This document shows, piece after piece, positions 1-64,000 of a stretch of 64,000 nucleotides of DNA (within the stretch, counting starts at the first letter, position 1; each line of letters begins with the position of its first letter). The stretch is from NCBI GenBank assembly GCA_965248695.1, contig CBDFKD010000002.1, forward strand, positions 5,161,691 to 5,225,690. Direction: 5' to 3'. Both the position numbers and the translations under genes were made by a program. This stretch comes from Acidobacteriota bacterium. GTDB taxonomy: Bacteria > Acidobacteriota > UBA890 > WLXD01. The notes beneath the pieces were generated by a model that did not search any database, had not been told where the DNA came from, and was given only the letters and a program-made list of their open reading frames with translations.

Positions 1-32
1 TGTGGCCCTCCGACAACCGCCAGGCGTTCTAC

Positions 33-1376
33 ATGAATGGCTCCTATGAGGCGCGCATACCTGTCGGAATTTACGAGCTCGCCGCAACCCACGGGGTCGA
101 GTACCACGCGTACCATGGCGCCTTCGAGGTCAGGGAAGGGGAGACCACAGAGGTAACGGCGTCGCTGCAGCGCTACGACGATCTGCCGAGCCGCGGATGG
201 TTCTCGGGCGAATCGCATGTCCACCTGCAACGCGATCAGGTCGAGGATCTCGACGTCTGGACGCAGATCGCTGCCGAGGACGTTCACGTTGCCAACCTAG
301 TGGAGATGGGCAACATCGGCGGCACGTACTTCACCCAGCCGACATGGGGCACTGACGGCCGATTCGCGCGCCATGGAACCGTGCTCGTGTCCGGCCAGGA
401 AGACCCGAGAACCGGACATCGCGGCCACACCTTGCACTGGGATATCGAGCGCCCGACCCACGCCGAGTCGACCACGTTCTACGACTACCGCGACGTCTTC
501 GAGCAGACCCGCGCAAACGGCGGCATCACCGGCTACGCCCACCTGGGCTCGTTGTTCAACGGCGAGCGCGGGCTCGCCCTCGACATCCCGTATGGCCTCA
601 TCGACTTCATCGAAGTTCTACAGGGCGGCAACCTGCATACCGACCTCTGGTACGACTTCCTCAACCTCGGGTACCGAATCTTGCCGGCCGCCGGCGCCGA
701 CTACCCGTATTTCGGCCCCACGCTTCCTGGCGTGGAGCGCACCTACGTGCAGTTGGACGGCCCGTTCAGCGCCGATGCCTGGTTCGAGGGTTTTCGCCAA
801 GGGCGCACCTACGTCACCAACGGACCATTTCTCGAAGCGACGGTAAACGGCCAGCCCATGGGCGCCGAGCTGCGCGTCGAGCCTGGGGCGCTGCTCAACA
901 TCGTCGCCAGCACGCGCATGAATCCCGAGATCGAACCGCTCGTGCGGCTCGAGCTAGTTGTCCTCGGTGACGTGGCGCACACGGTGCCGGTGCCCACCGG
1001 CGAGGATCACGTGAGCCTCGAGACGACGCTGGTGGCGGATCGGAGCATGTGGCTCGCCGTGCGTGCCTACGGTGTCAACGACGAACGCTGGTACACGACG
1101 GTGGCGCACAGCGCCCCCTTCTACGTCGTGGTCGACGATCAGCCGACCTGGAAGACCGAGGCCGTTCCGGATCTCATTGACGAGCGCCTGCAACACCTGG
1201 AGGAACTGCTCGCCACGCCAATAGACCCGATCGAGGATCTCGAAGCGTTCGAGACCGGGGACCTGCTCATCGAGCAGTGGGACTTGCAGCTACCGCACCT
1301 GACGGAGCGGGTCGAGGAGACTCGAGCGCTCTACGAGGATCTACGGCAACGGCACGGGGAGATCTCGGGGCGGTAG
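33..1376 (+). CDS. Metal-dependent hydrolase, CehA/McbA (PHP-like) type; probably 5' partial
   Basis: Long ORF whose frame stays open upstream to the window edge. His-rich motifs GESHVHL and GHRGHTLHW. Family assigned by resemblance only. Confidence 0.45.
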   Translation: MNGSYEARIPVGIYELAATHGVEYHAYHGAFEVREGETTEVTASLQRYDDLPSRGWFSGESHVHLQRDQVEDLDVWTQIAAEDVHVANLVEMGNIGGTYFTQPTWGTDGRFARHGTVLVSGQEDPRTGHRGHTLHWDIERPTHAESTTFYDYRDVFEQTRANGGITGYAHLGSLFNGERGLALDIPYGLIDFIEVLQGGNLHTDLWYDFLNLGYRILPAAGADYPYFGPTLPGVERTYVQLDGPFSADAWFEGFRQGRTYVTNGPFLEATVNGQPMGAELRVEPGALLNIVASTRMNPEIEPLVRLELVVLGDVAHTVPVPTGEDHVSLETTLVADRSMWLAVRAYGVNDERWYTTVAHSAPFYVVVDDQPTWKTEAVPDLIDERLQHLEELLATPIDPIEDLEAFETGDLLIEQWDLQLPHLTERVEETRALYEDLRQRHGEISGR

Positions 1377-1834
1377 GGCGGCGACGGTTGAGGGGCATGC
1401 ACCTCGGCCAGGGACCTGCTCTGGAGCTCGACGACCGGTGTAGTCAACGGCCTGCGGCTAAGAGGTTTCTGACCGCCGTGCACGCGAGCCTGGCTACGGT
1501 GCATACCCCTCAACCGCCGCCGCCGCGATCGTCGGAGGACCCCCAGTCTGGGGGGACGGCAATGCCGCAGTCACGACGGAGTCCGCAGGCGGAGGGGCAA
1601 AGTCCTTCGGGAGGTCTCGAGTGCCCGGGGCTCGGCCTGCAGGAGCGTGCTGGACACGGTGCTTCCGGCAACAGAGGACCGCGCGGACTCGAGGCGTTGC
1701 CGGGGAGGGAGTCGACACACTCGCTTCAGCCAGCATCGCGTGCACGGCGCTCAGAACCTATCGGCTTAGACGCGCAAGCAGAAGAGCTCCCTCAACGCCA
1801 GGCAGTGACGTTGGCAGAAGTGAGTGTGTCGACT
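1377..1834. repeat. Structured repeat element, copy 1 (3' tip displaced to 3248-3266 by the IS256 insertion)
   Basis: Starts 1 nt after the stop codon of the upstream gene. 27-bp outer stem, 1377-1403 pairing with 1498-1524. Second long helix, 1710-1734 pairing with 1810-1834. Palindrome CGTGCACG at 1477-1484 and 1739-1746. Homologous to 8972-9377. Confidence 0.6.
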
Positions 1835-3238
1835 GAGATATAACCGGAAGTTGTGGATGGGAGGAAAAAGAAAGGCGGCGTAACCTTCGCTGGGATCATC
1901 AACAACCAGCAGCCGGCTGTGGAGGCCGGGAAGGAGACGCCACTCGTGCTCAAGATTATCGGTGGATCGGACGCGGAGGAAGGACAGCTGACACTGGACG
2001 TCGATGAGCTCGCCCGGCAGGGCGCGCTGCAGATGCTGGCAACAGCACTGGAGTGGGAGGTTCAGGAGTATATCCAGAGCCACGCCGGGCAACTGGATGA
2101 AGCCGGCCGTCGGCAAGTGGTACGCAACGGTCGGGCTCGCGCACGCAAGATCACGTTGGGGTGCGGGACGGTGCAAGTAGCCGCGCCACGGGTCAACGAC
2201 AAGCGGCTCGACGAGCAGGGACTGAGGCAGCGGTTCAGCAGTCGGATCCTGCCGCCCTACATGCGGCGCTCGCCGAAGGTGGCGGAGGTGCTGCCGGTGC
2301 TGTACCTGCGGGGCCTGTCGACGGGCGACTTCAAGGAGGCGCTGCCGATCTTACTGGGACAGGAAGCCAGCGGGCTGTCGGCATCGGCGATCTGCCGGCT
2401 GACGAACGCCTGGAGCACGGAGTACGAGGCATTCCGGAAGCTGGATCTGTCCACCAAGCAGTACGTATACGTGTGGGCGGACGGTGTGCACTTCAACATT
2501 CGACTCGAGGATGATCGGCTGTGCACGCTGGTGATCCTGGGCGTTTTGCCGGACGGAACCAAGGAGCTCATCGCGGTCGAGGACGGGTATCGAGAGAGCA
2601 CCGAGAGCTGGGCGTTCGTGCTCCGGGAGCTGAAGCGTCGAGGCATGCGGGCGCCGCTCGTGGCAGTGGGTGATGGGGCGCTGGGGTTCTGGGCGGCGGT
2701 GCGGGATGTATGGCCCCAGACTCGAGAGCAACGATGCTGGGTGCATCGGCTTGGCAACGTGCTCGACAAGCTACCGAGGCGGCTGCAGGCCAAAGCCAAG
2801 CGCGCGCTGCACGAGATCATCGGTGCGCCAACGCGCGAGGATGCTCAGGAGGGCATGGCGCGGTTCGCAGCCGACTACGGCGCCAAGTACTCCAAGGCCG
2901 TGGCGTCGTTGCAACGCGACTCCGACAAGCTGCTGACGTTCTACGACTTCCCCGCCGACCACTGGGTTCATCTGCGCACGGCCAACCCGATCGAGTCGGC
3001 GTTCGCCACCGTACGCCTGAGACAACGCGTCACCAAGGGCGCCGGCTCACGCACCAAGGCGCTGACGATGGCATTCAAGCTCCTGGAGATGGCACAGCAA
3101 CGATGGCGCCGCATCAACGCTCCTCACCTCACTGCCCTCGTACTCGAGGGCGCCACATTCGTCGATGGAGTTCACCTGATCGCTAGCGAAGACGCCGCCT
3201 GAACAAATCCACCGATCCACAACATTTGCAAATAACTC
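1835..3238 (+). mobile_element. IS256-family insertion sequence (1404 bp)
   Basis: Imperfect terminal inverted repeats: GAGATATAACCGGAAGTTGTGGAT at 1835-1858 versus the reverse complement of 3215-3238 (17/24 match). Flanked by the 9-bp direct repeat GTGTCGACT at 1826-1834 and 3239-3247. Single transposase ORF. Confidence 0.85.
1853..3202 (+). CDS. IS256-family (Mutator-like) transposase
   Basis: Family-typical blocks are recognisable (ELARQGALQMLATALEWEVQEYI, YVWADGVHFNIR, CWVHRLGNVLDKLP, LRTANPIESAF). The true start may be the GTG at 1946, which lies 9 nt after GGAAGGAG. Confidence 0.9.
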   Translation: MDGRKKKGGVTFAGIINNQQPAVEAGKETPLVLKIIGGSDAEEGQLTLDVDELARQGALQMLATALEWEVQEYIQSHAGQLDEAGRRQVVRNGRARARKITLGCGTVQVAAPRVNDKRLDEQGLRQRFSSRILPPYMRRSPKVAEVLPVLYLRGLSTGDFKEALPILLGQEASGLSASAICRLTNAWSTEYEAFRKLDLSTKQYVYVWADGVHFNIRLEDDRLCTLVILGVLPDGTKELIAVEDGYRESTESWAFVLRELKRRGMRAPLVAVGDGALGFWAAVRDVWPQTREQRCWVHRLGNVLDKLPRRLQAKAKRALHEIIGAPTREDAQEGMARFAADYGAKYSKAVASLQRDSDKLLTFYDFPADHWVHLRTANPIESAFATVRLRQRVTKGAGSRTKALTMAFKLLEMAQQRWRRINAPHLTALVLEGATFVDGVHLIASEDAA

Positions 3239-3266
3239 GTGTCGACTCCCTCCGCTCACCGACCCC

Positions 3267-5261
3267 TCAGGTCCGCTCCGCCCACGGATACTGGAACTCC
3301 GGCCTGATCACGTCACCGATGAGGTCCTGAACGGCGCGATGCGCTTGATCCATCGCCGCATGCGTCAGGCTGGTGGCAGCGGCATCCGAGTTGGCCACGG
3401 CAATGCGACCAAATCGCTTCCGGCCGACCACCCAGGGGACCTCGTCGTAGCCCCATTCCGGGTCGTAGAGATCGTTGGCGCCGCCGGCATAGCCATGAGG
3501 CCATCGGTTGACGGTGATCGCGCTGATCTCCTCGGCGGGGTCGAAGCCGCCGCCTGCGAGGGCGCGCCCAAGCTCGTCGCGGATGCGGTACTCGAAGTAA
3601 TCGAACGATGTGGCGAGCAGCTCCTCGCGGCCGGCCCGGAACTGTTCCCTGGCAGAGAGACCAGGCTTGTGCGCGGGCATGCGCTGCAAGTGAAGCGGCT
3701 GAGGATCATCGGGGGTCCGGGCGCAGGTGTAGTCGCCGAGACTCCGATTCATGTCCAGCATCGCCGACCCGTGGTAGCAGCCGGGACCGTAGAAGCTGTT
3801 GATCCCGAGTGCCTCAAACGCCCTCCAGTTGCGCACCACGACGTTCGTGTAGACGAGCGGCTGGCGCACGGCCATCTTCAGCGCCGCCTTCTGCTCGTCG
3901 GGAAAGTCGGGACAGAGGTAGGGGATCATGGAGTTGTAGCAGGCCATGACGCAGGTGGCGCCGCGGGCCCGGTAGGCCTTGCCGTCACGCACGTAGGTGA
4001 CCTCGACCTCGCTGGCAGTGCGGCGCTCGCCGACGTGGCGGACGTTGACCACGGTGCTGTTGAGGCGGACGCGCGCGGCGCTGCCGTCTTCATCGATGGC
4101 GGCGTAGTCGACCGGCGTCGCCACCGAGTCTTCCATCGTCGTTCCCGGGAGAGCCTTCGGAATCAGCCATCTGACGATCAGTCGAGCGATCGCGGCATTG
4201 CCGTCGGGGAAGTGCACTCCCTCGCCGAAGTCGTTACCCTCGCCAAGCCAGCTCTCGGGCGGTCGCTCGAGACGCAGGCCGTCGAAGCCGGGCAGGGAGC
4301 CGGTGCGAAACGCTCCCCAGGCGCTATAGGAGTCGATCCTGGCCGCACCGTTGGAGCCGCCTTCAGCACGGCGCATGAAGAAGGGCATGACACCGGGATC
4401 GGCTTTGACGATCTTCAGAAGATAATCCTGGTAGCTCATCTTCCGCAGACGCGAGACCTTCTCATCGGAGGTCAATCCGGTTAGATAGTCGGTGTTGTCG
4501 TCGTAGGCGCGGGCGATATCGTGTTTGACGACATCAGTTAGCGGCGCATCGGCCAGGAACTGCGTCCATGTGAGCGTGCTACGAACCGAGCCCCAGCCGG
4601 CGGGATCTCCCACCGACAGGTGGTCGGCGCCGAACGTTTCCTGATCAAAGAAGACACCGGCCTGTAGGCCCATCTCGCGGTAAATGCTGCGATCGGCCGC
4701 CGTCGTCCGCAGGAAGCGTTGCTTGTCGATCCCGATGTCCTCCAGCAGCGCCTTTGCCTCGTGCGGGTAGCTGTTAGCGCCGTGGATCATCATCGTGCCG
4801 CCGTAGCCGATGACCAGCTTGCCATCGACCTCGAACTCGTTGCGCTTGGCGTGCCCGCCGAAGTCATCGTGATTGTCGAGAATCAGAATTCGCGCCTCCG
4901 GCAACGCCTTGCGGAAGAAGTACGCCGCCGACAACCCGCTCAGCCCACCACCGACGACGATGAGGTCGTAGCTCTCGCCGGTGTCCTCGGCGTTGTCCCA
5001 GGTCTTCCCATAGCGCATCTCGTGCGCTACTTCGTAGGAGCCCTCGTGACTGCCCCGCATGCCGGTGAGCCGCGGCGGGTAGTACTCGCCCGGCTGCGCT
5101 GCGGAAACGCCTGACCCGTTTGTCGAGCCCTTCGAGCCTGCGGGAGCCCCCGGCCTCCCGGCACCGACCAGGCCGCCGCCAATTGCGACGCTGGCCCCGT
5201 TGAGAAAATCCCGGCGGCTGATGTCACGGTCCATCCCGAGCTCTCGGTCAGTCTTGGTCAC
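3267..5261 (-). CDS. Tat-signal FAD/NAD(P)-binding oxidoreductase, spermidine dehydrogenase (SpdH)-like
   Basis: Twin-arginine motif SRRDFLNG at the N-terminus. Dinucleotide-binding motif VVGGGLSGL. 664 aa. SpdH-like call is from memory of the family. Confidence 0.6.
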   Translation of the reverse strand: MTKTDRELGMDRDISRRDFLNGASVAIGGGLVGAGRPGAPAGSKGSTNGSGVSAAQPGEYYPPRLTGMRGSHEGSYEVAHEMRYGKTWDNAEDTGESYDLIVVGGGLSGLSAAYFFRKALPEARILILDNHDDFGGHAKRNEFEVDGKLVIGYGGTMMIHGANSYPHEAKALLEDIGIDKQRFLRTTAADRSIYREMGLQAGVFFDQETFGADHLSVGDPAGWGSVRSTLTWTQFLADAPLTDVVKHDIARAYDDNTDYLTGLTSDEKVSRLRKMSYQDYLLKIVKADPGVMPFFMRRAEGGSNGAARIDSYSAWGAFRTGSLPGFDGLRLERPPESWLGEGNDFGEGVHFPDGNAAIARLIVRWLIPKALPGTTMEDSVATPVDYAAIDEDGSAARVRLNSTVVNVRHVGERRTASEVEVTYVRDGKAYRARGATCVMACYNSMIPYLCPDFPDEQKAALKMAVRQPLVYTNVVVRNWRAFEALGINSFYGPGCYHGSAMLDMNRSLGDYTCARTPDDPQPLHLQRMPAHKPGLSAREQFRAGREELLATSFDYFEYRIRDELGRALAGGGFDPAEEISAITVNRWPHGYAGGANDLYDPEWGYDEVPWVVGRKRFGRIAVANSDAAATSLTHAAMDQAHRAVQDLIGDVIRPEFQYPWAERT

Positions 5262-5353
5262 GGCATCCTCGGTCCGAGAAGTAAAATCGTGCGCTAGCGT
5301 TACAGAGACCTTACGTCAGCGCCAGAGGCGGCGATTGCGAGCGCCATATAGCA

Positions 5354-6052
5354 ATGAATGAAGTCATCGGTGCTGTTCATGAATTCCATGACGAAGAGTT
5401 CGCTGCAGGATGGGCTGACCGCTTCGTGCCGACACTCGAACGCCTGGAGTTGTTCGATGTCATGCTCGCCGAGCTGACGTCACGTGTGCCGCCGAGTGGC
5501 TGCGTGGTCGAGCTTGGAATTGGTCCAGGGTACTTGGCAGATCATCTGCTGAGAGCGATGTCCTCGGTTCGCTACTATGGCATCGATTCGTCCGATCCGA
5601 TGCTCGTCATCGCGCGGCAAAGGCTCGGGTCGCACTCAGCCCGAGTCACCTACATACAGGCTGATCTCCTAGCGGCCCATTGGTGGAGGGACATCCGCAC
5701 CCCGGTCGATGCCATCGTTTCAACCTGGGCGTTGCACGATCTGGGCTGCCAGGAGAGCGTCGAGGCAGTCTACGCTCGCTGCGCTCGCATGCTCCAGGAT
5801 GGGGGGATTCTGCTGAACGGAGACTTCATCAAGCCTGACAAGACCATGTACGAATATGAACCGGGTAGATTCGAGATAGCGCGACATCTCGCGATTCTGC
5901 GCCGTGTCGGGTTCACCAAGGCAGACTGCTTGGTCGTGCTCGAAGAGGAAACCGAATCGCCTACGGCGGCGCAGAACTACGCGTGCTTCAGGGCGGTAGT
6001 AGCCCGGACACATCAGAGCCCGGAGCCCGGCAGACGGAAAGGCTGCATATGA
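5354..6052 (+). CDS. Class I SAM-dependent methyltransferase
   Basis: Motif I VVELGIGPGY. Its stop overlaps the next start (ATGA at 6049-6052). Confidence 0.6.
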   Translation: MNEVIGAVHEFHDEEFAAGWADRFVPTLERLELFDVMLAELTSRVPPSGCVVELGIGPGYLADHLLRAMSSVRYYGIDSSDPMLVIARQRLGSHSARVTYIQADLLAAHWWRDIRTPVDAIVSTWALHDLGCQESVEAVYARCARMLQDGGILLNGDFIKPDKTMYEYEPGRFEIARHLAILRRVGFTKADCLVVLEEETESPTAAQNYACFRAVVARTHQSPEPGRRKGCI

Positions 6053-8971
6053 AGCGTCTCTTGTCGACCGCACCCGCACTGGCCAGTGCGATCATCCTCT
6101 CGCTCACCGCAGGCGCCTGTTCCAGTCCCGACCCTGCTGACCAGACGCCGTCCGGCTCGGCCGTCGATCGGCCGCTGATGCCGGACTGGGACGCGGAGCG
6201 CAGCGAACGACTGGCGTTTTCCGGCGAGCCGTTTCGCACACCGGAGGGCTTTCGCGTCGAGGAAGTTGCCGGCGACGATCTCATCGGATCGGCCGTGAAT
6301 CTCACGTTCGCGTGGGATGGCCGCCCCATCGTGGCGCTCGAGCAACGGGGACTCGTAATTCTCGACGACGGCGACGGAGACGGTCGCTACGATCGAATGA
6401 CACGGCTCTCAGAAGAGATCAGCACCGCTCACGGCCTTTATGTGCTCGGCCCGGACGATCTGCTCGTGCATGCCGACGGGCCGAGTGATGGCCCCGGCCT
6501 CTATCGTGTGAGCGGCTGGCAGGAGGGTCCCTCGGAGAGCACGGTCGAGCTGCTTCGACGGTCGCGCGGAGGGATCCAGGAGCACGGTCCCCACACGATC
6601 ACCCGAGGCCCCGACGGAGCAATTTACCTGCTCTTCGGCAATCATGCCGTTCCCGACATCGAGCCCTCACAGCGCTCACCACTTCGCGCGCTCCAAGAGG
6701 ATCAGCTACTACCCGTCATTCTGGATCCACGCGGTCATGCAAACACCATTCGTGCCCCGGGCGGAACCATCTGGAGAGTCGACCTCGAGGCCGACTCCTG
6801 GGAGCTGTTCGCCGGCGGGCTGCGCAATCCATTCGACATGGCCTTTTCTCCTGCCGGCGGCCTCTTTGTCTACGAGGCGGACATGGAGTGGGATCGCAGT
6901 CTCCCGTGGTACCGACCCACGCGGGTCCTGCACGCGATCCCGGCCGGCGACTACGGGTGGCGAACCGGCTCCGGCAAAGTAGCGTTCGATAACATCGATA
7001 CGCTCCCCAGCGTCGCCGACGTCGGCCGCGGCTCGCCGGTGGGCGTGGCCTTCTACCGCCATCACGCCTACCCCGCGGCGTTCGACGGCGCGTTATTCCT
7101 AGGCGATTGGGCACGTGGCCGCATACGCGTTCTCTTTCCGCAGGAGCACGGCGCTAGCTGGCAGGGGGAGGCCGTCGACTTCGTTCTTCGAGAGCCTCTC
7201 AATGTGACCGACCTCGCGGTGGGTCCTGACGGCCATCTGTATTTCACCATCGGCGGTCGCCAGACCACTGGTGGGCTGTTCCGAGTGGTCTACGACGGAT
7301 CCGACGGTGGCGCCCGAGGGAGCATGCAAGGCGGTCAGGGGAGCGCTGTCGAGAGGGCCTTGCACCAGCCAATGCCGCGATCCGCCTGGGGCCGCGCGGC
7401 CATCGCACAGCAGCGAGCTGCGGCCGGGGCAAGCTGGGGAGAAGGCCTGCGCGACGCTGTCGAGGACACCGATCGATCGAGGTTGGAGAGACAGAGCGCG
7501 CTGGAGATCCTGCAGCTCTATGGCCCGCAACCGTCTGTTGACGATTTGCGGAGATTCCTGGCGGCAGATGATGCCGGCGTACGAGCTACCGTCGTGACCC
7601 ACCTGGGAACCCGAACCGGCCCTAGCGTCTACCGCGCACTGGCAGTCGCACTGGAAGACCCGGATGCGCGCGTTCGGCGCCGGGCGGCAGAGGCGCTGGC
7701 GCGCTCCGGGAGCGCTGGAGAGGGCGCAACCTGCGGACATCGAAGCTATCCTCGCCGGCCTGGTCGGCCTTCTCGACGACGAGGATCGGTTCGTTCGGTA
7801 CGCTGTCCGCGAGACGCTCGCTCGAGTGGACCCGGATCGCTGGATCTCCAAAGTGGATCTCGCCGGGCCACCTTCGAACGCCGCGTTCGAGGCGATGCTT
7901 GCCTTGGTTCTCCGTCCGGGCTTTCCCGATGCCGAGCTCGTCTTCGAACATCTGCGCCTTCACGTCCAATCACAACCCGGCGAAGTACTGCTGGGCTCCT
8001 ATTTACGCGTGCTCGAGCTCGCCCTGGTGCGCTCCAGGGACGCTGGGGTCGACAGCGTGGAGCTCGAGGGACTGGGCCAGTCCATGTTGGATTGGTTCCC
8101 CACGCAACGCCGCGAGCACAACCGCAAGCTCGAGCGCATCCTCGCCTACCTGGCTCCGCCGGGGGCGGTGGACGCGCTGACGGCAAGGTTGGCGCTCGGC
8201 CGGAACCAGGAGGACGAGATCCACACCCTCTACGCCTTGCGAGCGATCGAAGGCGACTGGAGCGAGGCCCAGCGACAGAGCGTCGTCACCTGGTTCGATC
8301 GTGCTCGAGCGTTCACCGGCGCAGCCAGCATGGTGGGCTATATCGACGCCCTCTGGCAGCGGTGGCTAGCGAACCTCTCCGACGCCGAGCGCGTGGCGGC
8401 GGTCGAACGCCGGCAGGTCTGGTTGAGCGCCGAGCGGGACAGGATCGCGGCACTGGTGGCCGACGAAGACCTGCCGAGCGAGGATGAGCGCCGCATGCTG
8501 CGTCAGATGAGCTTCGATGAGCTGGCAGAGTACGTCGAATACGACGTCATGGCCTACGAGCGCTTCGACCCTGCGCACGGCGAACGCGTCTTCCAGCGTG
8601 CCCGTTGTGCCGACTGCCACGTTTTCGGCGATGTCGGTCGCGGTGGCGGACCCGACCTCTCGACCGTCGTCAGTCGCTTCAGGCGGCGCGAGATCCTGGA
8701 GTCGATCGTCTACCCGTCACGGGTGATCTCCGACCAGTACAGTGCCCTTCGCGTCCGCCTCCGTGACGGACGGAGATACGTCGGCATGCACGCCGCCGAG
8801 AGCGAAGAGGACCTCGTCCTGATCACCGCTACGGGCGAACGGGTCGTCCTGGACAAACAGCTGGTCAGCGAGCGCGAGCCGGCCGACGTATCCCTGATGC
8901 CGGAGGGTCTACTCGAGGCCATGAGCTTCGACGACTTGATGAGCCTGATGCGATACCTGGAAGAAGGGTAG
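6049..8971 (+). pseudogene. Frameshifted lipoprotein: beta-propeller-like domain + HEAT repeats + C-terminal cytochrome c (CxxCH)
   Basis: Lipobox LTAGAC after MKRLL. The reading frame switches from frame 1 to frame 2 near 7722-7724 within GAGGGCG. HEAT-like repeats continue across the switch (AAEALARSGSAGE / AQPADIEAILAGLVGLLDDEDRFVRY). Heme motif CADCH near the C-terminus. Confidence 0.65.
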
Positions 8972-9377
8972 GGCGGGCGGGTTCGAGCCCCAATGCGCCG
9001 TAACCAGGGACATGCCCTGGTGCTGGGTGAGCGGCGTAGTCTACGGCCTGGGGCACTGAGGTTTCCGGCCGCCGTGCACGCGAGCCTGGCTACGGCGCAC
9101 TGGGGCTCGAACCCGCCGCCGCGACCGAAGACACTTCTTGCCGGGCGGGCCGGTCGTGCCGCGAACTGAGACGCCGCGGCCCAGCGGTTCCGACGATCGC
9201 CCTCTTCCGTATTCCGGAGGCTGCCGCGACCTCAGGCGCTGCCGGGGAGGAAGTCGACACACCTCCTTCAACCAGCATCGCGTGCACGGCACACACCACC
9301 TAAAGGCGATGACGCGCGAGCAAAGGAGTTCCCCTAGCGCCAGGCGATGACGCTGGTAGAAGGAGGTGTGTCGACTT
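8972..9377. repeat. Structured repeat element, copy 2 (uninterrupted)
   Basis: Starts 1 nt after the stop codon at 8969-8971. Outer stem ~8974-8999 pairs with 9094-9119. Second helix 9251-9276 pairs with 9352-9377. CGTGCACG at 9073-9080 and 9281-9288. Confidence 0.6.
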
Positions 9378-9419
9378 GCTCCGCCCTCGTCTCAATCCCG
9401 CTCGCCTGATACCGAAAGA

Positions 9420-10901
9420 TCAATCGCCCGTTTGGCCGAACGTCTCCATGTACCACTTCACGAACCGAGCCGGGCTCCCCTCGTGAGTGGCGTAGCGGCC
9501 AGCGCTGTAGCCGCCCGACTGGATACCGAGGTGGTTGTTGCCGGTAAGCCAGATGTCTTCCATCGTCGTGACGTGCCACAGCGCCTTGAGCTCGTCCGGA
9601 TCGTAGTCGCGCCCCTCGACCGCATCCGGATGCACGAGCCAGATGACCTCGTTGTCGGTTCGGTCGTGCGCACGCGGTGTGTATCGGGCGATCATGACGT
9701 GGTCGTCGTAGCCCTGCCAGTAACCGGTTTGCCAGCGGGTCGTGGCGATATCGGTCTCATGGGTCCACGCGATCCTGGTTGGCAGGAGAGGAGCGACGGG
9801 GTTGCCATCCATGGACCCAGTGACGAACCCCGGGTTGAGCTCGCCGTCAACGTCGCCATAGCCGCCCATGCCTGACGCCCGTCGTTCGGCCGCTGCCGGG
9901 ACCCACTCGTCGACCGCCGTCGCGTGGGCGGCCTTCTGTTCGTCGGTGCGCTCTTCGTCGTAGTTGTGCGCTTTCACCAAGGACCCGTGCGCTGGTCCGC
10001 AGTGGTAGCACTCGATGAAGTTCTCCGTCGCGAGCTTCCAGTTCGACTTCAGCGGGTAGTACTCGCGGGCCGCGACCTTGAGCTTGTCGAAGCGGTAAAT
10101 TTCGTTCAGCGCTCGCACACGAGTCACGGTCGATTCGAACTCGGGGGGCGAATCCGATCGAGATAGATTGATGAAGATCTGGCCAGCGGCGACGCGCACA
10201 TGGCAGGGGAGAAGTCCGTTGTCCGCCGGGTCGAAATCGTCCTGCATGCCATAGGCGTAGATCAGACTTCCTTCGGTGTCATACGTCCAGGCGTGGTACG
10301 GACAGCGGAACACCGGCGAGTTGCCGTTCTGGCCAAGCTGCTTCACTGACAAGCGTGGATCCTGCGGCCTCGTATCCGCGTCGTGGCGGCACACCCGTGA
10401 GCCGCGGTGCCGGCAGACATTGTGGAAGGCGCCGACACTTCCGGTCTGGCTACGAACGAGCAGGATGCTCTCCGAGCGCCCGAACTCGAAAACGAAGAAA
10501 TCGCCCGGGCTCGGAATGCGGCTCGCCTGGTCGACGTACTGCCAGAGATTCTCCGCCAGGAAAGCCTCCTCCACCGCATAGTGCTTCGGGTCCAGGTAGT
10601 ACTCGGCCGGAATCGTGGTGCCTTCTTTCCAGCCGTTGATGCCGGCGTTCTCGGGCACGGTTACTGCGAACCGTGGCGCACCCTTGCCACCGTAGCCCGG
10701 TGCTTCCGCCGGCAAGTCTTTGCGGGCAACCGCAACCGGCGAGCCGATCGCATTCGCTGTTGATGGCCCCTGTGGTGGCGCACCGAACAGGGAGTTGGGC
10801 AAAGCGATTGCCGCGGTCCCAGCGGCTACCGAGGACTTGGCGAACGTGCGGCGGCTTACGCGCTGTCCGCCGTTGACGTCGTGACTGTCCTCGTTGCTCA
10901 T
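9420..10901 (-). CDS. Rieske [2Fe-2S] non-heme iron oxygenase alpha subunit with Tat signal
   Basis: SRRTFAKSS twin-arginine motif. Rieske CRHRG...CPYHAW. Mononuclear iron motif ECYHCGPAH. Confidence 0.8.
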   Translation of the reverse strand: MSNEDSHDVNGGQRVSRRTFAKSSVAAGTAAIALPNSLFGAPPQGPSTANAIGSPVAVARKDLPAEAPGYGGKGAPRFAVTVPENAGINGWKEGTTIPAEYYLDPKHYAVEEAFLAENLWQYVDQASRIPSPGDFFVFEFGRSESILLVRSQTGSVGAFHNVCRHRGSRVCRHDADTRPQDPRLSVKQLGQNGNSPVFRCPYHAWTYDTEGSLIYAYGMQDDFDPADNGLLPCHVRVAAGQIFINLSRSDSPPEFESTVTRVRALNEIYRFDKLKVAAREYYPLKSNWKLATENFIECYHCGPAHGSLVKAHNYDEERTDEQKAAHATAVDEWVPAAAERRASGMGGYGDVDGELNPGFVTGSMDGNPVAPLLPTRIAWTHETDIATTRWQTGYWQGYDDHVMIARYTPRAHDRTDNEVIWLVHPDAVEGRDYDPDELKALWHVTTMEDIWLTGNNHLGIQSGGYSAGRYATHEGSPARFVKWYMETFGQTGD

Positions 10902-10965
10902 CTACTTCGCCTCTCGACTATTCGAACGTTGGTCGACTCGCGCTTTCGCGAACTCGCCGAGCTTC

Positions 10966-11011
10966 AACGAACGAAAACCGCGGGAGCCGACGAGCAGATC
11001 GGCTCCCGCGG
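10966..11011 (-). terminator. Rho-independent terminator downstream of the second Rieske gene
   Basis: 13-bp stem, 10978-10990 pairing with 10999-11011. On the minus strand it is followed by TTTTCGTTCGTT. Confidence 0.7.
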
Positions 11012-11036
11012 ATTCACTAGCCAACTGACAGAAAGC

Positions 11037-12557
11037 TCAATCGCCGGCCTGGACAATCTCCTTCATGTACCAGTTGATGAAGCTCGACGGCCCGCCCTCG
11101 CGCGTTCCATACCGGCCGCCGCTGTATGCGCCGGACTCGACGCCGTCGTGGTTGTTGTCGGTGATCCAGATATCCTCCTGGATCGTGACGTGCCACAGCC
11201 CCTTGACGTGTTCCGGGTCGTAGTCACGGCCCTCGACTGCGTCGGGGTGCACCAGCCAGACGATCTCGGCGTCAGTGAACTTCTCGTTGCGCGGCGTGAA
11301 CCGAACCACCATGACGTGATCGTCGTAGAACTGCCAGTATCCGGTCGACTCTCCGGTGGTCGCGATGATCGTACGGTGGTCGCCTTCCTTTCTGCCGGGC
11401 AGCCAAGGTGCAGCCTGCTTGCCGTCGATCGTGCCAGTGACAAACCCCGGGTTGAGCAGACCAGTGAGGTTCTCATACTGGGGCTCGCCGCCCATACCTC
11501 CTCCGCCCATGCCGGCATCTTCATCGTCGCGACGACGACGGCTGTCCTCCGGAACCCAGTCCGCCACGGCAGCAGCCTTTTCGTTCATCTGCTGGTCGCT
11601 GAGGTCGTGGTCCCAATTGTGCGTCGTCACCAGGGGTCGGTGGGCCGGGCCGCAGTGGTAGCACTCCTTGAAGTTCTCGAGCGCCAGCTTCCAGTTGGCG
11701 TTGATTGGGTAGGACTCGCGCGCCGCGACCTTGAGGTCTTTCAAGCTGTACTCGGGGGCCAGCCGCCTGAGGGCGGTAACTGCCGAATCGAAATCCGGCG
11801 GCGTGTCTGACTTCGACAGGTTGACGAAGATCTGGCCTTCGGTAACCCGCGTGTGGCACGGGAGCAAACCGTTGTCGGCCGGGTCGAAGTCGTCCTGCAT
11901 GCCGTAGGCGTAGATAAGGCTGCCCTCGGTGTCGTATGTCCAGGCGTGGTACGGGCAGCGGAACACGGGTGAGCTGCCGCTCTGGCCGAGCTGCTTGACC
12001 GACAGACGCGGATCGCTCGGCTTCGAGTCGGAGTCGTGACGGCACAATCGCGATCCGCGGTGACGACAGACGTTGTAGAACCCGCGCACCTCGTTGTCCT
12101 GGCCTCGAACGATCAGAATGCTCTCGGAGCGACCGAACTCGAAGACGTAGAAGTCGCCCGGGTTCGGAATGCGGCTCTCCTGGTCGGTGTACTGCCAGAA
12201 GTTCTCCCCGACGAATTTCTCGTCGGCTTCGAAATGCTTCGCCTCGATGTAGTACTCGGCGGGAATCGTCAGGCCCTCTTTCCAGCCGTTGACGCTCGCC
12301 TTCTTGGCCACCGGGCCGGTGAGCGGGGCTGCGCCCCGGCCGCCGTAGCCAATGTTCTCGTTGCGCGCTTCGACGCGCGCGGCGCGGCCATAGGTGGCCG
12401 TGGTTGCGGTCGTCGTTGCGGCCGTTGCCGGGGTAGCGCCGAAAAGCGATTTCGGGAGAGCGACGGCGGCGGTGCCCGCGGCAACCGAGGACTTGGCGAA
12501 CGTGCGGCGGCTTACGCGCGGCCCGCCGTTCTTGTCGTGGTCGTCCTTCTTGCTCAT
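11037..12557 (-). CDS. Rieske [2Fe-2S] non-heme iron oxygenase alpha subunit with Tat signal (paralog)
   Basis: Start chosen at the ATG at 12557 (MSKKDDHD), 6 nt after AGGAGA. Carries SRRTFAKSS, CRHRG...CPYHAW and ECYHCGPAH. Confidence 0.8.
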   Translation of the reverse strand: MSKKDDHDKNGGPRVSRRTFAKSSVAAGTAAVALPKSLFGATPATAATTTATTATYGRAARVEARNENIGYGGRGAAPLTGPVAKKASVNGWKEGLTIPAEYYIEAKHFEADEKFVGENFWQYTDQESRIPNPGDFYVFEFGRSESILIVRGQDNEVRGFYNVCRHRGSRLCRHDSDSKPSDPRLSVKQLGQSGSSPVFRCPYHAWTYDTEGSLIYAYGMQDDFDPADNGLLPCHTRVTEGQIFVNLSKSDTPPDFDSAVTALRRLAPEYSLKDLKVAARESYPINANWKLALENFKECYHCGPAHRPLVTTHNWDHDLSDQQMNEKAAAVADWVPEDSRRRRDDEDAGMGGGGMGGEPQYENLTGLLNPGFVTGTIDGKQAAPWLPGRKEGDHRTIIATTGESTGYWQFYDDHVMVVRFTPRNEKFTDAEIVWLVHPDAVEGRDYDPEHVKGLWHVTIQEDIWITDNNHDGVESGAYSGGRYGTREGGPSSFINWYMKEIVQAGD

Positions 12558-12816
12558 TTGCGTTCTCCTGGGCCGCGGCAGCGGTGATCGGTCTGGAAGT
12601 CCAGAAGTTCTCCCTCGGCGCCTGGTGCCCGGAAGCGGCACTCACCCCACTTACGCACGCGCAGAGAACCTACTTTCACTTGTCTAGGTACTACGGTTGC
12701 GGCCGCACTACAACTGGCCGGGCGCCGACCTCCGTATCTTTATCCGGAGCCGGAGCCGCAGCACCTCCTGCTGCATCTATCATCCTTCCATGCCGGTGAA
12801 CGGTCGACCGTACCCC

Positions 12817-14630
12817 TCAGGTACGTTCCGCCCAGGGGTATTGGAACTCGGGACGAATCACGTCGGTCAGCAGCTCCTGCACGGCGCGGTGTGCCTGCTC
12901 GAAGGCCGCCTGGGTTAGCGAGATGGCTGCGGCGTCCGAGTTGGCGATCGTGATGCGCCCGAAACGCTGTCGCCCAACGACCCATGGCGCCTCGTCATAA
13001 CCCCAGTCGGGGTCATACAGGTCATTGGCGCCGCCCGCATAGCCATGCGGCCAGCGGTTGACGGTGATCCCGGCAATGTCGCGCGCCGGGTCGAACCCGC
13101 CGTCGCCGAGCGCCCGGCCGAGCTGGTCGCGGATGCTGCGCTCGAAGGTCTCGAAGCTTGTCGCCTGAAGCTCCTCGCGTCCAGCGCGAAACTGATCTCG
13201 CGCCGACAGTCCGGGCCGAATGGGAAGGCGCTGCAGCCACAACAGGATGGGCTCGTCGGGAGAGGCGGAATGGCGGTAGTCCCCGACGTTGACGCCCCAG
13301 TCCAGATCGATGAACTCGTGGAACCCACCCGGGCTGTGGATGGCACCGACACCCAGGTTGGCAAACGCCGTCCAGTTCTCGATCGCAACCTGCGTGTAGA
13401 CGTACGGCTTCCGTACCGCCAGCTTCAGGGCCTCCTTCTGTGCCTCCGGAACCTCCGGACACAGGTACGGAATCATTGCGTTGTAGCAGGCCATTACGCA
13501 GCTGCCGCCGCCGACGCGGACCGCCCGCCCGTTCTGCACGTAGGTCACCGCGACCTCGTTGGCTGCGCGTCGCTCGCCCGCGTGGCGCGCACTCACCACC
13601 GTGCTGTTGAGACGGATGCGTACCGGATTGCCGGCCTTGTCCAGCTGCGAGTAACGGATCGGCGTGGTTACCGAATCCTCCATCGTCGTCCCCGGCAGCG
13701 CCGCCGGAATGAGCCAACGGACCATTAGCCGCGCGATGCTGGCATTGCCGTCCGGGAAGTGAATTCCCTGGAATGGGTTGTCGCCCGGGGCAGCGTTGCG
13801 CGCCGGACGTTCGAGACCCTCATCTTTCGCAGTCGGGCGATCTTCTCCTCGTCGCTCAACTCCGGTAAATAGTCGCGGTTCTCGGTATAGAGCTGCAGGA
13901 TGCCCGCCTTGGCGGCTTCCGATAGGGGTGTTTGGGCAAGGAAGTCGGTCCAGCGACGGCGCGCCTGGGCACCGCGTGCCCGCCTTGGCTCGCCGACGAC
14001 CAGGCGGTCTGTGCCGAAGGTCTCGCGGTCGAAGAACACGCCGCCGCGCAGACCCATCTCACTGTAGAGGTCGTTCGCCGAGCCGCCAGGGAAGCGCTCC
14101 GCGCTCACGCCGATATCCTCGAGGAGATCCTTGGCCTCCGCCGGATAGTACCCGGTGATGAATTGGGTGCCGCCGTAGCCGATCAACTGCCGGTCGCCGA
14201 CGGTGAACTCGACGCGTTTGGCATGCCCACCGAAGTCGTCATGATTGTCGAGAACGAGCACCCGGGCTTCGGGGAGCGCCTTGCGAAAGTAGTAGGCGGC
14301 GGCAAGGCCACTGAGCCCGGCGCCGACCACCACCAGGTCGTACTGCTCGCCCGATTCCTCTGCCTCGTTCCAGGTCTTGCCGTAGCGCATCTCGTGCGCC
14401 ACCTCGAAGGAACCGTCGTGGCTGCCGCGCATGCCGGTGAGCCTCGGCGGGTAGTAGCTTTCCGGGTCCTGTGTGGGCGTCGCATGGCTGCCTGGGGGCT
14501 GGCCGGTAGGCACGGTGGCGGAGGCTCCAATCGCTGCTGCCGAGCCTCCAACGGCGACGCTGCTGCCGTTAAGGAAATCCCTTCGAGTGATTCGGCGGTC
14601 CATACCAAGCTGCTTGTCAGTCCTTTTCAC
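12817..14630 (-). pseudogene. SpdH-like Tat oxidoreductase paralog with internal out-of-frame deletion
   Basis: Two ORFs (13725-14630 and 12817-13725) are colinear with the 664-aa paralog. About 55 residues are missing after RLRKM, and the frame changes at about 13800. Confidence 0.75.
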
Positions 14631-14778
14631 GGTCGAGTCCCCTTCTCCAGTTTTCGATCGGATACGGCTCGGTATGGACTTCCTGCGCCGGGATACTGGA
14701 CTTCTTGCGCCAGATTGGAAACCCTGTACGGCACTCAGCGAGTTTCTTTGCGCGGTCCCACCGGTGAGGAGGTACGAG

Positions 14779-15288
14779 ATGCGGCAGGTTCAAGGAATGG
14801 GGAAGCTCATAGTGGTCATGGTCGCGGCGGTGTTTGTCGTTGCTTGCGGCGACAGCGAGCCAGCACCGGAGCCGGAGCCAGAGCCCGAAGCGGCAATGCC
14901 GACCGCTGAGGACGAAGTGCGTGAACGGATGATGGAGTTTGTCGGCGCGTATGGCTCCAACGATGTGGAGGGCTACATCGGCTCGTTCGCGGCCGATGGG
15001 ACGCAGTGGTGGCCGGGTCGACGGGTGACGCGCGCCGAGTACCACGATCTGTGGAGCGGCGTTGTCGGCGGCGGCGGTGGTCTGACGGAAGCCAACATAA
15101 GCGATCTACAGATCCACACATCGCCCGGCGGCGACGGCGCGGTGGCATCGTACCTGCTGAAGGTGAAGCGCATCTCGGACGATCCCGAAAGCGTGGATGC
15201 CACTTACCAGATGTCGGCGACTTGGTTTAAGCGCGACGGAAAGTGGGAGATCATTCATTTCCACTGGAACCCTGTTACCAGCGGCTAG
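14779..15288 (+). CDS. NTF2-like (SnoaL/DUF4440-type) lipoprotein
   Basis: ATG at 14779, 6 nt after GAGGAGG. Signal with lipobox VVAC. C-terminal WEIIHFHW is typical of the fold. Confidence 0.5.
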   Translation: MRQVQGMGKLIVVMVAAVFVVACGDSEPAPEPEPEPEAAMPTAEDEVRERMMEFVGAYGSNDVEGYIGSFAADGTQWWPGRRVTRAEYHDLWSGVVGGGGGLTEANISDLQIHTSPGGDGAVASYLLKVKRISDDPESVDATYQMSATWFKRDGKWEIIHFHWNPVTSG

Positions 15289-15303
15289 CAGCTCAGGGAG
15301 ACG

Positions 15304-15795
15304 TTGATCGAGATGCGACAAGCAATCGGACGATCTTTGCTGGTAGCGGTCGGCGCGATGGCCATGTTTGCTGCTTCCGCAGCGACCGCGCAGGAGCCTG
15401 AGGTTCTCGAGCAGGAAGTGCGCGATGCTGTCGAGCAGCTCACCGCCACCTACGCTGCGAACGACATCGACGGCTACTTCGCGCTCTACGCACCCGAGCT
15501 CACCTGGTGGGGGCCGAACGGCAGGTGGGACAAGGGGTCCTATCTGGCGTACTGGACCGAGTACATCGAATCTACCGGCGGCCTTGCCTCGGCAGAGAAC
15601 ACCGATGTACAGGTCGCGGTGTCGCCGAGCGGGGATCTGGCGTCAGCGTCGTACCTGCTATCGGTCACACGGGCCAACCCCGGGGATGCGCCCCCGGCGG
15701 TGACCTACCAGATGTCGCCGACCCTGGTGAAACGCAGTGGCAGCTGGACGATCGTCCATCTCCACTTCCAGGTGGTGCCGGAGCCTGAGGAGTAG
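15304..15795 (+). CDS. NTF2-like (SnoaL/DUF4440-type) secreted protein
   Basis: Signal peptide ending AATAQE. Paralogous to the previous gene (WTIVHLHF). The start could instead be the ATG at 15313. Confidence 0.5.
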   Translation: MIEMRQAIGRSLLVAVGAMAMFAASAATAQEPEVLEQEVRDAVEQLTATYAANDIDGYFALYAPELTWWGPNGRWDKGSYLAYWTEYIESTGGLASAENTDVQVAVSPSGDLASASYLLSVTRANPGDAPPAVTYQMSPTLVKRSGSWTIVHLHFQVVPEPEE

Positions 15796-15845
15796 ACAGA
15801 CAGGTCGCGCCGGCGGTCCGGTGGCGCAAGGGGGAAAGGCAGGCA

Positions 15846-17801
15846 GTGTCCAATCTGCAGCGGCTCATCGGCTGTGGTGTCGTGCTGGCGATGGTCGGCG
15901 GAGGGCCAATCGCCCTGCACGCCGAAGACGATCGTCCTCCCGGCGAATGGCCGTACTTCGGCGGCGACAAGGCGTTCACGCGCTACTCGGCCCTGGCGCA
16001 GATAAACAGCGACAATGTCGCCGACCTGCAGGTGGTCTGGCGTCGCCCGGCGGTCGACCAGGCGTTTCGGGATGCCTACTCGGAGGTACGCATCCCGGGC
16101 TACTTCCGGTCGACGCCGATCATGCTGGAGGGACTGCTGTTCGCACCCAACGGCGTCGGTCTACTGCGGGCGCTGAACCCGGCGACCGGCGAGACGGTCT
16201 GGGAGCAGGAGCCGTTCGCGCCGACGGTCGGTGAGGCGCGCGGCCGAAGCCCGCGCGGCATCGACACCTGGACCGACGGGACGGATCGGCGGCTGTTCTT
16301 GGTACGCAACGGCCATCTGTACGCCCTCAACGCGCGTACCGGAGAGCCGTACGCCGACTTCGGTGTTCGGGGACGTCTCGATCTGAGCTTCGCTGAGCAG
16401 CGCGCCGGCAGTTTCCGCTGGTCCGCCGGTCCCATCGTCGTGGGCGACGTCATCGTCATTGCCGGAATCACCGGCGGCGCTGGGGACGGCGGCAACCGCA
16501 AGGAGGCCGTGCCGGAGGACGTGCGCGGTTACTCGGTTCGCACGGGCGAGCTGCTGTGGACGTTCAACGTGGTTCCGAAGCCCGGTCAATTCGGCAACGA
16601 CACCTGGGGCGAGGATTCCTGGAAGTCATCCGGCGATCTGGGCTCGTGGTGCTGCGTGACCGCCGACGAGGATCTGGGCTACGTGTATATCCCGCTGACG
16701 GCGCCAACCGCGGCGTACTACGGGGGGCACCGGCCGGGCGACAACCTGTACTCCAATTCATTGGTCGTACTCGACGCCAAGACCGGCAAGCGGGCGTGGC
16801 ATTTCCAGATGGTGCATCACGATGTGTGGGAGTACGACACGGTAGGCCCGGCGACGCTGGGCGAGATCACCGTTGATGGCCGGCGGATCAAAGCCGTGAT
16901 GCAGCCCAGCAAGACGGGTTTTCTGTATGTTTTCGACCGTGCGACAGGGGAGCCTGTGTGGCCGATCGAGGAGCGCCCGGTGCCGCAGTCGAACGTCCCT
17001 GGCGAGCGCCTGTCGCCGACGCAGCCGTTCCCGACCAAGCCCCCGCCGTTCGACATGCAGGGCTTCTCCGAGGACGACCTGATCGACTTCACGCCGGAGC
17101 TCCGGGCGCGAGCGCTCGAGCTCGTGGAGCCGTTCCTGCTGGGCCCGATGTTTACCCCGCCATCTGCGACTGCGGACGATTCGGATGGCAAGCAGGGCAC
17201 GCTGATCAGTCCGGGGGCCTGGGGTTCGGGCAACTGGAATACCGGGGCCTTCGATCCCGAGACCGGGTTCTACTACGCCGTTTCGCACACGATGCCAAAC
17301 GTCTATCCGCTGTCCAGCCCCGACGATCCGGAGGCCACGATCGATTACGAGTGGGGTGATGGGCCCGGCGTCCCGACCATCGATGGGTTGCCGATCTTCA
17401 AGCCCCCGTATGGCCGCATCACGGCCTACGACATGAATCGCGGCGAGCAGGTCTGGATGGTGGCCAACGGTGATGGTCCGCGTGACCATCCACTGCTCGA
17501 GGGGCTCGACGTTCCGCCGCTCGGCATGCTCGGCCGGCCGGCGCCGTTACTTACCAAGAGCTTGCTGTTCCTCGGTGAGAGCAGCGATGCCATCCTCGGT
17601 ATCAGCGTCAACGGCAACAAGTTCCGCGCCTACGACAAGGCCGACGGCAACGTCCTGTGGGAGACGGAGTTGCCCGCCGGCGTCACCGGCGCCCCGATCA
17701 CGTATCTGTACGAGGGCCGGCAGTACATCGTCGTCGCCGTCGGCGGCAACGACGATCCGGCCGAGTGGGTGGCCTTCGCGCTGGACGGGACGACGGATTG
17801 A
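15846..17801 (+). CDS. PQQ-dependent dehydrogenase (quinoprotein beta-propeller)
   Basis: N-terminal WPYFGGDKAFTRYSALAQIN signature, signal peptide, 651 aa. Confidence 0.75.
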   Translation: MSNLQRLIGCGVVLAMVGGGPIALHAEDDRPPGEWPYFGGDKAFTRYSALAQINSDNVADLQVVWRRPAVDQAFRDAYSEVRIPGYFRSTPIMLEGLLFAPNGVGLLRALNPATGETVWEQEPFAPTVGEARGRSPRGIDTWTDGTDRRLFLVRNGHLYALNARTGEPYADFGVRGRLDLSFAEQRAGSFRWSAGPIVVGDVIVIAGITGGAGDGGNRKEAVPEDVRGYSVRTGELLWTFNVVPKPGQFGNDTWGEDSWKSSGDLGSWCCVTADEDLGYVYIPLTAPTAAYYGGHRPGDNLYSNSLVVLDAKTGKRAWHFQMVHHDVWEYDTVGPATLGEITVDGRRIKAVMQPSKTGFLYVFDRATGEPVWPIEERPVPQSNVPGERLSPTQPFPTKPPPFDMQGFSEDDLIDFTPELRARALELVEPFLLGPMFTPPSATADDSDGKQGTLISPGAWGSGNWNTGAFDPETGFYYAVSHTMPNVYPLSSPDDPEATIDYEWGDGPGVPTIDGLPIFKPPYGRITAYDMNRGEQVWMVANGDGPRDHPLLEGLDVPPLGMLGRPAPLLTKSLLFLGESSDAILGISVNGNKFRAYDKADGNVLWETELPAGVTGAPITYLYEGRQYIVVAVGGNDDPAEWVAFALDGTTD

Positions 17802-18811
17802 CCGCGACAATCGAGCCCCTCCGCATCGGCTTCATCGGTGCCGGCGCAATGGCCACCTGGCAGGTGTACCCGTCGCTACACTTCGCGCCCATTCACCTGC
17901 AGGCGGTTTGCGATCGCGACGAGGCATTGGCCCGTGACACGGCCGGCAAGTTCGGACCGGGGCGCTGGTACACCGACTACCGGGAGATGTGGGCGAGCGA
18001 GGATCTCGAGGCGGTGATCGTTCAGATGCACCCGAAGCCGCGCCAGAAGATCGTGCTGGAGGCTCTCGAGGCCGGCTATCACGTCTTCATTCCGAAGCCG
18101 CCGGCCGCTTCATTGGTGGCAACGGAAGAGCTGGCCGCGGCGGCGCGCCAGGCGCGGCGGACGCTGATGGTCAACTTCCAGCGACGCTTCTGCTTCGGGG
18201 TTCGAAAGGCGCGAGAGATCATGGCGACCGAGTCGTTCGGTGCGATGAGCCAGTTCTTCGGCTCCTTTTGCTGCGGCATCTTCGATCCGGTCCGTGGCCG
18301 CGACTACGAAGACCCGATCCATGCGTACGTGCTCGATTTCGCGCCACACTATCTGGATATAGCCCGGTATATCGGTGGCGAGGTGCAGCAGCTGTCGCTG
18401 TTCCATCAGACGGCCGGTGAGGGCGTCGCGCTGGCCGTTGCCGTGGAGTTCGCAAGCGGTGCGGTCGGGACGCTGCAGCTCAACAGCCAGCGGCTATGGT
18501 GGCGTAACTACGACCGCATCGAGATCACCGGGCAGAGCGAGTACCTCGTTCTCGATGACCTGTGGTCGGTGAAGCACTACGGTCAAGAGCAGAATACCTT
18601 CACCGAGAACTGGAGTGATGAGCGGAGCGGCGAGCTCACCGGCGACGGTCCGTGTCTGAGCGAGTGGGTCAACGCCATCCGCGAGGATCGCGAGCCAGTT
18701 GGCAGCATCGCAGACGCGGTCCGGACCATGCGCTTGTATCAGGCAGTCTGGGACGCGGTCAGAGAAGGACGTTCGGGGGTCGTGTTCGATCGACGGACTG
18801 CTGCCGGCTGA
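17798..18811 (+). CDS. Gfo/Idh/MocA family oxidoreductase
   Basis: TTG start overlaps the upstream stop (TTGA). Rossmann motif RIGFIGAGAMA sits directly at the N-terminus. Confidence 0.6.
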   Translation: MTATIEPLRIGFIGAGAMATWQVYPSLHFAPIHLQAVCDRDEALARDTAGKFGPGRWYTDYREMWASEDLEAVIVQMHPKPRQKIVLEALEAGYHVFIPKPPAASLVATEELAAAARQARRTLMVNFQRRFCFGVRKAREIMATESFGAMSQFFGSFCCGIFDPVRGRDYEDPIHAYVLDFAPHYLDIARYIGGEVQQLSLFHQTAGEGVALAVAVEFASGAVGTLQLNSQRLWWRNYDRIEITGQSEYLVLDDLWSVKHYGQEQNTFTENWSDERSGELTGDGPCLSEWVNAIREDREPVGSIADAVRTMRLYQAVWDAVREGRSGVVFDRRTAAG

Positions 18812-18815
18812 GCCT

Positions 18816-19559
18816 ATGATTGCTCTCGATCGGGTGACGAAGCGGTTCGACTCGGTTGTAGCGATCGACGACCTTTCTTGTGAGTTCCGACGAGGTCAGA
18901 CGCACGTCCTTCTGGGCTCCAGCGGATGCGGGAAATCGACCATCCTCCGCCTCGTGCTCGGCCTGGTATCGGCCGACAGCGGCTCCGTAATGGTCGATGG
19001 ACGTCTGATGGACGCCGCCAGTAGAACCGAGATCCTCGCTGCGATGGGCTACGTCGTACAGGAAGGGGGACTCTACCCACACCTCGATGCCCGCGGCAAC
19101 GTGTCGTTGGCCGCCGAGGCTCGTGGTTGGCCGGCCGATCGAATAGCGCAGAGGATCCAGGATCTGGTGGCACTGGTCGGGTTTGACGCGTCGATCATGC
19201 GTAAGTATCCGCATGAGCTCAGCGGTGGTCAGCGGCAGCGGGTGGGCCTCATGCGCGCCCTGATGTTGGATCCACCGATCCTGCTTCTCGACGAGCCGCT
19301 GGGGGCACTCGATCCGCTCGTGCGCGACGGGCTGCAGGTGCAGCTACGAGAGATCTTTCGCGCCCTCGGCAAGACCGTGCTCCTGGTCACTCATGACATT
19401 CGCGAGGCGGCGATGCTGGGCCAAACCGTCAGCCTGATGACCGAGGGTCGCATGGTTCAGCACGGAGCGTTTCTCGATCTCGCAACGAATCCGGCCAACG
19501 AATTTGTCCGTGCGTTCTTTCAGGCTCAGAAGCCACCACCTCAAATGCGGGGGCTCTGA
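18816..19559 (+). CDS. ABC transporter ATP-binding protein (osmoprotectant/glycine betaine type)
   Basis: Walker A GSSGCGKST, signature LSGGQRQRV, Walker B LLLDEP. Confidence 0.8.
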   Translation: MIALDRVTKRFDSVVAIDDLSCEFRRGQTHVLLGSSGCGKSTILRLVLGLVSADSGSVMVDGRLMDAASRTEILAAMGYVVQEGGLYPHLDARGNVSLAAEARGWPADRIAQRIQDLVALVGFDASIMRKYPHELSGGQRQRVGLMRALMLDPPILLLDEPLGALDPLVRDGLQVQLREIFRALGKTVLLVTHDIREAAMLGQTVSLMTEGRMVQHGAFLDLATNPANEFVRAFFQAQKPPPQMRGL

Positions 19560-19562
19560 CCG

Positions 19563-21118
19563 ATGCCACGCCGCAAGGGCAGGTGCAACGAGTCGGAGTG
19601 CAACAACGCTTCGCGGACATTCGCCGCTGCCGTGCTCATGGCGCTGCTGTCGACGATTGGCTGCGCTGCCGCCTCCAGTCGCGACTCGCCCGTGGTTCGC
19701 GTCGGATCCAAAGCGTTCACCGAGAGTTTTATCCTCGGCGAGCTCATCGCGCAGATCATCGAGGACGAAGGCGAGGCAGCGGTCGAACGCCAGCTGGGAC
19801 TGGGTGGTGCTGCGATTGCGTTCCGGGCTCTGTCGAGCGGCGAGATCGACGTTTATCCCGAGTACACCGGGACACTGACCCACGCAATCCTCCGGGACCC
19901 GGCCGTTGTCGGGGTAACGGAACTTCGCCTGCGTCTGCGAAACATGGGCCTCTCACAGTCAGTGATCCGCTGGGATTCCAGAATACGTATGCGCTGGCGA
20001 TGCATCGCGAGGCGGCCGATTCTCTCGGCATCGAGAAGATTTCCGACCTCCAAGGGCATCCCGAGTTCCGGGCGGCGTTCAGCGCCGGGTACATCGATCG
20101 CGCCGATGGATGGCCGGGCCTACAACGGCGCTACGCACTCGATTTCGCGGACGTCCGAGTGATCGAGCATTCCCTGAGCTACGAAGCGGTGGCTCGCGGA
20201 GAGGTCGACCTGATCGATATCTACTCCACGGACGGCAAGATCGATCGTTACGACCTCCGTATTCTGGCCGACGATCTGGAGTTCTTCCCCGACTACGACG
20301 CCGTGATGGTCGTTCGTGAGGACTTCATCGCTCGGTACCCCCGCAGCTGGGCGCGGCTGGAGGAGCTCCTCGTAGAGGGGTTCGATGACGCCGGGATGGC
20401 ACGGCTCAACGCGCGTTCGGATCTCGACGGAGAGACGCCACGCGCGGTCGCAGCCGCGTTCTTGAACGGTGGACAGCCCGGTCAGCCGAGCACCATCTCG
20501 ATCAGAGACGAGATCCTCGGGCTGACGCTGGACCACGCCTATCTGGTGCTGCTTTCGCTGGGCCTGGCCAGCCTCGTTAGCGTCCCGCTCGGCGTCGTCG
20601 CCGCACGCTTCCGTCGCCTCGGGCAAACTGCTCTGGTGTCGGTGGGGGTCCTGCAGACAATTCCGTCGCTGGCGCTGCTGTGCTTCATGATCCCGTTGTT
20701 CGGAATCGGGCAGGCGCCGTCTCTGGTGGCGTTGTTTCTGTACGCCCTGTTGCCGATCGTTCGCAGCACCTATACAGGGCTCATCAGCCTGGATCGCCAG
20801 CTACTGGAGATCGCGGAGGTGCTGGGGCTCAGCCGCTGGCAACGGCTGGCCCGTGTCGAGTTGCCCCTCGCGTCGGTCCACATCATGGCTGGAATCAAGA
20901 CGTCGGCGGTGCTTACGGTCGGAACGGCGACCCTCGCCGCCTTCGTCGGCGGCGGTGGCTACGGCACGTTGATCGTTCGAGGGTTGGCCATCAATCACAT
21001 CCCGACGATCCTTGCCGGCGCCGTCCCCGCAGCTGCTATGGCGCTGGTAATCCACGCCGGCTTCGAGCTGCTCGACCGGGTCGTGATCCCGGAGGGTTTG
21101 CGGCGAGCCCACCGCTAG
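19563..21118 (+). pseudogene. Frameshifted fused substrate-binding/permease protein of an osmoprotectant ABC transporter
   Basis: Lipoprotein signal LSTIGC plus the start of the binding domain lie in frame 3. The remainder (PLGFQNTYALAM..., then the permease TM domain) lies in frame 2. The switch is at the CTCTC run near 19949-19953. Confidence 0.65.
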
Positions 21119-21121
21119 GCC

Positions 21122-21934
21122 TCAAGGACGCTCGGCGGGACCACCACCGCGAGTCTGGGATCGCGGCGTCCGGAACATCATGCCAGGGATTGTTTGCTGG
21201 TCGTCGGCATCGAAATCGTCGAGTCCGATCCGTACTGCATCGACGTCCTCACGCAGACGGAGGCTCCCGAGCACGAAGTCCCAGTAGGGAAACAGCGACC
21301 CGTAGTTGGAGTCCGTCTCGGACCGCTCTCGGCTGTGATGAACGCGATGCATCGCCGGGGTAACGACGAGGAGCAGAAACCCGCGGTCGATCCATCTGGG
21401 CAGCGCGACGTTGGAGTGGTGAACGAGCACCACCGGCAGGACGATCGCTTCGTAGAGCGCCAGATGCCAGATTGACATGCCGATGAGCTGCATCGCGACG
21501 ATCTTGGTAAAGAACGACAGGACTACTTCGACGGTGTGAAAGCGCACGCCGGTGCTGGCGTCCATGAACGGATCAGCGTGGTGCATGCGGTGGAAGCGCC
21601 ACAGAAACGGGATGGCGTGGTTGCCGCGGTGCCACAAGTACATCCAGAAATCGAACAGCACGATGGCCACCAGCGCGCCCAGCCATGCCGGGAGGTCGTA
21701 GGCGCGCAAGAGGCCATAGCCGTTCGCTGCCCCCCAGCTGTTACCGACAATCGCGAGCCCGGAGAAAACAACTGACACGATGACGGAGTTCAGCACGCCC
21801 ATGAAGAGGTTGCGTGCGTCGTGGCGGATGCGCGCGCCGCGGCGGTCGCCGAACTGCGCATAGAACGGTACCCAGGCCTCGCCGAGCCAGAGCGCGATCA
21901 GAACGAGACCGCCGACCAGGGTCTTGGGCTCCAA
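21122..21934 (-). CDS. Sterol desaturase / fatty acid hydroxylase family membrane protein
   Basis: Histidine boxes HRGNH, HRMHH, HHSN and HRVHH, with hydrophobic segments. Confidence 0.7.
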   Translation of the reverse strand: MEPKTLVGGLVLIALWLGEAWVPFYAQFGDRRGARIRHDARNLFMGVLNSVIVSVVFSGLAIVGNSWGAANGYGLLRAYDLPAWLGALVAIVLFDFWMYLWHRGNHAIPFLWRFHRMHHADPFMDASTGVRFHTVEVVLSFFTKIVAMQLIGMSIWHLALYEAIVLPVVLVHHSNVALPRWIDRGFLLLVVTPAMHRVHHSRERSETDSNYGSLFPYWDFVLGSLRLREDVDAVRIGLDDFDADDQQTIPGMMFRTPRSQTRGGGPAERP

Positions 21935-22133
21935 GACCTATACCCAGGCGCAGATGGTCGTCCCGGAGCCGAGAGTCGCGCCGTCAGGTAGTGACGCCAT
22001 TGTGTTTCCGAGTAGAAGGGACCGGTACGGGGCGATGGTATCCTGCGCCAACTTGAGCCGCACTGGCCGACTTGGCGAGGGGACGACGACGAAGGCGCCT
22101 CTGGAACAGCGAGGTCGATGACCACGCGCGGCG

Positions 22134-23576
22134 ATGCGAAGCCCAGGAACGGAGGCGTCGATGCTCTTGAGTGGCGAGATTGCTGAGGTCGGGCAGCGCG
22201 GCCCCGTCCGGCCCCGCCTGCGGCGTGCCTGGGTGGCGACGCTGGTGCTCCCCGTGTTGCTCGGAACCGCGCAGACGCCGTACCGCGCCGCGGAAGGCAA
22301 TATCGAGTTCGCCCTGACCGGTGATTCGATCATCAGTCGACCGTTGTCGGCCTACGTCGAGCCCGAATTCACGGCGATGGTCGAAGCCATACGCGCCGCT
22401 GACCTGGCGTTTACCAACCTGGAGATCGCGCTCCAGACGGTCGACAAGCTGACGCCGATGGTTTCGGATCGGGAAAGCTACATGTTCGCCGACCCGATCA
22501 TCGCCCAGGAGCTCGCATGGGCCGGCTTCGATGCTGTCAGCCGGGCAAACAACCATGCGCTCGACTACGGCTGGGACGGAATGCGCGCTACCAGCCGTGC
22601 TTTGGACGCCGCCGGGGTGGCGCACGCCGGGGTGGGGGAGAACCTCGCACTCGCCGACGAGGCCACCTACGTGCAGACGGCGAACGGCCGTGTGGCGTTG
22701 ATCTCGACCGCGTCGAGCTTCGATACCTTCCATCCGGCGCGGCCCCAGCGCCCCGATATTCGAGCCACCCCGGGACTCAACCCGATCCGCTACCAGCGCA
22801 CGACCACGCTGCCAGCGGACGAGTTCGCGGCCCTCAAGCAGATTGTACGTAGCCTCGGTCAGGGGGTTGACGAGGCGAGCGCAGAGCTTGTTTTCGCCGG
22901 GGAGACGTTCGCCCTCGGCGACGAAGCCGGTGTGAGAACCACCGCCGACCCGACTGATCTTCAACGTATCCTCTCGAGCGTAGATGCCGCTCGGCGCCAG
23001 TCCGACTGGGTGGTCGTCGCTACCCACACGCACGAGAGCGCCGGACGGCGGGAGCTACCGGCTGATTTTCTGGTGCAGTACGCGCGCGCCGCGATCGACG
23101 CTGGGGCGGACGTGTTCGTGGGCACCGGACCGCATGTGCTGCGCGGCATCGAGATCTACAAGGGGCGCCCTATCTTCTACAGCCTGGGCAACTTCTTCTT
23201 CGAGAACGAGACGGTGCGATACCGCCCGTCGGCTGAGTATCGCGATGTGGATCTGCCGGCTGACAGCCGCACGGTCGACTACTACGACTACCGTCAGCAG
23301 ACTCAGGCGGGATATTTCACCCTCGACGCCTGGTTCTGGGAATCGGTCGTGGCGATGCCGAGATTCGAAGCCGGTGCGTTGAAGGAGATCCGCCTCCTAC
23401 CAGTGACGCTGGGTTACGACACGCCCCGTTCGCGTCGCGGCCGACCGATGCTCGCCGGGCCCGAGCTGGCTCGGAAGATCATCGATGATCTGGCGCGGCT
23501 GTCCGCGCCTTACGGCACCGCGGTTCGATTCGAGGATGCTGTAGGTGTGATCACGCCGCCCGTGACCGGGTGGTGA
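22134..23576 (+). CDS. CapA-family (poly-gamma-glutamate capsule-type metallophosphatase) protein
   Basis: SRANNHALDYG motif. Start codon uncertain. Confidence 0.6.
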   Translation: MRSPGTEASMLLSGEIAEVGQRGPVRPRLRRAWVATLVLPVLLGTAQTPYRAAEGNIEFALTGDSIISRPLSAYVEPEFTAMVEAIRAADLAFTNLEIALQTVDKLTPMVSDRESYMFADPIIAQELAWAGFDAVSRANNHALDYGWDGMRATSRALDAAGVAHAGVGENLALADEATYVQTANGRVALISTASSFDTFHPARPQRPDIRATPGLNPIRYQRTTTLPADEFAALKQIVRSLGQGVDEASAELVFAGETFALGDEAGVRTTADPTDLQRILSSVDAARRQSDWVVVATHTHESAGRRELPADFLVQYARAAIDAGADVFVGTGPHVLRGIEIYKGRPIFYSLGNFFFENETVRYRPSAEYRDVDLPADSRTVDYYDYRQQTQAGYFTLDAWFWESVVAMPRFEAGALKEIRLLPVTLGYDTPRSRRGRPMLAGPELARKIIDDLARLSAPYGTAVRFEDAVGVITPPVTGW

Positions 23577-24565
23577 TGCGCCGGGGCCTCATCCGAGCTC
23601 TACCTTGGCTCGCCGTCGGCATCCTGGTTTGCGCCGCCTGTACGGAACCGGAGACAGTAACGGGCGATCGACGGCTGCAGATCGCCGTCATTCCGAAGGG
23701 CTCCACGCATCAGTTCTGGAAGAGCATTCACGCCGGCGCCATCAAGGGCGGATTCGAGGCCGACGTGGACGTGCTCTGGCAGGGCCCGGTGCGCGAGGAT
23801 GACCGCCAAATGCAGATCCAGGTGGTGCAGAACTTCATCAGCCGCGCGGTCGACGCCGTTGTTCTGGCGCCGCTCGATTCCCGTAGCCTGGTGGGACCGG
23901 TCGAAGCGGCGGTCGGCCGCGACATCCCGGTGGTCATCATCGACTCGGGATTGGATTCGACCGCCCAGTCAGCGTTCATCGCCACCAACAACTACGAGGG
24001 TGGACGCCTTTGCGGCCTGCGGTTGGCCGAGGTGCTCGGCGGTAGCGGCAAGGTGTTGCTGTTGCGCTTCATGGAGGGTCACGCGAGCACCACGGCTCGG
24101 GAAGAGGGCTTCCTCGACGCCATTGGCGAGTTCCCCGAGATCGAGGTCGTCAGCGACAACCAGCGCGCCGGCGCGACGCTTGAAACGGCCCTGCAGGCCT
24201 CGCAGAATCTGCTCAACAGATTTCCGGAAGTCGACGGGGTCTTCGCCGCCAACGAGACCTCCACACAGGGCATGTTGCGCGCCCTGCAGACTTCTGGCCG
24301 GGCCGGGATCACGCGTCTCGTCGGCTTCGACGCCAACGCGACGTTGATCGCCGCGCTCGAGGCCGGAACCATCCAAGGGCTGGCGGTGCAGGATCCGTTC
24401 GCGATGGGATACCTCGGTGTCAAGACCGCCGCCGCCGCCGCTCGCGGCAACGAGCACGAGGTGTACGTCGAAACCCGCTTGATGATGATTACCGCCGACA
24501 ACATGGCCGAGCCGGCAGCGCGCGAGCTGTTGTCGCCGGATCTGGAAACCTGGCTCGACGAGTGA
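23576..24565 (+). CDS. Sugar ABC transporter substrate-binding lipoprotein (ribose/CUT2 type)
   Basis: The ATG overlaps the upstream TGA. Signal ending in CAAC. Periplasmic-binding-protein type I features. Confidence 0.7.
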   Translation: MRRGLIRALPWLAVGILVCAACTEPETVTGDRRLQIAVIPKGSTHQFWKSIHAGAIKGGFEADVDVLWQGPVREDDRQMQIQVVQNFISRAVDAVVLAPLDSRSLVGPVEAAVGRDIPVVIIDSGLDSTAQSAFIATNNYEGGRLCGLRLAEVLGGSGKVLLLRFMEGHASTTAREEGFLDAIGEFPEIEVVSDNQRAGATLETALQASQNLLNRFPEVDGVFAANETSTQGMLRALQTSGRAGITRLVGFDANATLIAALEAGTIQGLAVQDPFAMGYLGVKTAAAAARGNEHEVYVETRLMMITADNMAEPAARELLSPDLETWLDE

Positions 24566-24604
24566 TCCGGGACACGGGCCGCGAGTCAGCGTCTCGGCCT
24601 CACA

Positions 24605-26146
24605 GTGCCTGAGCCCCTTCTGGAGGTTGACGGCATCGAGAAGGCCTTCGGGCCCGTGCGCGCCTTGCGGGGCGTCTCCGTGCGCCTGGAGCGGGGACAG
24701 GTCCTCGGGCTGATTGGCGAGAACGGCGCCGGTAAGAGCACGCTGATGAATGTCCTTACCGGCGTAGCTCAACCGGACCGAGGCAGCATGCGTCTGGCCG
24801 GGGAACGCTACGCGCCCACGTCGCCGTTGGAAGGGATGCGGGCGGGTATCGCCGCGATCCATCAGGAGCTGAGCCTGGCGCCCCACCTGAGCGTCGAGGC
24901 GAACATCACCCTTGGGCGGGAGCTGTCCCAGATCGGGATGCTGCGCTCGCAGCGAGCCCGCGTACGCGAGGTCCTGGCGTTGCTCCAGCACGGAGACATC
25001 GACCCGGGCGTCTCAGTAGGTGAGCTCAGCCTGGCTCGACAGCAGATCGTCGAGATCGCCCGCGCCCTGTTCGCCGACGCCCGCATCGTGGTCATGGACG
25101 AGCCCACGAGCGCGCTTTCGTCGGCCGATACCGACACCTTGTTTCAGGTGGTGGACCGACTCCGGCGACGCGGCGTCGCGTGCATTTTCGTGAGGCACTT
25201 CCTGGAGGAGGTGCGCCGTATCTGTGATCGGTTCACGATGCTGCGCGACGGGCAGACGGTCGCCAGCGGCGCGCTCGAGCAGACCACAGACGACGAGCTC
25301 ATTTGCCATATGGTGGGTCGGGAGGTCGGCGAGCTCTACCCGCAATCGCAACGCCGGCTCGGGGAGGTGCTTCTGCGGGTCAGCGATCTATCAGGCTGCG
25401 ATGGGAAGCCTTCTGGGGCGGACATTACGATCCGCCGCGGCGAGATTCTGGGCCTCGCCGGGCTCGTCGGTGCCGGGCGAAGCGAAACGTTGCGCTCGCT
25501 GTTCGGCCTGCATCGAGCAGTGACCGGACATCTCGTGGTCAACGGCGGATCCGGGCTGCAAGTTCGCGAGCTGACGCCGGCGCATGCCCTGGATCAGGGC
25601 GTCGATCTACTCAGCGAGGATCGGCAACTCGAGGGGCTGGCGCTGGGGATGTCGATCTCCGCCAACGTCACGCTCTCGGCACTAGGGCGGTATCGCAAAT
25701 GGGGACTATTGGATCGGCGCCGCGAAGATGACGGCGCCGCTGGCTGGGCGCGACGGCTCGGAATCAAGATGCACGACACGGCTTCGCCAGCGGCAACGTT
25801 GTCGGGCGGCAATCAACAGCGAGTGTGTCTCGCGCGCCTCCTGCATCGCGACGCGGATGTGTTGTTGATGGACGAGCCGACCAGAGGCATCGACATCGGC
25901 ACCAAAGCCCGTATCTACCGCCTGATGCACGAGCTCGCCGACTCCGGGAAGGGACTCCTGATGACCAGCTCCTACTTGCCCGAGCTGTTCGGAGTCTGTG
26001 ACACGCTGGCGGTCGTTCACCGGGGAGCGATCTCGGCCCCGCGACCTGTCGGCGGATGGACAATGGAAGAGGTGATGCGTCTCGCTACCTCTGGCGCACC
26101 AGACGCTGGCCTACAGGTGCGTACCGCAGGATCGGAGCCGGCTTGA
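24605..26146 (+). CDS. Sugar ABC transporter ATP-binding protein, duplicated ATPase (RbsA-like)
   Basis: Two nucleotide-binding domains, GENGAGKST and GLVGAGRSE, plus LSGGNQQRV. Confidence 0.8.
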   Translation: MPEPLLEVDGIEKAFGPVRALRGVSVRLERGQVLGLIGENGAGKSTLMNVLTGVAQPDRGSMRLAGERYAPTSPLEGMRAGIAAIHQELSLAPHLSVEANITLGRELSQIGMLRSQRARVREVLALLQHGDIDPGVSVGELSLARQQIVEIARALFADARIVVMDEPTSALSSADTDTLFQVVDRLRRRGVACIFVRHFLEEVRRICDRFTMLRDGQTVASGALEQTTDDELICHMVGREVGELYPQSQRRLGEVLLRVSDLSGCDGKPSGADITIRRGEILGLAGLVGAGRSETLRSLFGLHRAVTGHLVVNGGSGLQVRELTPAHALDQGVDLLSEDRQLEGLALGMSISANVTLSALGRYRKWGLLDRRREDDGAAGWARRLGIKMHDTASPAATLSGGNQQRVCLARLLHRDADVLLMDEPTRGIDIGTKARIYRLMHELADSGKGLLMTSSYLPELFGVCDTLAVVHRGAISAPRPVGGWTMEEVMRLATSGAPDAGLQVRTAGSEPA

Positions 26147-27114
26147 TGGAGACTCCGAAGGTCCGCATCGCAGCACTCGGTCCCTTCATAGGTCTTGCGG
26201 CCGTGGTGATCTTCTTCGCGGCGATAACCCCGCCGGCGTTCCAGTCGCTGTACAACCTCAAGACGATCCTTACGCAGAGCGTCATCGTCGGCATCGCCGC
26301 TCTGGGCATGACATTCGTCATCGTCTCCAGGGGCATCGACCTGAGCGTAGGCTCGCAGATCGCGCTGGGGACTGTCGTCACCGGGCTGGTGGTGAATTCG
26401 GCCGGGCAGGGATTCGTCGGCCCCCTGCTTGGTGCCGCTGCCGGAGTGGCGGCGTGCGTTGCGGTGGGCGCCCTGAGCGGCGTCCTCATCACGCGGTTCA
26501 ACGTCATTCCGTTCATCGTCACGCTCGGGATGATGCAGATCGCGCGCGGCGTCGCCAAATGGCTTGCCCGCGAAGGGACGCTGGCGATCCCGGACAACTG
26601 GCTCAACGATCTGATGCTGGTCGATCCACGCCCGACGTGGTTGATGTTCGCGCCCGGCGTGTGGATCGCGGTGGCGCTCCTGGCTGCTTCGACGGTCATC
26701 CTGATGCACACTGCGTTCGGGCGTTATGTGTTCGCCATCGGCTCCAGCGAGCGCACCGCCCGGCTATGCGGCGTGCGGGTCGAACGGATGAAAGTCGGAA
26801 TCTACGCGCTGAGCGGCTTCTTCACCGGCGTTGCGGCGGTGATGCAGTGTGCCTACCTCACGGTGGGTGACCCGACATCCGCGGCCGGCTTGGAGCTCGA
26901 CATCATCGCCGCAGTCGTGATCGGCGGCGGATCGCTAGGGGGTGGCGAGGGCAGCGCTGTGGGCTCGGTCGCCGGGGCATTGATCATGGCGGTCCTGCGC
27001 AACGGCAGCAACATGCTCGGAGTGCCGCACTACGTGCAGGAGATCATGATCGGCGCGTTCATGCTCGCCCAAAGCAACGGACATGCAAATGTCACGCAAA
27101 CCTATTTTTTGTAG
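26146..27114 (+). CDS. Sugar ABC transporter permease (RbsC-like); C-terminus apparently altered
   Basis: ATG overlaps the upstream TGA (TGATG). Multi-TM protein. The last ~15 codons run into AT-richer sequence at about 27068. Confidence 0.7.
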   Translation: METPKVRIAALGPFIGLAAVVIFFAAITPPAFQSLYNLKTILTQSVIVGIAALGMTFVIVSRGIDLSVGSQIALGTVVTGLVVNSAGQGFVGPLLGAAAGVAACVAVGALSGVLITRFNVIPFIVTLGMMQIARGVAKWLAREGTLAIPDNWLNDLMLVDPRPTWLMFAPGVWIAVALLAASTVILMHTAFGRYVFAIGSSERTARLCGVRVERMKVGIYALSGFFTGVAAVMQCAYLTVGDPTSAAGLELDIIAAVVIGGGSLGGGEGSAVGSVAGALIMAVLRNGSNMLGVPHYVQEIMIGAFMLAQSNGHANVTQTYFL

Positions 27115-27297
27115 CAACTTACAGGCGACCCTCTTGTGGGGCTAATTCTGTTCTTTCCGGTCTATTTCGGGGTGTTTCCCGGGTTTCCTGGTACAAAAGT
27201 GGTATCGGGGTGCCGGCGCTCGCGCAGCACAGGAGGGTAGCGTGCGGGGCGAGGCGATGTGGCGGCTCGAAGAACTGCTGAGGCTCGGGAGAGCGGC

Positions 27298-28302
27298 ATG
27301 AGGCACTTCCGGCTGATCTGTGCCGACGTGCTGGAGGGCCTCGCCCGGTTACCCGACGAATCGGTCCACTGCGTGATAACGAGTCCGCCGTATTGGAGGC
27401 TGCGCGACTACGGTACCGACGGCCAGCTCGGGCTGGAGGCCACGCCCGAAGAGTACGTGGAGACCATGACGGGCGTGTTCCGCGAGGTGCGCCGTGTGCT
27501 GCGCTCTGACGGCACGCTGTGGCTGAACATGGGCGACTGCTACGCGAGCGGCGGGTACGGGGCACGAGATCCCGAGAGGTGGCCGGAGCAGAGCCGAAAC
27601 AACCATATGCGGCACGCCAGGGCACCAAGCGGCGGCCTCAAGCCCAAGGATCTCGTCGGCATACCTTGGCGGGTCGCCTTAGCGCTACAGGCGGATGGCT
27701 GGTGGCTGCGAAGCGACATCATCTGGGCCAAGTCGCCACCGATGCCGGAATCGGTCAAGGACCGCCCCACGAAAGCGCACGAGTACGTCTTCCTGCTGTC
27801 GAAGTCCGCTCGCTACTGCTACGACGCAGATGCGGTTCGAACGCCCTATCGCCCTGCGACGCGGAGCGATTTGGTTGATGGCAGGTGGCGAAAATCCAAC
27901 ATCTCTGGGTGGGCAAATTCGCCGAACTTTCACGGGGCCAATCCGACTAGTAGGCCGCAGCGCCCTTGTCACCGCGGCGGCAAAGTCAAGCAAGGTGCGA
28001 ACCTGCGCTCGGTCTGGACCATCTCGAATAGCGGCAAAGATGCGTTTCCCGAAGCGCACTTCGCAACCTTCCCGACCAAGCTCGTGGAGCCGTGTGTGCT
28101 GGCCGGCTGCCCCGAAGGCGGTGTCGTGCTTGACCCCTTCTGCGGCTCAGGCACCACGGGCGTCGTCGCACTCCGCGCAGACCGGCGCTTCGTGGGTATC
28201 GAGCTCAATGAGCAGTACGTGGAGATGGCGCGCCGCAGGATCGGAGATGACGCGCCGCTGCTGAACCGCGAGGACCCGATGCTCCTGGATCTAGCGGCAT
28301 GA
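27298..28302 (+). CDS. DNA methyltransferase (beta-class amino-MTase, N4-C or N6-A)
   Basis: SPPY motif near the N-terminus. SAM motif DPFCGSGTTG near the C-terminus. Confidence 0.8.
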   Translation: MRHFRLICADVLEGLARLPDESVHCVITSPPYWRLRDYGTDGQLGLEATPEEYVETMTGVFREVRRVLRSDGTLWLNMGDCYASGGYGARDPERWPEQSRNNHMRHARAPSGGLKPKDLVGIPWRVALALQADGWWLRSDIIWAKSPPMPESVKDRPTKAHEYVFLLSKSARYCYDADAVRTPYRPATRSDLVDGRWRKSNISGWANSPNFHGANPTSRPQRPCHRGGKVKQGANLRSVWTISNSGKDAFPEAHFATFPTKLVEPCVLAGCPEGGVVLDPFCGSGTTGVVALRADRRFVGIELNEQYVEMARRRIGDDAPLLNREDPMLLDLAA

Positions 28303-28622
28303 TCAGCTTCGAGTCCCCCGCGATCCCCGACGTTGAAGGCGTGGACATCGCCCCGGAGCGCGCACTTGCCGCTGCGGTGATCCGTCGGGCGATTGTCGAC
28401 CTGGGCATGGTGGCAACGTGGCGTGATCGAACCGAGCGGCCCGCTTGCACGTGCAAGAGGCTACGGGAGATCGGCCCCGAATCAGACCTGGTTGCGTGGT
28501 TGTCGCACCCGGAGGAGTTGCGCCCCTGCTCGCTGGGCTGGTGGTGTCAGTACATCGGTGCTGACCCGGTGGCGCTCACCGAACAACTGCGTCATCGAGG
28601 GCTCTTGGAGGCAGCGGCATGA
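28299..28622 (+). CDS. Hypothetical phage protein
   Basis: ORF overlapping both neighbours by 4 nt. No recognisable motif. Confidence 0.4.
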   Translation: MISFESPAIPDVEGVDIAPERALAAAVIRRAIVDLGMVATWRDRTERPACTCKRLREIGPESDLVAWLSHPEELRPCSLGWWCQYIGADPVALTEQLRHRGLLEAAA

Positions 28623-29866
28623 CTCCAACGCCCCGCCGGATCGAGGATCTGCAGCCGGCGCCCTACAACCCGCGCACTATCGATGCCCCCTCGCTGGAGG
28701 CGCTGAAGGCATCGCTGGGTACCTTCGGCGACCTCTCAGGTATCACCTTCAACGAGCGCACCGGGCACCTCGTTACGGGCCACCAGCGCGTGCGTGTGCT
28801 ACGCGAACAGCACGGCGAGTCAGCGCGCATCCGTCACGCCGGCAAGGAAGCGTACCTACACGTGGGCTCCGAGCGGTTCCGGTTGCGCGTCGTGAACTGG
28901 GACGAGGAGACGGAGCGCGCCGCGAACATCGCCGCCAACTCGCCCCTGCTCGCAGGCATCTTCACGGACGATCTACCCGACCTGGTGGCGCTGGCCCAAG
29001 AGGAGTTGCCGGAGCTGACCGATGCGCTCCGATTCGATGATCTGCTGGAAACGCTCGACATGGGACCGGAGCCCATCGAACTGCAAGATGACGAGGTGCC
29101 AGAGCCACCAGCCAACCCGGTGACCAAGCCCGGGGACGTATGGACACTGGGGGATCACCGGCTTATCTGTGGCGACGCGCAGGATCCTGGTGTCGTCGCC
29201 GCGCTGCTCGGCGATCATGTCCCGTTGCTCATGATCACCGATCCGCCCTACGGCGTGGAGTACGAGCCGGAATGGCGCGAACGTGATTTGGGAGAAAAAC
29301 ATGCGGGCCGGCGGTCCGGGATTGTACGCAACGACGATTGCGCCGACTGGCGAGAGGCGTTCACCCACTTTACCGGCGATGTCGCCTACGTATGGCACGC
29401 ATCCTTGTTCGGTGCGGTCGTGCTCGAAGGGTTAGCGGCGGCGCGGTTGGGGCCTCGTGCCCAGATCATATGGGCCAAGCCGCAGGGCGTGATCTCACGT
29501 GGTCACTATCAATGGGCTCATGAGCCGGCCTGGTACGCGGTGCGCCGCGGCCGGAGCGCGCGCTGGAGCGGAGACCGGTGCCAAAGCACGCTCTGGCGCA
29601 TCTCCAACCAGCTACGAGCCTCCGAAGGCAAGACGGACCACTCGACGCAAAAGCCGCTTGAGTGCATGGGCCGTCCGATGCGCAACCACGGCAAGGTCGG
29701 CGATGGGGTCTATGACCCGTTCGTGGGCTCGGGTACCACGCTCATCGCCGCCGAGCAGCTGGAGCGCCGCTGTTTCGCCATCGAGATCGACCCCGGCTAC
29801 TGCGACGTAACCGTCGAGCGCTGGGAAAACCTGACCGGCTCCAAGGCCAACCGGTGCACCCCGTGA
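28619..29866 (+). CDS. ParB-like nuclease domain fused to DNA methyltransferase
   Basis: N-terminal ParB/Srx-type block (PYNPR, VTGHQR), then DPPY and DPFVGSGTT. Confidence 0.8.
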   Translation: MTPTPRRIEDLQPAPYNPRTIDAPSLEALKASLGTFGDLSGITFNERTGHLVTGHQRVRVLREQHGESARIRHAGKEAYLHVGSERFRLRVVNWDEETERAANIAANSPLLAGIFTDDLPDLVALAQEELPELTDALRFDDLLETLDMGPEPIELQDDEVPEPPANPVTKPGDVWTLGDHRLICGDAQDPGVVAALLGDHVPLLMITDPPYGVEYEPEWRERDLGEKHAGRRSGIVRNDDCADWREAFTHFTGDVAYVWHASLFGAVVLEGLAAARLGPRAQIIWAKPQGVISRGHYQWAHEPAWYAVRRGRSARWSGDRCQSTLWRISNQLRASEGKTDHSTQKPLECMGRPMRNHGKVGDGVYDPFVGSGTTLIAAEQLERRCFAIEIDPGYCDVTVERWENLTGSKANRCTP

Positions 29867-29885
29867 TCATCCCAGGCACACACCC

Positions 29886-30443
29886 ATGAACAACCGCTGC
29901 ACGGCGATTACCACGAGCACCGGAAAACGCTGCAAACGCAAGGCGTTACCCGGATCGGATCGGTGTGCCATCCCCTCGCATGCCGAAGATGTTGTCCAGG
30001 AATGTCCAGGAGCCAACGTGCGCGCGCGCGCGAGGGATTGGGAATCGGTCTACTTCAAAGCGTTAGAGCGTGGACACACCAAGGAGTCTGCTGCCGGTGT
30101 CGCTGGCGTCAGCGCGGCAACGCCCTACAAGCGCGTGCAGCGGGGAGACACGGCGTTCGCCGAGCAGGAGGACATTCACTACAACCGGGGCTTGGGGATG
30201 CTCATGGAGGTGGCGCGGCGACGCATCCTGGATCCCAAGCGCCCTGGAGATCTCGTGCTCAAGCATCTGCTATCGGTTCGTGGCGTCAGCGAGCGCGTGC
30301 AAGTGACGGGTGCCGACGATGGCCCGGTCATCACCAGGATCGAGCGGGTCATCGTGTATCCCGAGAATCGGAATGACGATGCAGACGCTGACCCTAAGGC
30401 TGATGCAGCCGCCGGCCCCGAGGCTCAGGACGATGCGGCATGA
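29886..30443 (+). CDS. Putative terminase small subunit
   Basis: Lies immediately upstream of, and overlapping, the large terminase gene. N-terminal Cys/His knuckle (GKRCKRKALPGSDRC..H) and an HTH-like segment. Confidence 0.45.
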   Translation: MNNRCTAITTSTGKRCKRKALPGSDRCAIPSHAEDVVQECPGANVRARARDWESVYFKALERGHTKESAAGVAGVSAATPYKRVQRGDTAFAEQEDIHYNRGLGMLMEVARRRILDPKRPGDLVLKHLLSVRGVSERVQVTGADDGPVITRIERVIVYPENRNDDADADPKADAAAGPEAQDDAA

Positions 30444-31665
30444 CGGGCAGCATGAAGGCACGCTTCAGATCGACACGCCGCACGGGTTTGAGCCGCTGCT
30501 CAAGGAGCGCGCACGGTACCGGGGTGCGTACGGTGGGCGAGGATCAGGCAAGTCATGGTTTTTCGCCTCGCTGCTGGTGCAACGATGCCTAGAGGATCCC
30601 AACACCCGAGCCCTGTGCGTGCGCGAGGTGCAACGGTCGCTGGATCAGTCCGTGAAGCGGCTGCTAGAGGACACCATCGGAAGGCTCGGGGTGTCAGAGC
30701 ACTTCCGCATCCTCAACACGCATATCGAGACCGGCGCCAACGGCCGGATCATCTTTCACGGGATGCAGAACCATACGGCCGAGTCGATCAAGTCGCTGGA
30801 GGGGTATGGGATCGCGTGGGTGGAGGAGGCGCAGTCGCTATCAGCCAAGTCGCTAGAGCTGTTGCGCCCGACGGTGCGCGCCACCGGCTCGGAGCTGTGG
30901 TTTTCGTGGAACCCCAACAGTCCCACCGACCCGGTGGATGCGCTGCTCCGCGGCACCAATGCACCGCCCGGCGCGGTGGTGGTGGAGGCCAACTACGCGG
31001 ACAACCCCTGGTTCCCAGACGTGTTGGCCCAGGAGATGCAGTGGGACCGGGCGCGCGACCCGGACAAGTACGCCCACGTCTGGCTGGGGGAGTACGTGGG
31101 CCGGTCAGAAGCGCGAGTGTTCGACAACTGGAGCGTCGAGCAGTTCGCCGATCCGCCCGAAGGCACAGCGTTGTACTTCGGAGCCGACTGGGGTTTCTCA
31201 GTCGACCCGACGGTGCTGGTGCGCTGCTGGATCGATGGGCGGAAGTTGTACGTGGATCGGGAGGCGTACCAAGTGGGCTGCGAGATCGACCGCACGGCGG
31301 AGCTATTCGACTCCATCGACAACGGCCAGGCACGCGCCTGGCCGATCATCGCCGATTCCGCTCGTCCGGAGACGATCGCGTATCTGCAGCGACACGGGTA
31401 CCCGCGCATCGCCAAAGCGCGCAAGGGGCCGGGAAGCGTGGAAGAAGGTATCGAGTTTCTGCGCAGCTACGACATCGTCGTGCATCCCCGCTGCCACCAC
31501 ATGATCCAGGAGTTGACGTTGTACAGCTACAAGACGGATCGGCGCACGGGACAAGTGATCCCGGTGCTACAGGACACCCACAACCACGTCATCGACGCGC
31601 TGCGCTACGCGGTGGAGCGGGTGCGGAGAGTCGCGGTGAGGCAGCGACAGGTGGCCTGGGGGTGA
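30433..31665 (+). CDS. Terminase large subunit
   Basis: Start chosen at MRHDG. Walker A GGRGSGKS. Acidic nuclease-type C-terminal half. Confidence 0.8.
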   Translation: MRHDGQHEGTLQIDTPHGFEPLLKERARYRGAYGGRGSGKSWFFASLLVQRCLEDPNTRALCVREVQRSLDQSVKRLLEDTIGRLGVSEHFRILNTHIETGANGRIIFHGMQNHTAESIKSLEGYGIAWVEEAQSLSAKSLELLRPTVRATGSELWFSWNPNSPTDPVDALLRGTNAPPGAVVVEANYADNPWFPDVLAQEMQWDRARDPDKYAHVWLGEYVGRSEARVFDNWSVEQFADPPEGTALYFGADWGFSVDPTVLVRCWIDGRKLYVDREAYQVGCEIDRTAELFDSIDNGQARAWPIIADSARPETIAYLQRHGYPRIAKARKGPGSVEEGIEFLRSYDIVVHPRCHHMIQELTLYSYKTDRRTGQVIPVLQDTHNHVIDALRYAVERVRRVAVRQRQVAWG

Positions 31666-32071
31666 GGAGACGTGAGGAGACGCGCGCGCAGCAGCGAACC
31701 GATCTGCATTCGGTCGTTTCGTTGGTGCGCACGCCACCCCGAACCGGGGCGGCTCCCCGGAGCGATTTCATACAAGCACTCCAACGACCCTTGCATACCT
31801 TCCGAAGGGCAGCGTGGAGCCAACGTGCGGGTGGGACCGTGCAGGGCCACGACTGTCGCAGTAGGGACCGGGGGCGGATTGTTGTCTTCGACCCGAAGCC
31901 AGCCATACGGGGGCGTCCGCAAAAGCCACCTCCCCCACTAAGGACCAGGGGGAGTTGTCGGGTGTGCAAGTAGTAGTTAGAGGAACATATATCAGTAGAT
32001 CTCGTCCGCTAGGTCCGGGGGGGGGGGGAAAGGCCCCCGGTATGCGCGAGAGCTGAAAAAGGGGTGGGACG

Positions 32072-33487
32072 ATGCCAGTAGATACCGCTTCCGATACGTA
32101 TGAGGCGTTCGTCACCAAGTGGCAGCGGGTGCGTCATTGCTACGAAGGCTCTGACGCAGTCAAGGAGCAGGGGGCTGGATACCTGCCCCCGCTAGCGAGC
32201 CACGGACGCGAGCCAGCCAAGTACGAGGCTTACAAGCAACGAGCGCTGTTTTACAACGCCACCGGACGCACGGTGGATGGTTTGGCGGGACTGATCTTTC
32301 AGAAAGAGCCAACGCTTCTGCTGCCCGCAAGCATCCAGGATCACGATAGGGACGTGACGCTAGGGGGCGAGTCGGCCGAGACGTTCGCACTCCAAGCTAC
32401 CCGCGAGGTGCTGCTGACGGGTCGCTACGGAATCCTGGTGGAGATGGGCTCCGAACAGGTAGCGGGTAAGCGACCCTACTGGTGTGGGTATCGGGCCGAG
32501 GACATCGTGTCGTGGCGCACGCAGCGTCTGGGTGGCGATGAGATCACTACACGGGTGGTGCTCAGAGAGGTAGCGCGGGAGCCCGATGAGCGAGACGAGT
32601 TCGTCACGCGGCAAATCGATCAGTACCGGGTGCTGCGGCTACGAGACGGGGCATATACGCAAACGGTGTATCGGAAAGCCTCGAAATCCTCCTCCAAGTA
32701 CGAACCATGGACACCGCCGGGGCAGCAGGAGCCGGAAGTGGTGGCGATACGGCGCGGCGAGGCGCTGCCGTTCATTCCCTTCGTGTTCGTGTCTCCAAAC
32801 TCCACGTCGGCTCGGGTGGACAAGCCCCCCCTGCTGGACCTGGTGGATGTGAACCTGTCGCACTACCGGACGATGGCGGACCTAGAGCACGGGCGACACT
32901 TCACGGCACTGCCTACCCCGTGGGTAGCCGGGATCAAGGACGAGGAGTCAGGGCGGTTGGAGATCGGCTCGGGCACAGCGTGGATGCTGGAGCCCACCGG
33001 TAAGGCGGGGATGCTGGAGTTCACCGGCCAGGGGTTAGGGGCGTTGGACAAGGCATCGGAGGAAAAGCGCCTCATGATGGCGACGCTGGGTGCGCGGTTG
33101 TTGGAAGAGCAGCCGCGAGCGGCGGAGACCGCCACGGCGGTAGGGATGCGTCACGCTGGGGCCCACGCCACGCTGCGAACGGTGGCGCAGGCGATCGAGA
33201 GTGCCCTGGGTCAGGCGTGGCGGTATCACGCCTGGTGGATGGGTACGGAAGCCAAGCCAAGCGACGTGGAGGTTGCCTACGAGCTGAACAAGGACTTCGT
33301 GGCGGTGCCGATGAGGGCCGACATGTTGCGCTCCTTGGTGTTGGCGTTGCAGGCGGACGCGGTGTCGTTTGAGACCTTCTGGGCGGCGATGCAGAAGGGC
33401 GAGCTGGCGCGGCCGGGGGTGAGTGCGGAGGAGGAACAAGCGGAGATCGGGCGTCAGGGACCGGCGCTCGTGGGAGAGGTGGCGTGA
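32072..33487 (+). CDS. Portal protein (DUF4055-like)
   Basis: 471 aa and the first large gene after the terminase. Family assigned from memory of N-terminal conservation. Confidence 0.55.
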   Translation: MPVDTASDTYEAFVTKWQRVRHCYEGSDAVKEQGAGYLPPLASHGREPAKYEAYKQRALFYNATGRTVDGLAGLIFQKEPTLLLPASIQDHDRDVTLGGESAETFALQATREVLLTGRYGILVEMGSEQVAGKRPYWCGYRAEDIVSWRTQRLGGDEITTRVVLREVAREPDERDEFVTRQIDQYRVLRLRDGAYTQTVYRKASKSSSKYEPWTPPGQQEPEVVAIRRGEALPFIPFVFVSPNSTSARVDKPPLLDLVDVNLSHYRTMADLEHGRHFTALPTPWVAGIKDEESGRLEIGSGTAWMLEPTGKAGMLEFTGQGLGALDKASEEKRLMMATLGARLLEEQPRAAETATAVGMRHAGAHATLRTVAQAIESALGQAWRYHAWWMGTEAKPSDVEVAYELNKDFVAVPMRADMLRSLVLALQADAVSFETFWAAMQKGELARPGVSAEEEQAEIGRQGPALVGEVA

Positions 33488-33786
33488 GCAGGGTTCTAAG
33501 AGTTGACGGGATATCGGTAGCCGTTGAGGAGGTGCCTCGTATCCATATAACCGAGGAGGCTCACGGCGAGTTTATTAGCCAGCCGACGCCGCACATTCGG
33601 CTAGCAGAGGACTTGCCGGACGGTGAATGGAAGCACTATGTGCTGCTGCATGAGTGGGTGCATGCGGTGTTATTCGTGCGGGGGCTGAGCTCGGTTCTCG
33701 AAGAGCATCAAGAACTCGAAGAGTTGGTATGCAACGCCATTGCATCCGAGATGGTCAAGGGGGGGTTATTTCCCGATGCCACGTAG
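33484..33786 (+). CDS. Small HExxH protein (putative zinc metallopeptidase-like)
   Basis: Overlaps the portal stop (GTGA). Contains VLLHEWVHAVLF. Confidence 0.4.
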   Translation: MSRVLRVDGISVAVEEVPRIHITEEAHGEFISQPTPHIRLAEDLPDGEWKHYVLLHEWVHAVLFVRGLSSVLEEHQELEELVCNAIASEMVKGGLFPDAT

Positions 33787-34054
33787 AGAGCCTGCGTATC
33801 GGGAGCTTCATGCGGCCGCCGACAGGATCGAGCCGCGCCTGGAGCGGGCGTTCGTACGGGCCATGGAGCGCTTGCGGGATCAGGTGTCGATCAACGAGCT
33901 AGCGCTAGCGCTGTCGGCCGGCGATGCGAAGGGGGCGCTGCGGCGGGTGCCGGTGGGTGAGGTTCGGGAGGCGTTGGAGGGAGTGGGAGACAGCGTGCAG
34001 GAGGCGTTCATGCGCGGTGGAAGACTCGGGGCGAAGCGAATCAATGAGCTCTAG
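33776..34054 (+). CDS. Head morphogenesis protein, N-terminal fragment
   Basis: Lies upstream of the Mu F/SPP1 gp7-type C-terminal domain gene. Ends in a stop 1 nt before the next ATG. Confidence 0.4.
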   Translation: MPRREPAYRELHAAADRIEPRLERAFVRAMERLRDQVSINELALALSAGDAKGALRRVPVGEVREALEGVGDSVQEAFMRGGRLGAKRINEL

Positions 34055-34055
34055 G

Positions 34056-34370
34056 ATGGAGCGGGCGTTCGTACGGGCCATGGAGCGCTTGCGGGAGGGT
34101 CTGTACGACGAGGCTGGTGCCGAGAGCTTGATGGCGCCTGTTCTGGTGGAGTGGCACGACTCGTACGGCTGTTCTGCCAGTTGGCAGCCATTGGATATGA
34201 TCGAGCCTGCGGCTCTCGTGTACCGGTCTGTAGGGTGGTTGGTACACGAAGACGATCAGTGTCTCGTGGTTGTGCCCCACCTGACGGACCAGACTGAGGG
34301 AGTTGCCCGCCAGGGGTGCGGCGACATGACGATTCCACGCTGCGCGGTGCTACGCGCGTCCAACGCCTAA
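34056..34370 (+). CDS. Hypothetical protein whose first 13 codons repeat part of the preceding gene
   Basis: Codons 2-13 (ERAFVRAMERLR) are encoded by 34057-34096, an exact copy of 33840-33879. The start codon differs (ATG versus CTG). Confidence 0.4.
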   Translation: MERAFVRAMERLREGLYDEAGAESLMAPVLVEWHDSYGCSASWQPLDMIEPAALVYRSVGWLVHEDDQCLVVVPHLTDQTEGVARQGCGDMTIPRCAVLRASNA

Positions 34371-34384
34371 CGAGCCGGTAAGCG

Positions 34385-34966
34385 ATGGCCACGACCAGCA
34401 CTTCCTTCCGGTTCGACGCCACGCTCCCGGCAGCACAGCGCGCCGCTGCCCGCCATGCGGCACGGCTCGTCAAGGGAGTCTCAGAGGAGACCCGTCGGGG
34501 TATTCGTGCAGCCATCGTGCGCGCCATCCGCGAGGGGCAGCCTCCGTTCGAGGCGGCACGCGCGATCCAACCGATGATCGGACTGAACGCGCAACAGGTC
34601 CAAGCGGCGCTGAATTACCGCGCCGAGCTGATCGACCAGGGGCTGACGCTGCAGTTTGTCGACCGCAAGGTGGACCGCTACGTGCAGAAGAAGCTTCGGG
34701 AGCGAGCCCGAACGATCGCCCGCACCGAGATCATGAACGCGCTCAATGCGGGGCAGGAAGAATCCTGGCGTCAGGCGCAGCGGGCGGGGCTGTTGCCCAA
34801 GGGGCAGAAGAAAGTATGGATCGTCACGCCGGATGATCGGCTCTGCCCGATTTGTGAGCCGATGCGTGACGCCGTGGCGGAGGTTGGTAAGCCGTTTCCG
34901 ATTCCGGGGCCACCGGCGCATCCTCGGTGCCGGTGCGCGGTGGGGATCGCTACAGACGGCCGCTAG
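34385..34966 (+). CDS. Head morphogenesis protein, Mu F / SPP1 gp7-type domain
   Basis: ARTEIMNALN and the C-terminal HPRCRC motif are typical of minor capsid/head morphogenesis proteins. Confidence 0.65.
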   Translation: MATTSTSFRFDATLPAAQRAAARHAARLVKGVSEETRRGIRAAIVRAIREGQPPFEAARAIQPMIGLNAQQVQAALNYRAELIDQGLTLQFVDRKVDRYVQKKLRERARTIARTEIMNALNAGQEESWRQAQRAGLLPKGQKKVWIVTPDDRLCPICEPMRDAVAEVGKPFPIPGPPAHPRCRCAVGIATDGR

Positions 34967-35110
34967 AGCACGTTAATCGCGTGTAGCACGCAGTCTCCCC
35001 TGATACCACCAGATCGGGGAGGAGAAACGATCTTCGCCACAGCAGCAATCTCCATAGCGAAGACATAGCTATAGAAGAACAAAGTTAGTCACTTTTGCGC
35101 AAGGGGGGTG

Positions 35111-35140
35111 TTGACACCGCAACCAGGATCGTCGTATTGA
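35111..35140 (+). promoter_or_regulatory. Sigma70-like promoter candidate upstream of the scaffold gene
   Basis: TTGACA at 35111-35116, an 18-nt spacer, then TATTGA at 35135-35140. Confidence 0.35.
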
Positions 35141-35214
35141 TTCAAGGAGACGGATTCAGACGCAACGGACCGTAGCCGGGGGGCCACGGTCGGTCGCGCT
35201 GACAGGGTGGGAGC

Positions 35215-35976
35215 ATGCAAGTCGTCGTTGAAGATCTGGGTGCCGTTGCCGAAGCACTTCGCGACGAGTACGTGGAGCGTGACGGTAAGTACGTACTGAA
35301 GCTCGAAGGCGATGTGCCGGGGATGGTGGTGGCCTCGGAGCTGGAGGAGCAGAAGAAGGCCACGGCGCATTTCCGGGATAGCAACGTTGGTCTGAACAGC
35401 AAGATCGGTGATTTGACCACGAGGCTCGATGAGATCTCCGGTCTTGAGGACAAGTACACGAGCGCCGTCACGGAGCTTGAGACGTTGAAGAAGACGGCGC
35501 CCAAGAAGGACGCGGAGATGCAAGCGATCCAGGCGCAGCTAGAGTCATTGGCAAAAAAGCTCGATGAGTCCAATGCGCGCGAGGTGGCGGCACGGCAGCA
35601 AGCGGCACGGAAGGATCTTGAGTCGCAGCTGCGAACCGTGGGATCCAAGCTCGGAGTACGTGACGAGGCGTGGGAAGACTTTTTGTCTCGTGGAACAGCG
35701 GTCTTCCAGCTGACCGAAGAGGACGGCAAGGTCGTTGCCAAGCGTGGCGAGGAGCCGTTGTTTTCCGAAATCAACCCGGCGCTGCCGCTCACGATGCAAG
35801 AGTGGGGCGAGAGGCTACAGCGACAAGCGGCGCATCTGTTCAAGGAATCCACCGGAGGTGGAGCACGCCCGAGCGATACGAGCGGTTCCACAACGGGCAT
35901 GGCACGTATGGTTTCGGAAGATCAGTTCGGGGGGAGCTTGGAGGACATTGCGGCCGGCAAGGCCGTAGTACAGTAG
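35215..35976 (+). CDS. Scaffolding protein
   Basis: Acidic, coiled-coil-rich 253-aa protein directly upstream of the capsid gene. Confidence 0.55.
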   Translation: MQVVVEDLGAVAEALRDEYVERDGKYVLKLEGDVPGMVVASELEEQKKATAHFRDSNVGLNSKIGDLTTRLDEISGLEDKYTSAVTELETLKKTAPKKDAEMQAIQAQLESLAKKLDESNAREVAARQQAARKDLESQLRTVGSKLGVRDEAWEDFLSRGTAVFQLTEEDGKVVAKRGEEPLFSEINPALPLTMQEWGERLQRQAAHLFKESTGGGARPSDTSGSTTGMARMVSEDQFGGSLEDIAAGKAVVQ

Positions 35977-35990
35977 AGGACAGCAGTACC

Positions 35991-36277
35991 GAGCGTGACG
36001 TAGCACGCCATTAGGCTACGGCGGCTAACAGGGTCTCTTTAGATCCAGGGGGCCGCGCCCCGGTGGGGACGAATCGGAAGTAACCGAGCGTGACGCGGTG
36101 CGGTACGAAGCCGCGGCGGCTGGTGGATCTTGAAGGATCCAAGGGCCGTGCCCCGGTGGGGACGAATTCGGTAGTACTAAGACATATTCTGAGAGCGTGA
36201 CGTGGCACGCCATTAGGTCACGGCGGCTAACAGGGTCTCTTCAGATCCAGGGGGCCGCGCCCCGGTGGGGACGAATC
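35991..36277 (+). repeat. Three tandem ~85-nt hairpin-rich modules
   Basis: Units at 35991-36075, 36086-36169 and 36193-36277. Each reads GAGCGTGA, hairpin, GCGGCT, hairpin, GGGCCGYGCCCCGGTGGGGACGAAT. Confidence 0.7.
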
Positions 36278-36309
36278 CGCAACTTCTTTTGTGGAGGAGT
36301 GCCCCGACA

Positions 36310-37425
36310 GTGGCCAATACCAACACCACCACGCATATCGTTGACCGTCTGTTGGCACAGGGTCTGTTGGCTCTGCGCGAGATGGTGGTCATGCCGCGGT
36401 TCGTCAACCGCGCCTACGAAAACGTTCCGGGCGATCAGTACTCGACGATCGATGTACCGATCCCCTCGGCGATCGCCGCAACCGCGGTAACGCCTTCCAA
36501 CACGCCGCCCGACGATGCCGGGATCGCGCCGACGAAGGTGTCGCTCGTACTGGATCAGTGGTACGAGGCGCCGTTTTTCCTCAACGACAAGGAAATGCTG
36601 GAGGTGCAGTCGGGAACGATCCCGATGCAAGCCTCCGAGGCGATCAAGGCGCTGGCGAACAACATCGACAACGCCATCCTTGCCAAGTACAAGGACATCT
36701 ACGGGTACGCCGGCACGGCGGGCACCACGCCGTTTACGAGCGACCTGTCGGCGTTCGTGAACGCCCGCAAGGTGCTCAACGAACAGCTCGCGCCACTGGA
36801 TCCACGCTTTTGCGTGATCGATCCGGATGCAGAGGCGAACGCGCTGAACCTGCGCGCCTTCCAGGACGCCAGTTACCGGGGTGACCGTCAGGGTATCTTG
36901 CGTGGTGAGATCGGCGAGAAGCTCGGCTCCATGTGGGCGATGGACCAGAACGTTCCAACGCATACCACGGGCGGCGGCTCAGGCTGGCTGGTGAACCAGT
37001 CGGACCATGTGGTGGGCAACGGAACCGTGACGATCGATACCGGCTCGGGCGATCCCGCCGAGGGCGACATCTTCACGGTGGCCGGTGACACGCAGACCTA
37101 CGTCGTGGAGGCCTACGGGAGCAACGTCATCACCTACGCACCGGCGTCGAAGGTTGCCTGGGCCGACGATGCGGCGCTGACGTTCAAGGGCAGCCACACG
37201 GTGAACCTGGCGTTTCACCGTGACGCCTTCGCGTTGGCCATGCGGCCGTTCCAGGGAGCCGACCCGATGGGAGTCGGGACGTTCCGCGCGGCGGTCGACC
37301 CGGTATCGGGCTTGGCGCTGCGACTGGAAGTGTCGCGTCAGCACAAGAGGACTCGCTTCTCCTACGACTCCCTCTACGGTGTGCAGACGGTTCGCCCGGA
37401 GCTGGCGGTGCGCGTCGCAGGCTAA
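36310..37425 (+). CDS. Major capsid protein (P22 coat-like)
   Basis: GTG at 36310, about 10 nt after GGAGGAG. 371 aa. Called from position and family resemblance. Confidence 0.6.
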   Translation: MANTNTTTHIVDRLLAQGLLALREMVVMPRFVNRAYENVPGDQYSTIDVPIPSAIAATAVTPSNTPPDDAGIAPTKVSLVLDQWYEAPFFLNDKEMLEVQSGTIPMQASEAIKALANNIDNAILAKYKDIYGYAGTAGTTPFTSDLSAFVNARKVLNEQLAPLDPRFCVIDPDAEANALNLRAFQDASYRGDRQGILRGEIGEKLGSMWAMDQNVPTHTTGGGSGWLVNQSDHVVGNGTVTIDTGSGDPAEGDIFTVAGDTQTYVVEAYGSNVITYAPASKVAWADDAALTFKGSHTVNLAFHRDAFALAMRPFQGADPMGVGTFRAAVDPVSGLALRLEVSRQHKRTRFSYDSLYGVQTVRPELAVRVAG

Positions 37426-37447
37426 TCGGCTGGGTCCACAATGATGA

Positions 37448-37484
37448 GGCTCGGTCGCGCTGGCTGCGTGCTCGCGACCGAGCC
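37448..37484 (+). terminator. Hairpin after the capsid gene (terminator/attenuator candidate)
   Basis: 12-bp perfect stem, 37448-37459 pairing with 37473-37484. No U-tract follows. Confidence 0.35.
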
Positions 37485-37507
37485 CACACCCCCTAGGTGA
37501 CAAAGCG

Positions 37508-37681
37508 ATGGCTGCAATACCGACTCAGAAAGTCCGTCGCAAAAGCGATGGGGCGGAGTGCGTGATCAATCGAGAAGAGTTCAACGAACACGACTACGAG
37601 GAGATAGCCAAGCCGAAGGCTAGAGGCGGTGGCAAGCCGAAGTCCAAGGCGCAGCCTACGAAAAGGCGCAAGGGGAACTGA
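37508..37681 (+). CDS. Small basic protein (57 aa), absent from the ORF track
   Basis: ATG lies 7 nt after AGGTGA. Lys/Arg-rich C-terminus. Its stop overlaps the next ATG (TGATG). Confidence 0.4.
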   Translation: MAAIPTQKVRRKSDGAECVINREEFNEHDYEEIAKPKARGGGKPKSKAQPTKRRKGN

Positions 37682-38220
37682 TGGCGACCTCGGTACTGAA
37701 TGCGACCGTCGGCGGGGCTTGGAGCAACACCTACGCCACGCTGGGGGAGGCCGAGCAGTACCACGAGGACCGGGTCGCGTCCGGTACGGCGTGGACAGCC
37801 ACGAGCACCGAGGAGGATGCCAAGACCAAGGCGCTGTTGATGGCGACGCTGCTGCTGGACCGAGCCTTTGAGTGGAGCGGGCACGCGGTGGATCGGAACC
37901 AGGCGCTGCAATGGCCCCGCACGGGGATGCTCAAGCCGACCGGGTTTGAGCACGTCGCCTCCACCGAGATCCCGGTGCAGATCAAGAACGCGCAGGCGGA
38001 ATACGCCCGGCAACTGCTGGCCGATCTCGGCCGCACGGATGATTCCGATATCGAGACCAAAGGCATCACCAGGATCAAGGCAGGGCCGGTGGAGTTGGAG
38101 TTCAAAGACTCCGTGTTTGCCAAGGCGGTGCCGGACCTGGTGGTGCTGCTGCTCCCGGAGCACTGGTACTACGCGGTACGGGGCCGTGCCTCCGGTACGC
38201 GACAGCTGGTGAGGGCGTAG
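37681..38220 (+). CDS. Head-tail connector / adaptor protein (DnaT-like DNA-binding fold family)
   Basis: Called from position and conserved blocks (LGEAEQYH, ALQWPRTG). Confidence 0.5.
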   Translation: MATSVLNATVGGAWSNTYATLGEAEQYHEDRVASGTAWTATSTEEDAKTKALLMATLLLDRAFEWSGHAVDRNQALQWPRTGMLKPTGFEHVASTEIPVQIKNAQAEYARQLLADLGRTDDSDIETKGITRIKAGPVELEFKDSVFAKAVPDLVVLLLPEHWYYAVRGRASGTRQLVRA

Positions 38221-38224
38221 CGAT

Positions 38225-38581
38225 ATGGGCTTGGAGAGTCTCGTTGCCTCCGGTGTGGCGCTGGCCAACAGCCTCACGAGCGACCTGCAGCACGACGTGG
38301 TCCACGAAGCGTATGAAGGCCCCAATGACCAGGGGGCACCGACGTATGGCTCAGCGGTACAGCGGCCAGCGCTCGTGGAGCACAGGCAGCGACAGGTGCG
38401 CGGCGACGAGGGCAACGTGGTGATGGCGCGGGCCAAGGTGAGCTTTCTGCACCCGGTGCGGATCGGTCCGTTGGATCGGATCACGCTACCGGACGGCACG
38501 ACGGGGCCGATCCTGGATATCGAGGGGATGGTGAATGGCTCCACCGGGGCACCCTACATGCTCGAGGTGTGGCTGGGATGA
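38225..38581 (+). CDS. Head-tail joining protein (hypothetical)
   Basis: Called from position within the connector module only. Confidence 0.35.
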   Translation: MGLESLVASGVALANSLTSDLQHDVVHEAYEGPNDQGAPTYGSAVQRPALVEHRQRQVRGDEGNVVMARAKVSFLHPVRIGPLDRITLPDGTTGPILDIEGMVNGSTGAPYMLEVWLG

Positions 38582-38949
38582 GCGTACGGATCGAGGGGTT
38601 GTCTGAGCTGAGGCGCAAGCTGGGGGCCGTAACGGCTCGCATGCCGAGCAAGATCGAGGCGGCGTTGCACCGGGAGGCTCAAAAGATCGCCACCAAGAGC
38701 CGTCGGCGAACCCCGGTGGATACCGGCGCACTACGTGCCAGCCACAACGTGGAGGCGCCCAGGCGGTCGGGTCGGGATGTATCGGTGCGGATCGGTGTTG
38801 GGGGGCCGGCGGTGAGCTACGCACACCGCGTACACGAGGACCTAGAGGCGCGCCACACGGTGGGCGAGGCGAAGTTTCTGGAGAACTCCGTGACCGAGGC
38901 GATTCCAGGGATGGCGGCGCGGATCGGCAAGGGGTTGTTGGAGCGCTGA
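38578..38949 (+). CDS. HK97 gp10-family tail/neck component
   Basis: MSVRIEGLSELRRKL...TPVDTGALRAS pattern. ATGA overlap with the upstream gene. Confidence 0.6.
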   Translation: MSVRIEGLSELRRKLGAVTARMPSKIEAALHREAQKIATKSRRRTPVDTGALRASHNVEAPRRSGRDVSVRIGVGGPAVSYAHRVHEDLEARHTVGEAKFLENSVTEAIPGMAARIGKGLLER

Positions 38950-39341
38950 TGGCCTTTCTGCAGGAGGTGAAGAGCTACTTGGTCACCGAGAGCATCACGG
39001 ATCCGATCTATAGGGGAACGATGCCGGCGACGCCGGATACGGCGGTGGCGCTGTACCAGTACCCCGGGGAGGCGCCGTCGCGGGGGTTCGGGGTCACCGG
39101 CGGGGTGGCCTACGAGCGGCCGCGGCTGCAAGTCGTGGTGCGCGGTGCACCGCACGACCACGACACGCCGCTGGCCACCGCCACGAGTATCCGTGACGCG
39201 CTGGTGAAGGTTCAGGGCACCGAGCTGTCCGGAACGCTGTACCACTGGATCAGCCCTCTACAAGACCCGGGACTGTTCAAGCGCGACGAAAAAGAGCGCG
39301 TCTTGATCGTCTTTAACTGCCGCACGGAGAAGCACCGATGA
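38949..39341 (+). CDS. Tail terminator / tail completion protein
   Basis: Called from position and size (130 aa). Confidence 0.4.
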   Translation: MAFLQEVKSYLVTESITDPIYRGTMPATPDTAVALYQYPGEAPSRGFGVTGGVAYERPRLQVVVRGAPHDHDTPLATATSIRDALVKVQGTELSGTLYHWISPLQDPGLFKRDEKERVLIVFNCRTEKHR

Positions 39342-39526
39342 CCGAAGCGGGGCCTGAAACAGATGCTCACAGCAGTCGGCTCGTGGATGCTCGCGGCAAC
39401 GCGATCCCCACTCATTTAGATGATGGATCGTGCCCGCAATGCGGGGCCTCGGAGGACAGGCAGCAGAAAGCCTTCGGAGGTACGAGCTGGTGTTTGAAGT
39501 GCGGGCATAACTACAGGAGCGACTGA
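39338..39526 (+). CDS. Small zinc-ribbon protein
   Basis: CPQC...CLKC pairs. Confidence 0.4.
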   Translation: MTEAGPETDAHSSRLVDARGNAIPTHLDDGSCPQCGASEDRQQKAFGGTSWCLKCGHNYRSD

Positions 39527-39530
39527 TCTC

Positions 39531-39797
39531 ATGGCTACCCAAAAGCTGCGCGTGACGAACCGTCGCGGCGCCATCACGTATCCCATCGATCCGAAGGCCG
39601 TGCAGGCGATCGCTAAGGCGGGTGGGCTATCGCGCATGGGCGCCAAACAGCGCGCCGGGATCGAGCTTAGGACCGTCGAGGCTGGGGGCGACTGCTCCGA
39701 TATGCCCAAGAAGCTGCAACAGGTTCAGATCCAGTCCGGCAACGTCGAGATCGTCACGCCGCGCTTCAAGGCGAAGTCTCAACGGGGAGGTAAGTAA
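39531..39797 (+). CDS. Hypothetical phage protein
   Basis: ORF in the operon context only. Confidence 0.3.
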   Translation: MATQKLRVTNRRGAITYPIDPKAVQAIAKAGGLSRMGAKQRAGIELRTVEAGGDCSDMPKKLQQVQIQSGNVEIVTPRFKAKSQRGGK

Positions 39798-40534
39798 TGG
39801 CACGCCACGGTCCCGCCGATGTGTTCCTTACGGTGGATGGCTACGACCTGACGGCCGCGAGTCCACAGCAGCTATCCGAAACGGTCACCGTCCCCACCGT
39901 GCGTACCGATGGGCTGGGAGATGGGTGGCAAAAGCACACGCCCATCGGTGTGCGCCAAGTGGAGCTGAGCATTGAGGGAGCGTTCTTTGATACCGGAGCC
40001 AACAACAGCCACGCGGCGCTAGGGGGCTCGGTGCCGAGCTCGGTGCAGGCGGTACCGCGCCTGCTCGTGTACGGCCCCTCCAGGGGCGTGGGGGATGCGT
40101 GCGTGGGTCTGTCGGGTCTGTATCAGCAGAGTTACCAGGTAATGATGTCGCAAGGCGATCTACACCGAGCCAACGCCACATACCTGGTGACCGGGCAGCG
40201 CGACGAGTGTGTGCTTTTGCAGCCGCTGGAAGCCAAAACGGCCGACTGGAATACCGAGAGCCAGACGCTGGACAACGGTGCCAGTTCGGCCAACGGCGCT
40301 GTGGGGTACCTCGTCGTGAACGCCGCTGCGGGCATCACGGGCTTGTCGGTCAAGATCCGCGACTCGGCCGATAACACAGTGTTCGCAGATCTCATTACGT
40401 TCACCAACAACGTCTCGGCTCCGTTCGCCGAACGCCTCGGTGCAACCGGCACGGTGGATCGCTACATCGCCGTGAGTGGCGCGCTGACGGGTACCGGCTC
40501 GATCACCTCACTGATCGCAATGTCTCGTTTGTAA
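39797..40534 (+). CDS. Major tail (tube) protein candidate
   Basis: Lies before the chaperone and tape measure genes. Shares the block G-W-x-HTP-G-x-R with the next gene. Confidence 0.45.
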   Translation: MARHGPADVFLTVDGYDLTAASPQQLSETVTVPTVRTDGLGDGWQKHTPIGVRQVELSIEGAFFDTGANNSHAALGGSVPSSVQAVPRLLVYGPSRGVGDACVGLSGLYQQSYQVMMSQGDLHRANATYLVTGQRDECVLLQPLEAKTADWNTESQTLDNGASSANGAVGYLVVNAAAGITGLSVKIRDSADNTVFADLITFTNNVSAPFAERLGATGTVDRYIAVSGALTGTGSITSLIAMSRL

Positions 40535-40576
40535 TCGACAACAACGGCCCGCAATGCGGGCGGGAGAAAGACAACG

Positions 40577-40999
40577 ATGCCTGGAAAGTACGGCTCCTCA
40601 TCGGTATCGGTGACCATCGAGGATGCTCCCGGTGGGACGGCCCGCGACATCTCCAACTACTTGCTCGAAGGGGTCGATCCACAGATCGAGGCGGCGTTTG
40701 TGGAGACCACCACCTACGGGGATGCCTGGGGAGAGCACACGCCCACGGGCATGAGGATGGTGAACCAGCTCACCTTCAATCTGATCTGGGACACGAGCAC
40801 GAACGGCCCGCACGACATCTTCAAGGATGTCGATGATGGTCCCCAGGATGACGGCCGCGAGGTTGTCATTACGGCCGGTGACGGTAAGACCCTCACGGGC
40901 GATGTGCGGGTGGTGAGCTTCCAGGTGGTGATGAGTGCCGAGGACATCCACAAGGCGGTCGTGGTGCTGCAGCCGACCGGCGCGTGGACCTGGGCGTAA
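40577..40999 (+). CDS. Tail tube-like protein (paralogous fold)
   Basis: The GDAWGEHTPTGMRMV block is similar to GDGWQKHTPIGVRQV in the previous gene. Confidence 0.4.
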   Translation: MPGKYGSSSVSVTIEDAPGGTARDISNYLLEGVDPQIEAAFVETTTYGDAWGEHTPTGMRMVNQLTFNLIWDTSTNGPHDIFKDVDDGPQDDGREVVITAGDGKTLTGDVRVVSFQVVMSAEDIHKAVVVLQPTGAWTWA

Positions 41000-41028
41000 G
41001 AGCAGCCAAAGACAAAGGAGAAACGTAG

Positions 41029-41436
41029 ATGTTGGTGACAGGAGAGCCCGTACAGCGGGAGATTCCACACGAGCCGGGGCAGCACTTTCTACTCAACCGG
41101 CTCTCGTGGAAGCAGCTGCGCAAAGCGCGCAGCCTGCAGGAGGATTATTCCCGCGAGTCCGCTAAGGCTTGGGGAGCGGAGTTCCTTGAGGTGCTTTCGA
41201 AGGGTGGCGACAGAGCCGAGGGGGAGATTCGCAAGGTGCTCCAAGAGCAGCGCTATCAGGCGGCCAACTACGACACGGGCTATCTGATCGACATGGGCGT
41301 GGCGGCCTGGTCCTACGATGCCTCCTGCGACTCCGAGAACAAGGCGGCGCTGGATGAGCGCACCACACAGTGGGCCGCTCAGGAAATCATCGATCTGACC
41401 ATGCCTCCGTCAGAGGCTCAGGAGGGGGAAGCCTAG
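41029..41436 (+). CDS. Tail assembly chaperone (G-like)
   Basis: Lies immediately upstream of the tape measure gene, with an overlapping -1 frame ORF. Confidence 0.5.
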   Translation: MLVTGEPVQREIPHEPGQHFLLNRLSWKQLRKARSLQEDYSRESAKAWGAEFLEVLSKGGDRAEGEIRKVLQEQRYQAANYDTGYLIDMGVAAWSYDASCDSENKAALDERTTQWAAQEIIDLTMPPSEAQEGEA

Positions 41437-41801
41437 TCCGGCTGTATCGCCACTTCGAGGGTATTGGTGATGAGCCGGTGCCCGAGGCGTGGTTCATCAG
41501 TCGGCTATGTGAGGAGTTTGGATGCACGCCACTGCAGGTGGTGGAGGATCTCGAAAACGACCCGGAGCGCTGGATGCTGCGCATCCTGCCGCTGCGGGCT
41601 TTGGCGCGCGCGTACCAAAGCTACAAGGCGGCTCAATCCAAGAAAGAACTTGGCAAGGCCATCCATCAAGACCCGTGGGTGCGGCGGGTCGTCGAGATCG
41701 ACTTTGCCGAGAAGCGACGGCAGATAGAAGCCAACAAGCAAGGCGGCGACGAGGATGATTCCGATCGGGGTGCTCGAGGCGATCCTGCGGCTGCGGGATG
41801 A
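41370..41801 (+). CDS. Tail assembly chaperone extension (T-like ORF in the -1 frame)
   Basis: Overlaps the G-like ORF by 67 nt in the -1 frame. Ends 2 nt before an in-frame ATG of the tape measure gene. Confidence 0.4.
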   Translation: MGRSGNHRSDHASVRGSGGGSLVRLYRHFEGIGDEPVPEAWFISRLCEEFGCTPLQVVEDLENDPERWMLRILPLRALARAYQSYKAAQSKKELGKAIHQDPWVRRVVEIDFAEKRRQIEANKQGGDEDDSDRGARGDPAAAG

Positions 41802-44800
41802 GATGAGCCCGAAGCTGCAGGTCGCCGGCGAGCAGCTGCAGCAGACGGGCCGGTCCATGACCAGAGTCGGTGCCGGGCTGACGGCGGGGCTGACGTTGCC
41901 CATCGCTGGGGTTGGCATCGCGGCGATTAAGGCGGCGACCGACTTCAACAAGGGAATGGCCAACGTCGCCACGCTGATCCCCGGCAACACCGAGCGTGTC
42001 AAGGAGCTGAAGCGCTCGGTGCAGGACATGGCTGTAGCCACCGGCAAGAGCACGACCGACATCTCAGAAGGTCTGTATCAGGTCGTTTCCGCCTTCGGCG
42101 ATACCGCCGACACGGCGAAGATTCTCCAGACGAACGTCGAAGCCGCAGCAGCTGGCTTGGCCACCACGAGCGAGGCAATTGCGCTTACATCGGCCGTCAC
42201 CAAAGCCTACGGGGACACAAGCGCGGAGGCCGTACAGGCTGCTGCCGACATGGCGTTCGTGACCGTCAAGCTTGGCCAAACATCGTTTCCTGAGCTGGCT
42301 GCGTCTATCGGCAAGGTCGCGATCGGCGCCGCCGGCTTGAAGATCAGCCAGCAAGAACTGAACGCCGTGTTTGCCACGATGACAGGCGTAACCGGCGGCG
42401 CTGCGGAGGTGGCCACGCAGTTCCGCGGCGCGATGACCGGCCTGAAGAAACCGAGCGACGACATGATCGTCGCGCTCGACGAGATCGGTTTCTCAACAGA
42501 GGTGTACGGCGCTCGAGCAGGAGAGGCCGCAGTCGAGAGTCTCGGCTTTCAAGGCACGCTGGCAGCTCTAACGGAGGCCTCGGGCGGCAACGCAGCCGCG
42601 ATGGCGAAGCTGTTCGGGTCAACCGAGAGCTGGGACTTCATCGCCGGCCTCGCAGGCTCGCAGGCCGAGACGTTCGGCAGCAAGTTGGGCGAGTTGGCCG
42701 AGTTCTCTGGTGCGGCAACCGAAGCGCTCAACGAGCAACAACGCGGCGTCAACGAGGCCGGCTTCCATTGGGAGGTGCTGAAGCAGAAGGTGGTCGTGGC
42801 TGCGCAGAAGTTCGGAGACGAGCTCTTGCCGATCGTGATGCGCGTCGGGGAGAGTTTGCGACCGTTGTTGGACATGGTGCTCCGGGGCGCGGAATGGTTC
42901 GGCAAGCTGCCGGTGCCGGTGCAGACGGCAGGGGTGATGTTAGCGGGGCTGGCGGCGGCGGCGGGGCCGGTGCTGATCGTGCTCGGAACGATGGCCTCCT
43001 CGATTGGAACGCTACTGCCGCTGCTTACAGGAGCAGGTTTGGCGGGAGCGGCAAGCAGCGTCATTGCTGTCCTTACTGGCCCGGTGGGGTGGGTTCTGGC
43101 GATCGGCGCCGTGGTCAGTGCCCTCGGTTTTCTCGTGCTCAAGGTACAGGAATCGAATCGGATTCTCGAAGAACACAAGCGTCGGGCCGAAGAGATTTCG
43201 GAGGCGGCGCGCGACTACGAACGCGAGGCGCAGCTGCTTGCCGGCACCTTTCGCGGTGCTCTGAGTCAGGGGCTGGATGCGGCGCGTCAGGCGACCGATG
43301 AATATCTCGACTCGCTGGAACTTGGCGCCGAAGGTGTCGTGGAGCTTTCCAGTGGCCTGCGGCTGCTGCTGAACGACAACAAGCTAACGAGAGAGCAGTT
43401 CAATGAGCTGTCCGGTGCGCTCGCCGAGTACCGGCAGCGGTCCAAGGATGCTGCTTTACAGCTACCAATTTTGAGTGCGGAACAGGATCGAGCTAGGGAG
43501 GCGGCAAGGCTTCTCGCAGAGGCGCTGGAGGGCTTCACGCTTGCCGAAGATGTTGCCAAGGATATCGACAAGCTGCGCCTAGCGGTCGAGTCCGCTGAAG
43601 CGCCGACCGTGCAGTTGGAGGCCGCTTGGAAGGACCTGGTAGCAAAGATGCAAGAGGCCGGATTGGAGATACCGGTCTCCATGAGCGCCATCGCCGACAG
43701 CCTCAATATCGTCGAGCGGAGCTTCGAGCGCGCCCGCGAGGAACAGGAAAAGCGATGGGACACAGCCAACCTCAAAGCGCTGAATGATGGATTCGACCAG
43801 CTCCAAACCGAGCTGCTTGAAGCCGAAAAAGCTGCGCTCCAAGCCGGGGAAGCGCTGAAGAATTTTGTTATCCAGCCGCCGGACCCGAGCACCATCCCAC
43901 AAATCGATGCTGTCACCCTGGCGGCCGAGAGGCTCGGGCTTAAGGCGGTCAACGTCGAGGAGCTGAATAAGAGCTTTGCTGACCTGCAAGCCGTCGTTGC
44001 AGCTGGGGGCTTCGCCCCATCGGATCTGAAGCGCATCTACGACGATCTGTACCGGACGTTCCAACAGCTGGGGCCATTGACCGACGAGCAGGCCGCTGCA
44101 TTTGAACGGCTCCGCGGGCAGATCGAGCAACAACCAAACCTGTCGTTTTTCGGCAAGATCGGCGATTCGCTCAAGTCCGTCTTTGGCAAGCTGGCAGAGC
44201 TGGGCTCGGTGTTCACCAACGCACTCGGGACGCTGTTCACGGATGGCTTAAGCGGCGCTCTAGGAGCTCTCCAAACCGGCCTGTCGCAGCTGCTGTCCAA
44301 GGCGTTCAACAGCGTCATTCCGGGGTTGGGTACCTTGGCGGCACCGCTGATCTCGGCGATCGAGAACCTGCTCTCCGGCATGTTCGGCAAGGCCCACGCG
44401 GCCGATCACGTAGCCGAGCAGTTTGGCATCGCCCTGTCCGACGGGCTCGCCAAGGCCATCGACGACCTCGCCGCCAGTCAGTTCCAAGGCAACTTCGATG
44501 CGGCTTTCCGCTCGATGATGGCGCAGGCGATCCAAGAGGCTTCGATCACCACAGAGGCGGAGCTATCCAAGTGGGTCACGCTGACCCATCAGATCCTCTC
44601 GTCTGTGGACGAGGGGTTCATGAGCCTGCAGCAGGCCGTCGAGTCGATGTCGGACTCCTGGTTGGCTCTGGTGCCCGCGATGGAGGCGACGGGAGCGTCG
44701 GCGATGGGCCTGCAGGCGCAGATATCGGATCTGATATCTCGGGGCGTTGACCTGGACACGCTCGCCACACAGCTGCAGCCTGTGATCTCGGCGATGTTCG

Positions 44801-46611
44801 ATTCCGGCATCTCCGGAGCGCAAGAGCTCGTGGACTGGCTCAACACCATGGGTGTGGAGATCGACGGCGTTGCCACGAGCGCCGAGGCCGCCGTCGCCGC
44901 CATCGAGGCCGCGTTCGGTGCCGGTGACTTCAGCGCCATGAGTACCGCGATCCGCGACGCGATCGCGGCGGGTGTTGATCTGTCGAGTCTACAAGGGCTG
45001 CTGACGGACGTGATGGCCCAGTACAAGGACCTGGTACTGGGAGCCTCCCAGGAAGTTGTCGCCGGGGTGGAGGCGCTGTTTGCCACCGTACGGCGAGAAG
45101 TCGAGGTGCTGGCCGAGGACGGCTCTACCCAGACCATCGAGCAGCTGCGGCTCACCAAGCGGGAGGCGGAGTTTGCCGCCTCGGCCCTGCTGGTCACCTT
45201 CGAGCAGATGCGTGCCGCTGGCGTGCCGCTCACAGAGATCTTCGAGGCCATGGGAGATCAGATCACCCAGTTGGCTGACAACTTCAAAGGCGCACTGCCC
45301 CCGGTGCTCGCCGAGGTGGACGCGCTGTTTTCGGCCATGCAGGGGAGCGCCGCCAAGGCGATCGAGAAGGTTGACGCCATCGGCGGCTCTATCGGCGCGC
45401 TGGGGGAAATGGGCCTGCTGAGCGCCGGGCAGCTGGATTTCTTTGGCGACAAGATCGACCGCGCCTACGCCAAGCTCATCGAAGGCGGTGCGGGCTCGGA
45501 GCAAGCGATGGCGCTGCTTGGGCCGCAGCTGCGGCAGCTGATTGACCTGTCCGAGCAATACGGTTTCAAGATCGACCGCAACACCCGGGCGCTGATCGAT
45601 CAGGCTGATGCGTCGGGTCTGCTTCCGCCAGCGATCGAGCCGGTCGAGGATATCTTCGGCGACATCCGCTCGGTGATCATCCTGTTGGCTGAGTCGCTCG
45701 GTGTGCAGGTACCGGCAGCGATCAAGCAGGCAGCAGATGCGGCGCAAGAGGCTGAGAACCGGATCAAGAGCCCCTTCAAGCGCGCCTTCATGGAGATGGC
45801 CGCGGATGCCGGCTGGGCAGCGCGAGAGACGCGCGGGGTATGGAGACAGCTGTCGCCGGATCTGCGGCGCGTGTTCGAGGAGGGTGGTGAAGTTGGCCGC
45901 GCCCAGTTCAAACAAATCGCCATGGCCGCCGGGCTGAGCGCGGCACAGGTGCGGCAGCTGTGGGGCTCGGACATGCGCACCGTCGAAGACATCTTCGGCC
46001 ACGCCGGAACGACCGGCGAGGAGGAAAACGTCAAGGTGGGCGAGGCGGCCGAGCGCGAGGCGAAGCGGTCGGCGCGCGAGATGCGCATCGCATTCATCGA
46101 CCGGGTCATCCCGGCGCTGCGCCGCATCGGACAGGTCGGTGAGATTGAGGCGAAGCGGCTGGGGGACGCGTTCGTGGGGGCGGCAAAGGACTCTGCGGCC
46201 GAGTGGGAAGCGACGCAGCGAGCCACCGTCGGTAACTCTTCGATTCTGGATATCTCACGACGCGGCATCGAAGCGGCCGAGGTGCTCGGTGGTAGTCAGG
46301 TCGAAGCGGCCATGCGTGCCGCGCACACCTGGAGCCTCGCCTCGGACACGATTGCCCGGTCGATGAACCGTACGGAATCAGCGGTTTCCGCGATTCCCTC
46401 GTCGGTGTCCGTGTCGGTGGGCACGGGGCCAAGGGATTCGATTCCCGCACCGGTCGCGGCTGCATCGGCCCCCGCACCATCCAGGCGCCCCGACGAGACG
46501 TTATTGCGCGAACTGCTCCATGAGCTCCGTGCGCTCCGGCAGGACCAGCGCACCTACTTGCCGGACGCGCTGCGCACCGCTGCCCGGCACGGGAAGCAGA
46601 CGAGCAGCTGA
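41755..46611 (+). CDS. Tape measure protein
   Basis: 1618 aa. Ala/Gly/Leu-rich helical protein with a central TM-like stretch, in the canonical position. Confidence 0.85.
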   Translation: MIPIGVLEAILRLRDEMSPKLQVAGEQLQQTGRSMTRVGAGLTAGLTLPIAGVGIAAIKAATDFNKGMANVATLIPGNTERVKELKRSVQDMAVATGKSTTDISEGLYQVVSAFGDTADTAKILQTNVEAAAAGLATTSEAIALTSAVTKAYGDTSAEAVQAAADMAFVTVKLGQTSFPELAASIGKVAIGAAGLKISQQELNAVFATMTGVTGGAAEVATQFRGAMTGLKKPSDDMIVALDEIGFSTEVYGARAGEAAVESLGFQGTLAALTEASGGNAAAMAKLFGSTESWDFIAGLAGSQAETFGSKLGELAEFSGAATEALNEQQRGVNEAGFHWEVLKQKVVVAAQKFGDELLPIVMRVGESLRPLLDMVLRGAEWFGKLPVPVQTAGVMLAGLAAAAGPVLIVLGTMASSIGTLLPLLTGAGLAGAASSVIAVLTGPVGWVLAIGAVVSALGFLVLKVQESNRILEEHKRRAEEISEAARDYEREAQLLAGTFRGALSQGLDAARQATDEYLDSLELGAEGVVELSSGLRLLLNDNKLTREQFNELSGALAEYRQRSKDAALQLPILSAEQDRAREAARLLAEALEGFTLAEDVAKDIDKLRLAVESAEAPTVQLEAAWKDLVAKMQEAGLEIPVSMSAIADSLNIVERSFERAREEQEKRWDTANLKALNDGFDQLQTELLEAEKAALQAGEALKNFVIQPPDPSTIPQIDAVTLAAERLGLKAVNVEELNKSFADLQAVVAAGGFAPSDLKRIYDDLYRTFQQLGPLTDEQAAAFERLRGQIEQQPNLSFFGKIGDSLKSVFGKLAELGSVFTNALGTLFTDGLSGALGALQTGLSQLLSKAFNSVIPGLGTLAAPLISAIENLLSGMFGKAHAADHVAEQFGIALSDGLAKAIDDLAASQFQGNFDAAFRSMMAQAIQEASITTEAELSKWVTLTHQILSSVDEGFMSLQQAVESMSDSWLALVPAMEATGASAMGLQAQISDLISRGVDLDTLATQLQPVISAMFDSGISGAQELVDWLNTMGVEIDGVATSAEAAVAAIEAAFGAGDFSAMSTAIRDAIAAGVDLSSLQGLLTDVMAQYKDLVLGASQEVVAGVEALFATVRREVEVLAEDGSTQTIEQLRLTKREAEFAASALLVTFEQMRAAGVPLTEIFEAMGDQITQLADNFKGALPPVLAEVDALFSAMQGSAAKAIEKVDAIGGSIGALGEMGLLSAGQLDFFGDKIDRAYAKLIEGGAGSEQAMALLGPQLRQLIDLSEQYGFKIDRNTRALIDQADASGLLPPAIEPVEDIFGDIRSVIILLAESLGVQVPAAIKQAADAAQEAENRIKSPFKRAFMEMAADAGWAARETRGVWRQLSPDLRRVFEEGGEVGRAQFKQIAMAAGLSAAQVRQLWGSDMRTVEDIFGHAGTTGEEENVKVGEAAEREAKRSAREMRIAFIDRVIPALRRIGQVGEIEAKRLGDAFVGAAKDSAAEWEATQRATVGNSSILDISRRGIEAAEVLGGSQVEAAMRAAHTWSLASDTIARSMNRTESAVSAIPSSVSVSVGTGPRDSIPAPVAAASAPAPSRRPDETLLRELLHELRALRQDQRTYLPDALRTAARHGKQTSS

Positions 46612-48158
46612 TGGCGGAGGTGGCGATGGAGTTTTACCTGTCAGGATCCTGGAGGGACGTGAGCGTCGACGTGCTCGCTGCCCACCCGATCAGCTGGCAG
46701 CGCGGCATTCCCGGCTCCGGGCCGCAAGATCTGATCGGGCAGCCGGGTCGCATGAACTGGGTGATGAACAACGGCAACAACTCCGGCGGTGTTGCCGGCT
46801 ACTACTCACCCGGGCACGCCAGCGTGCGGACCGGGTTCAAGCACGGTATGCGTGTACGGCTGACGATCGATGCAGGCAACGACTCCGCCGGCAACAACGT
46901 CAGCCGCACCGTGTTCGCCGGCAAGCTCAAGGAGGCCAACCCGATACCGGGCGCCTACACGGTGCACGAAACACACTGCATCGCCTGTGACTGGCTGGAG
47001 GACCTGGCGGATCTGAAGGACGTGCGCCTGAGCCTACGGGAAAACGTTCGCTCCGATCAGTTAATCGATGACCTCGTGGCGCTAGTGGCCATGGCGCCGA
47101 CCAGCAAGAGCCTCGATGTGGGCATCGACACCTACACGTTCGCCTTTGACGATCTCGGGGACAAAGATCCCAGCCCGATGTCGCTGGCGCACGCCATCTG
47201 CATGAGCGAACGGGGCTACCTGTATGTGCGGGGTAACACGACCGATGGCGAGACGCTGCGGTTCGAAAACCGTCACGCGCGCGCCACCAAGAGCCTGGAT
47301 TTGACGCTCACCGCCTCGCAGGTGCGCGACATCCGCGTGCCTTCGGCCATGGATCGGATCTACAACCACGTCGAAGCGACGGCCCACCCGCGCAACAAGG
47401 GCAGCACCATCATCGTGCTCGTGAGCCTGGATGAAGAGATCGAACTCCGATCTGGACAGACCGTTGAACTGTTCGTCGCCTACACCGATCCGAACAACAA
47501 GGACGCCCGTATAGGTGGCGCCAACATGGTCGCACCGGTATCGGGTACTGATTACACGGCCCGTGACGCCGCCAACGGTGGGGGGAGTCTCATCACCTCC
47601 CAGTTTGACCTATCCGACACGGAGTTTCAGGGCTCCGGGTGCAATATCGTGGCCACCAATAACGCCGACAAAACAGGCTACCTGCGAGGCCCCGGCACCA
47701 GCCCAGGCATGCAGATACGGGGCAAGCCGCTGTATCGGTACTCGCCCGTATCGCAGCGCGGCAAAGGCTCCACCGACAGCATCACCGACTACGGAGAGCG
47801 GTGGTTGCGCATCGACATGCCCTACCAGGACAACGTTCTGGTGGCGCAAGACGTAGCGAACTTCACCGCCAACGTCTATGACGGGATCCTCAACACGCCG
47901 ACCGAAGTGTCACCAATGACCGAGAGGCCTGCTCTGTTGGTGTCCTGTCTGCCGGTGGATATTGGCTCGCGCATCAAGGTGACCGAGGCGCAGTCCGGGG
48001 TGGATGGCGCGGAGGTGTTCATCAACGGCGTCCGCGGTCGGGTGCTCAACAAGACGGTGAGCTTGGAGTGGATTGTGGCCCCGGCTGATACGACCGCCGT
48101 GTTCATTCTGGATGATCCGGTGGCCGGGATCCTGGACGCCAACGCACTGGGGTACTGA
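46611..48158 (+). CDS. Distal tail / minor tail protein
   Basis: First gene after the tape measure (TGATG overlap). 515 aa. Confidence 0.5.
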   Translation: MAEVAMEFYLSGSWRDVSVDVLAAHPISWQRGIPGSGPQDLIGQPGRMNWVMNNGNNSGGVAGYYSPGHASVRTGFKHGMRVRLTIDAGNDSAGNNVSRTVFAGKLKEANPIPGAYTVHETHCIACDWLEDLADLKDVRLSLRENVRSDQLIDDLVALVAMAPTSKSLDVGIDTYTFAFDDLGDKDPSPMSLAHAICMSERGYLYVRGNTTDGETLRFENRHARATKSLDLTLTASQVRDIRVPSAMDRIYNHVEATAHPRNKGSTIIVLVSLDEEIELRSGQTVELFVAYTDPNNKDARIGGANMVAPVSGTDYTARDAANGGGSLITSQFDLSDTEFQGSGCNIVATNNADKTGYLRGPGTSPGMQIRGKPLYRYSPVSQRGKGSTDSITDYGERWLRIDMPYQDNVLVAQDVANFTANVYDGILNTPTEVSPMTERPALLVSCLPVDIGSRIKVTEAQSGVDGAEVFINGVRGRVLNKTVSLEWIVAPADTTAVFILDDPVAGILDANALGY

Positions 48159-48553
48159 TGATGCACCGCTACATACTGGGCATTCGGGACCAGCACTTGG
48201 TCGTTGACGAGACCAGGTTGCTTGCCAAGCTCGACCAACAGGTCGCCAAGTCACAGCGTCTGGGAGCGCGCATCCAGGTGCACCCGGAGGGCGAGGAGAT
48301 TGTGGCGTACTGCAACCACGGCCGCTGGGTGGCGGACTGCCCGTGCGGCGGGGGCGTGGCGGTGGAGCCGGAGTTTGACAAGGCAGCCTGCTTCGGGTGC
48401 GGGGCGGTGTACTCGTCAGTCCGGTTCCCTCGGCACCGTGACCAGATCGAGCGACAGCTGCTGAAGCGTCCCCGGATGGACAACCGCAACTGGGAGCCGG
48501 GCGAGACGGTACGGCAGCTGCGTCGGGACAACCGCAGCCGGGGGATCAGGTAG
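48158..48553 (+). CDS. Small Cys-rich tail-module protein
   Basis: CPCGGG...CFGCG motifs. Confidence 0.35.
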   Translation: MMHRYILGIRDQHLVVDETRLLAKLDQQVAKSQRLGARIQVHPEGEEIVAYCNHGRWVADCPCGGGVAVEPEFDKAACFGCGAVYSSVRFPRHRDQIERQLLKRPRMDNRNWEPGETVRQLRRDNRSRGIR

Positions 48554-49801
48554 ATGGCCTGGACGACTCCCAAGACATTCGTGGCCGGTGCCGTGCTGAC
48601 GGCGGCGGAGCTGAACACGCATATGCGTGACAACCTGAACCATCTGTTCGACAGCATCGACGATGTCGGCACGCTCTTCAACATCGCCTCCAAGACGGCT
48701 GCCTACACCGCCACCACCGCCGACACGGTACTGCTGTGCGATGCCTCCTCGGGTGCCTTCACTCTCACGCTGCCGGCAGCCTCGGGCAACGCTGGGCTGT
48801 ACTACCTGATCAAGAAGATCGACTCCTCCGCCAACGCCATCACCATCGATGCCAACGGCTCAGAGACCATCGATGGGGCCACGACCTACGTGTCGGAGAT
48901 GGAGGATCAAGCGGTACTGATCGTTTGCGATGGCTCCAACTGGGAGACGCTATCGCACACCGCCAACAGTCTGCTGAACGTGGTCTCCAAGACCAGCGCC
49001 TATACGGCCTCGGCCACCGTAGACCAGGTGATCTTGTGCGATGCTTCTTCGGCAGCTTTCACCCTCACGCTGCCAGCCGCTTCGAGCAACGCCGGGGTGT
49101 ACCTGTACATCAAAAAGATCGACTCCTCCGCCAACGCGGTGACGATCGATGGCAATGCCTCAGAGACCATCGATGGGGCCACCACGTTCGTGGTGAACTA
49201 CGAGGATCAGGCCGTTGTCCTCGCGTGCGACGGGACCAACTGGGAGACGCTAGCGCGGACCAGCACGCCGGTCTCCGCAATGGCCTTGATCGCCGCGGCG
49301 ACGCCAGCCAGCGGAACGATCTCGATGAGCTCCCTCACCACCACCGACTACGACGCGCTGTGGCTGGTGGTTACGGGTCTGGAGTCCGATACCGATCAGG
49401 ATGAAGTAGAGATGCAGCTCAATGCCACCACCGCGGGCTACCACTATGCGGACGAGATCGTCAGCGAGACGACCATCGAGCAATCCTTCGGCGCCGGCAA
49501 CGCCGGCTCGATCAAGCTGCTGTCCAATAGCGTCGGGGCCCGGAGGCTGGGCAATGCCGCCGATGAGGGGGCGTTCTTTTCGGTCTGGATCGACAACGAC
49601 CACCACGCCAACGAGTTTCTGGTGTTTTACCAAGGCTCCTATGTGGACGCTGACGGCAGGCTCTGGTCCTCGCTCGGCGGCAGCGGCTGGGTGGATCTGG
49701 GCACCGCCACCTCGATCACGCAGATTGACATCAAGGCCACCACGGGCAACCTGGATGCAGGCACAGCACGTTTGTACGGGCTCCGAAAGGCGGCGGCATG
49801 A
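48554..49801 (+). CDS. Tail fibre / receptor-binding protein with an internal tandem duplication
   Basis: Two ~90-aa repeats (48689-48985 and 48986-49258) sharing LCDASS.AFTLTLPAAS.NAG and KKIDSSANA.TID. Confidence 0.5.
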   Translation: MAWTTPKTFVAGAVLTAAELNTHMRDNLNHLFDSIDDVGTLFNIASKTAAYTATTADTVLLCDASSGAFTLTLPAASGNAGLYYLIKKIDSSANAITIDANGSETIDGATTYVSEMEDQAVLIVCDGSNWETLSHTANSLLNVVSKTSAYTASATVDQVILCDASSAAFTLTLPAASSNAGVYLYIKKIDSSANAVTIDGNASETIDGATTFVVNYEDQAVVLACDGTNWETLARTSTPVSAMALIAAATPASGTISMSSLTTTDYDALWLVVTGLESDTDQDEVEMQLNATTAGYHYADEIVSETTIEQSFGAGNAGSIKLLSNSVGARRLGNAADEGAFFSVWIDNDHHANEFLVFYQGSYVDADGRLWSSLGGSGWVDLGTATSITQIDIKATTGNLDAGTARLYGLRKAAA

Positions 49802-50226
49802 ACTACAAGCTCCTGGTGCGGGATGAGGACGGAGAGATCCTGGCCTCAAGGCGCGCACCGAAACAGCCGGATGGCTCCTATGAAGGGCAGCCCCTGGACT
49901 ACGTCGCGCCCAACGATCCGAAGGCCGTGCGCTACGGCATCGACGAGGTTGTGGCCACGGACGTGTGGACGGGCTCCGGCGCCCTGCGCTCCGGCTACTC
50001 GGTGGTTGTGATCGACTCCGCAGTGCACCCGAAGATGACAGCGCACAAGGTGCTGGAGGGGCAGCTGGTGGACAAGAGTGCCTCGGAGCGGGAGGCTTCG
50101 GAGCGGGCCTCCAAGCCGGCCGAGGAGCGCCGGCGCGAGGATGCGCTCGCGTGGCTGGCAGAAAACCCCGATGCGTTGGTGCCCGCCTCACGAGTGTTGC
50201 AGTTGATGGGGCAGGCGGATGCATGA
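49798..50226 (+). CDS. Hypothetical phage protein
   Basis: ORF in the operon context only. Confidence 0.3.
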   Translation: MNYKLLVRDEDGEILASRRAPKQPDGSYEGQPLDYVAPNDPKAVRYGIDEVVATDVWTGSGALRSGYSVVVIDSAVHPKMTAHKVLEGQLVDKSASEREASERASKPAEERRREDALAWLAENPDALVPASRVLQLMGQADA

Positions 50227-50440
50227 GGGGGTCGCGCAGCTGGACTACGAGGCTCTGGAGCGGCTGTATTGGCAGCTACCGGAGCCGATGCGGAGCCAGT
50301 TTCAGCAGCAACCGTGCATCCAGAAGGTACGGTGCCCACAGTGCCAGAGTCGACTGCTTGATCTACGAGGTAGCATCGCGCACATTAAGTGCAGGTGCGG
50401 CAAGGTCCACAAGCTGGGCCGGCTGAGCCTGACAATCTAA
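50219..50440 (+). CDS. Zinc-ribbon protein, Mu Com-like
   Basis: The pattern RCPQCQSRLLDLRG...IKCRCGKVHKL resembles Com-type zinc fingers. Confidence 0.4.
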   Translation: MHEGVAQLDYEALERLYWQLPEPMRSQFQQQPCIQKVRCPQCQSRLLDLRGSIAHIKCRCGKVHKLGRLSLTI

Positions 50441-50481
50441 GAGCCCCGAGAGGGCCTAAAACCTAACCGAGACCCGAGAGG

Positions 50482-50509
50482 TCCAGGCGTATTCGCCTGG
50501 GCCTTTTTG
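50482..50509 (+). terminator. Rho-independent terminator at the end of the structural operon
   Basis: Stem CCAGGCG/CGCCTGG (50482-50488 with 50493-50499), loop TATT, followed by GCCTTTTTGT. Confidence 0.75.
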
Positions 50510-50524
50510 TATGCAGAGACTCCG

Positions 50525-51559
50525 ATGACGAGCAACATGAATCGCCGGCAGCTGCTCAAGAGGGGCGGCGCCAGCAGCGCGCTGCTGGGCGTGGGCGACC
50601 TTTCCCCGCTGCTGGCCCCACGCATACTCGTGGGTCCCTTCGTACAGGAACTGCTCACGTACCGGCGCGCCACCCAGCTGCGACTCGTGCGTCAGGCCCA
50701 AGAGCTCGGTCTGGATGCCCTCGGCTTTTGCCTGTGGCCCATCGTGCCGGGGGGCGTGGAGATAATCCGCTACCCGGTGCCGTATGCCGGCTACGACCTG
50801 TCCCGGCCCACGGTGCCGTACCAGCGACGCCTGCACGAGACCGTGAGTGCCTCGGTGGCGGCCGGCATCCGGCCCTACGTCTACGGGCCGATGTTCCCGG
50901 ACCTACGCCGTTACCACCCGATGTTCGAGCGCATGAGGTTCGGTGGCCGCGGCATCCGTGCGGCGGACTGGGCCACTTGGAGCCCGCTGGCGCACGATGC
51001 CTGGAGCCATTTCCTGTTGCGCATCCACGCCGAGTACGGCGACGCGGTGGCCTACGTGGACGGTGTGGAGCCATTCACGCGCTACCTGCCGCCGCCCCCG
51101 AACCACTTCACGGCTCAGATGAGGCAGGCGCTCCCGGGCATCCTGTCGGCGGGCATCCACGAGCGTCACTTTAACCCCGGCGACTCCGACATCCCGCATG
51201 CCCGCGTCGTGGCTTCCGACGGCTGGGGCCGCAGCACGCGGCGCTGGCACTGGGGCCGCCCGACAACAGGGACGGGTCCCGTCCGCCGGCCCTTGGCGGC
51301 GCTGCCCCCGGGTAAGGCATCCGACCAGCGAACCGCTGAGGGCCAGGTGGCCTCCTACTTTCGTGGCGCTGCCGATACGGCCCAGGCGCAGGGCGCCGAG
51401 GCGTTCCTGGTGCTGCACACCCCTGGCTGGGTGGTGTCCTCGGAAAAGGAGGCCAAGGCGCAGGCCAACGACCCGGACCACTACCAGGGTCACCCGGCGG
51501 TGGCGAGTCTGCATGCACCGCCCTTCGGGGCCATCTATCAACAGCTGGCGGCGGCATGA
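50525..51559 (+). CDS. Tat-signal protein in the lysis cassette (possible exported cell-wall hydrolase)
   Basis: NRRQLLKRGG twin-arginine motif. First gene after the terminator and upstream of the holin-like genes. Catalytic family not recognised. Confidence 0.4.
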   Translation: MTSNMNRRQLLKRGGASSALLGVGDLSPLLAPRILVGPFVQELLTYRRATQLRLVRQAQELGLDALGFCLWPIVPGGVEIIRYPVPYAGYDLSRPTVPYQRRLHETVSASVAAGIRPYVYGPMFPDLRRYHPMFERMRFGGRGIRAADWATWSPLAHDAWSHFLLRIHAEYGDAVAYVDGVEPFTRYLPPPPNHFTAQMRQALPGILSAGIHERHFNPGDSDIPHARVVASDGWGRSTRRWHWGRPTTGTGPVRRPLAALPPGKASDQRTAEGQVASYFRGAADTAQAQGAEAFLVLHTPGWVVSSEKEAKAQANDPDHYQGHPAVASLHAPPFGAIYQQLAAA

Positions 51560-51864
51560 GCGAGGAGCGGCTAGCGCGCATCGAGACGGCCGTGGCGCGC
51601 ACGGAAGCCAACGTGGCTGCCCTCAAAGGGGATGTCGAAACGCTCAATGAACGGCTGTGGAGGGGCAACGGCGGCAAGAGCCTCATGGTTCGCATAGAGC
51701 TGCTTGAGCAAACCCAGGTGACCACGGAGCACATCGAGCAGTTAGAAGCAGATCGAGAGAAACGAGAGGCAGCTCGCCGCTGGCACATCCGACACCTATG
51801 GGCCGCCATCGGAGCCGTGGTGGCCACCATCGTAGCCGGCTGGATCTTCGGAGGAGGGAGTTGA
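51556..51864 (+). CDS. Coiled-coil protein with a C-terminal TM helix (holin/lysis accessory candidate)
   Basis: Hydrophobic tail LWAAIGAVVATIVAGWIFG. Confidence 0.4.
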   Translation: MSEERLARIETAVARTEANVAALKGDVETLNERLWRGNGGKSLMVRIELLEQTQVTTEHIEQLEADREKREAARRWHIRHLWAAIGAVVATIVAGWIFGGGS

Positions 51865-52067
51865 TGAGCAAATTTTCGTTGTCTCAACGTGTAATGAAGC
51901 ATCTGGGCCCGTGGCAGCGCGCGCAGTCGCTCGCAGTGCGGATCGCTAAGGCGGTGGTGCTGGTGTGCCTAGCGTTCGGCGTGGTGTTCGCCGGGTTTTT
52001 CGGCAAGGTGCTGATCGTCGTCGTGCTGCTCGGCTGGGCGGCGCTGGCGGTGCTGGTGGGGCTATGA
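51864..52067 (+). CDS. Small two-TM membrane protein (holin candidate)
   Basis: ATG overlaps the upstream TGA. 67 aa with two hydrophobic helices. Confidence 0.45.
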   Translation: MSKFSLSQRVMKHLGPWQRAQSLAVRIAKAVVLVCLAFGVVFAGFFGKVLIVVVLLGWAALAVLVGL

Positions 52068-52098
52068 GACTCGCCGGCCTGCTCGCCTGGGGGCTGCC

Positions 52099-52455
52099 AT
52101 GAGCGACGACAAGCGCCTGATTGCCGTGTTGGGAGGGCTAACAGGCGTCGGTGTCCTGCTGCTACTGCTGGGGCTGGCCTCCGAGGTCCGCACGGCGACC
52201 GGTGTCTCACCCACGAATCTGGGGCTCGTGCTACAGGCATTCGGCAAACGCCTTCTGGCCGTGACGCTTGGCCTGGGGGTGCACCAGGTGATCGACCGCG
52301 CCTTCCTGCCGTTCCTGCGCATTGAGCAGGCCTTTCGCCGGGAGGGCAAGTTCTCCACCGATGCCATGAGCAATGAGGAGCGCATGGTGTGGGTCGCCGG
52401 TTGGTTCTTGACCTTGGCGGTCATCGTCCTCGCCTTCGCCTCGGCGGCGAGCTAA
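52099..52455 (+). CDS. Membrane protein (holin/antiholin candidate)
   Basis: Hydrophobic helices at both the N- and C-termini. Confidence 0.4.
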   Translation: MSDDKRLIAVLGGLTGVGVLLLLLGLASEVRTATGVSPTNLGLVLQAFGKRLLAVTLGLGVHQVIDRAFLPFLRIEQAFRREGKFSTDAMSNEERMVWVAGWFLTLAVIVLAFASAAS

Positions 52456-52973
52456 TGGCCGGCGCGATCCAGGTCACAGCCGCGCTGTTGGCGGTGTTCT
52501 ATGGCGAGCTCGCCGGCGCGGGGTTGCCACTCGATCCGTTCGAGTCGCGGTTTCGGGCGCAGATCCAAGTGGAGTCGGCTTGGCGGCCCGAGGCGCGCTC
52601 CAAGTACGCCGCCGGACTCGCACAGTTCACCCCTGCCACGTGGAGCGACATCGCGCCGTACACCGAGCCCTCGTGCGCTGGCGCCCCCGAGACTGACCCG
52701 GCCTGCTCGATCCGCTCGCAGATCGTGTACATGCGCCGACTATTGATCCGATACAGCGACTCGGCGACCCCGGAGGACCAGTGGGCGTTTGCCTCGGCTG
52801 CCTACAACGGCGGTCCTGGATGGATCAGCCGCGAGAAGGCGCGGTGTGCGGCGGCTCCAGACTGCGAGCCGCGCCGCTGGTGGGGCCACGTCGAGCTGCA
52901 CTGTTTACGCGCCGCGTGGGCGTGCCGTGAAAACCGCGCCTACCCGCGCAAAATCGTCGCGCGGCTGCCGTAG
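52455..52973 (+). CDS. Lytic transglycosylase (SLT domain) endolysin
   Basis: QVESAWRPEARSKYAAGLAQFTPATW carries the catalytic ES and GLAQF signature. Confidence 0.7.
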   Translation: MAGAIQVTAALLAVFYGELAGAGLPLDPFESRFRAQIQVESAWRPEARSKYAAGLAQFTPATWSDIAPYTEPSCAGAPETDPACSIRSQIVYMRRLLIRYSDSATPEDQWAFASAAYNGGPGWISREKARCAAAPDCEPRRWWGHVELHCLRAAWACRENRAYPRKIVARLP

Positions 52974-52980
52974 CGAAAGC

Positions 52981-53670
52981 ATGAGACTCCGCACTGCCAT
53001 TCTCCTCATCGCCCTCGCCACCCTCGTGGGCTTCGGTGCCGGATGGTGGCACTTCGCACCCTCGCTGCTGTCGCCTGAGGGGCTGGTCGGGCTGGCCTCG
53101 GGGCTGCTGGATCAGCAGCGCCGCGAGTCGCTGGCCCAGTACGAGGCGATGCAGGCGACCCACGCGGCCGAGATCGCCGCCTATGAAGCCGACCTCTCCG
53201 CTACAGAACGAGCGCTCGGCCAGCTGGGTCTCCGACTCGCCGAGCGCGATGCAGAGGCGGTCGAGGCGGAGCAGGCCCTTGGCCGCACTCTCCAGCTGGC
53301 GGCACAGCGCGAGGCGCAGCTGCGCGATGAGATCTTGGCGGCCGTCCCCGGGCTCGAGGTGCCCCTGGAGGAGCTACAGGCACAGCACCGCGGCGTGGTG
53401 AAGGGGTTCGAGCTACGGGTCAAGGCGCTGCAGCAGAGCGTCGAGACTCGTGACCAGCTGATCGTGAACCTGCGACAGCAGCTGGGTACCACTCGCCAGC
53501 TATACGAGACAACGCAAGCGCGGCTCGACCTGGCGGAGGCGCGGCGCAAGAGCCTCGAAGGACGGCGCGTGCGGCTAGCTCCAGCGCTGCTGATCGGCGG
53601 GATACGCGACCTGAGCGGCACAGACGGCTGGAGGGCTGGCGTCGCCGTCGGGATTGCGATCACCTGGTAG
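52981..53670 (+). CDS. Spanin-like protein (N-terminal TM + coiled coil)
   Basis: TM helix ILLIALATLVGFGAGWW followed by a long heptad-rich region. Last gene of the lysis block. Confidence 0.45.
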   Translation: MRLRTAILLIALATLVGFGAGWWHFAPSLLSPEGLVGLASGLLDQQRRESLAQYEAMQATHAAEIAAYEADLSATERALGQLGLRLAERDAEAVEAEQALGRTLQLAAQREAQLRDEILAAVPGLEVPLEELQAQHRGVVKGFELRVKALQQSVETRDQLIVNLRQQLGTTRQLYETTQARLDLAEARRKSLEGRRVRLAPALLIGGIRDLSGTDGWRAGVAVGIAITW

Positions 53671-53722
53671 GAACCTCGAAGCTGCGCCTGACCAATCCGG
53701 TGCCGAGACGGTGAGGATGCAG

Positions 53723-54421
53723 CTAGCTGGAGTTGAACCGAACCTCTAGCTCCTTGACAACATCCAGCAGGGTTGCTGTCGACGCCGGTAACAATACGTA
53801 GTACAGCGGCTCTCCGTCTCCAGCACCGGCCCGCGGTTCGATAACAAAAACCTTTTCGGCGAGAGTTGCCGCAAATGACGTGACGCTGTCTTTGGCCTCG
53901 TAGGTCACGCGGTACCCGATGCGCAACGGGAGCAAATGGTGTTCGTCAGCGTAGGGGCTCACGGTTGCCGGTTCGAGGGTCTGCTCGACGAACTCCTGGA
54001 ACGCAGAGGAGAACATCCGTCGAAAGTCGATGTCGAGGGTGCAGATGCAGAAACTGTCCTGTGTCTCTGCGATGGGGACCATCGCGTCAACGTCGCACAG
54101 GCCGGACTCGACGAAACACTGCATGAGCTGGGCGTGGAACTCGTCCGCGTTTTCCGATGTGCCGAGCACCGTCGAGGAGATCCGCCGGGGCTCTACCCGC
54201 GTATGCATGATCGGCACCGCCGTGTCTTCGTCCAGCTGGTACGCGCCCCTCTCGAATACCACGGTATCTAGCCCGGCTTCGCCCAGGTTCGGGTTTACGT
54301 TGTTGAAACCGAACTCGGTGATGAGCTTGTTGCCAAGGCCTGCTGACAACACGGCCCCCGCAGGAAGCACGTCCGATCTAAAGATGCGCGTCTGGCTGAC
54401 GCTCAGTCGTCGAACCTTCAC
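53723..54421 (-). CDS. Unknown 232-aa protein, third gene of a toxin/HTH operon
   Basis: GTG start overlaps the stop of the upstream HTH gene (GTGA). No motif recognised. Confidence 0.5.
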   Translation of the reverse strand: MKVRRLSVSQTRIFRSDVLPAGAVLSAGLGNKLITEFGFNNVNPNLGEAGLDTVVFERGAYQLDEDTAVPIMHTRVEPRRISSTVLGTSENADEFHAQLMQCFVESGLCDVDAMVPIAETQDSFCICTLDIDFRRMFSSAFQEFVEQTLEPATVSPYADEHHLLPLRIGYRVTYEAKDSVTSFAATLAEKVFVIEPRAGAGDGEPLYYVLLPASTATLLDVVKELEVRFNSS

Positions 54422-55092
54422 GCGACTATCCCCTGCTCAGCTCCGCTGGAGATTCCGGACGCCGGGCGCGCCTGAACCGAGGGGGCAATCGAGTCGTCCA
54501 TTGTGCTGGCGTAGTGGGAGATGTCGTCCTGCGGGATGAGACTACTGGCCCCTTGGGATTCCAGCCCGCTCTGGGGCACGCAGCTTGGTGCCAGATGCTG
54601 TTGGGTTGGTGCTCCTGGGGCGGGGTACCACCACATTGCCTTGCTGCCGATCGACGAGCCGGCAGAATGCCATATGCGAAGAAGGTCCGCGATCGTGATG
54701 GCAGTAGACGTATCCTCCTCTACTGCTCGGCCGTGGAACTCTGGATCCTCGTCAAACGAGGCCTGCCACAGGGTGGCAGGGCTGCGATCCTCGATCTCAA
54801 ACAGCATCTCACCAAAGCTCTCGAACCGCACCGACAATCCGATGTCGAAGATCTCGGCCAGCCGCTTAAGCGTCCCGATCCGCCCCGCCGGTTCGTTCGG
54901 ATCCTCTAGGCGGGAAATAGCTGACTGGCCGGTTCCGAGGAGTTCGGCAAGTTGCTCCTGAGATAGGCCCCGGTGCTTCCGGAGGATCCGAATCTGTGAC
55001 GCTACGACAGAATCGACGAACGAGTCGATGTAGGCATGCCGGTACTCTGGGTCACGAAACTCCTCGCGTAAGTGGTCTATGTCACGGGTCAA
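54418..55092 (-). CDS. XRE-family HTH protein (HigA-like antitoxin N-terminal domain + ~100-aa low-complexity extension)
   Basis: EFRDPEYRHAY...LRKHRGLSQEQLAELLGTGQSAISRLE. TTG start overlaps the upstream gene by 11 nt. Confidence 0.65.
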   Translation of the reverse strand: MTRDIDHLREEFRDPEYRHAYIDSFVDSVVASQIRILRKHRGLSQEQLAELLGTGQSAISRLEDPNEPAGRIGTLKRLAEIFDIGLSVRFESFGEMLFEIEDRSPATLWQASFDEDPEFHGRAVEEDTSTAITIADLLRIWHSAGSSIGSKAMWWYPAPGAPTQQHLAPSCVPQSGLESQGASSLIPQDDISHYASTMDDSIAPSVQARPASGISSGAEQGIVA

Positions 55093-55471
55093 AACGCTGC
55101 CTCCAATCCGCGTCGTCGATGATCGCTACTCGTCGCTTATTGGCTTTCGCACAACTGTTCCGGGGGTTCCACTTGCCGCCCACCTCGAACGCGCCCATCA
55201 GGAACGTGAACTCCGTGGTCTTGTCGATCGGCCCCTTGCACAATATGGGTCGTAGCTGCACTCCTCCGACTTGGATGCGGAGCTTGTAGAGATGCCGGTA
55301 CTTCCGTGTCGCGTCTTTGATTGGACCGGCAAGGAGCTCTGTCGAAACCGTCGGACCCTCTTCCCTGAGCAGTTTCGCCTTGTCGTTGAATCTGGCCTGC
55401 GCCCGACGCTGAAGACCATCGCGCCAGGAGGTAATCGTCCCCTGGCCTCTACCATCTACGTACTCATGCAA
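55082..55471 (-). CDS. Gp49/HigB-like (RelE/ParE superfamily) toxin
   Basis: The block LYKLRIQVGGVQLRPILCKGPIDKTTEFTFLMGAFEVGGKW matches the phage Gp49-type toxin pattern. The start is uncertain: TTG at 55471 has no clear SD, and the ORF is open up to 55666. Confidence 0.5.
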   Translation of the reverse strand: MHEYVDGRGQGTITSWRDGLQRRAQARFNDKAKLLREEGPTVSTELLAGPIKDATRKYRHLYKLRIQVGGVQLRPILCKGPIDKTTEFTFLMGAFEVGGKWNPRNSCAKANKRRVAIIDDADWRQRFDP

Positions 55472-55914
55472 GGAGAAGATGGGCGTTGACGGTACCTTAT
55501 CACGATACTGTGATGCTGCGAGTTGACGGCGCTTTCGGCGACTCACCTGGCGGGCAGCGATTATCACGGGCCATCCGGCGGGTATCGGGCGCACCCCCCA
55601 GTTCCTCCCCCACCGTAGAAAACACCGTGCGGCCCTTCGAAAAGGCCGCCCGGCGCTTGCGGGCACGTCGAAGCCCCTCAGCTTCGCGCGGCGGGAAAGA
55701 TAGCACGCGAGAAGATCGCCGGCACTTCAGCTGCCTGCCAGCAGATGCGGCGCCAGGCATGGCACAGGTGCTCGCGGCCAAAAAGCGGTCTTGATGAGCA
55801 ACCAAAAGAGCGGCCGGAGGAGGTATCGTAGCGAACGTACCGTTCCGACCGCTCTTTCGTTCTTCGTGTACCGGGTGGTGGTGGGCTGGTGCCGGCTCCG
55901 GGCTTCCTATCTAC

Positions 55915-55947
55915 GGGTCACGGGTTCGATCCCCGCCACCTCCACAC
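55915..55947 (+). other. tRNA/tmRNA 3'-end-like fragment (possible former att site)
   Basis: ACGGGTTCGATCCCCGCCACCTCCACA gives a T-arm plus a 3' acceptor strand. No convincing 5' half lies within normal tRNA distance. Confidence 0.45.
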
Positions 55948-56029
55948 CGTTACCACCACACTAAACCTCCCGCGCACGTAGTCGTCAACGCTGATCGGCC
56001 ACTCGGGTACAAAATAAGGCTGGAGCATT

Positions 56030-56305
56030 TCATTTGCCGGCTTCGGGGGCAACGAAGATCTCCTTCGCATCGTGCGATGACAGCGTGATTTCCCGGTCCT
56101 CGTTATCGCCGATGTAACCAACGTCTGCGAGCGTCACAGTTCTTCCAACATCTTCCGGTGCTACCACGATGCTCAGAGGCAGTTCGGAGGATCTCGGAAA
56201 CATGTACATTCGCGTTAGGAAGCCGCGATTCACAGCCTCAGCCAACTCAGCGGCAGCAACGTCTTTCGTGATGCCTTCGATGCTCGCGTATTCAGCTACG
56301 TCCAA
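56030..56305 (-). CDS. Hypothetical 91-aa protein
   Basis: TTG-initiated ORF. No motif. Confidence 0.3.
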   Translation of the reverse strand: MDVAEYASIEGITKDVAAAELAEAVNRGFLTRMYMFPRSSELPLSIVVAPEDVGRTVTLADVGYIGDNEDREITLSSHDAKEIFVAPEAGK

Positions 56306-56356
56306 ATAGCGCCCCCCCGTTCGACGGTATACAGTCTCGATCTAAATAGCACCTAG

Positions 56357-56408
56357 CCCGAGGGTAGAGAGACAATCCGATCAGAGGAAGGTGCTCTCTA
56401 CCCTCGGG
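56357..56408. repeat. Perfect 15-bp inverted repeat (hairpin)
   Basis: CCCGAGGGTAGAGAG at 56357-56371 pairs with CTCTCTACCCTCGGG at 56394-56408. 22-nt loop. Confidence 0.6.
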
Positions 56409-56422
56409 GGCTTGGATCTGGT

Positions 56423-56548
56423 CGCATCAAGAGCCTCAGCGGCCGGCGGATCAGGTTCGGGCGGCCCGCCGTGCTCATCGGTGCCGTGCGGAGCCCTGGG
56501 CGTGGATGGGAGCCGGGTGTCGCCGTCGGGATCGCGGTTACCTGGTAG
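56423..56548 (+). pseudogene. 3' remnant of a second spanin-like gene
   Basis: Translates to RIKSLSGRRIRFGRPAVLIGAVRSPGRGWEPGVAVGIAVTW*. This is colinear with the C-terminus of 52981-53670 (RRKSLEGRRVRLAPALLIGGIRDLSGTDGWRAGVAVGIAITW*). Confidence 0.65.
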
Positions 56549-56561
56549 GGAGGCGTGTGAT

Positions 56562-56774
56562 TTACCCCAACACCACTAGAGTATCGATCGTTGTCCCTAG
56601 CGCTCTAGCAATGCGGGACAGCGCGGCTGTAGAGCCGGGCTTGAGCCCACGTTCGATCTCAGACAGATATCCTGTAGCGATGCCCGTCTTGGCGGTGAGG
56701 TCGCGCACTGTGATGCCGTAGTGGGCGCGGAATGCAACGATTGGGCGTTCACCCTCCATAATGGCAAGTGCCAC
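56562..56774 (-). CDS. XRE-family HTH antitoxin-like protein, probably 5' truncated
   Basis: HTH GITVRDLTAKTGIATGYLSEIERG. The frame stays open upstream (SKEELEDRLAALEADDGSRIPHEV) to a TAA in an AT-rich junction at about 56868, with no earlier canonical start. Confidence 0.5.
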   Translation of the reverse strand: MALAIMEGERPIVAFRAHYGITVRDLTAKTGIATGYLSEIERGLKPGSTAALSRIARALGTTIDTLVVLG

Positions 56775-57032
56775 CTCGTGCGGGATACGGCTCCCATCAT
56801 CTGCCTCGAGTGCGGCTAACCGATCCTCAAGTTCTTCCTTGCTGGCAACAAGGGCATCGTGAATTTATTGCAATTCATAATTTCTGGATAATTTGCAGTT
56901 GCTTCTGCAGTTCACCTGTACTGAACGAAGACGAAGTGATCGACCAGTACGGCATCGCGCCCGAGCGGGAACACCAGAAAGGCCGCCTGCGGCTGATCAG
57001 CTTACGAGAGGCGTCTGCCTGAGAAGAAAGGT

Positions 57033-57119
57033 GCCATCGTGGCGAAATCGGCAAACGCACCCGGTTTGCGACCGGGCGGCTGTCTAGGCCTTGTGGGTTC
57101 GAGTCCCACCGATGGCACC
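57033..57119 (+). tRNA. Class II (long variable arm) tRNA, Leu-type body, anticodon UGC
   Basis: Acceptor 57033-57039 pairs with 57110-57116. 3-bp D stem with an 11-nt loop. Anticodon stem 57060-57064 pairs with 57072-57076, loop TTTGCGA. 16-nt variable arm. T arm GTGGG TTCGAGT CCCAC. Discriminator A followed by CC. Confidence 0.7.
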
Positions 57120-57189
57120 TAAAGTACCTCCAGCAGCATCGAACCGTAGCCGCCGTGCCGCCACGATGGCGAATGTTACTTGTAACAGT

Positions 57190-57345
57190 ATGGCGCAACG
57201 TGACACAGACCGTAAGGAACCGTCGAAGCCCGGCCCTGATGCCGAGCGGCTGAAGATCGACGACGATCCCGAGGAAGCCCTACAGCGGCTCCTGAAGAAC
57301 GCCCCCGCGCCAGAAGAACCGCGACCGCCCCGTCGACCGCGTTGA
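57190..57345 (+). CDS. Small hypothetical protein (51 aa)
   Basis: ORF MAQRDTDRKEPSKPGPDAERLKIDDDPEEALQRLLK... No strong SD. Confidence 0.25.
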   Translation: MAQRDTDRKEPSKPGPDAERLKIDDDPEEALQRLLKNAPAPEEPRPPRRPR

Positions 57346-57421
57346 CTGACAACAGCCGGTATTCAGCGACCGTCGCCACCCTCAGCAGATTTCAACAGGT
57401 ACATACTCCCGAATACCTTTG

Positions 57422-57465
57422 AACAAAATATCGGGTGGCCCTCGTTTCTTCGATAGGCCACCCGA
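57422..57465 (-). terminator. Rho-independent terminator (minus strand)
   Basis: 10-bp stem, 57431-57440 pairing with 57456-57465. On the minus strand it is followed by TATTTTGTT. Confidence 0.55.
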
Positions 57466-57539
57466 AGAAGTCCCGTAGCTCAGGGACACCCGTCTCACGT
57501 GCCCCCTAGGTTAGCACAAGCGAAGCGCTCCACAGCGCC

Positions 57540-57727
57540 GGTTTTGAGATAACGAACCAAAGGTGGTCGTCGTGAATGCCGGTCGTGTCGTGAAAGCTGT
57601 CGCCGGCCTCAACAATCACCCCGCTGCACCAGCTGATCGGATTATGTCGACCTTCTTGCTGAACGCGTTTGTTAGGCGAGTAAATCTGCGCATGTTCATG
57701 CGCATGGTCAGGTTCTGCCGCTCGATT
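57540..57727 (-). pseudogene. IS1-family transposase 3' fragment
   Basis: Encodes ERQNLTMRMNMRRFTRLTNAFSKK, compared with ERQNLTMRMSMRRFTRLTNGFSKS in the intact copy at 59059-59895. Downstream frames are broken, and the fragment is truncated at 57727. Confidence 0.6.
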
Positions 57728-57887
57728 CGCCGGAGAGCCGATGAGCTAGAAGAACTTCTCATCGAAAGCGTCGATGACCCATCCGACCTCGACCACGAGC
57801 GCGTCAAGGCTCTCGAATACAGCCAAGCCGGTATCAGGCCCCATACCTTCGCCGAAGACTACGCGCGCGACCACAAGCGTATCCATT
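57726..57887. repeat. 162-bp perfect direct repeat, copy A
   Basis: Identical base for base to 62546-62707. Confidence 0.9.
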
Positions 57888-58098
57888 CGGCAACTAATGC
57901 AGATCCGAATCCGAAAATGAGAGCAAACCGCAACAGCGATCGCGTCGGCTGCGAGAATGCCCCCGGCAAACGGGTGCTGTCCTAATTTGAACTGCTCGAA
58001 GTTTATGAGTGATTTACAACGATTTATATCATGCAGGATGGACTCTCCCTTAACTTACTTTATACTTTCACTTAAATCGTATTGACGGGAGAGAGACT

Positions 58099-58701
58099 AT
58101 GGTTCTAGGCTCTGACAGGTTGTGGGAAACGGCGTTTAGGGGACTCATGGACCCGAAATTGCTTGTCGAAAGGTACCAGTACTTATCCAGGAAGCGACGC
58201 GAGATCGAGGGGAAGATGGCGGCCCTGGCGGAAATGCAGCAAGTCTTAGGGGTGGAATTGGACGACGTAAACGACCAGCGCGCCATGCTTTGGCTTCAGC
58301 TCGATCGACAGGCTCTGCTTGATCGTGACGATATCCGCGAGTATCTCGGTGACGCCACGAAGCCGCCTGGCATCAAGCGCGTGCGTGCCGAACAGGTAGA
58401 CCGAGACTTGATGAGATACCTGGCCAATCAAGATGGTCGGGAATGGCGCGTCCGGGACATCCTCACGCACAAGAACGCCATGCGGCTCGGCCATATGTCT
58501 GATAGCGGTGTTCGGGCGGCGATTAACCGCGCCATCGAGCGCGGCGAACTGGAGAAGACTGGCGGATGGGGGATCGTTCGCGTATCGGACCGAGGTAAGG
58601 AGTCTTACGGTCTTGATGCCGAGGCTGACTTGGAAGAACAAGACATGGACCTGGCCGAGAAAGAGGCCATGGAAAAGGAGAAGGCTAGGCCACCGTTCTG
58701 A
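58099..58701 (+). CDS. Hypothetical protein with a winged-helix-like C-terminal region
   Basis: ORF preceded by an AT-rich region with TTGACG. No family recognised. Confidence 0.4.
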   Translation: MVLGSDRLWETAFRGLMDPKLLVERYQYLSRKRREIEGKMAALAEMQQVLGVELDDVNDQRAMLWLQLDRQALLDRDDIREYLGDATKPPGIKRVRAEQVDRDLMRYLANQDGREWRVRDILTHKNAMRLGHMSDSGVRAAINRAIERGELEKTGGWGIVRVSDRGKESYGLDAEADLEEQDMDLAEKEAMEKEKARPPF

Positions 58702-58706
58702 ACAAA

Positions 58707-58738
58707 GAGCCCGCCGCTGCGGTAACAGCGACGGGCTC
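58707..58738 (+). terminator. Hairpin after 58099-58701
   Basis: 13-bp stem with one mismatch and a 6-nt loop. No U-tract. Confidence 0.35.
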
Positions 58739-58752
58739 CGACAACTTGTGAT

Positions 58753-58827
58753 GGCCTCGTGGACAACAGACGGTCAAGTCGCGGGACTGGAAATCCCGAG
58801 ATCCCGGTTCGACACCGGGCGGGGCCT
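58753..58827 (+). tRNA. Class I tRNA, Cys-like body, anticodon GGA
   Basis: Acceptor GGCCTCG pairs with CGGGGCC (one G-U pair). Anticodon stem CGGGA/TCCCG with loop CTGGAAA. 4-nt variable loop. T arm CCCGG TTCGACA CCGGG. Discriminator T. CCA not encoded. Confidence 0.65.
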
Positions 58828-58999
58828 CACCTTTCTCCCCTGACAGCAAGGAGGGTCAGATGATAGCGCGAGCACCACCGTCAGCGCATCCCTGAACGCC
58901 GAAGGGGCCGGGGTGCGTCTCACGATGCTCCCCGGCCACCTATAAGTCGCCCGGCCCGCTGCACGAACAGCGAACCGGGCTAGATCCAAGACGCGGGCA

Positions 59000-59960
59000 T
59001 AGGCCGCATCGGACCCTCACAGCCATTGTGGTCCTGCCCGCCATCCGGAGCAAGACCGATGGCGAACGTACTGGCCCCCGAGAAGAAGCGCATGATCATC
59101 GCCGCCCTGGTGGAGGGCAACAGCATCCGCAGCATCGAGCGCATGACCGGCTGTCACCGAGACACGATCTGCCGGCTGCTCGTGCGGGTAGGTGAAGGCT
59201 GCGAAGCCATGATGCGCGAGCGGTTCACCGGTTTGCGCCTTGACGATCTCCAGGTCGATGAAATCTGGACCTACGTCCAGAAGAAGCAGGCCACGGTGAT
59301 CAGGTCCGGCAAGCGCGTGAATCCCAAGCATGGTGATCAATGGGTTTTCGTCGCGCTCGATGCCGAAACGAAGTTGGTGCCGCATTGGATCGTCGGCAAG
59401 CGCGACGGCTACAACTCCTACCAGATGATCTCGGAGCTGGCCCGTAGGATCGACGGGCCGTTCCAACTGACCACGGACGCTTTCGCTGGCTACAAGGCCG
59501 CTCTCGGAGTCGTGGCGGCTCGTGGTATCGACTACGCACAGCAGACCAAGAGCTATACGGCCACGAATCCATCCTTCGGACGTTACTCACCACCAAGGGT
59601 CAGCCACTGCACAACTCAGGTTGTGGCCGGAGATCCAGATCCGGAGGCGATCTCCACGAGCTACGTCGAGCGTCAGAACCTGACCATGCGGATGAGTATG
59701 CGACGGTTCACCCGGCTGACGAACGGCTTCTCAAAGTCGCTGCGCAACCTGGAAGCCGCTGTGTCGCTGCACTTCGCCTGGTACAACTTCGTGCGGATTC
59801 ACGACAGCCTGCGGAGCACGCCGGCCGTTGTGGCCGAAGTAGTTAGTACCGAGTTGGCGATGGACGACCTGCTGGCCTTCGAGGCGGGCTACTAATGCTC
59901 GGTGATTTCCACAGGATATCCACAACGGGTGGCGCTCCTGTTGATGATGACCCCCAACAT
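59000..59960 (+). mobile_element. IS1-family insertion sequence (ends approximate)
   Basis: Single transposase ORF. Short similar inverted blocks CCATTGTGG at about 59023 and CCACAACGG at about 59921. Exact termini not resolved. Confidence 0.4.
59059..59895 (+). CDS. IS1-family transposase
   Basis: N-terminal HTH (GNSIRSIERMTGCHRDTICRLL). DDE region. C-terminal YVERQNLTMRMSMRRFTRLTNGFSK motif. Confidence 0.75.
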   Translation: MANVLAPEKKRMIIAALVEGNSIRSIERMTGCHRDTICRLLVRVGEGCEAMMRERFTGLRLDDLQVDEIWTYVQKKQATVIRSGKRVNPKHGDQWVFVALDAETKLVPHWIVGKRDGYNSYQMISELARRIDGPFQLTTDAFAGYKAALGVVAARGIDYAQQTKSYTATNPSFGRYSPPRVSHCTTQVVAGDPDPEAISTSYVERQNLTMRMSMRRFTRLTNGFSKSLRNLEAAVSLHFAWYNFVRIHDSLRSTPAVVAEVVSTELAMDDLLAFEAGY

Positions 59961-60013
59961 GTTGTGGTCGTGATGTTGACCACGGGACTTCCCGCAGGCT
60001 ACAACAACAAAGA

Positions 60014-60034
60014 CCCGACGGGTTCACCGTCGGG
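60014..60034. terminator. Bidirectional hairpin terminator candidate
   Basis: Stem CCCGACGG/CCGTCGGG. T-rich flank on the minus strand (TCTTTGTTGTTG) and a weak one on the plus strand (CCTTTG). Confidence 0.4.
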
Positions 60035-60189
60035 CCTTTGACCAAACCAGTTGTCACCCGGCGTAGGCGCGCCGGGACTTTGATGCTCTGTCGGAGCATA
60101 GGCCGCTCTGACCTTGAGCGTCAAGTCGCACCCGGTGCGTCTGTCGGGTGGCAACGCAGCGCCCGCATTATGCGGGAGGAGTAACTGCA

Positions 60190-60345
60190 ATGCCAACTAC
60201 AGGCAAGACTGCCACCACGTCCGGGATCTACCGGGCCAGCGACTGCGGCTACGAAATCGCCCTCAGCCGAGGGGAACGATTTCCACCGTGTCCGATGCAT
60301 CGGCGTGCTGTGACGTGGACTCTGGTGAGGGCGACGAAGCACTAA
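60190..60345 (+). CDS. Small zinc-ribbon protein (51 aa)
   Basis: ATG lies 9 nt after GGAGGAG. CGYEI...FPPCP pattern. Confidence 0.5.
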   Translation: MPTTGKTATTSGIYRASDCGYEIALSRGERFPPCPMHRRAVTWTLVRATKH

Positions 60346-60724
60346 CGTAGCCCGACACCGCATCACTGTTGTAACCGAAGAGGTGCCCCATTACCCAATC
60401 GGGGCACCTCTTCCTCGTCTCCAAGAGAGCTTCTAGGGCGTAGGCGTGACGATATACGCCTAGCGCCCACTGGCCGCGTTCGACCTCCAAGAGGAACCCG
60501 CTGATCGGCAGCGATAGCGAGGACAAGAGAGTCTGTAGCTCGCTGGCGAACGCGGGCAAGTCTTCGCTCGCGATGTTGCGCGCTCCGACCTCGGCAATGG
60601 GTTTACCACCCCAAGCTACCCATTCGGCATACGCCGAAATCCGGCCCGCTTCGTAGTCGGTGATCATTTTTTTGAGATCACTCCGATCCGGCGCGCTGTC
60701 GCCCTCCATTAGGCTAACAGGCAC
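60263..60724 (-). CDS. Hypothetical 153-aa protein
   Basis: ORF with ordinary composition. Its 3' end overlaps 60190-60345 convergently by 83 nt. Confidence 0.4.
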   Translation of the reverse strand: MPVSLMEGDSAPDRSDLKKMITDYEAGRISAYAEWVAWGGKPIAEVGARNIASEDLPAFASELQTLLSSLSLPISGFLLEVERGQWALGVYRHAYALEALLETRKRCPDWVMGHLFGYNSDAVSGYVSASSPSPESTSQHADASDTVEIVPLG

Positions 60725-60809
60725 AAACGCTCCTCGAAACGGCCAGCAAAATCCGTACCAAACTGACTTTCAGTGACTTTCATAATGGGACACTACCCAT
60801 ACGAGATCA

Positions 60810-61424
60810 CTACCCTGGCAGGCGGCCGGGGCTGGCGCGAACGCCGAGCACGGTGTTGGTTTCCGGGTCGATGTCGCATTGGTAGGTGTGGTTCTGCCAA
60901 GCACCGAGGCCATTTTGGAACTGGATCTTGTCGCCGATCAGGGTGAGGGTTCCGGCAGACTGATCCTTCCAGCGGAAGCGGCTGAACTTTGGCTCAAGGA
61001 AGCCGTCTGTCCACTGGTGGCTGTATTGCGCTAGCCGCTCGATGCGGTCTTCGCAGTACACACCTGTAGAGATGTGCCTGTTGCCCCAGCAGTTGAGGTC
61101 TTGCCGACAGGCCGTGTCGCTGACCGAAGGTGCGGAAGACGAGCCTGACCCTGGGTCATCCGTGCTGAGGACGTAGACGCAAAAAGCCAGTCCTAGCAGA
61201 AGCATCACCACACATCCCATGGCGGTCTTGCTGGCCTGCTTTTTCTCTGCAGCCGCCGTCTCGGCGGTGAGGCTGGGTGCCGAGTCCTCGGGCTCGGGGG
61301 CTGCAGTGGCTGGGGGCGCGGCCGCGGCCGGATCCTCCGTTCCAACCGGGCAACCGCACTGCGGACAGGCTGCCGCCTGGTCGGAAATCTGAGCCTTGCA
61401 TTCAGGGCATTCGATCAGAGCCAA
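60810..61424 (-). CDS. Zinc-ribbon / single-TM protein with an extracytoplasmic Cys-containing domain
   Basis: N-terminal CPECK...CPQCG, Ala/Pro linker, TM helix MGCVVMLLLGLAFCVYVL. Confidence 0.5.
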   Translation of the reverse strand: MALIECPECKAQISDQAAACPQCGCPVGTEDPAAAAPPATAAPEPEDSAPSLTAETAAAEKKQASKTAMGCVVMLLLGLAFCVYVLSTDDPGSGSSSAPSVSDTACRQDLNCWGNRHISTGVYCEDRIERLAQYSHQWTDGFLEPKFSRFRWKDQSAGTLTLIGDKIQFQNGLGAWQNHTYQCDIDPETNTVLGVRASPGRLPG

Positions 61425-61661
61425 CGTCGGTTTCCCCGTTCAGCGTTCACCGACCCTCGGGTGAGGTCGGCCTGTAGCGTGTAGAGCCTGCCGTAGCAGG
61501 CGCTCTCGGTCCTCCAGCGCGCTCCCCACGCGGCCTTCTCATCTTCTCCTTGTGTTAACAGACATTTGTCTAGTATGGTCTGCCACTTTGGATTAGAGCA
61601 CACACGTACGGATACCGCTACCGGAAGCAGCCCCCTCGCCTCCCGGTTCGGAATGCTGGGA

Positions 61662-61784
61662 GGCATAAAGCATGGAGTGGATTGCGGCCAGTTTCGGATT
61701 TCTAGTCGGGGTCATCATCGGTGTTCGATGGGGCGTAGCTTCGGTGCTGCGCGTGGCTCGGGATCGTCGCCGTATTCGGCTCCG
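61662..61784 (+). CDS. Candidate 40-aa hydrophobic/Arg-rich peptide
   Basis: GGGAGG lies 8 nt upstream of the ATG. Peptide MEWIAASFGFLVGVIIGVRWGVASVLRVARDRRRIRLRVP. Overlaps the 3' end of the minus-strand HTH gene. Confidence 0.3.
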
Positions 61785-62119
61785 AGTTCCCTAACAATCT
61801 TTTCAAGCTCGTCTACGTCCGCTTCGTATTCTTCTTTGATCTGGAAAAGCAAATCCATCAGGCGGAGGGTTCGTATGCGCGAGCGCGTGAGCCCCGGCAG
61901 ATGAACCGCCAAGGCATCAATGAGCCCCTGGCCGCTCGGGTGCGACTTGCCCGTGATCCAGTTACTCAGCGTCGGTTGTGGGACACCTATTAGGCGGGCA
62001 GTAGCGCTCTTGTTCATGCCGCTTTCCTCGATCGAAGCCTCGATCGCCGAGCCCAGGTACCGCCTGAGGTAGATGTGTCCGTGTTTCTTGCGGGGTCGCA
62101 CGCGATCAATACTTAGCAC
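61715..62119 (-). CDS. HTH (Cro/CI-type) regulator
   Basis: GMNKSATARLIGVPQPTLSNWITGK. Divergent from 62182-62415. Confidence 0.6.
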   Translation of the reverse strand: MLSIDRVRPRKKHGHIYLRRYLGSAIEASIEESGMNKSATARLIGVPQPTLSNWITGKSHPSGQGLIDALAVHLPGLTRSRIRTLRLMDLLFQIKEEYEADVDELEKIVRELGAEYGDDPEPRAAPKLRPIEHR

Positions 62120-62181
62120 TTCCTGCCGACGGGTGCCGGAAAGCTATTGCGCTATCCAGTGAAACAGGTTATCTTTCTTCT

Positions 62182-62415
62182 ATGAGATTCAGCAGAGAAA
62201 CACTCCGATCTGCACGGGAAGAGGCGGGAATGTCCCGCGAGGACGCTGCCTTCTTCTTGCGGCAGTCTGGAAACGGTGTGTCGGTACGCACACTGCTTAA
62301 TTGGGAGAGCGGTCGGTCGGAACCGCCGGCAGGCCAACTCGTGAATTTGGCGAATTTGTACGGCGTGAACCCAGTTGCATTTTTTTCACCAGATTCAACC
62401 AGTAACGCAGCCTAA
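62182..62415 (+). CDS. XRE-family HTH regulator
   Basis: GMSREDAAFFLRQSGNGVSVRTLLNWESGR. Confidence 0.6.
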   Translation: MRFSRETLRSAREEAGMSREDAAFFLRQSGNGVSVRTLLNWESGRSEPPAGQLVNLANLYGVNPVAFFSPDSTSNAA

Positions 62416-62545
62416 GACGAATACTCATACTCGACGAGGTCGCATAGAAACCCCATGACGCTACCGAACGCAGACACCCACACGCCACTGCGGAATCAGG
62501 CGGGTAGCGCAGTGGGCGAGGCCATCGTCACGCTTCTCATGGAGC

Positions 62546-62707
62546 TTCGCCGGAGAGCCGATGAGCTAGAAGAACTTCTCATCGAAAGCGTCGATGACCC
62601 ATCCGACCTCGACCACGAGCGCGTCAAGGCTCTCGAATACAGCCAAGCCGGTATCAGGCCCCATACCTTCGCCGAAGACTACGCGCGCGACCACAAGCGT
62701 ATCCATT
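62546..62707. repeat. 162-bp perfect direct repeat, copy B
   Basis: Identical to 57726-57887. Covers the 3' end of the minus-strand gene 62566-63327. Confidence 0.9.
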
Positions 62708-63327
62708 TGCACTTTTGGGGGTGCAGAGAAGACGAGGGTCGCGATTTTTGCGTTGTGTACCAGGCGGGGCTTGGTGACGGCGATGAACGTTTTGGGCTGG
62801 CCAGCGGATTCGTCATCGACGAGAGCGTTCAAACGGAAGCGCTCGGGCATCGCGGCGACGACCGAGAGCAATTTGTGCTTGTTCCGGTTGTCCAGTCTTC
62901 TCAGAAGGGAGAGGGGCGCCATCACGGGATCGTCACCTTGGTACGGCTGAACTCGCTCGATCAAGGATCTGGCCTCAGCGGGAAGGCTGGCAATGCGCCG
63001 AGCCCCGCGCGATTCGTATGCCCGTTCGGAGTCGAAGATCGGAAACAGGGTCAGTGTGTCATCAAGATCCGCCCCAGAAAGCTCCCAGGCGATGTAGTCG
63101 AGCGAGCACCGCAGGTTGTGGATGCAATCGCCGATGGTCAGCGCCCACTCACTACTGGGCAAAGCAGGAGGATCTTTGACGCGAGCGACGTAGCGGACTT
63201 CGTCGATCTCAGCCTCAACGACGATTCGATAGAGGTTCGCTTCAAAGAAGGAGTCAGTTTCTCTTTTAAGCGCTTCGAGGTGCTGTCTCGCCCGACGAAG
63301 TTTGGCGCGACTTCCATCAAGCCCCAA
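62566..63327 (-). CDS. Unknown protein downstream of an XRE regulator
   Basis: ORF open to 63432. Start chosen at the TTG at 63327, 9 nt after GAGGAG. Blocks GDCIHNLRCSLDYIAWEL and LRRLDNRNKHKLL. The plus-strand ORF 62455-63378 is judged an antisense shadow. Confidence 0.5.
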   Translation of the reverse strand: MGLDGSRAKLRRARQHLEALKRETDSFFEANLYRIVVEAEIDEVRYVARVKDPPALPSSEWALTIGDCIHNLRCSLDYIAWELSGADLDDTLTLFPIFDSERAYESRGARRIASLPAEARSLIERVQPYQGDDPVMAPLSLLRRLDNRNKHKLLSVVAAMPERFRLNALVDDESAGQPKTFIAVTKPRLVHNAKIATLVFSAPPKVQMDTLVVARVVFGEGMGPDTGLAVFESLDALVVEVGWVIDAFDEKFF

Positions 63328-63389
63328 TTGGCACAGCTCCTCGGGATTGAGGTCGACGACGACGGGGAGGCGGCGTGAGCGGCGTGAGG

Positions 63390-63605
63390 CTAGTCGAACT
63401 CGACGCCTTCCAGAAGCTCGTCGACGGTGCATTCCAGGGCGCGGGCGATCTTCGCGACGTTCTCGATTCCAGGGCTTCTTGTGTTGCCGCTCAGAATCTT
63501 GTTCAGCTGGCTTCGAGCCATCCGCGCCCGATAAGCCGTCTCCTCGATCGAGATTTCCTTCTCCTGGATTACGGCTCGCACACGCTGCCCAAACGTCAAG
63601 CTCAT
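63390..63605 (-). CDS. XRE-family HTH regulator
   Basis: Start at MSLTFGQRV. HTH ISIEETAYRARMARSQLNKILSG. Confidence 0.65.
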   Translation of the reverse strand: MSLTFGQRVRAVIQEKEISIEETAYRARMARSQLNKILSGNTRSPGIENVAKIARALECTVDELLEGVEFD

Positions 63606-63657
63606 GCGCCAGACGCTATTCGTGTGAGTTTCCCCCATCAATCTTCGCAAATACTAC

Positions 63658-63687
63658 TTGACGAATCTGCAACTTCTCTTGTATAAA
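63658..63687 (+). promoter_or_regulatory. Sigma70-like promoter within a divergent switch region
   Basis: TTGACG at 63658-63663, an 18-nt spacer, then TATAAA at 63682-63687. Flanked by the inverted motifs ATCTGC/GCAGAT and GCAAAT/ATTTGC. Confidence 0.45.
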
Positions 63688-63731
63688 TATAGACAGCGCA
63701 GATTTGCAAGGTCATAACCGGAAGCTCGATC

Positions 63732-63941
63732 ATGGATAATCGCATCAAGGAAGAACGCGAAAAGCGGGGCATGACTCAAATGGCCTTGGCTGTCGCCGCT
63801 GGGCTCCACCCAGGACACGTCAGCCGGATCGAAAACGGCTCCGGCTGCGAGCTGAAGACTGCACGCAAACTCGCTGACGCGCTCGAAGTAACCCTCGATG
63901 AGCTAGTCGGGCCGCGACGAAGCTGCCTAGGAGCCCCATGA
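63732..63941 (+). CDS. XRE-family HTH regulator (Cro-like position)
   Basis: GMTQMALAVAAGLHPGHVSRIENG. Confidence 0.65.
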   Translation: MDNRIKEEREKRGMTQMALAVAAGLHPGHVSRIENGSGCELKTARKLADALEVTLDELVGPRRSCLGAP

Positions 63942-64000
63942 CGCTACCGAGCCCCACCACCCCCACGCCACTGCGGAGTGAGGCGAACGGCGCAGTCAAC

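What the first reader, a model, noticed from the sequence alone, without database searches (positions are those of the whole stretch)
58753..58827. Cys-like class I tRNA carrying a serine anticodon (GGA)
The 75-nt cloverleaf has a U73 discriminator, a 4-nt variable loop, the T arm CCCGGTTCGACACCGGG and a 3-bp D stem. From memory this combination is characteristic of bacterial tRNA-Cys. The anticodon loop is CTGGAAA (GGA, reading UCC/UCU Ser) rather than GCA, a single middle-base difference.

It cannot be a normal bacterial tRNA-Ser, because those need a long variable arm. CysRS normally requires the GCA anticodon, so its charging status is unclear.

It lies only 1.6 kb from the other anticodon-mismatched tRNA, and the unknown gene 58099-58701 sits between them. 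Two such genes together make simple coincidence less attractive. Alternatively both are decayed integration-target tRNAs.
Basis: partly seen in the sequence, partly recalled or inferred. Interest (0 to 1): 0.65.

Follow-up and report, generated by a model that had tools for sequence, protein, structure and literature searches.

The report
Cysteine-type tRNA with serine anticodon
This is a real tRNA gene, kept intact by selection, whose body carries the marks of a cysteine tRNA but whose anticodon reads serine codons; it sits in a rare small mobile cassette, so it may deliberately mis-decode or serve another role, and it is not a decayed leftover.

Summary
Window 58753-58827 (+) is a 75-nt class I cloverleaf with U73, a 4-nt variable loop, a 3-bp D stem plus an A13·A22 mismatch, and the anticodon loop CUGGAAA (GGA). 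ARAGORN, Rfam (50.2 bits) and the MFE fold agree.

It meets every published bacterial CysRS determinant except C35: U73, G2-C71, C3-G70, G34 and A36.

It is not a decayed att remnant. The upstream ORFan 58099-58701 has only two distant relatives among billions of proteins. In six independent assemblies one of them is followed by the identical 32-nt hairpin and, 52 nt after the stop codon, a homologous tRNA. That ortholog differs from the window tRNA by five compensatory base-pair swaps with no broken pair. Its anticodon loop is different, the 8-nt CUAGCAAA.

A metagenome contig carries a related GGA tRNA 3 nt before a leucine-like class II tRNA with a proline anticodon. This mirrors the window's leucine-like tRNA(UGC).

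Best reading: a selected, cassette-borne tRNA-Cys derivative with a remodelled anticodon, probably a conditional Ser-to-Cys missense decoder. Charging and decoding are inferred, not shown. A non-decoding tRNA-like role remains a serious rival.

I rate it a new variant of a known kind (anticodon-mismatched tRNAs).

The parts
58753..58827 (+). Class I tRNA with a Cys-type body (U73, G2-C71, C3-G70, A13·A22, 4-nt variable loop AGAU), anticodon GGA and no encoded CCA.
   Evidence: A syntenic ortholog shows 5 compensatory pair changes and no disruption.
58707..58738 (+). 32-nt GC-rich hairpin GAGCCCGCCGCUGCGGUAACAGCGACGGGCUC between the ORF stop and the tRNA. It has no U-tract on the + strand.
   Evidence: Identical over 32 nt in L092 although the upstream proteins are only about 31-35% identical. 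A structurally equivalent hairpin with compensatory changes follows P0004 in L094. A chance Rfam 'sar' hit and a minus-strand terminator-like call fall on it.
58099..58701 (+). 200-aa ORF (P0001): N-terminal coiled coil plus C-terminal winged helix. It is the upstream gene of the cassette and probably its DNA-binding regulator.
   Evidence: The family has only 3 clusters in 5.8e9 and 3 hits in 1.84e9 representatives. AF2 and Foldseek give weak wHTH matches to PadR/MarR-type regulators. Homolog P0003 hits PADLOC AbiEi at E = 3e-5 and Pfam AbiEi_4 weakly.
58039..58066 (+). Sigma-70-like promoter candidate (TGGACT-16-TATACT) in an AT-rich stretch upstream of the ORF.
   Evidence: a consensus match only. 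L092 and L094 have TTGACG-17-TATGAT / CATAGT at the equivalent place, read directly.
58850..58895 (+). Shine-Dalgarno GGAGG (58850-58854) plus an 11-codon mini-ORF, ATG 58860 to TGA 58895 (MIARAPPSAHP). The SD can pair with CUCC at 58835-58838.
   Evidence: Read. L092 has GGAGG, 7 nt, then ATG and a 14-codon ORF (MSYTRILPRGPPAA) at the same place. Translation is not shown.
58904..58937 (+). Conserved hairpin GGGGCCGGGG...CCCCGGCC downstream of the mini-ORF.
   Evidence: About 92% identical to L092, predicted in the consensus fold, and found as inverted repeat I7.
58949..58980 (+). Second copy of the hairpin type seen at 58707-58738 (GCCCGGCCCGCUGC-ACGAAC-AGCGAACCGGGC). Two similar hairpins therefore bracket the tRNA and mini-ORF.
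   Evidence: The 301-nt region folds with z = -5.1.
60748..60799 (+). 52-nt boundary or operator-like element with tandem TGACTTTCA boxes.
   Evidence: 92% identical to L092 7714-7765 and 85% identical to L092 9940-9994, which flank the L092 cassette on both sides. The left copy is missing in the window.
59026..59895 (+). IS1-family-like transposase ORF lying inside the window's copy of the cassette.
   Evidence: Pfam DDE_Tnp_IS1 and HTH_29. An inverted IS fragment lies at 57666-57725.
57033..57119 (+). Partner odd tRNA: class II, Leu-like D arm (GCGA-AAUCGGCAA-ACGC), A73, anticodon UGC (Ala).
   Evidence: 58.2 bits. The best long phage BLAST matches are annotated tRNA-Leu. It is not part of the cassette conserved in L092.

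Best explanation
The locus is a genuine tRNA gene held intact by selection. It derives from the tRNA-Cys type and its anticodon loop has been remodelled.

It belongs to a rare small cassette. The order is an AT-rich promoter region, a coiled-coil plus AbiEi-like winged-helix gene (58099-58701), a hairpin, the tRNA, a short SD-led mini-ORF, and two more hairpins. The cassette has a 52-nt boundary element and sits in a rearranged mobile region next to a prophage.

Proposed mechanism:
1. The tRNA is co-transcribed with the upstream gene. No + strand terminator separates them.
2. RNase P and 3' processing release it, and the CCA-adding enzyme supplies CCA.
3. CysRS charges it at reduced efficiency, because it keeps U73, G2-C71, C3-G70, G34 and A36 and lacks only C35.
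4. On the ribosome it pairs with UCC/UCU and inserts cysteine in place of serine.

It would thus be a conditional, low-level missense (mistranslating) tRNA, kept in check by the winged-helix protein.

Shown: the gene, its fold, covariation, synteny, the identity elements, and the variability of the anticodon. Inferred: transcription, processing, charging by CysRS, decoding, and control by the upstream protein.
For: - **A good tRNA.** ARAGORN, Rfam at 50.2 bits and an MFE cloverleaf all agree.
- **Cys identity elements.** All are met except C35, judged against Table 1 of PMC9976931 and the sequence. The loop keeps C32, U33 and A36-A37-A38. About 206 of 215 weak phage BLAST hits fall on annotated mycobacteriophage tRNA-Cys genes.
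- **Selection on the fold.** The syntenic ortholog in L092 has 5 compensatory double changes, 1 wobble change and 0 broken pairs out of 20 Watson-Crick pairs. Six independent assemblies keep it; one carries a C40U change that still pairs as G·U.
- **Conserved gene order.** ORF, identical hairpin, then the tRNA 52 nt after the stop. The ORF family has only three clusters.
- **Both loops are one step from the Cys loop.** CUGGAAA and CUAGCAAA are each one mutation away from the canonical tRNA-Cys loop CUGCAAA. The stems meanwhile took more than 10 substitutions. The loop was therefore changed, not left to drift.
- **A parallel module.** L040 has a related GGA tRNA (same GAC/GUC D stem, G26, U73, no CCA). 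A Leu-like class II tRNA(UGG) follows it 3 nt later. ImmA/IrrE and Phage_ABA_S genes lie nearby.
- **Precedent.** tRNA-Cys anticodon variants are still cysteinylated and used: selC* tRNA-Cys(UCA), and the tRNA-Cys(CUA) amber suppressor (Normanly 1986, which that paper lists among its references). Mismatched allo-tRNAs are active in E. coli and lie near toxin-antitoxin genes (PMC5389517).
Against: - No expression, processing, charging or decoding data exist.
- C35 is a major CysRS determinant, so charging could be very poor.
- The anticodon is not conserved in the one relative found without an anticodon-biased search (L092). No specific codon can therefore be the conserved target.
- The GGA recurrences (L040, L021, L001) were found with a GGA-specific pattern, so they are biased by design.
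- UCC+UCU make up 12-21 codons per 1000 in the host, prophage and island genes, with no avoidance. An efficient Ser-to-Cys decoder would be broadly harmful.
- The D loop is unusually long (11 nt) and the 15:48 pair is non-standard (C15/U48).
- The surroundings are a rearranged junkyard with an IS copy, an IS fragment and a 162-nt exact duplicate.
- The ortholog has C55 in its T loop, which is atypical for a translating tRNA.
Confidence: 0.4

Rival explanations
1. The RNA is a tRNA-shaped element that does not decode. Its fold is what matters, not its anticodon. It could serve as an RNase P/Z processing or stabilising element of the cassette transcript. It could be a decoy or ligand for a tRNA-binding protein such as a synthetase, a modification enzyme or a tRNA-targeting toxin. 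It could also act as a regulator together with the downstream leader hairpin.
For: - The fold is conserved by covariation, but the anticodon loop differs between orthologs: a 7-nt GGA loop against the 8-nt CUAGCAAA.
- The flanking hairpins are more conserved than the tRNA itself.
- In L092 the 10-mer GCUAGCAAAC of the anticodon loop recurs exactly in the loop of the SD-sequestering hairpin downstream. It contains the self-complementary GCUAGC.
- The L092 tRNA has C55 and the L040 partner has G55.
- Mukai et al. found that some irregular tRNAs near TA systems are charged but not used in translation (PMC5389517).
Against: - The loops retain the decoding-type architecture (C32, U33, A37, A38).
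- They also retain G34 and A36, which a pure scaffold would not need.
- The acceptor-end Cys determinants are conserved in the window, L092 and L040.
- No partner protein with a known tRNA-binding domain lies in the cassette.
Confidence: 0.3
2. It is a cassette-borne spare tRNA-Cys(GCA) that was functional until recently. A point mutation in the anticodon then disabled it (C35G here, a 1-nt insertion in L092). On this view it is an early pseudogene.
For: - Both loops are exactly one mutation from CUGCAAA.
- The window copy sits among IS debris and duplicated fragments.
- GGA versions are very rare. Only one species representative in 185,579 matched the pattern.
- L001 and L021 look like ordinary tRNA-Cys genes with encoded CCA plus this single change.
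Against: - Two independent first hits both landing in the anticodon, with none in about 40 stem positions, is improbable for random decay.
- The 8-nt loop is fixed in six assemblies, with the only other change preserving pairing.
- The GGA tRNA co-occurs with a second mismatched tRNA in two unrelated contexts, the window and L040.
Confidence: 0.12
3. It is a working tRNA charged by a synthetase other than CysRS. Candidates are GlyRS (U73), ThrRS (G34, G35), or an unusual SerRS giving true Ser decoding. Alternatively an unrecognised dedicated enzyme elsewhere in the genome charges it.
For: - U73 is shared with bacterial tRNA-Gly, and G34-G35 with tRNA-Thr(GGU).
- A dedicated synthetase has precedent in ProRSx/tRNAProX and CysRS*/selC* (PMC11415595; PMC5389517).
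Against: - The Gly determinants C2-G71, G3-C70, C35 and C36 are absent.
- The Thr determinants C2-G71 and U36 are absent.
- The SerRS determinants, a long variable arm and G73, are absent.
- No aaRS-like gene was recognised among the cassette and island ORFs searched or among the called genes of L092.
Confidence: 0.08
4. It is an att-site remnant or duplicate of a host tRNA left behind by an integrating element.
For: - The region is mobile DNA next to a prophage.
- Many of the metagenome pattern hits really are 3'-half tRNA-Phe-like att remnants with GGA.
Against: - The gene is full length with all four stems intact.
- No repeat of it exists in the 64-kb window.
- It sits at a fixed distance from a conserved ORF and hairpin in a different genome that has no prophage around it.
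Confidence: 0.03

Closest known systems
Allo-tRNAs and 'irregular tRNA' polycistrons of soil bacteria (Mukai et al., NAR 2017, PMC5389517)
   Same: These are bacterial tRNAs whose anticodon does not match the identity of the body. Their anticodons are highly variable within one structural family. They occur near toxin-antitoxin genes and transposable elements. Some are active missense or nonsense suppressors in E. coli, and others are apparently not used in translation.
   Different: Allo-tRNAs have 8/4 or 9/3 acceptor/T branches, a long variable arm, a Sec-like D arm and mostly Ser identity. The present tRNA is a standard 7/5 class I cloverleaf with a 4-nt variable loop and Cys-type determinants. 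Full-text searches found no paper describing a Cys-type body with a GGA anticodon.
tRNAProX / ProRSx of Streptomyces and Kitasatospora (reviewed in PMC11415595)
   Same: A natural bacterial class I tRNA family that combines one identity with the anticodons of other amino acids and causes missense decoding.
   Different: tRNAProX has Pro identity, A33/A34 and an A15-A48 pair, and it comes with a dedicated synthetase gene. Here U33 is normal, no synthetase gene is linked, and the linked gene is a winged-helix protein.
selC* tRNA-Cys(UCA) with CysRS* (PMC5389517)
   Same: A tRNA-Cys with U73 and a non-Cys anticodon that is still cysteinylated and decodes a non-Cys codon.
   Different: selC* is Sec-like (8/4, long variable arm), reads UGA, works with SelB*, and some members have a dedicated CysRS* lacking the anticodon-binding domain. 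None of these features is seen here.
Canonical bacterial tRNA-Cys(GCA)
   Same: U73, G2-C71, C3-G70, a purine13·A22 mismatch, a 4-nt variable loop, and G34 and A36. The E. coli tRNA-Cys layout used for comparison is recalled from memory.
   Different: Position 35 is G, not C. The D loop has 11 nt, the 11:24 pair is A:U, positions 15/48 are C/U, and CCA is not encoded.
Frameshift-suppressor / quadruplet-decoding tRNAs with 8-nt anticodon loops (for example Salmonella sufD; my own knowledge)
   Same: The syntenic ortholog (L092 family) has the CU-NNNN-AA loop layout, with AGCA, on a Cys-type body.
   Different: The window tRNA itself has a normal 7-nt loop. I found no UGCU-dependent frameshift site where I looked, in the ORF overlap of the L092 cassette.
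AbiE type IV toxin-antitoxin system (AbiEi wHTH antitoxin followed by the AbiEii nucleotidyltransferase)
   Same: The gene immediately upstream of the tRNA belongs to a family whose member P0003 matches the AbiEi winged-helix models. The gene order is regulator first, then a second component.
   Different: No AbiEii/DUF1814 nucleotidyltransferase is present. P0001 itself gives no AbiEi hit. The similarity covers only the wHTH part, and the N-terminal half is a coiled coil.

Membership tests
Bacterial tRNA-Cys | Discriminator U73 | tested here: met
   U at 58827. U73 is also present in L092, L040, L021 and L001.
Bacterial tRNA-Cys | Acceptor pairs G2-C71 and C3-G70 (PMC9976931, Table 1) | tested here: met
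   GGC.../...GCC in the window, L092 and L040. Not met in L021 (A2-U71, G3-C70) or L001 (G3-C70).
Bacterial tRNA-Cys | Anticodon G34 C35 A36 | tested here: not met
   The anticodon is G34 G35 A36, so two of the three positions are kept.
Bacterial tRNA-Cys | Core architecture: 3-bp D stem with a purine13·A22 mismatch and a 4-nt variable loop | tested here: met
   A13·A22 and the variable loop AGAU. This is not specific to Cys, because phage tRNA-Gln L072 has the same layout.
Bacterial tRNA-Cys | Aminoacylation by CysRS | not testable with these tools
   Needs an enzymatic assay or charged-tRNA sequencing.
Bacterial tRNA-Ser | Long variable arm (class II) and G73 | tested here: not met
   The variable loop has 4 nt and the discriminator is U73. 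The determinants are listed in PMC9976931.
Bacterial tRNA-Gly | U73 with C2-G71, G3-C70, C35 and C36 | tested here: not met
   Only U73 and G1-C72 are present. The tRNA has G2-C71, C3-G70, G35 and A36.
Allo-tRNA (8/4 or 9/3) | 12-bp acceptor/T branch split 8/4 or 9/3, a long variable arm, and a long D stem with a tetraloop | tested here: not met
   The branch is 7/5, the variable loop has 4 nt, and the D stem has 3 bp with an 11-nt loop. The definition is taken from PMC5389517.
Allo-tRNA-like behaviour (mismatched, variable anticodon on a mobile element) | The anticodon differs among family members and does not match the body identity, in a mobile-element or TA-type neighbourhood | tested here: met
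   GGA against the AGCA loop in orthologs. Nearby are XRE-type HTH genes, an IS, a prophage and an AbiEi-like gene.
tRNAProX | Pro identity elements, A33/A34, and a linked ProRSx gene | tested here: not met
   U33, G34 and U73 are present. No synthetase gene was recognised among the ORFs searched.
att-site tRNA remnant / pseudogene | A partial (3'-half) copy, or a copy repeated at an element boundary, or disrupted stems | tested here: not met
   The gene is full length with 20 of 20 Watson-Crick pairs intact. It has no repeat in the window, and covariation with the ortholog is seen. The rest of the genome was not available.
Quadruplet-decoding (8-nt loop) tRNA | An 8-nt anticodon loop of the form CU-NNNN-AA | tested here: not met
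   The window loop has 7 nt. The L092-family ortholog meets this feature.

The most novel reading that the evidence does not exclude
The cassette is a toxin-antitoxin or abortive-infection-type module in which the harmful effector is the mis-decoding tRNA itself. In the window that tRNA would put Cys at UCC/UCU. In the ortholog it would be a quadruplet-reading tRNA-Cys. The tRNA occupies the gene position that the AbiEii toxin holds in AbiE systems. The AbiEi-like winged-helix protein encoded immediately upstream would keep it silent. A Leu-like tRNA with an Ala or Pro anticodon appears as a second 'toxic tRNA' in some versions.
Probability: 0.12. Interest if true: 0.85.

Novelty: new variant of a known kind. 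Interest (0 to 1): 0.6.

Why it matters
Natural tRNAs that deliberately pair the wrong amino acid with a codon are few: allo-tRNAs, tRNAProX, selC* and nematode nev-tRNAs. They bear on how flexible the genetic code is and on whether mistranslation is ever used as a tool.

This locus adds an ordinary-looking 7/5 class I tRNA with cysteine marks and a serine anticodon. Covariation maintains it, and it is tied to a tiny conserved cassette whose only recognisable protein resembles an Abi/TA regulator.

Three things make it directly testable:
- The ortholog has a fixed 8-nt anticodon loop.
- Independent mobile contexts pair the Cys-type tRNA with a leucine-type tRNA bearing Ala or Pro anticodons.
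- The experiments are short: express the roughly 0.9-kb unit, measure charging, look for Ser-to-Cys peptides, and score toxicity with and without the upstream gene.

If the tRNA proves to be the effector of a defence or addiction module, that would be a new class of toxin. If it never decodes, it is a new example of a tRNA fold recruited for another job.

Tried and rejected
- **Mis-specified first scan.** The first viral pattern scan had one N too few, so it could not have matched and was wasted. I corrected the pattern after testing it on the window.
- **Viral contigs.** The correct GGA pattern found nothing. A looser pattern found only partial or irregular tRNA-like pieces in phage tRNA arrays, none related. 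The two conserved hairpin motifs found nothing. An anticodon-agnostic body pattern found only ordinary phage tRNA-Glu genes.
- **BLAST of the tRNA.** There was no match against E. coli genomes. Plasmids gave only short chance hits.
- **BLAST of the 278-nt conserved block.** No match in plasmids or phages.
- **Source genome.** The look-up of encoding contigs had no record for P0001 or P0002. The genome pattern scan did not return the window. I therefore could not identify the organism or retrieve its canonical tRNA-Cys. The portal protein gave only about 35% matches to phages of many hosts, so it offers no taxon clue.
- **Recoding of the element's own genes.** The Zn-ribbon CxxC motifs in ORF 60810-61424 use normal Cys codons. 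The island and prophage neither avoid nor enrich UCC/UCU.
- **Frameshift target for the 8-nt-loop ortholog.** The two overlapping minus-strand ORFs in L092 are in a +1 relation. Their overlap holds no UGCU and looks like ordinary translational coupling.
- **att-type repeats.** None of the three tRNA-like genes has one in the window.
- **Shared protein context.** The window shares no proteins with the 70 metagenome loci.
- **Alignment.** MAFFT put gaps in the acceptor stem. I counted pairs on a manual structural alignment that I checked against the sequences.
- **Structure and PDB searches for P0001.** The PDB sequence search with the family profile found nothing significant. Foldseek on a low-confidence model (pLDDT 60) gave only generic winged-helix matches.
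Full report
**1. The observation**

The sequence at 58753-58827 (+) reads GGCCUCG UG GACA ACAGACGGUCA AGUC G CGGGA CUGGAAA UCCCG AGAU CCCGG UUCGACA CCGGG CGGGGCC U, followed by CAC.
- ARAGORN calls it tRNA-Ser(gga).
- The Rfam tRNA model scores 50.2 bits (E = 1.4e-8, gathering score 29) with the same register.
- The unconstrained minimum-energy fold is a cloverleaf exposing CUGGAAA.

The neighbour at 57033-57119 is a class II tRNA with anticodon UGC (58.2 bits). A third, poor tRNA-like call (Arg CCU, 55874-55945) scores only as a weak tmRNA-like acceptor/T match.

**2. What kind of tRNA body it is**

Table 1 of Giege & Eriani 2023 lists the bacterial Cys determinants as U73, G2-C71, C3-G70, tertiary interactions and G34 C35 A36 (PMC9976931). 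The window tRNA has all of them except C35.
- It lacks the Gly set (C2-G71, G3-C70, C35, C36).
- It lacks the Thr set (C2-G71, U36).
- It lacks the Ser set (long variable arm, G73).

BLAST against annotated phage genomes gives weak hits. About 206 of 215 fall on mycobacteriophage genes annotated tRNA-Cys, matching the variable loop, T arm and 3' acceptor strand (examples).

The best full-length match (72% identity) is a phage tRNA-Gln(UUG) with G73. An anticodon-free body pattern also picks up phage tRNA-Glu genes. The short variable loop, the 13·22 mismatch and the GAC/GUC D stem therefore belong to the wider Cys/Gln/Glu body type. What makes this tRNA Cys-type is the acceptor end together with G34 and A36.

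The neighbour tRNA(UGC) is Leu-like. Its D arm is GCGA-AAUCGGCAA-ACGC, it has A73, and its best long BLAST matches are annotated tRNA-Leu.

**3. Surroundings**

Window 27-54 kb is a prophage structural region. It holds DNA methylases, a DUF4055 portal, a P22-type coat protein, a tape-measure protein and a baseplate-like protein. From about 54 kb the G+C content falls from about 0.64 to 0.58-0.61. That stretch contains:
- XRE-type HTH genes and an IS1-like transposase;
- an inverted IS fragment, and a 162-nt exact duplicate (57726-57887 = 62546-62707).

The tRNA therefore lies in rearranged mobile DNA. None of the three tRNA-like genes has an att-type repeat anywhere in the window.

**4. Relatives found by pattern**

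An anticodon-arm plus T-arm pattern specific for GGA found one hit among 185,579 species-representative genomes. It is L001, a Nitrospinota MAG. A slightly looser pattern found 70 metagenome loci. Most of those are 3'-half tRNA-Phe-like att remnants, or full-length Phe-like tRNAs, that carry GGA.

Three more are full-length, 4-nt-variable-loop, U73 tRNAs of the Cys type:
- L001 and L021 have encoded CCA and look like ordinary tRNA-Cys genes plus the single C35G change.
- L040 shares the window's GAC/GUC D stem, G26 and lack of encoded CCA. Three nucleotides downstream it has an 84-nt Leu-like class II tRNA with the Pro anticodon UGG. It lies next to an ImmA/IrrE peptidase gene and a Phage_ABA_S gene.

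L021 lies beside an XRE-type HTH gene, which is typical of mobile elements. L001 lies beside HATPase_c-domain and DUF1508 genes, whose context I could not classify.

These GGA recurrences were selected by a GGA pattern. They show that such genes exist repeatedly. They do not show that GGA is the conserved state.

**5. The decisive relative, found through the neighbouring gene**

ORF 58099-58701 (P0001) is an orphan by word-indexed search of 5.8 billion clusters. An exhaustive HMMER search of 1.84 billion representatives found two relatives: P0003 (E = 3e-7, 35% identity) and P0004. A profile search added none.

P0003 and its close variants lie at one chromosomal locus, between peptidase genes and an FTCD gene, in six assemblies (L092, L093, L095-L098). 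In all six:
- the ORF is followed by a 32-nt hairpin identical to window 58707-58738;
- exactly 52 nt after the stop there is a tRNA (Rfam 50.8 bits): GGCACCG UA GACA AACUGGCAA AGUC G CCCGG CUAGCAAA CCGGG AGAU CCGGG UCCGAAU CCCGG CGGUGCC U, followed by CAC.

The whole block window 58693-58962 aligns with L092 8532-8824 at 74% identity. The hairpins are nearly invariant and the tRNA is less conserved than they are.

On a manual structural alignment checked against the sequences, the window and L092 tRNAs differ by five compensatory double substitutions (4:69, 28:42, 29:41, 31:39, 51:63) and one U·G to C:G change. None of the 20 Watson-Crick pairs is disrupted, and A13·A22, G26, AGAU and U73 are unchanged. 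One assembly has C40U, which keeps a G·U pair.

This is direct evidence that the cloverleaf is under selection. It rules out simple decay.

**6. The anticodon loop is the part that changed**

The ortholog has an 8-nt loop, CUAGCAAA, which ARAGORN reads as 'agca'. It is fixed in six assemblies, so it is not an assembly error.

CUGGAAA and CUAGCAAA are each one mutation from the canonical tRNA-Cys loop CUGCAAA. Both keep C32, U33, A36-A37-A38 and G34. Over the same period the stems accumulated more than ten substitutions.

I read this as a loop that was altered under constraint, not one drifting freely. With only two lineages this remains an inference. It also means no particular codon can be claimed as the family's conserved target.

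**7. The cassette**

The shared order is:
1. an AT-rich region with a sigma-70-like promoter (TTGACG-17-TATGAT in L092);
2. the coiled-coil plus winged-helix ORF;
3. the first hairpin;
4. the tRNA;
5. GGAGG plus a mini-ORF of 11-14 codons (window 58860-58895, MIARAPPSAHP; L092, MSYTRILPRGPPAA);
6. a GGGGCCGGGG...CCCCGGCC hairpin;
7. a second copy of the first hairpin type.

The 301-nt window segment folds with z = -5.1.

A 52-nt element with tandem TGACTTTCA boxes flanks the L092 cassette on both sides (7714-7765 and 9940-9994). It occurs once in the window, at 60748-60799, with 92% identity to the first L092 copy. The window's left copy appears to have been lost in the rearrangement, and an IS1-like gene lies inside the cassette.

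On the proteins:
- P0001's model is poor (pLDDT 60). Its C-terminal half is helix-helix-helix-strand-strand and matches PadR/MarR-type winged helices weakly.
- P0003 hits the PADLOC AbiEi models (E = 3e-5) and Pfam AbiEi_4 weakly.
- A convergent 183-aa membrane ORF in L092 hits the PADLOC '1TM-TIR' model (E = 2e-6).
- P0001 has no hit in Pfam, PHROGs, PADLOC or NCBIfam. P0003 has none in NCBIfam.
- No aaRS, nucleotidyltransferase, reverse transcriptase or integrase was recognised among the cassette and island ORFs searched.

**8. How it most likely works**

Shown:
- the gene is real and full length, and covariation maintains its fold;
- it is physically tied to a conserved ORF and hairpins;
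- it carries Cys-type determinants minus C35;
- its anticodon loop is variable between orthologs.

Inferred: it is co-transcribed with the upstream gene, since no + strand terminator intervenes. It is then processed, given CCA, charged weakly by CysRS, and decodes UCC/UCU as Cys.

Supporting precedent comes from PMC5389517. tRNA-Cys variants with UCA anticodons are cysteinylated and used there, and that paper also lists the tRNA-Cys(CUA) amber suppressor (Normanly 1986) among its references. Mismatched allo-tRNAs insert their amino acid in E. coli and can be toxic.

Against an efficient decoder: C35 is a major determinant. UCC+UCU make up 12-21 per 1000 codons in the host, prophage and island genes, with no avoidance.

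I put about 0.4 on the missense-decoder reading and about 0.3 on a non-decoding tRNA-like role. The latter is favoured by the anticodon variability, by the hairpins being more conserved than the tRNA, and by C55 in the ortholog. It is also favoured by the 10-nt identity in L092 between the anticodon loop and the loop of the SD hairpin. I put about 0.12 on a recently disabled spare tRNA-Cys. The remainder goes to other charging schemes or an att remnant.

**9. Comparison with known systems and novelty**

The closest known things are allo-tRNAs and irregular tRNA polycistrons near TA systems (PMC5389517), tRNAProX/ProRSx (PMC11415595), and selC* tRNA-Cys. The present tRNA fails the defining structural features of each: it is 7/5 and not 8/4 or 9/3, it has no long arm, it has no dedicated synthetase, and it is not Sec-like.

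Three full-text searches found no report of a Cys-type class I tRNA with GGA. I therefore rate it a new variant of a known kind.

**10. Limits**

- The source genome could not be retrieved, so I could not compare this gene with the host's own tRNA-Cys or confirm that a normal tRNA-Ser(GGA) exists.
- The family sample that is not biased by anticodon consists of two lineages.

Noticed in passing
L092 8592-8666 (also L093, L095-L098): The syntenic ortholog of the tRNA has a fixed 8-nt anticodon loop CUAGCAAA in the CU-NNNN-AA layout of quadruplet-decoding tRNAs, with AGCA. It also has C55 in the T loop. The loop is identical in six independent assemblies.
   Followed up: partly
L092 8625-8634 and 8681-8690: The 10-mer GCUAGCAAAC of the anticodon loop recurs exactly in the loop of the hairpin that sequesters the SD of the downstream mini-ORF. 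It contains the self-complementary GCUAGC, so a loop-loop contact or a shared binding protein is conceivable. The window copy does not show the same identity.
   Followed up: no
window 58850-58895; L092 about 8694-8748: A conserved Shine-Dalgarno sequence plus an 11-14-codon mini-ORF lies right after the tRNA. Both versions contain a Pro-Pro motif (APPSA and GPPAA) and end just before a conserved hairpin. This could be a leader peptide or attenuator.
   Followed up: partly
window 60748-60799; L092 7714-7765 and 9940-9994: A 52-nt element with tandem TGACTTTCA boxes and a CATAAT/TATAAT motif is 85-92% conserved between two genomes and flanks the L092 cassette on both sides. In L092 the right-hand copy is followed by TTGACA-18-TACAAT and a short transcript ending in a strong U-tract terminator, which may be a small RNA.
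   Followed up: partly
window 57033-57119: A Leu-like class II tRNA (A73, Leu-type D arm, G37) with the Ala anticodon UGC. Three extra base pairs (GGU/ACC) extend its acceptor helix. LeuRS does not read the anticodon in bacteria, so if expressed this tRNA would put Leu at Ala codons.
   Followed up: partly
L040 1137-1295: A tandem pair 3 nt apart: a Cys-type tRNA(GGA) and an 84-nt Leu-like class II tRNA(UGG, Pro). The latter has A18 and G55 in place of G18 and U55. The pair lies next to ImmA/IrrE and Phage_ABA_S genes.
   Followed up: partly
window 55874-55945: ARAGORN calls 'tRNA-Arg(cct)', but Rfam's tRNA model scored below a weak 18.1-bit tmRNA-like acceptor/T-arm match and was not listed. 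The acceptor has a U·U mismatch and the fold is poor. It is a degenerate tRNA-like sequence at the end of the prophage structural block.
   Followed up: partly
window 57726-57887 and 62546-62707; 57666-57725 versus 59666-59725: A 162-nt exact direct repeat lies inside two ORFs. Next to it is an inverted 80%-identical fragment of the IS1-like transposase gene. These are signs of recent IS-mediated rearrangement around the cassette.
   Followed up: partly
window about 27000-54000: A prophage structural and packaging region: two N6_N4 DNA methylases, a DUF4055 portal, a P22-type coat protein, a 1618-aa tape-measure protein and a baseplate-like protein. No integrase or att repeat was found within the window.
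   Followed up: partly
window 53626-53671 and 56504-56549: A 46-nt segment, including the stop codon at the end of ORF 52789-53670, recurs at 80% identity 2.9 kb downstream. This suggests a remnant of a second related element.
   Followed up: no
window 35991-36075 and 36193-36277: An 85-nt direct repeat (95% identity), with a third partial copy, lies just upstream of the coat-protein gene.
   Followed up: no
metagenome loci L006-L070 (many): Dozens of 3'-half tRNA-Phe-like sequences (anticodon stem to the 3' end, variable loop GUGUC, A73) carry GGA instead of GAA and lack a 5' half. They look like att-site copies with a mutated anticodon. One such sequence is identical in six contigs (L029, L031, L034, L038, L053, L054).
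   Followed up: no
L059 11852-12019: A normal class II tRNA-Ser(CGA) is followed 7 nt later by a class I-sized tRNA(GGA) with G73 and a Ser-like acceptor stem. It may be a tRNA-Ser that has lost its long arm.
   Followed up: no
window 9411-12641 and 3262-5084 / 12812-14456: Tandem paralogous Rieske ring-hydroxylating oxygenase alpha-subunit genes (72-81% DNA identity). A second duplicated block is spaced about 9.5 kb apart, next to a Mutator-family transposase.
   Followed up: no

Follow-up and report, generated by a model that had tools for sequence, protein, structure and literature searches.

The gene pair and its coding strand

The window (the whole stretch of 64,000 nucleotides analysed here) is a prophage region, in which tape measure, major tail and baseplate proteins are present. 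Towards its right-hand end, a gene for a small XRE-family regulator and a gene for a 253-aa protein follow one another on the minus strand, flanked on the plus strand by two further XRE genes, and the 3′ end of the larger gene occurs a second time elsewhere in the window. The features are as follows:

57649-57726 (also given as 57649-57725), minus strand: IS1-like transposase fragment of 26 codons (tblastn), joined directly to the duplicate
57726-57887, minus strand: exact 162-nt duplicate of the 3′ end of the 253-aa gene, 100% identical to 62546-62707
59026-59895, plus strand: intact IS1-like transposase gene (Pfam DDE_Tnp_IS1, weak)
62182-62415, plus strand: convergent XRE HTH gene, 77 aa (Pfam HTH_3, 1e-09), followed by D2 copy 1
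62432-62513, plus strand: D2 element, copy 1, after the convergent XRE gene 62182-62415
62455-63378, plus strand: antisense shadow ORF, 307 aa, of which only the first ~20 codons (D2 element) are conserved
62566-63327, minus strand: gene for the 253-aa protein, TTG start (ORF listing, translation, homologues)
63390-63605, minus strand: XRE-family HTH gene, 71 aa (ORF listing, translation; Pfam HTH_3, 4.5e-10)
63606-63731, no strand: divergent intergenic region, the 126 nt between the 63390-63605 and 63732-63941 XRE genes
63732-63941, plus strand: divergent XRE HTH gene, 69 aa (Pfam HTH_3, 9.1e-14), followed by D2 copy 2
63915-63996, plus strand: D2 element, copy 2, after the XRE gene 63732-63941

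The product of 63390-63605 contains the HTH_3-type helix-turn-helix of XRE/Cro-C1 regulators (HTH_19 and HTH_26 are also matched in Pfam), matches PHROG transcriptional regulator/repressor families and, among the models of PADLOC-DB 2.0.0, resembles generic regulators only (capH, control protein). A TTG at 63650 is an alternative start that would extend it to 86 aa. The 253-aa gene lies 62 nt downstream on the same strand, and its TTG start, the position of which is common to all homologues, is preceded at a distance of 9 nt by GAGGAG (63342-63337, read from the sequence); the convergent XRE gene is downstream of it. Within the divergent intergenic region, a promoter scan placed a minus-strand promoter-like site (-35 at 63715-63710, -10 at 63691-63686). 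A plus-strand site that the scanner did not flag was seen by eye (TTGACG at 63658-63663, an 18-nt spacer and TATAAA at 63682-63687), and the -10 boxes of the two opposed sites overlap. Operator-like repeats were sought in the divergent regions, including this one, and none was found. An earlier note on this DNA had described an XRE gene and a gene for an unassigned protein as one arm of a divergent switch. The pair is real by the ORF listing, Pfam matches and homologues, and the divergent arrangement is borne out by the XRE gene on the opposite strand and the overlapping promoter-like sites. We infer that the 253-aa gene is co-transcribed with the upstream XRE gene from the divergent promoter pair and is hence XRE-controlled.

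This organization resembles that of lambda cI-rexAB, where prophage accessory genes stand beside a repressor: here, too, a small XRE-type regulator is followed by a same-strand, non-structural cargo gene in a prophage regulatory region with a divergent XRE. The 253-aa protein, however, has no sequence or profile relation to known exclusion or defence proteins in PHROG or PADLOC.

The gene is overlapped along its length by the plus-strand ORF 62455-63378, and it is conceivable that this ORF is the expressed gene and the minus-strand ORF its shadow. The plus-strand ORF opens at a conserved GGAG-N6-ATG unit that directly follows the stop codon of an XRE gene; seven copies preserve its first ~20 codons, with changes mostly at third positions; and the codon-2 to codon-2 register of the two frames makes GC content by codon position uninformative for choosing between them. 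Comparison with relatives, however, favours the minus frame throughout. The minus-frame protein has full-length homologues at 37-41% identity, and its profile is matched by 19,115 relatives with invariant Q, P and H. Among the window and two distant loci (L002 and L003), the sense frame scores 166-183 bits against 87-107 bits for the antisense frame, about a twofold difference. In a comparison with L001, a locus from a related Acidobacteriota genome that carries a 92% relative, codon changes in the minus frame are synonymous in 15 cases and non-synonymous in 18, as opposed to 8 and 25 in the plus frame. In the comparison of paralogs, 74 bits in the sense frame stand against 38 bits (38.5) in the antisense frame, and the latter score comes mainly from an alignment beginning at the shared D2 N-terminus (first ~20 residues). 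Neither is an open antisense frame anything special, an idea that we rejected, since 30 of 106 family genes (28%) have one, and 11 of 21 (52%) at a GC content of at least 0.60; TTA, CTA and TCA codons are absent from the sense gene. Because homologues, frame scores, codon changes and the common openness of antisense frames all favour the minus frame, the plus-strand ORF is, on these comparisons, a shadow ORF rather than a conserved gene; as a conserved protein it is already refuted, and its being the expressed gene is barely credible. The earlier note had allowed that its reading would fall if this ORF were the expressed one; by the frame scores, that objection does not apply. The minus-strand ORF 62566-63327 is a genuine protein-coding gene, so that in annotation the gene belongs on the minus strand and the 307-aa plus-strand ORF should not be called.

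The gene has also taken part in recombination. The duplicate at 57726-57887 covers its last 142 nt (47 codons and the stop) with 20 nt downstream, is matched by the family HMM and is likewise 100% identical to L001 10621-10782. The adjoining transposase fragment, for which an inverted repeat was also found, is 81% identical at the protein level to residues 214-239 of the transposase encoded at 59026-59895, which, not being matched by the IS1595 HMM, is not of the IS1595 type. The perfect copy of the last 47 codons beside an IS fragment, pointed out in the earlier note, is thus confirmed over 162 nt at 100%. When the gene is compared with L001 10001-10762, all 35 nucleotide differences fall in the first ~130 codons, whereas identity is 100% throughout the 3′ half and the flank downstream of it. 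This shows that the 3′ half was recently exchanged and that the gene is a mosaic, and together with the duplicate beside the IS fragment it upholds the recent recombination that the note had proposed. None of these features, the conserved motif blocks and the divergent XRE gene included, is at chance level. Among the IS fragments there are also tRNA calls, Arg-CCT (55874-55945), Ala-TGC (57033-57119) and Ser-GGA (58753-58828); at 87 nt and only 76 nt, respectively, the lengths of the Ala and Ser calls are unusual for those types, and these two may be fragments or phage tRNAs.

A large protein family with a predicted HEPN-like fold

A profile search over 1.84 billion cluster representatives returned 19,115 representatives at E ≤ 1e-3 and 14,387 at E ≤ 1e-10, most of them full-length proteins of 250-270 aa; a word-indexed search found 8 relatives only. 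Sampled hosts include Acidobacteriota, 'delta proteobacteria', Binatus, Actinomycetota, Dormiibacterota, Chloroflexota, Saccharibacteria, Armatimonadota and Proteobacteria, and the closest genome is an Acidobacteriota MAG. The conservation figures and family-library scans given below are based on an alignment of 114 sequences. The window protein had no match in Pfam at E ≤ 1, in NCBIfam (scanned with this protein alone) or in PADLOC-DB 2.0.0, and was below the PHROG threshold; across Pfam, PHROGs, PADLOC and NCBIfam, nothing was found for the product of either strand. The 114 relatives gave no relevant Pfam match at E ≤ 0.01 (one chance match to Atg11) and matched none of the PADLOC defence models, while a PDB sequence search with the family produced a chance match only and tblastn against deposited phage genomes found no match to the protein. 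Longer, possibly fused relatives contain no Pfam domains. Matches in protein collections are without a Pfam domain and are named hypothetical or left unnamed, as are the plasmid copies, annotated as hypothetical protein. Five of the 114 relatives weakly match phrog_13652, a family of unknown function (best E 4.7e-07). At the level of sequence, these searches place the 253-aa protein in a family that is very large, unannotated and made up of proteins of ~250-270 aa. A confident match to a characterised non-defence family, which the earlier note had named as grounds for abandoning its view, did not appear in Pfam, NCBIfam (window protein alone), PADLOC or PDB sequences.

AlphaFold2, run on the 114-sequence alignment, gave a model with a pLDDT of 93.5 and a pTM of 0.89. 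Helices are predicted at residues 4-30, 58-83, 101-111, 117-125, 138-150 and 230-252, a beta-hairpin at 34-51 and a four-stranded sheet within 157-218. The predicted fold is a HEPN-like helical bundle into which the beta-hairpin and the four-stranded sheet are inserted, with a C-terminal helix. Q127, P128 and H151 are invariant in the alignment; K9, R12, H16, G66, D67, R73, L76, D77, F95, P96, L139, D149 and K150 are at least 90% conserved, and H70 and N71 ~87-89%. The window protein keeps every one of these residues except D149, which is N, as in 7 of the 114 relatives. The polar residues of this set lie on helix 1 (K9, R12, H16) and helix 2 (D67, H70, N71, R73, D77), at Q127 and at the end of helix 138-150 (D149, K150, H151), and, judging by helix register only, would cluster in one site.

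The earlier note had quoted two motif blocks, which are present and correspond to the conserved cores of the family in the alignment. Its loose reading of the second of them, RNKH, as an Rx4-6H motif nevertheless fails: among the 114 sequences, arginine occupies position 143 in only 34%, position 144 in 10% and position 148 in 20%, and around this block only D149-K150-H151 is conserved. The up-and-down alpha-helical bundle characteristic of the HEPN superfamily is seen in the predicted structure, whereas its catalytic Rx4-6H motif is not found, the arginines 3-8 residues before the invariant H151 being variable; the other conserved Arg-His spacings are R12-x3-H16 and H70-x2-R73. Neither was there a match to a HEPN family profile (window protein in Pfam at E ≤ 1, the 114 relatives at E ≤ 0.01, PDB sequences). 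Because the arginines before H151 are not conserved, the HEPN link is, on the predicted model, a resemblance of fold without the defining motif. Compared with members of the superfamily (the MNT-HEPN toxin SO_3166, PDB 5yep; 4nqf; the HEPN domains of Csm6/Csx1 and LsoA), the family would share the helical bundle, as far as prediction goes, but differs from them in lacking both a conserved Rx4-6H and a match to a HEPN Pfam model, in the hairpin and sheet inserted into the bundle, and in the placement of its conserved residues, which occupy helices 1 and 2 as well as the C-terminal end of helix 138-150.

Foldseek against the PDB found nothing. The BFVD model A0A514TZW7 shares the whole fold (TM 0.71, E 9.6e-13); like phrog_13652 it is unannotated, and the two add no functional information. 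In structure comparison, the scores of generic four-helix bundles (p130Cas, vinculin, designed proteins) come close to those of HEPN domains, which, together with the absence of Rx4-6H, is what would be expected if the protein were non-enzymatic, a binding, scaffold or anti-defence protein with a bundle that merely looks like HEPN. Against this, three helices carry (nearly) invariant His, Lys, Arg, Asp, Asn and Gln residues, a pattern more usual for catalytic or ligand-binding sites than for scaffolds, and we consider a non-enzymatic protein improbable. The most fitting description of the family is that of non-canonical, HEPN-like proteins carried as cargo by mobile elements, and it is a candidate HEPN-like enzyme without the canonical motif. 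With at least 19,000 sequence clusters, a confidently predicted structure and a conserved polar site, it is yet nameless in Pfam, NCBIfam and PADLOC.

Carriage by IS1595-type insertion sequences

To describe the surroundings of the relatives, 150 neighbour ORFs from 46 genome loci were scanned against Pfam, and the commonest neighbour family was DDE_Tnp_IS1595. By HMM search, 20 of 47 genome loci have an IS1595 transposase near the gene, and in 16 of them the transposase is directly upstream in the same orientation; of 80 metagenome loci, 55 had enough flank, and 27 of these have such a transposase, directly upstream in 16. About 46% of relatives with enough flanking DNA thus adjoin an IS1595 transposase, and genome and metagenome loci together provide 32 cases in which it is immediately upstream on the same strand.

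At nine loci (L005, L007, L010, L011, L016, L021, L031, L040 and L053), representing eight distinct elements, inverted repeats enclose the transposase together with the family gene. The element ends read GGTAAnTATCCCTTGACTGTA and the target duplications are of 8 bp; such duplications were seen at five of the loci, L007 (CTTGCCTA), L010 (TTTCTTTG), L016, L021 and L040. L010 and L011 come from one MAG; the two copies are 99.96% identical over a unit bounded exactly by 23-nt inverted repeats (GGTAATTATCCCTTGACTGTAGA), and this unit consists of the transposase, the family gene and a 231-aa ORF. The end sequence GGnnATTAT presumably fits the ISNwi1 subgroup of the IS1595 family as defined in ISfinder. 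Because of the IS1595 neighbours, the enclosing inverted repeats and the target duplications, we conclude that the family is cargo of IS1595-family transporter insertion sequences, in which it is most often the second gene. This status was missed by the earlier note, and the papers searched on IS1595 passenger genes and on HEPN proteins in insertion sequences yielded no description of the family. Transporter insertion sequences (tIS) are defined by their passenger genes and are described as restricted to the IS1595 and IS66 families (TnCentral preprint).

In two loci, L040 (1370-3068) and L043 (1444-2945), two family-like ORFs stand in tandem, in L040 both inside one IS1595-type element with inverted repeats at 247 and 3155. 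In L013 (3863-6013), the family domain is part of ~2.1 kb of DNA uninterrupted by stop codons, directly behind an IS1595 transposase; this may represent a fusion protein or a long open frame extending upstream.

The copy in the window differs from these passengers, which are accompanied by a DDE_Tnp_IS1595 transposase, enclosed by inverted repeats and flanked by 8-bp target duplications. The HMM search found no IS1595 transposase in the window, where the neighbouring transposase is IS1-like, and the IS1595 end consensus has 0 matches there; the window copy is a transposase-less, end-less member of the family in a prophage region of repeated XRE cassettes. Other members are found on actinobacterial plasmids and in viral contigs, and one locus has an ordinary chromosomal context. 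In L144 (5032-6789) a family gene comes right after a DDE_Tnp_1 (IS4/IS5-type) transposase, and in L145 (4131-7640), a Methylobacterium integrative element, a family gene has a tyrosine integrase on one side and an Abi_alpha gene on the other.

That the gene so regularly comes straight after the transposase, in different phyla, could point to a part in the biology of the element itself. The protein would then serve the insertion sequence by regulating transposition, target choice or retention, or by assisting in them as an accessory factor, and the prophage copy would be left over or co-opted. Besides the 32 loci with the gene immediately downstream of the transposase on the same strand, and its location inside inverted repeats with target duplications, this idea draws on the persistence of the IS1595 association across phyla at protein identities down to ~30%, and on the relative P0170, which follows a DDE_Tnp_1 transposase. 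However, the same loci hold extra IS1595 transposase copies without a family gene (L030, L031, L065); the orientation to the transposase varies, with several loci convergent; no transposase is near the gene in about half of the loci; the family is also found on plasmids, in viral contigs and beside integrases; the window copy is without IS1595 ends; and a passenger gene is what defines a transporter insertion sequence in the first place. A role in transposition is weakened because of the gene-less transposase copies, the varied orientation and the many copies outside insertion sequences, and we regard it as possible if unlikely. Placement in IS1595 elements offers a testable system for asking why some of the simplest transposable elements carry a second gene, and allows a test of whether insertion sequences spread defence-like functions.

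XRE cassettes, the D2 element and proposed function

The earlier note had presented the XRE gene and the 253-aa gene as coupled. As a family trait this is not supported: an adjacent XRE gene was seen only in the window and in two modules of L001. With a crude local XRE HMM (E ≤ 1e-3), none of the other ~45 genome loci has an XRE directly beside the gene, and one is nearby in 2 of 80 metagenome loci; of the 150 neighbour ORFs scanned against Pfam, 3 contain HTH_31 and 2 contain HTH_3. The pairing is a lineage-specific local rewiring, limited to the window and one related Acidobacteriota genome, and not a trait of the family.

L001 carries two family paralogs (10001-10762 and 7559-8416) that are 33% identical, each of which follows an XRE and faces a convergent XRE. 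Over L001 6900-11850 and window 61715-64000, the DNA is laid out as tandem cassettes, each a convergent XRE pair with variable cargo between, and with divergent promoters between cassettes. There are five such cassettes in L001 (two with family paralogs, the others with small ORFs or none) and at least two in the window. We know of no described equivalent of a tandem array of convergent-XRE cassettes.

The occurrence of an XRE directly upstream on the same strand, here and at both L001 paralogs, and the HEPN-like fold, many HEPN proteins being toxins, could point to a type II toxin-antitoxin pair with the XRE as antitoxin and the 253-aa protein as a constitutively active toxin. The genes, however, are not paired across homologues: the XRE is missing from nearly all other loci, where a free toxin would not be tolerated. 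Here, moreover, the two genes are 62 nt apart rather than overlapping, and no toxin-antitoxin model in Pfam or PADLOC was matched. Since the gene mostly occurs without a partner, the protein is unlikely to be a constitutive toxin, and a toxin-antitoxin pair is in our estimate quite improbable. One relative does have a close neighbour of its own: in L002 a 96-aa ORF (9903-10193) starts on the stop codon of the family gene, an arrangement not noticed elsewhere, and is possibly a coupled partner.

The best explanation overall, to which we assign a probability of about 0.55, is that the gene belongs to a family of IS1595 cargo genes, is here under XRE control and encodes an enzyme acting on nucleic acid that benefits its carrier; our best guess for the protein is a nucleic-acid-targeting effector. 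The substrate would probably be RNA, and the conserved His, Arg, Lys and Asp residues would form the active site. The gene would be carried for its benefit to the mobile element or the host, for example by excluding competing phages or through abortive infection, and the protein would not be a transposition factor.

In the cassettes of L001 and the window, a short conserved element, D2 (~75 nt), stands after each convergent XRE gene. Its copies in L001 lie at:

L001 6941-7004
L001 8420-8510
L001 9314-9401
L001 10815-10873
L001 11489-11548

The element is laid out as a remnant of an XRE 3′ end, TAG, GGAG, six bases and an ATG that opens MTLP..TPLRNQAGGAV (~20 codons), and contains the inverted repeat CCACTGCG-N15-CGCAGTGG. 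Because variation within D2 is mostly at third codon positions, its sequence suggests that the short peptide is translated. The ORFs that open in D2 are of 62-320 aa, three of them being shadow ORFs of family genes; outside the alignment that sets in at the common first ~20 residues they show no conservation. That D2 is a structured RNA or terminator was considered and rejected (no Rfam family, no significant fold at z-scores of -0.25 to -1.7, no terminator-like site), as was an IS1595 end (0 matches to the end consensus in the window), and viral contigs contained no match to it.

A bolder reading is also conceivable. The family would be a new, non-canonical branch of HEPN-like enzymes, carried by a subgroup of IS1595 elements as their dedicated second gene in many phyla and acting as a mobile, single-gene immunity or element-maintenance nuclease. 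In the acidobacterial prophage lineage of the window it would have been captured into a tandem array of XRE cassettes, where D2, as a conserved, translated leader behind the convergent XRE, would add a further level of control by driving transcription antisense to the gene. We think this reading, taken as a whole, doubtful.

The minus-strand gene 60810-61424 of the window encodes a 204-aa zinc-ribbon protein. Its 3′ part (60810-61113) has 95% DNA identity to part of a 259-aa gene in L001 (16960-17266), and the elements of the window and L001 otherwise share little DNA over the stretch compared.
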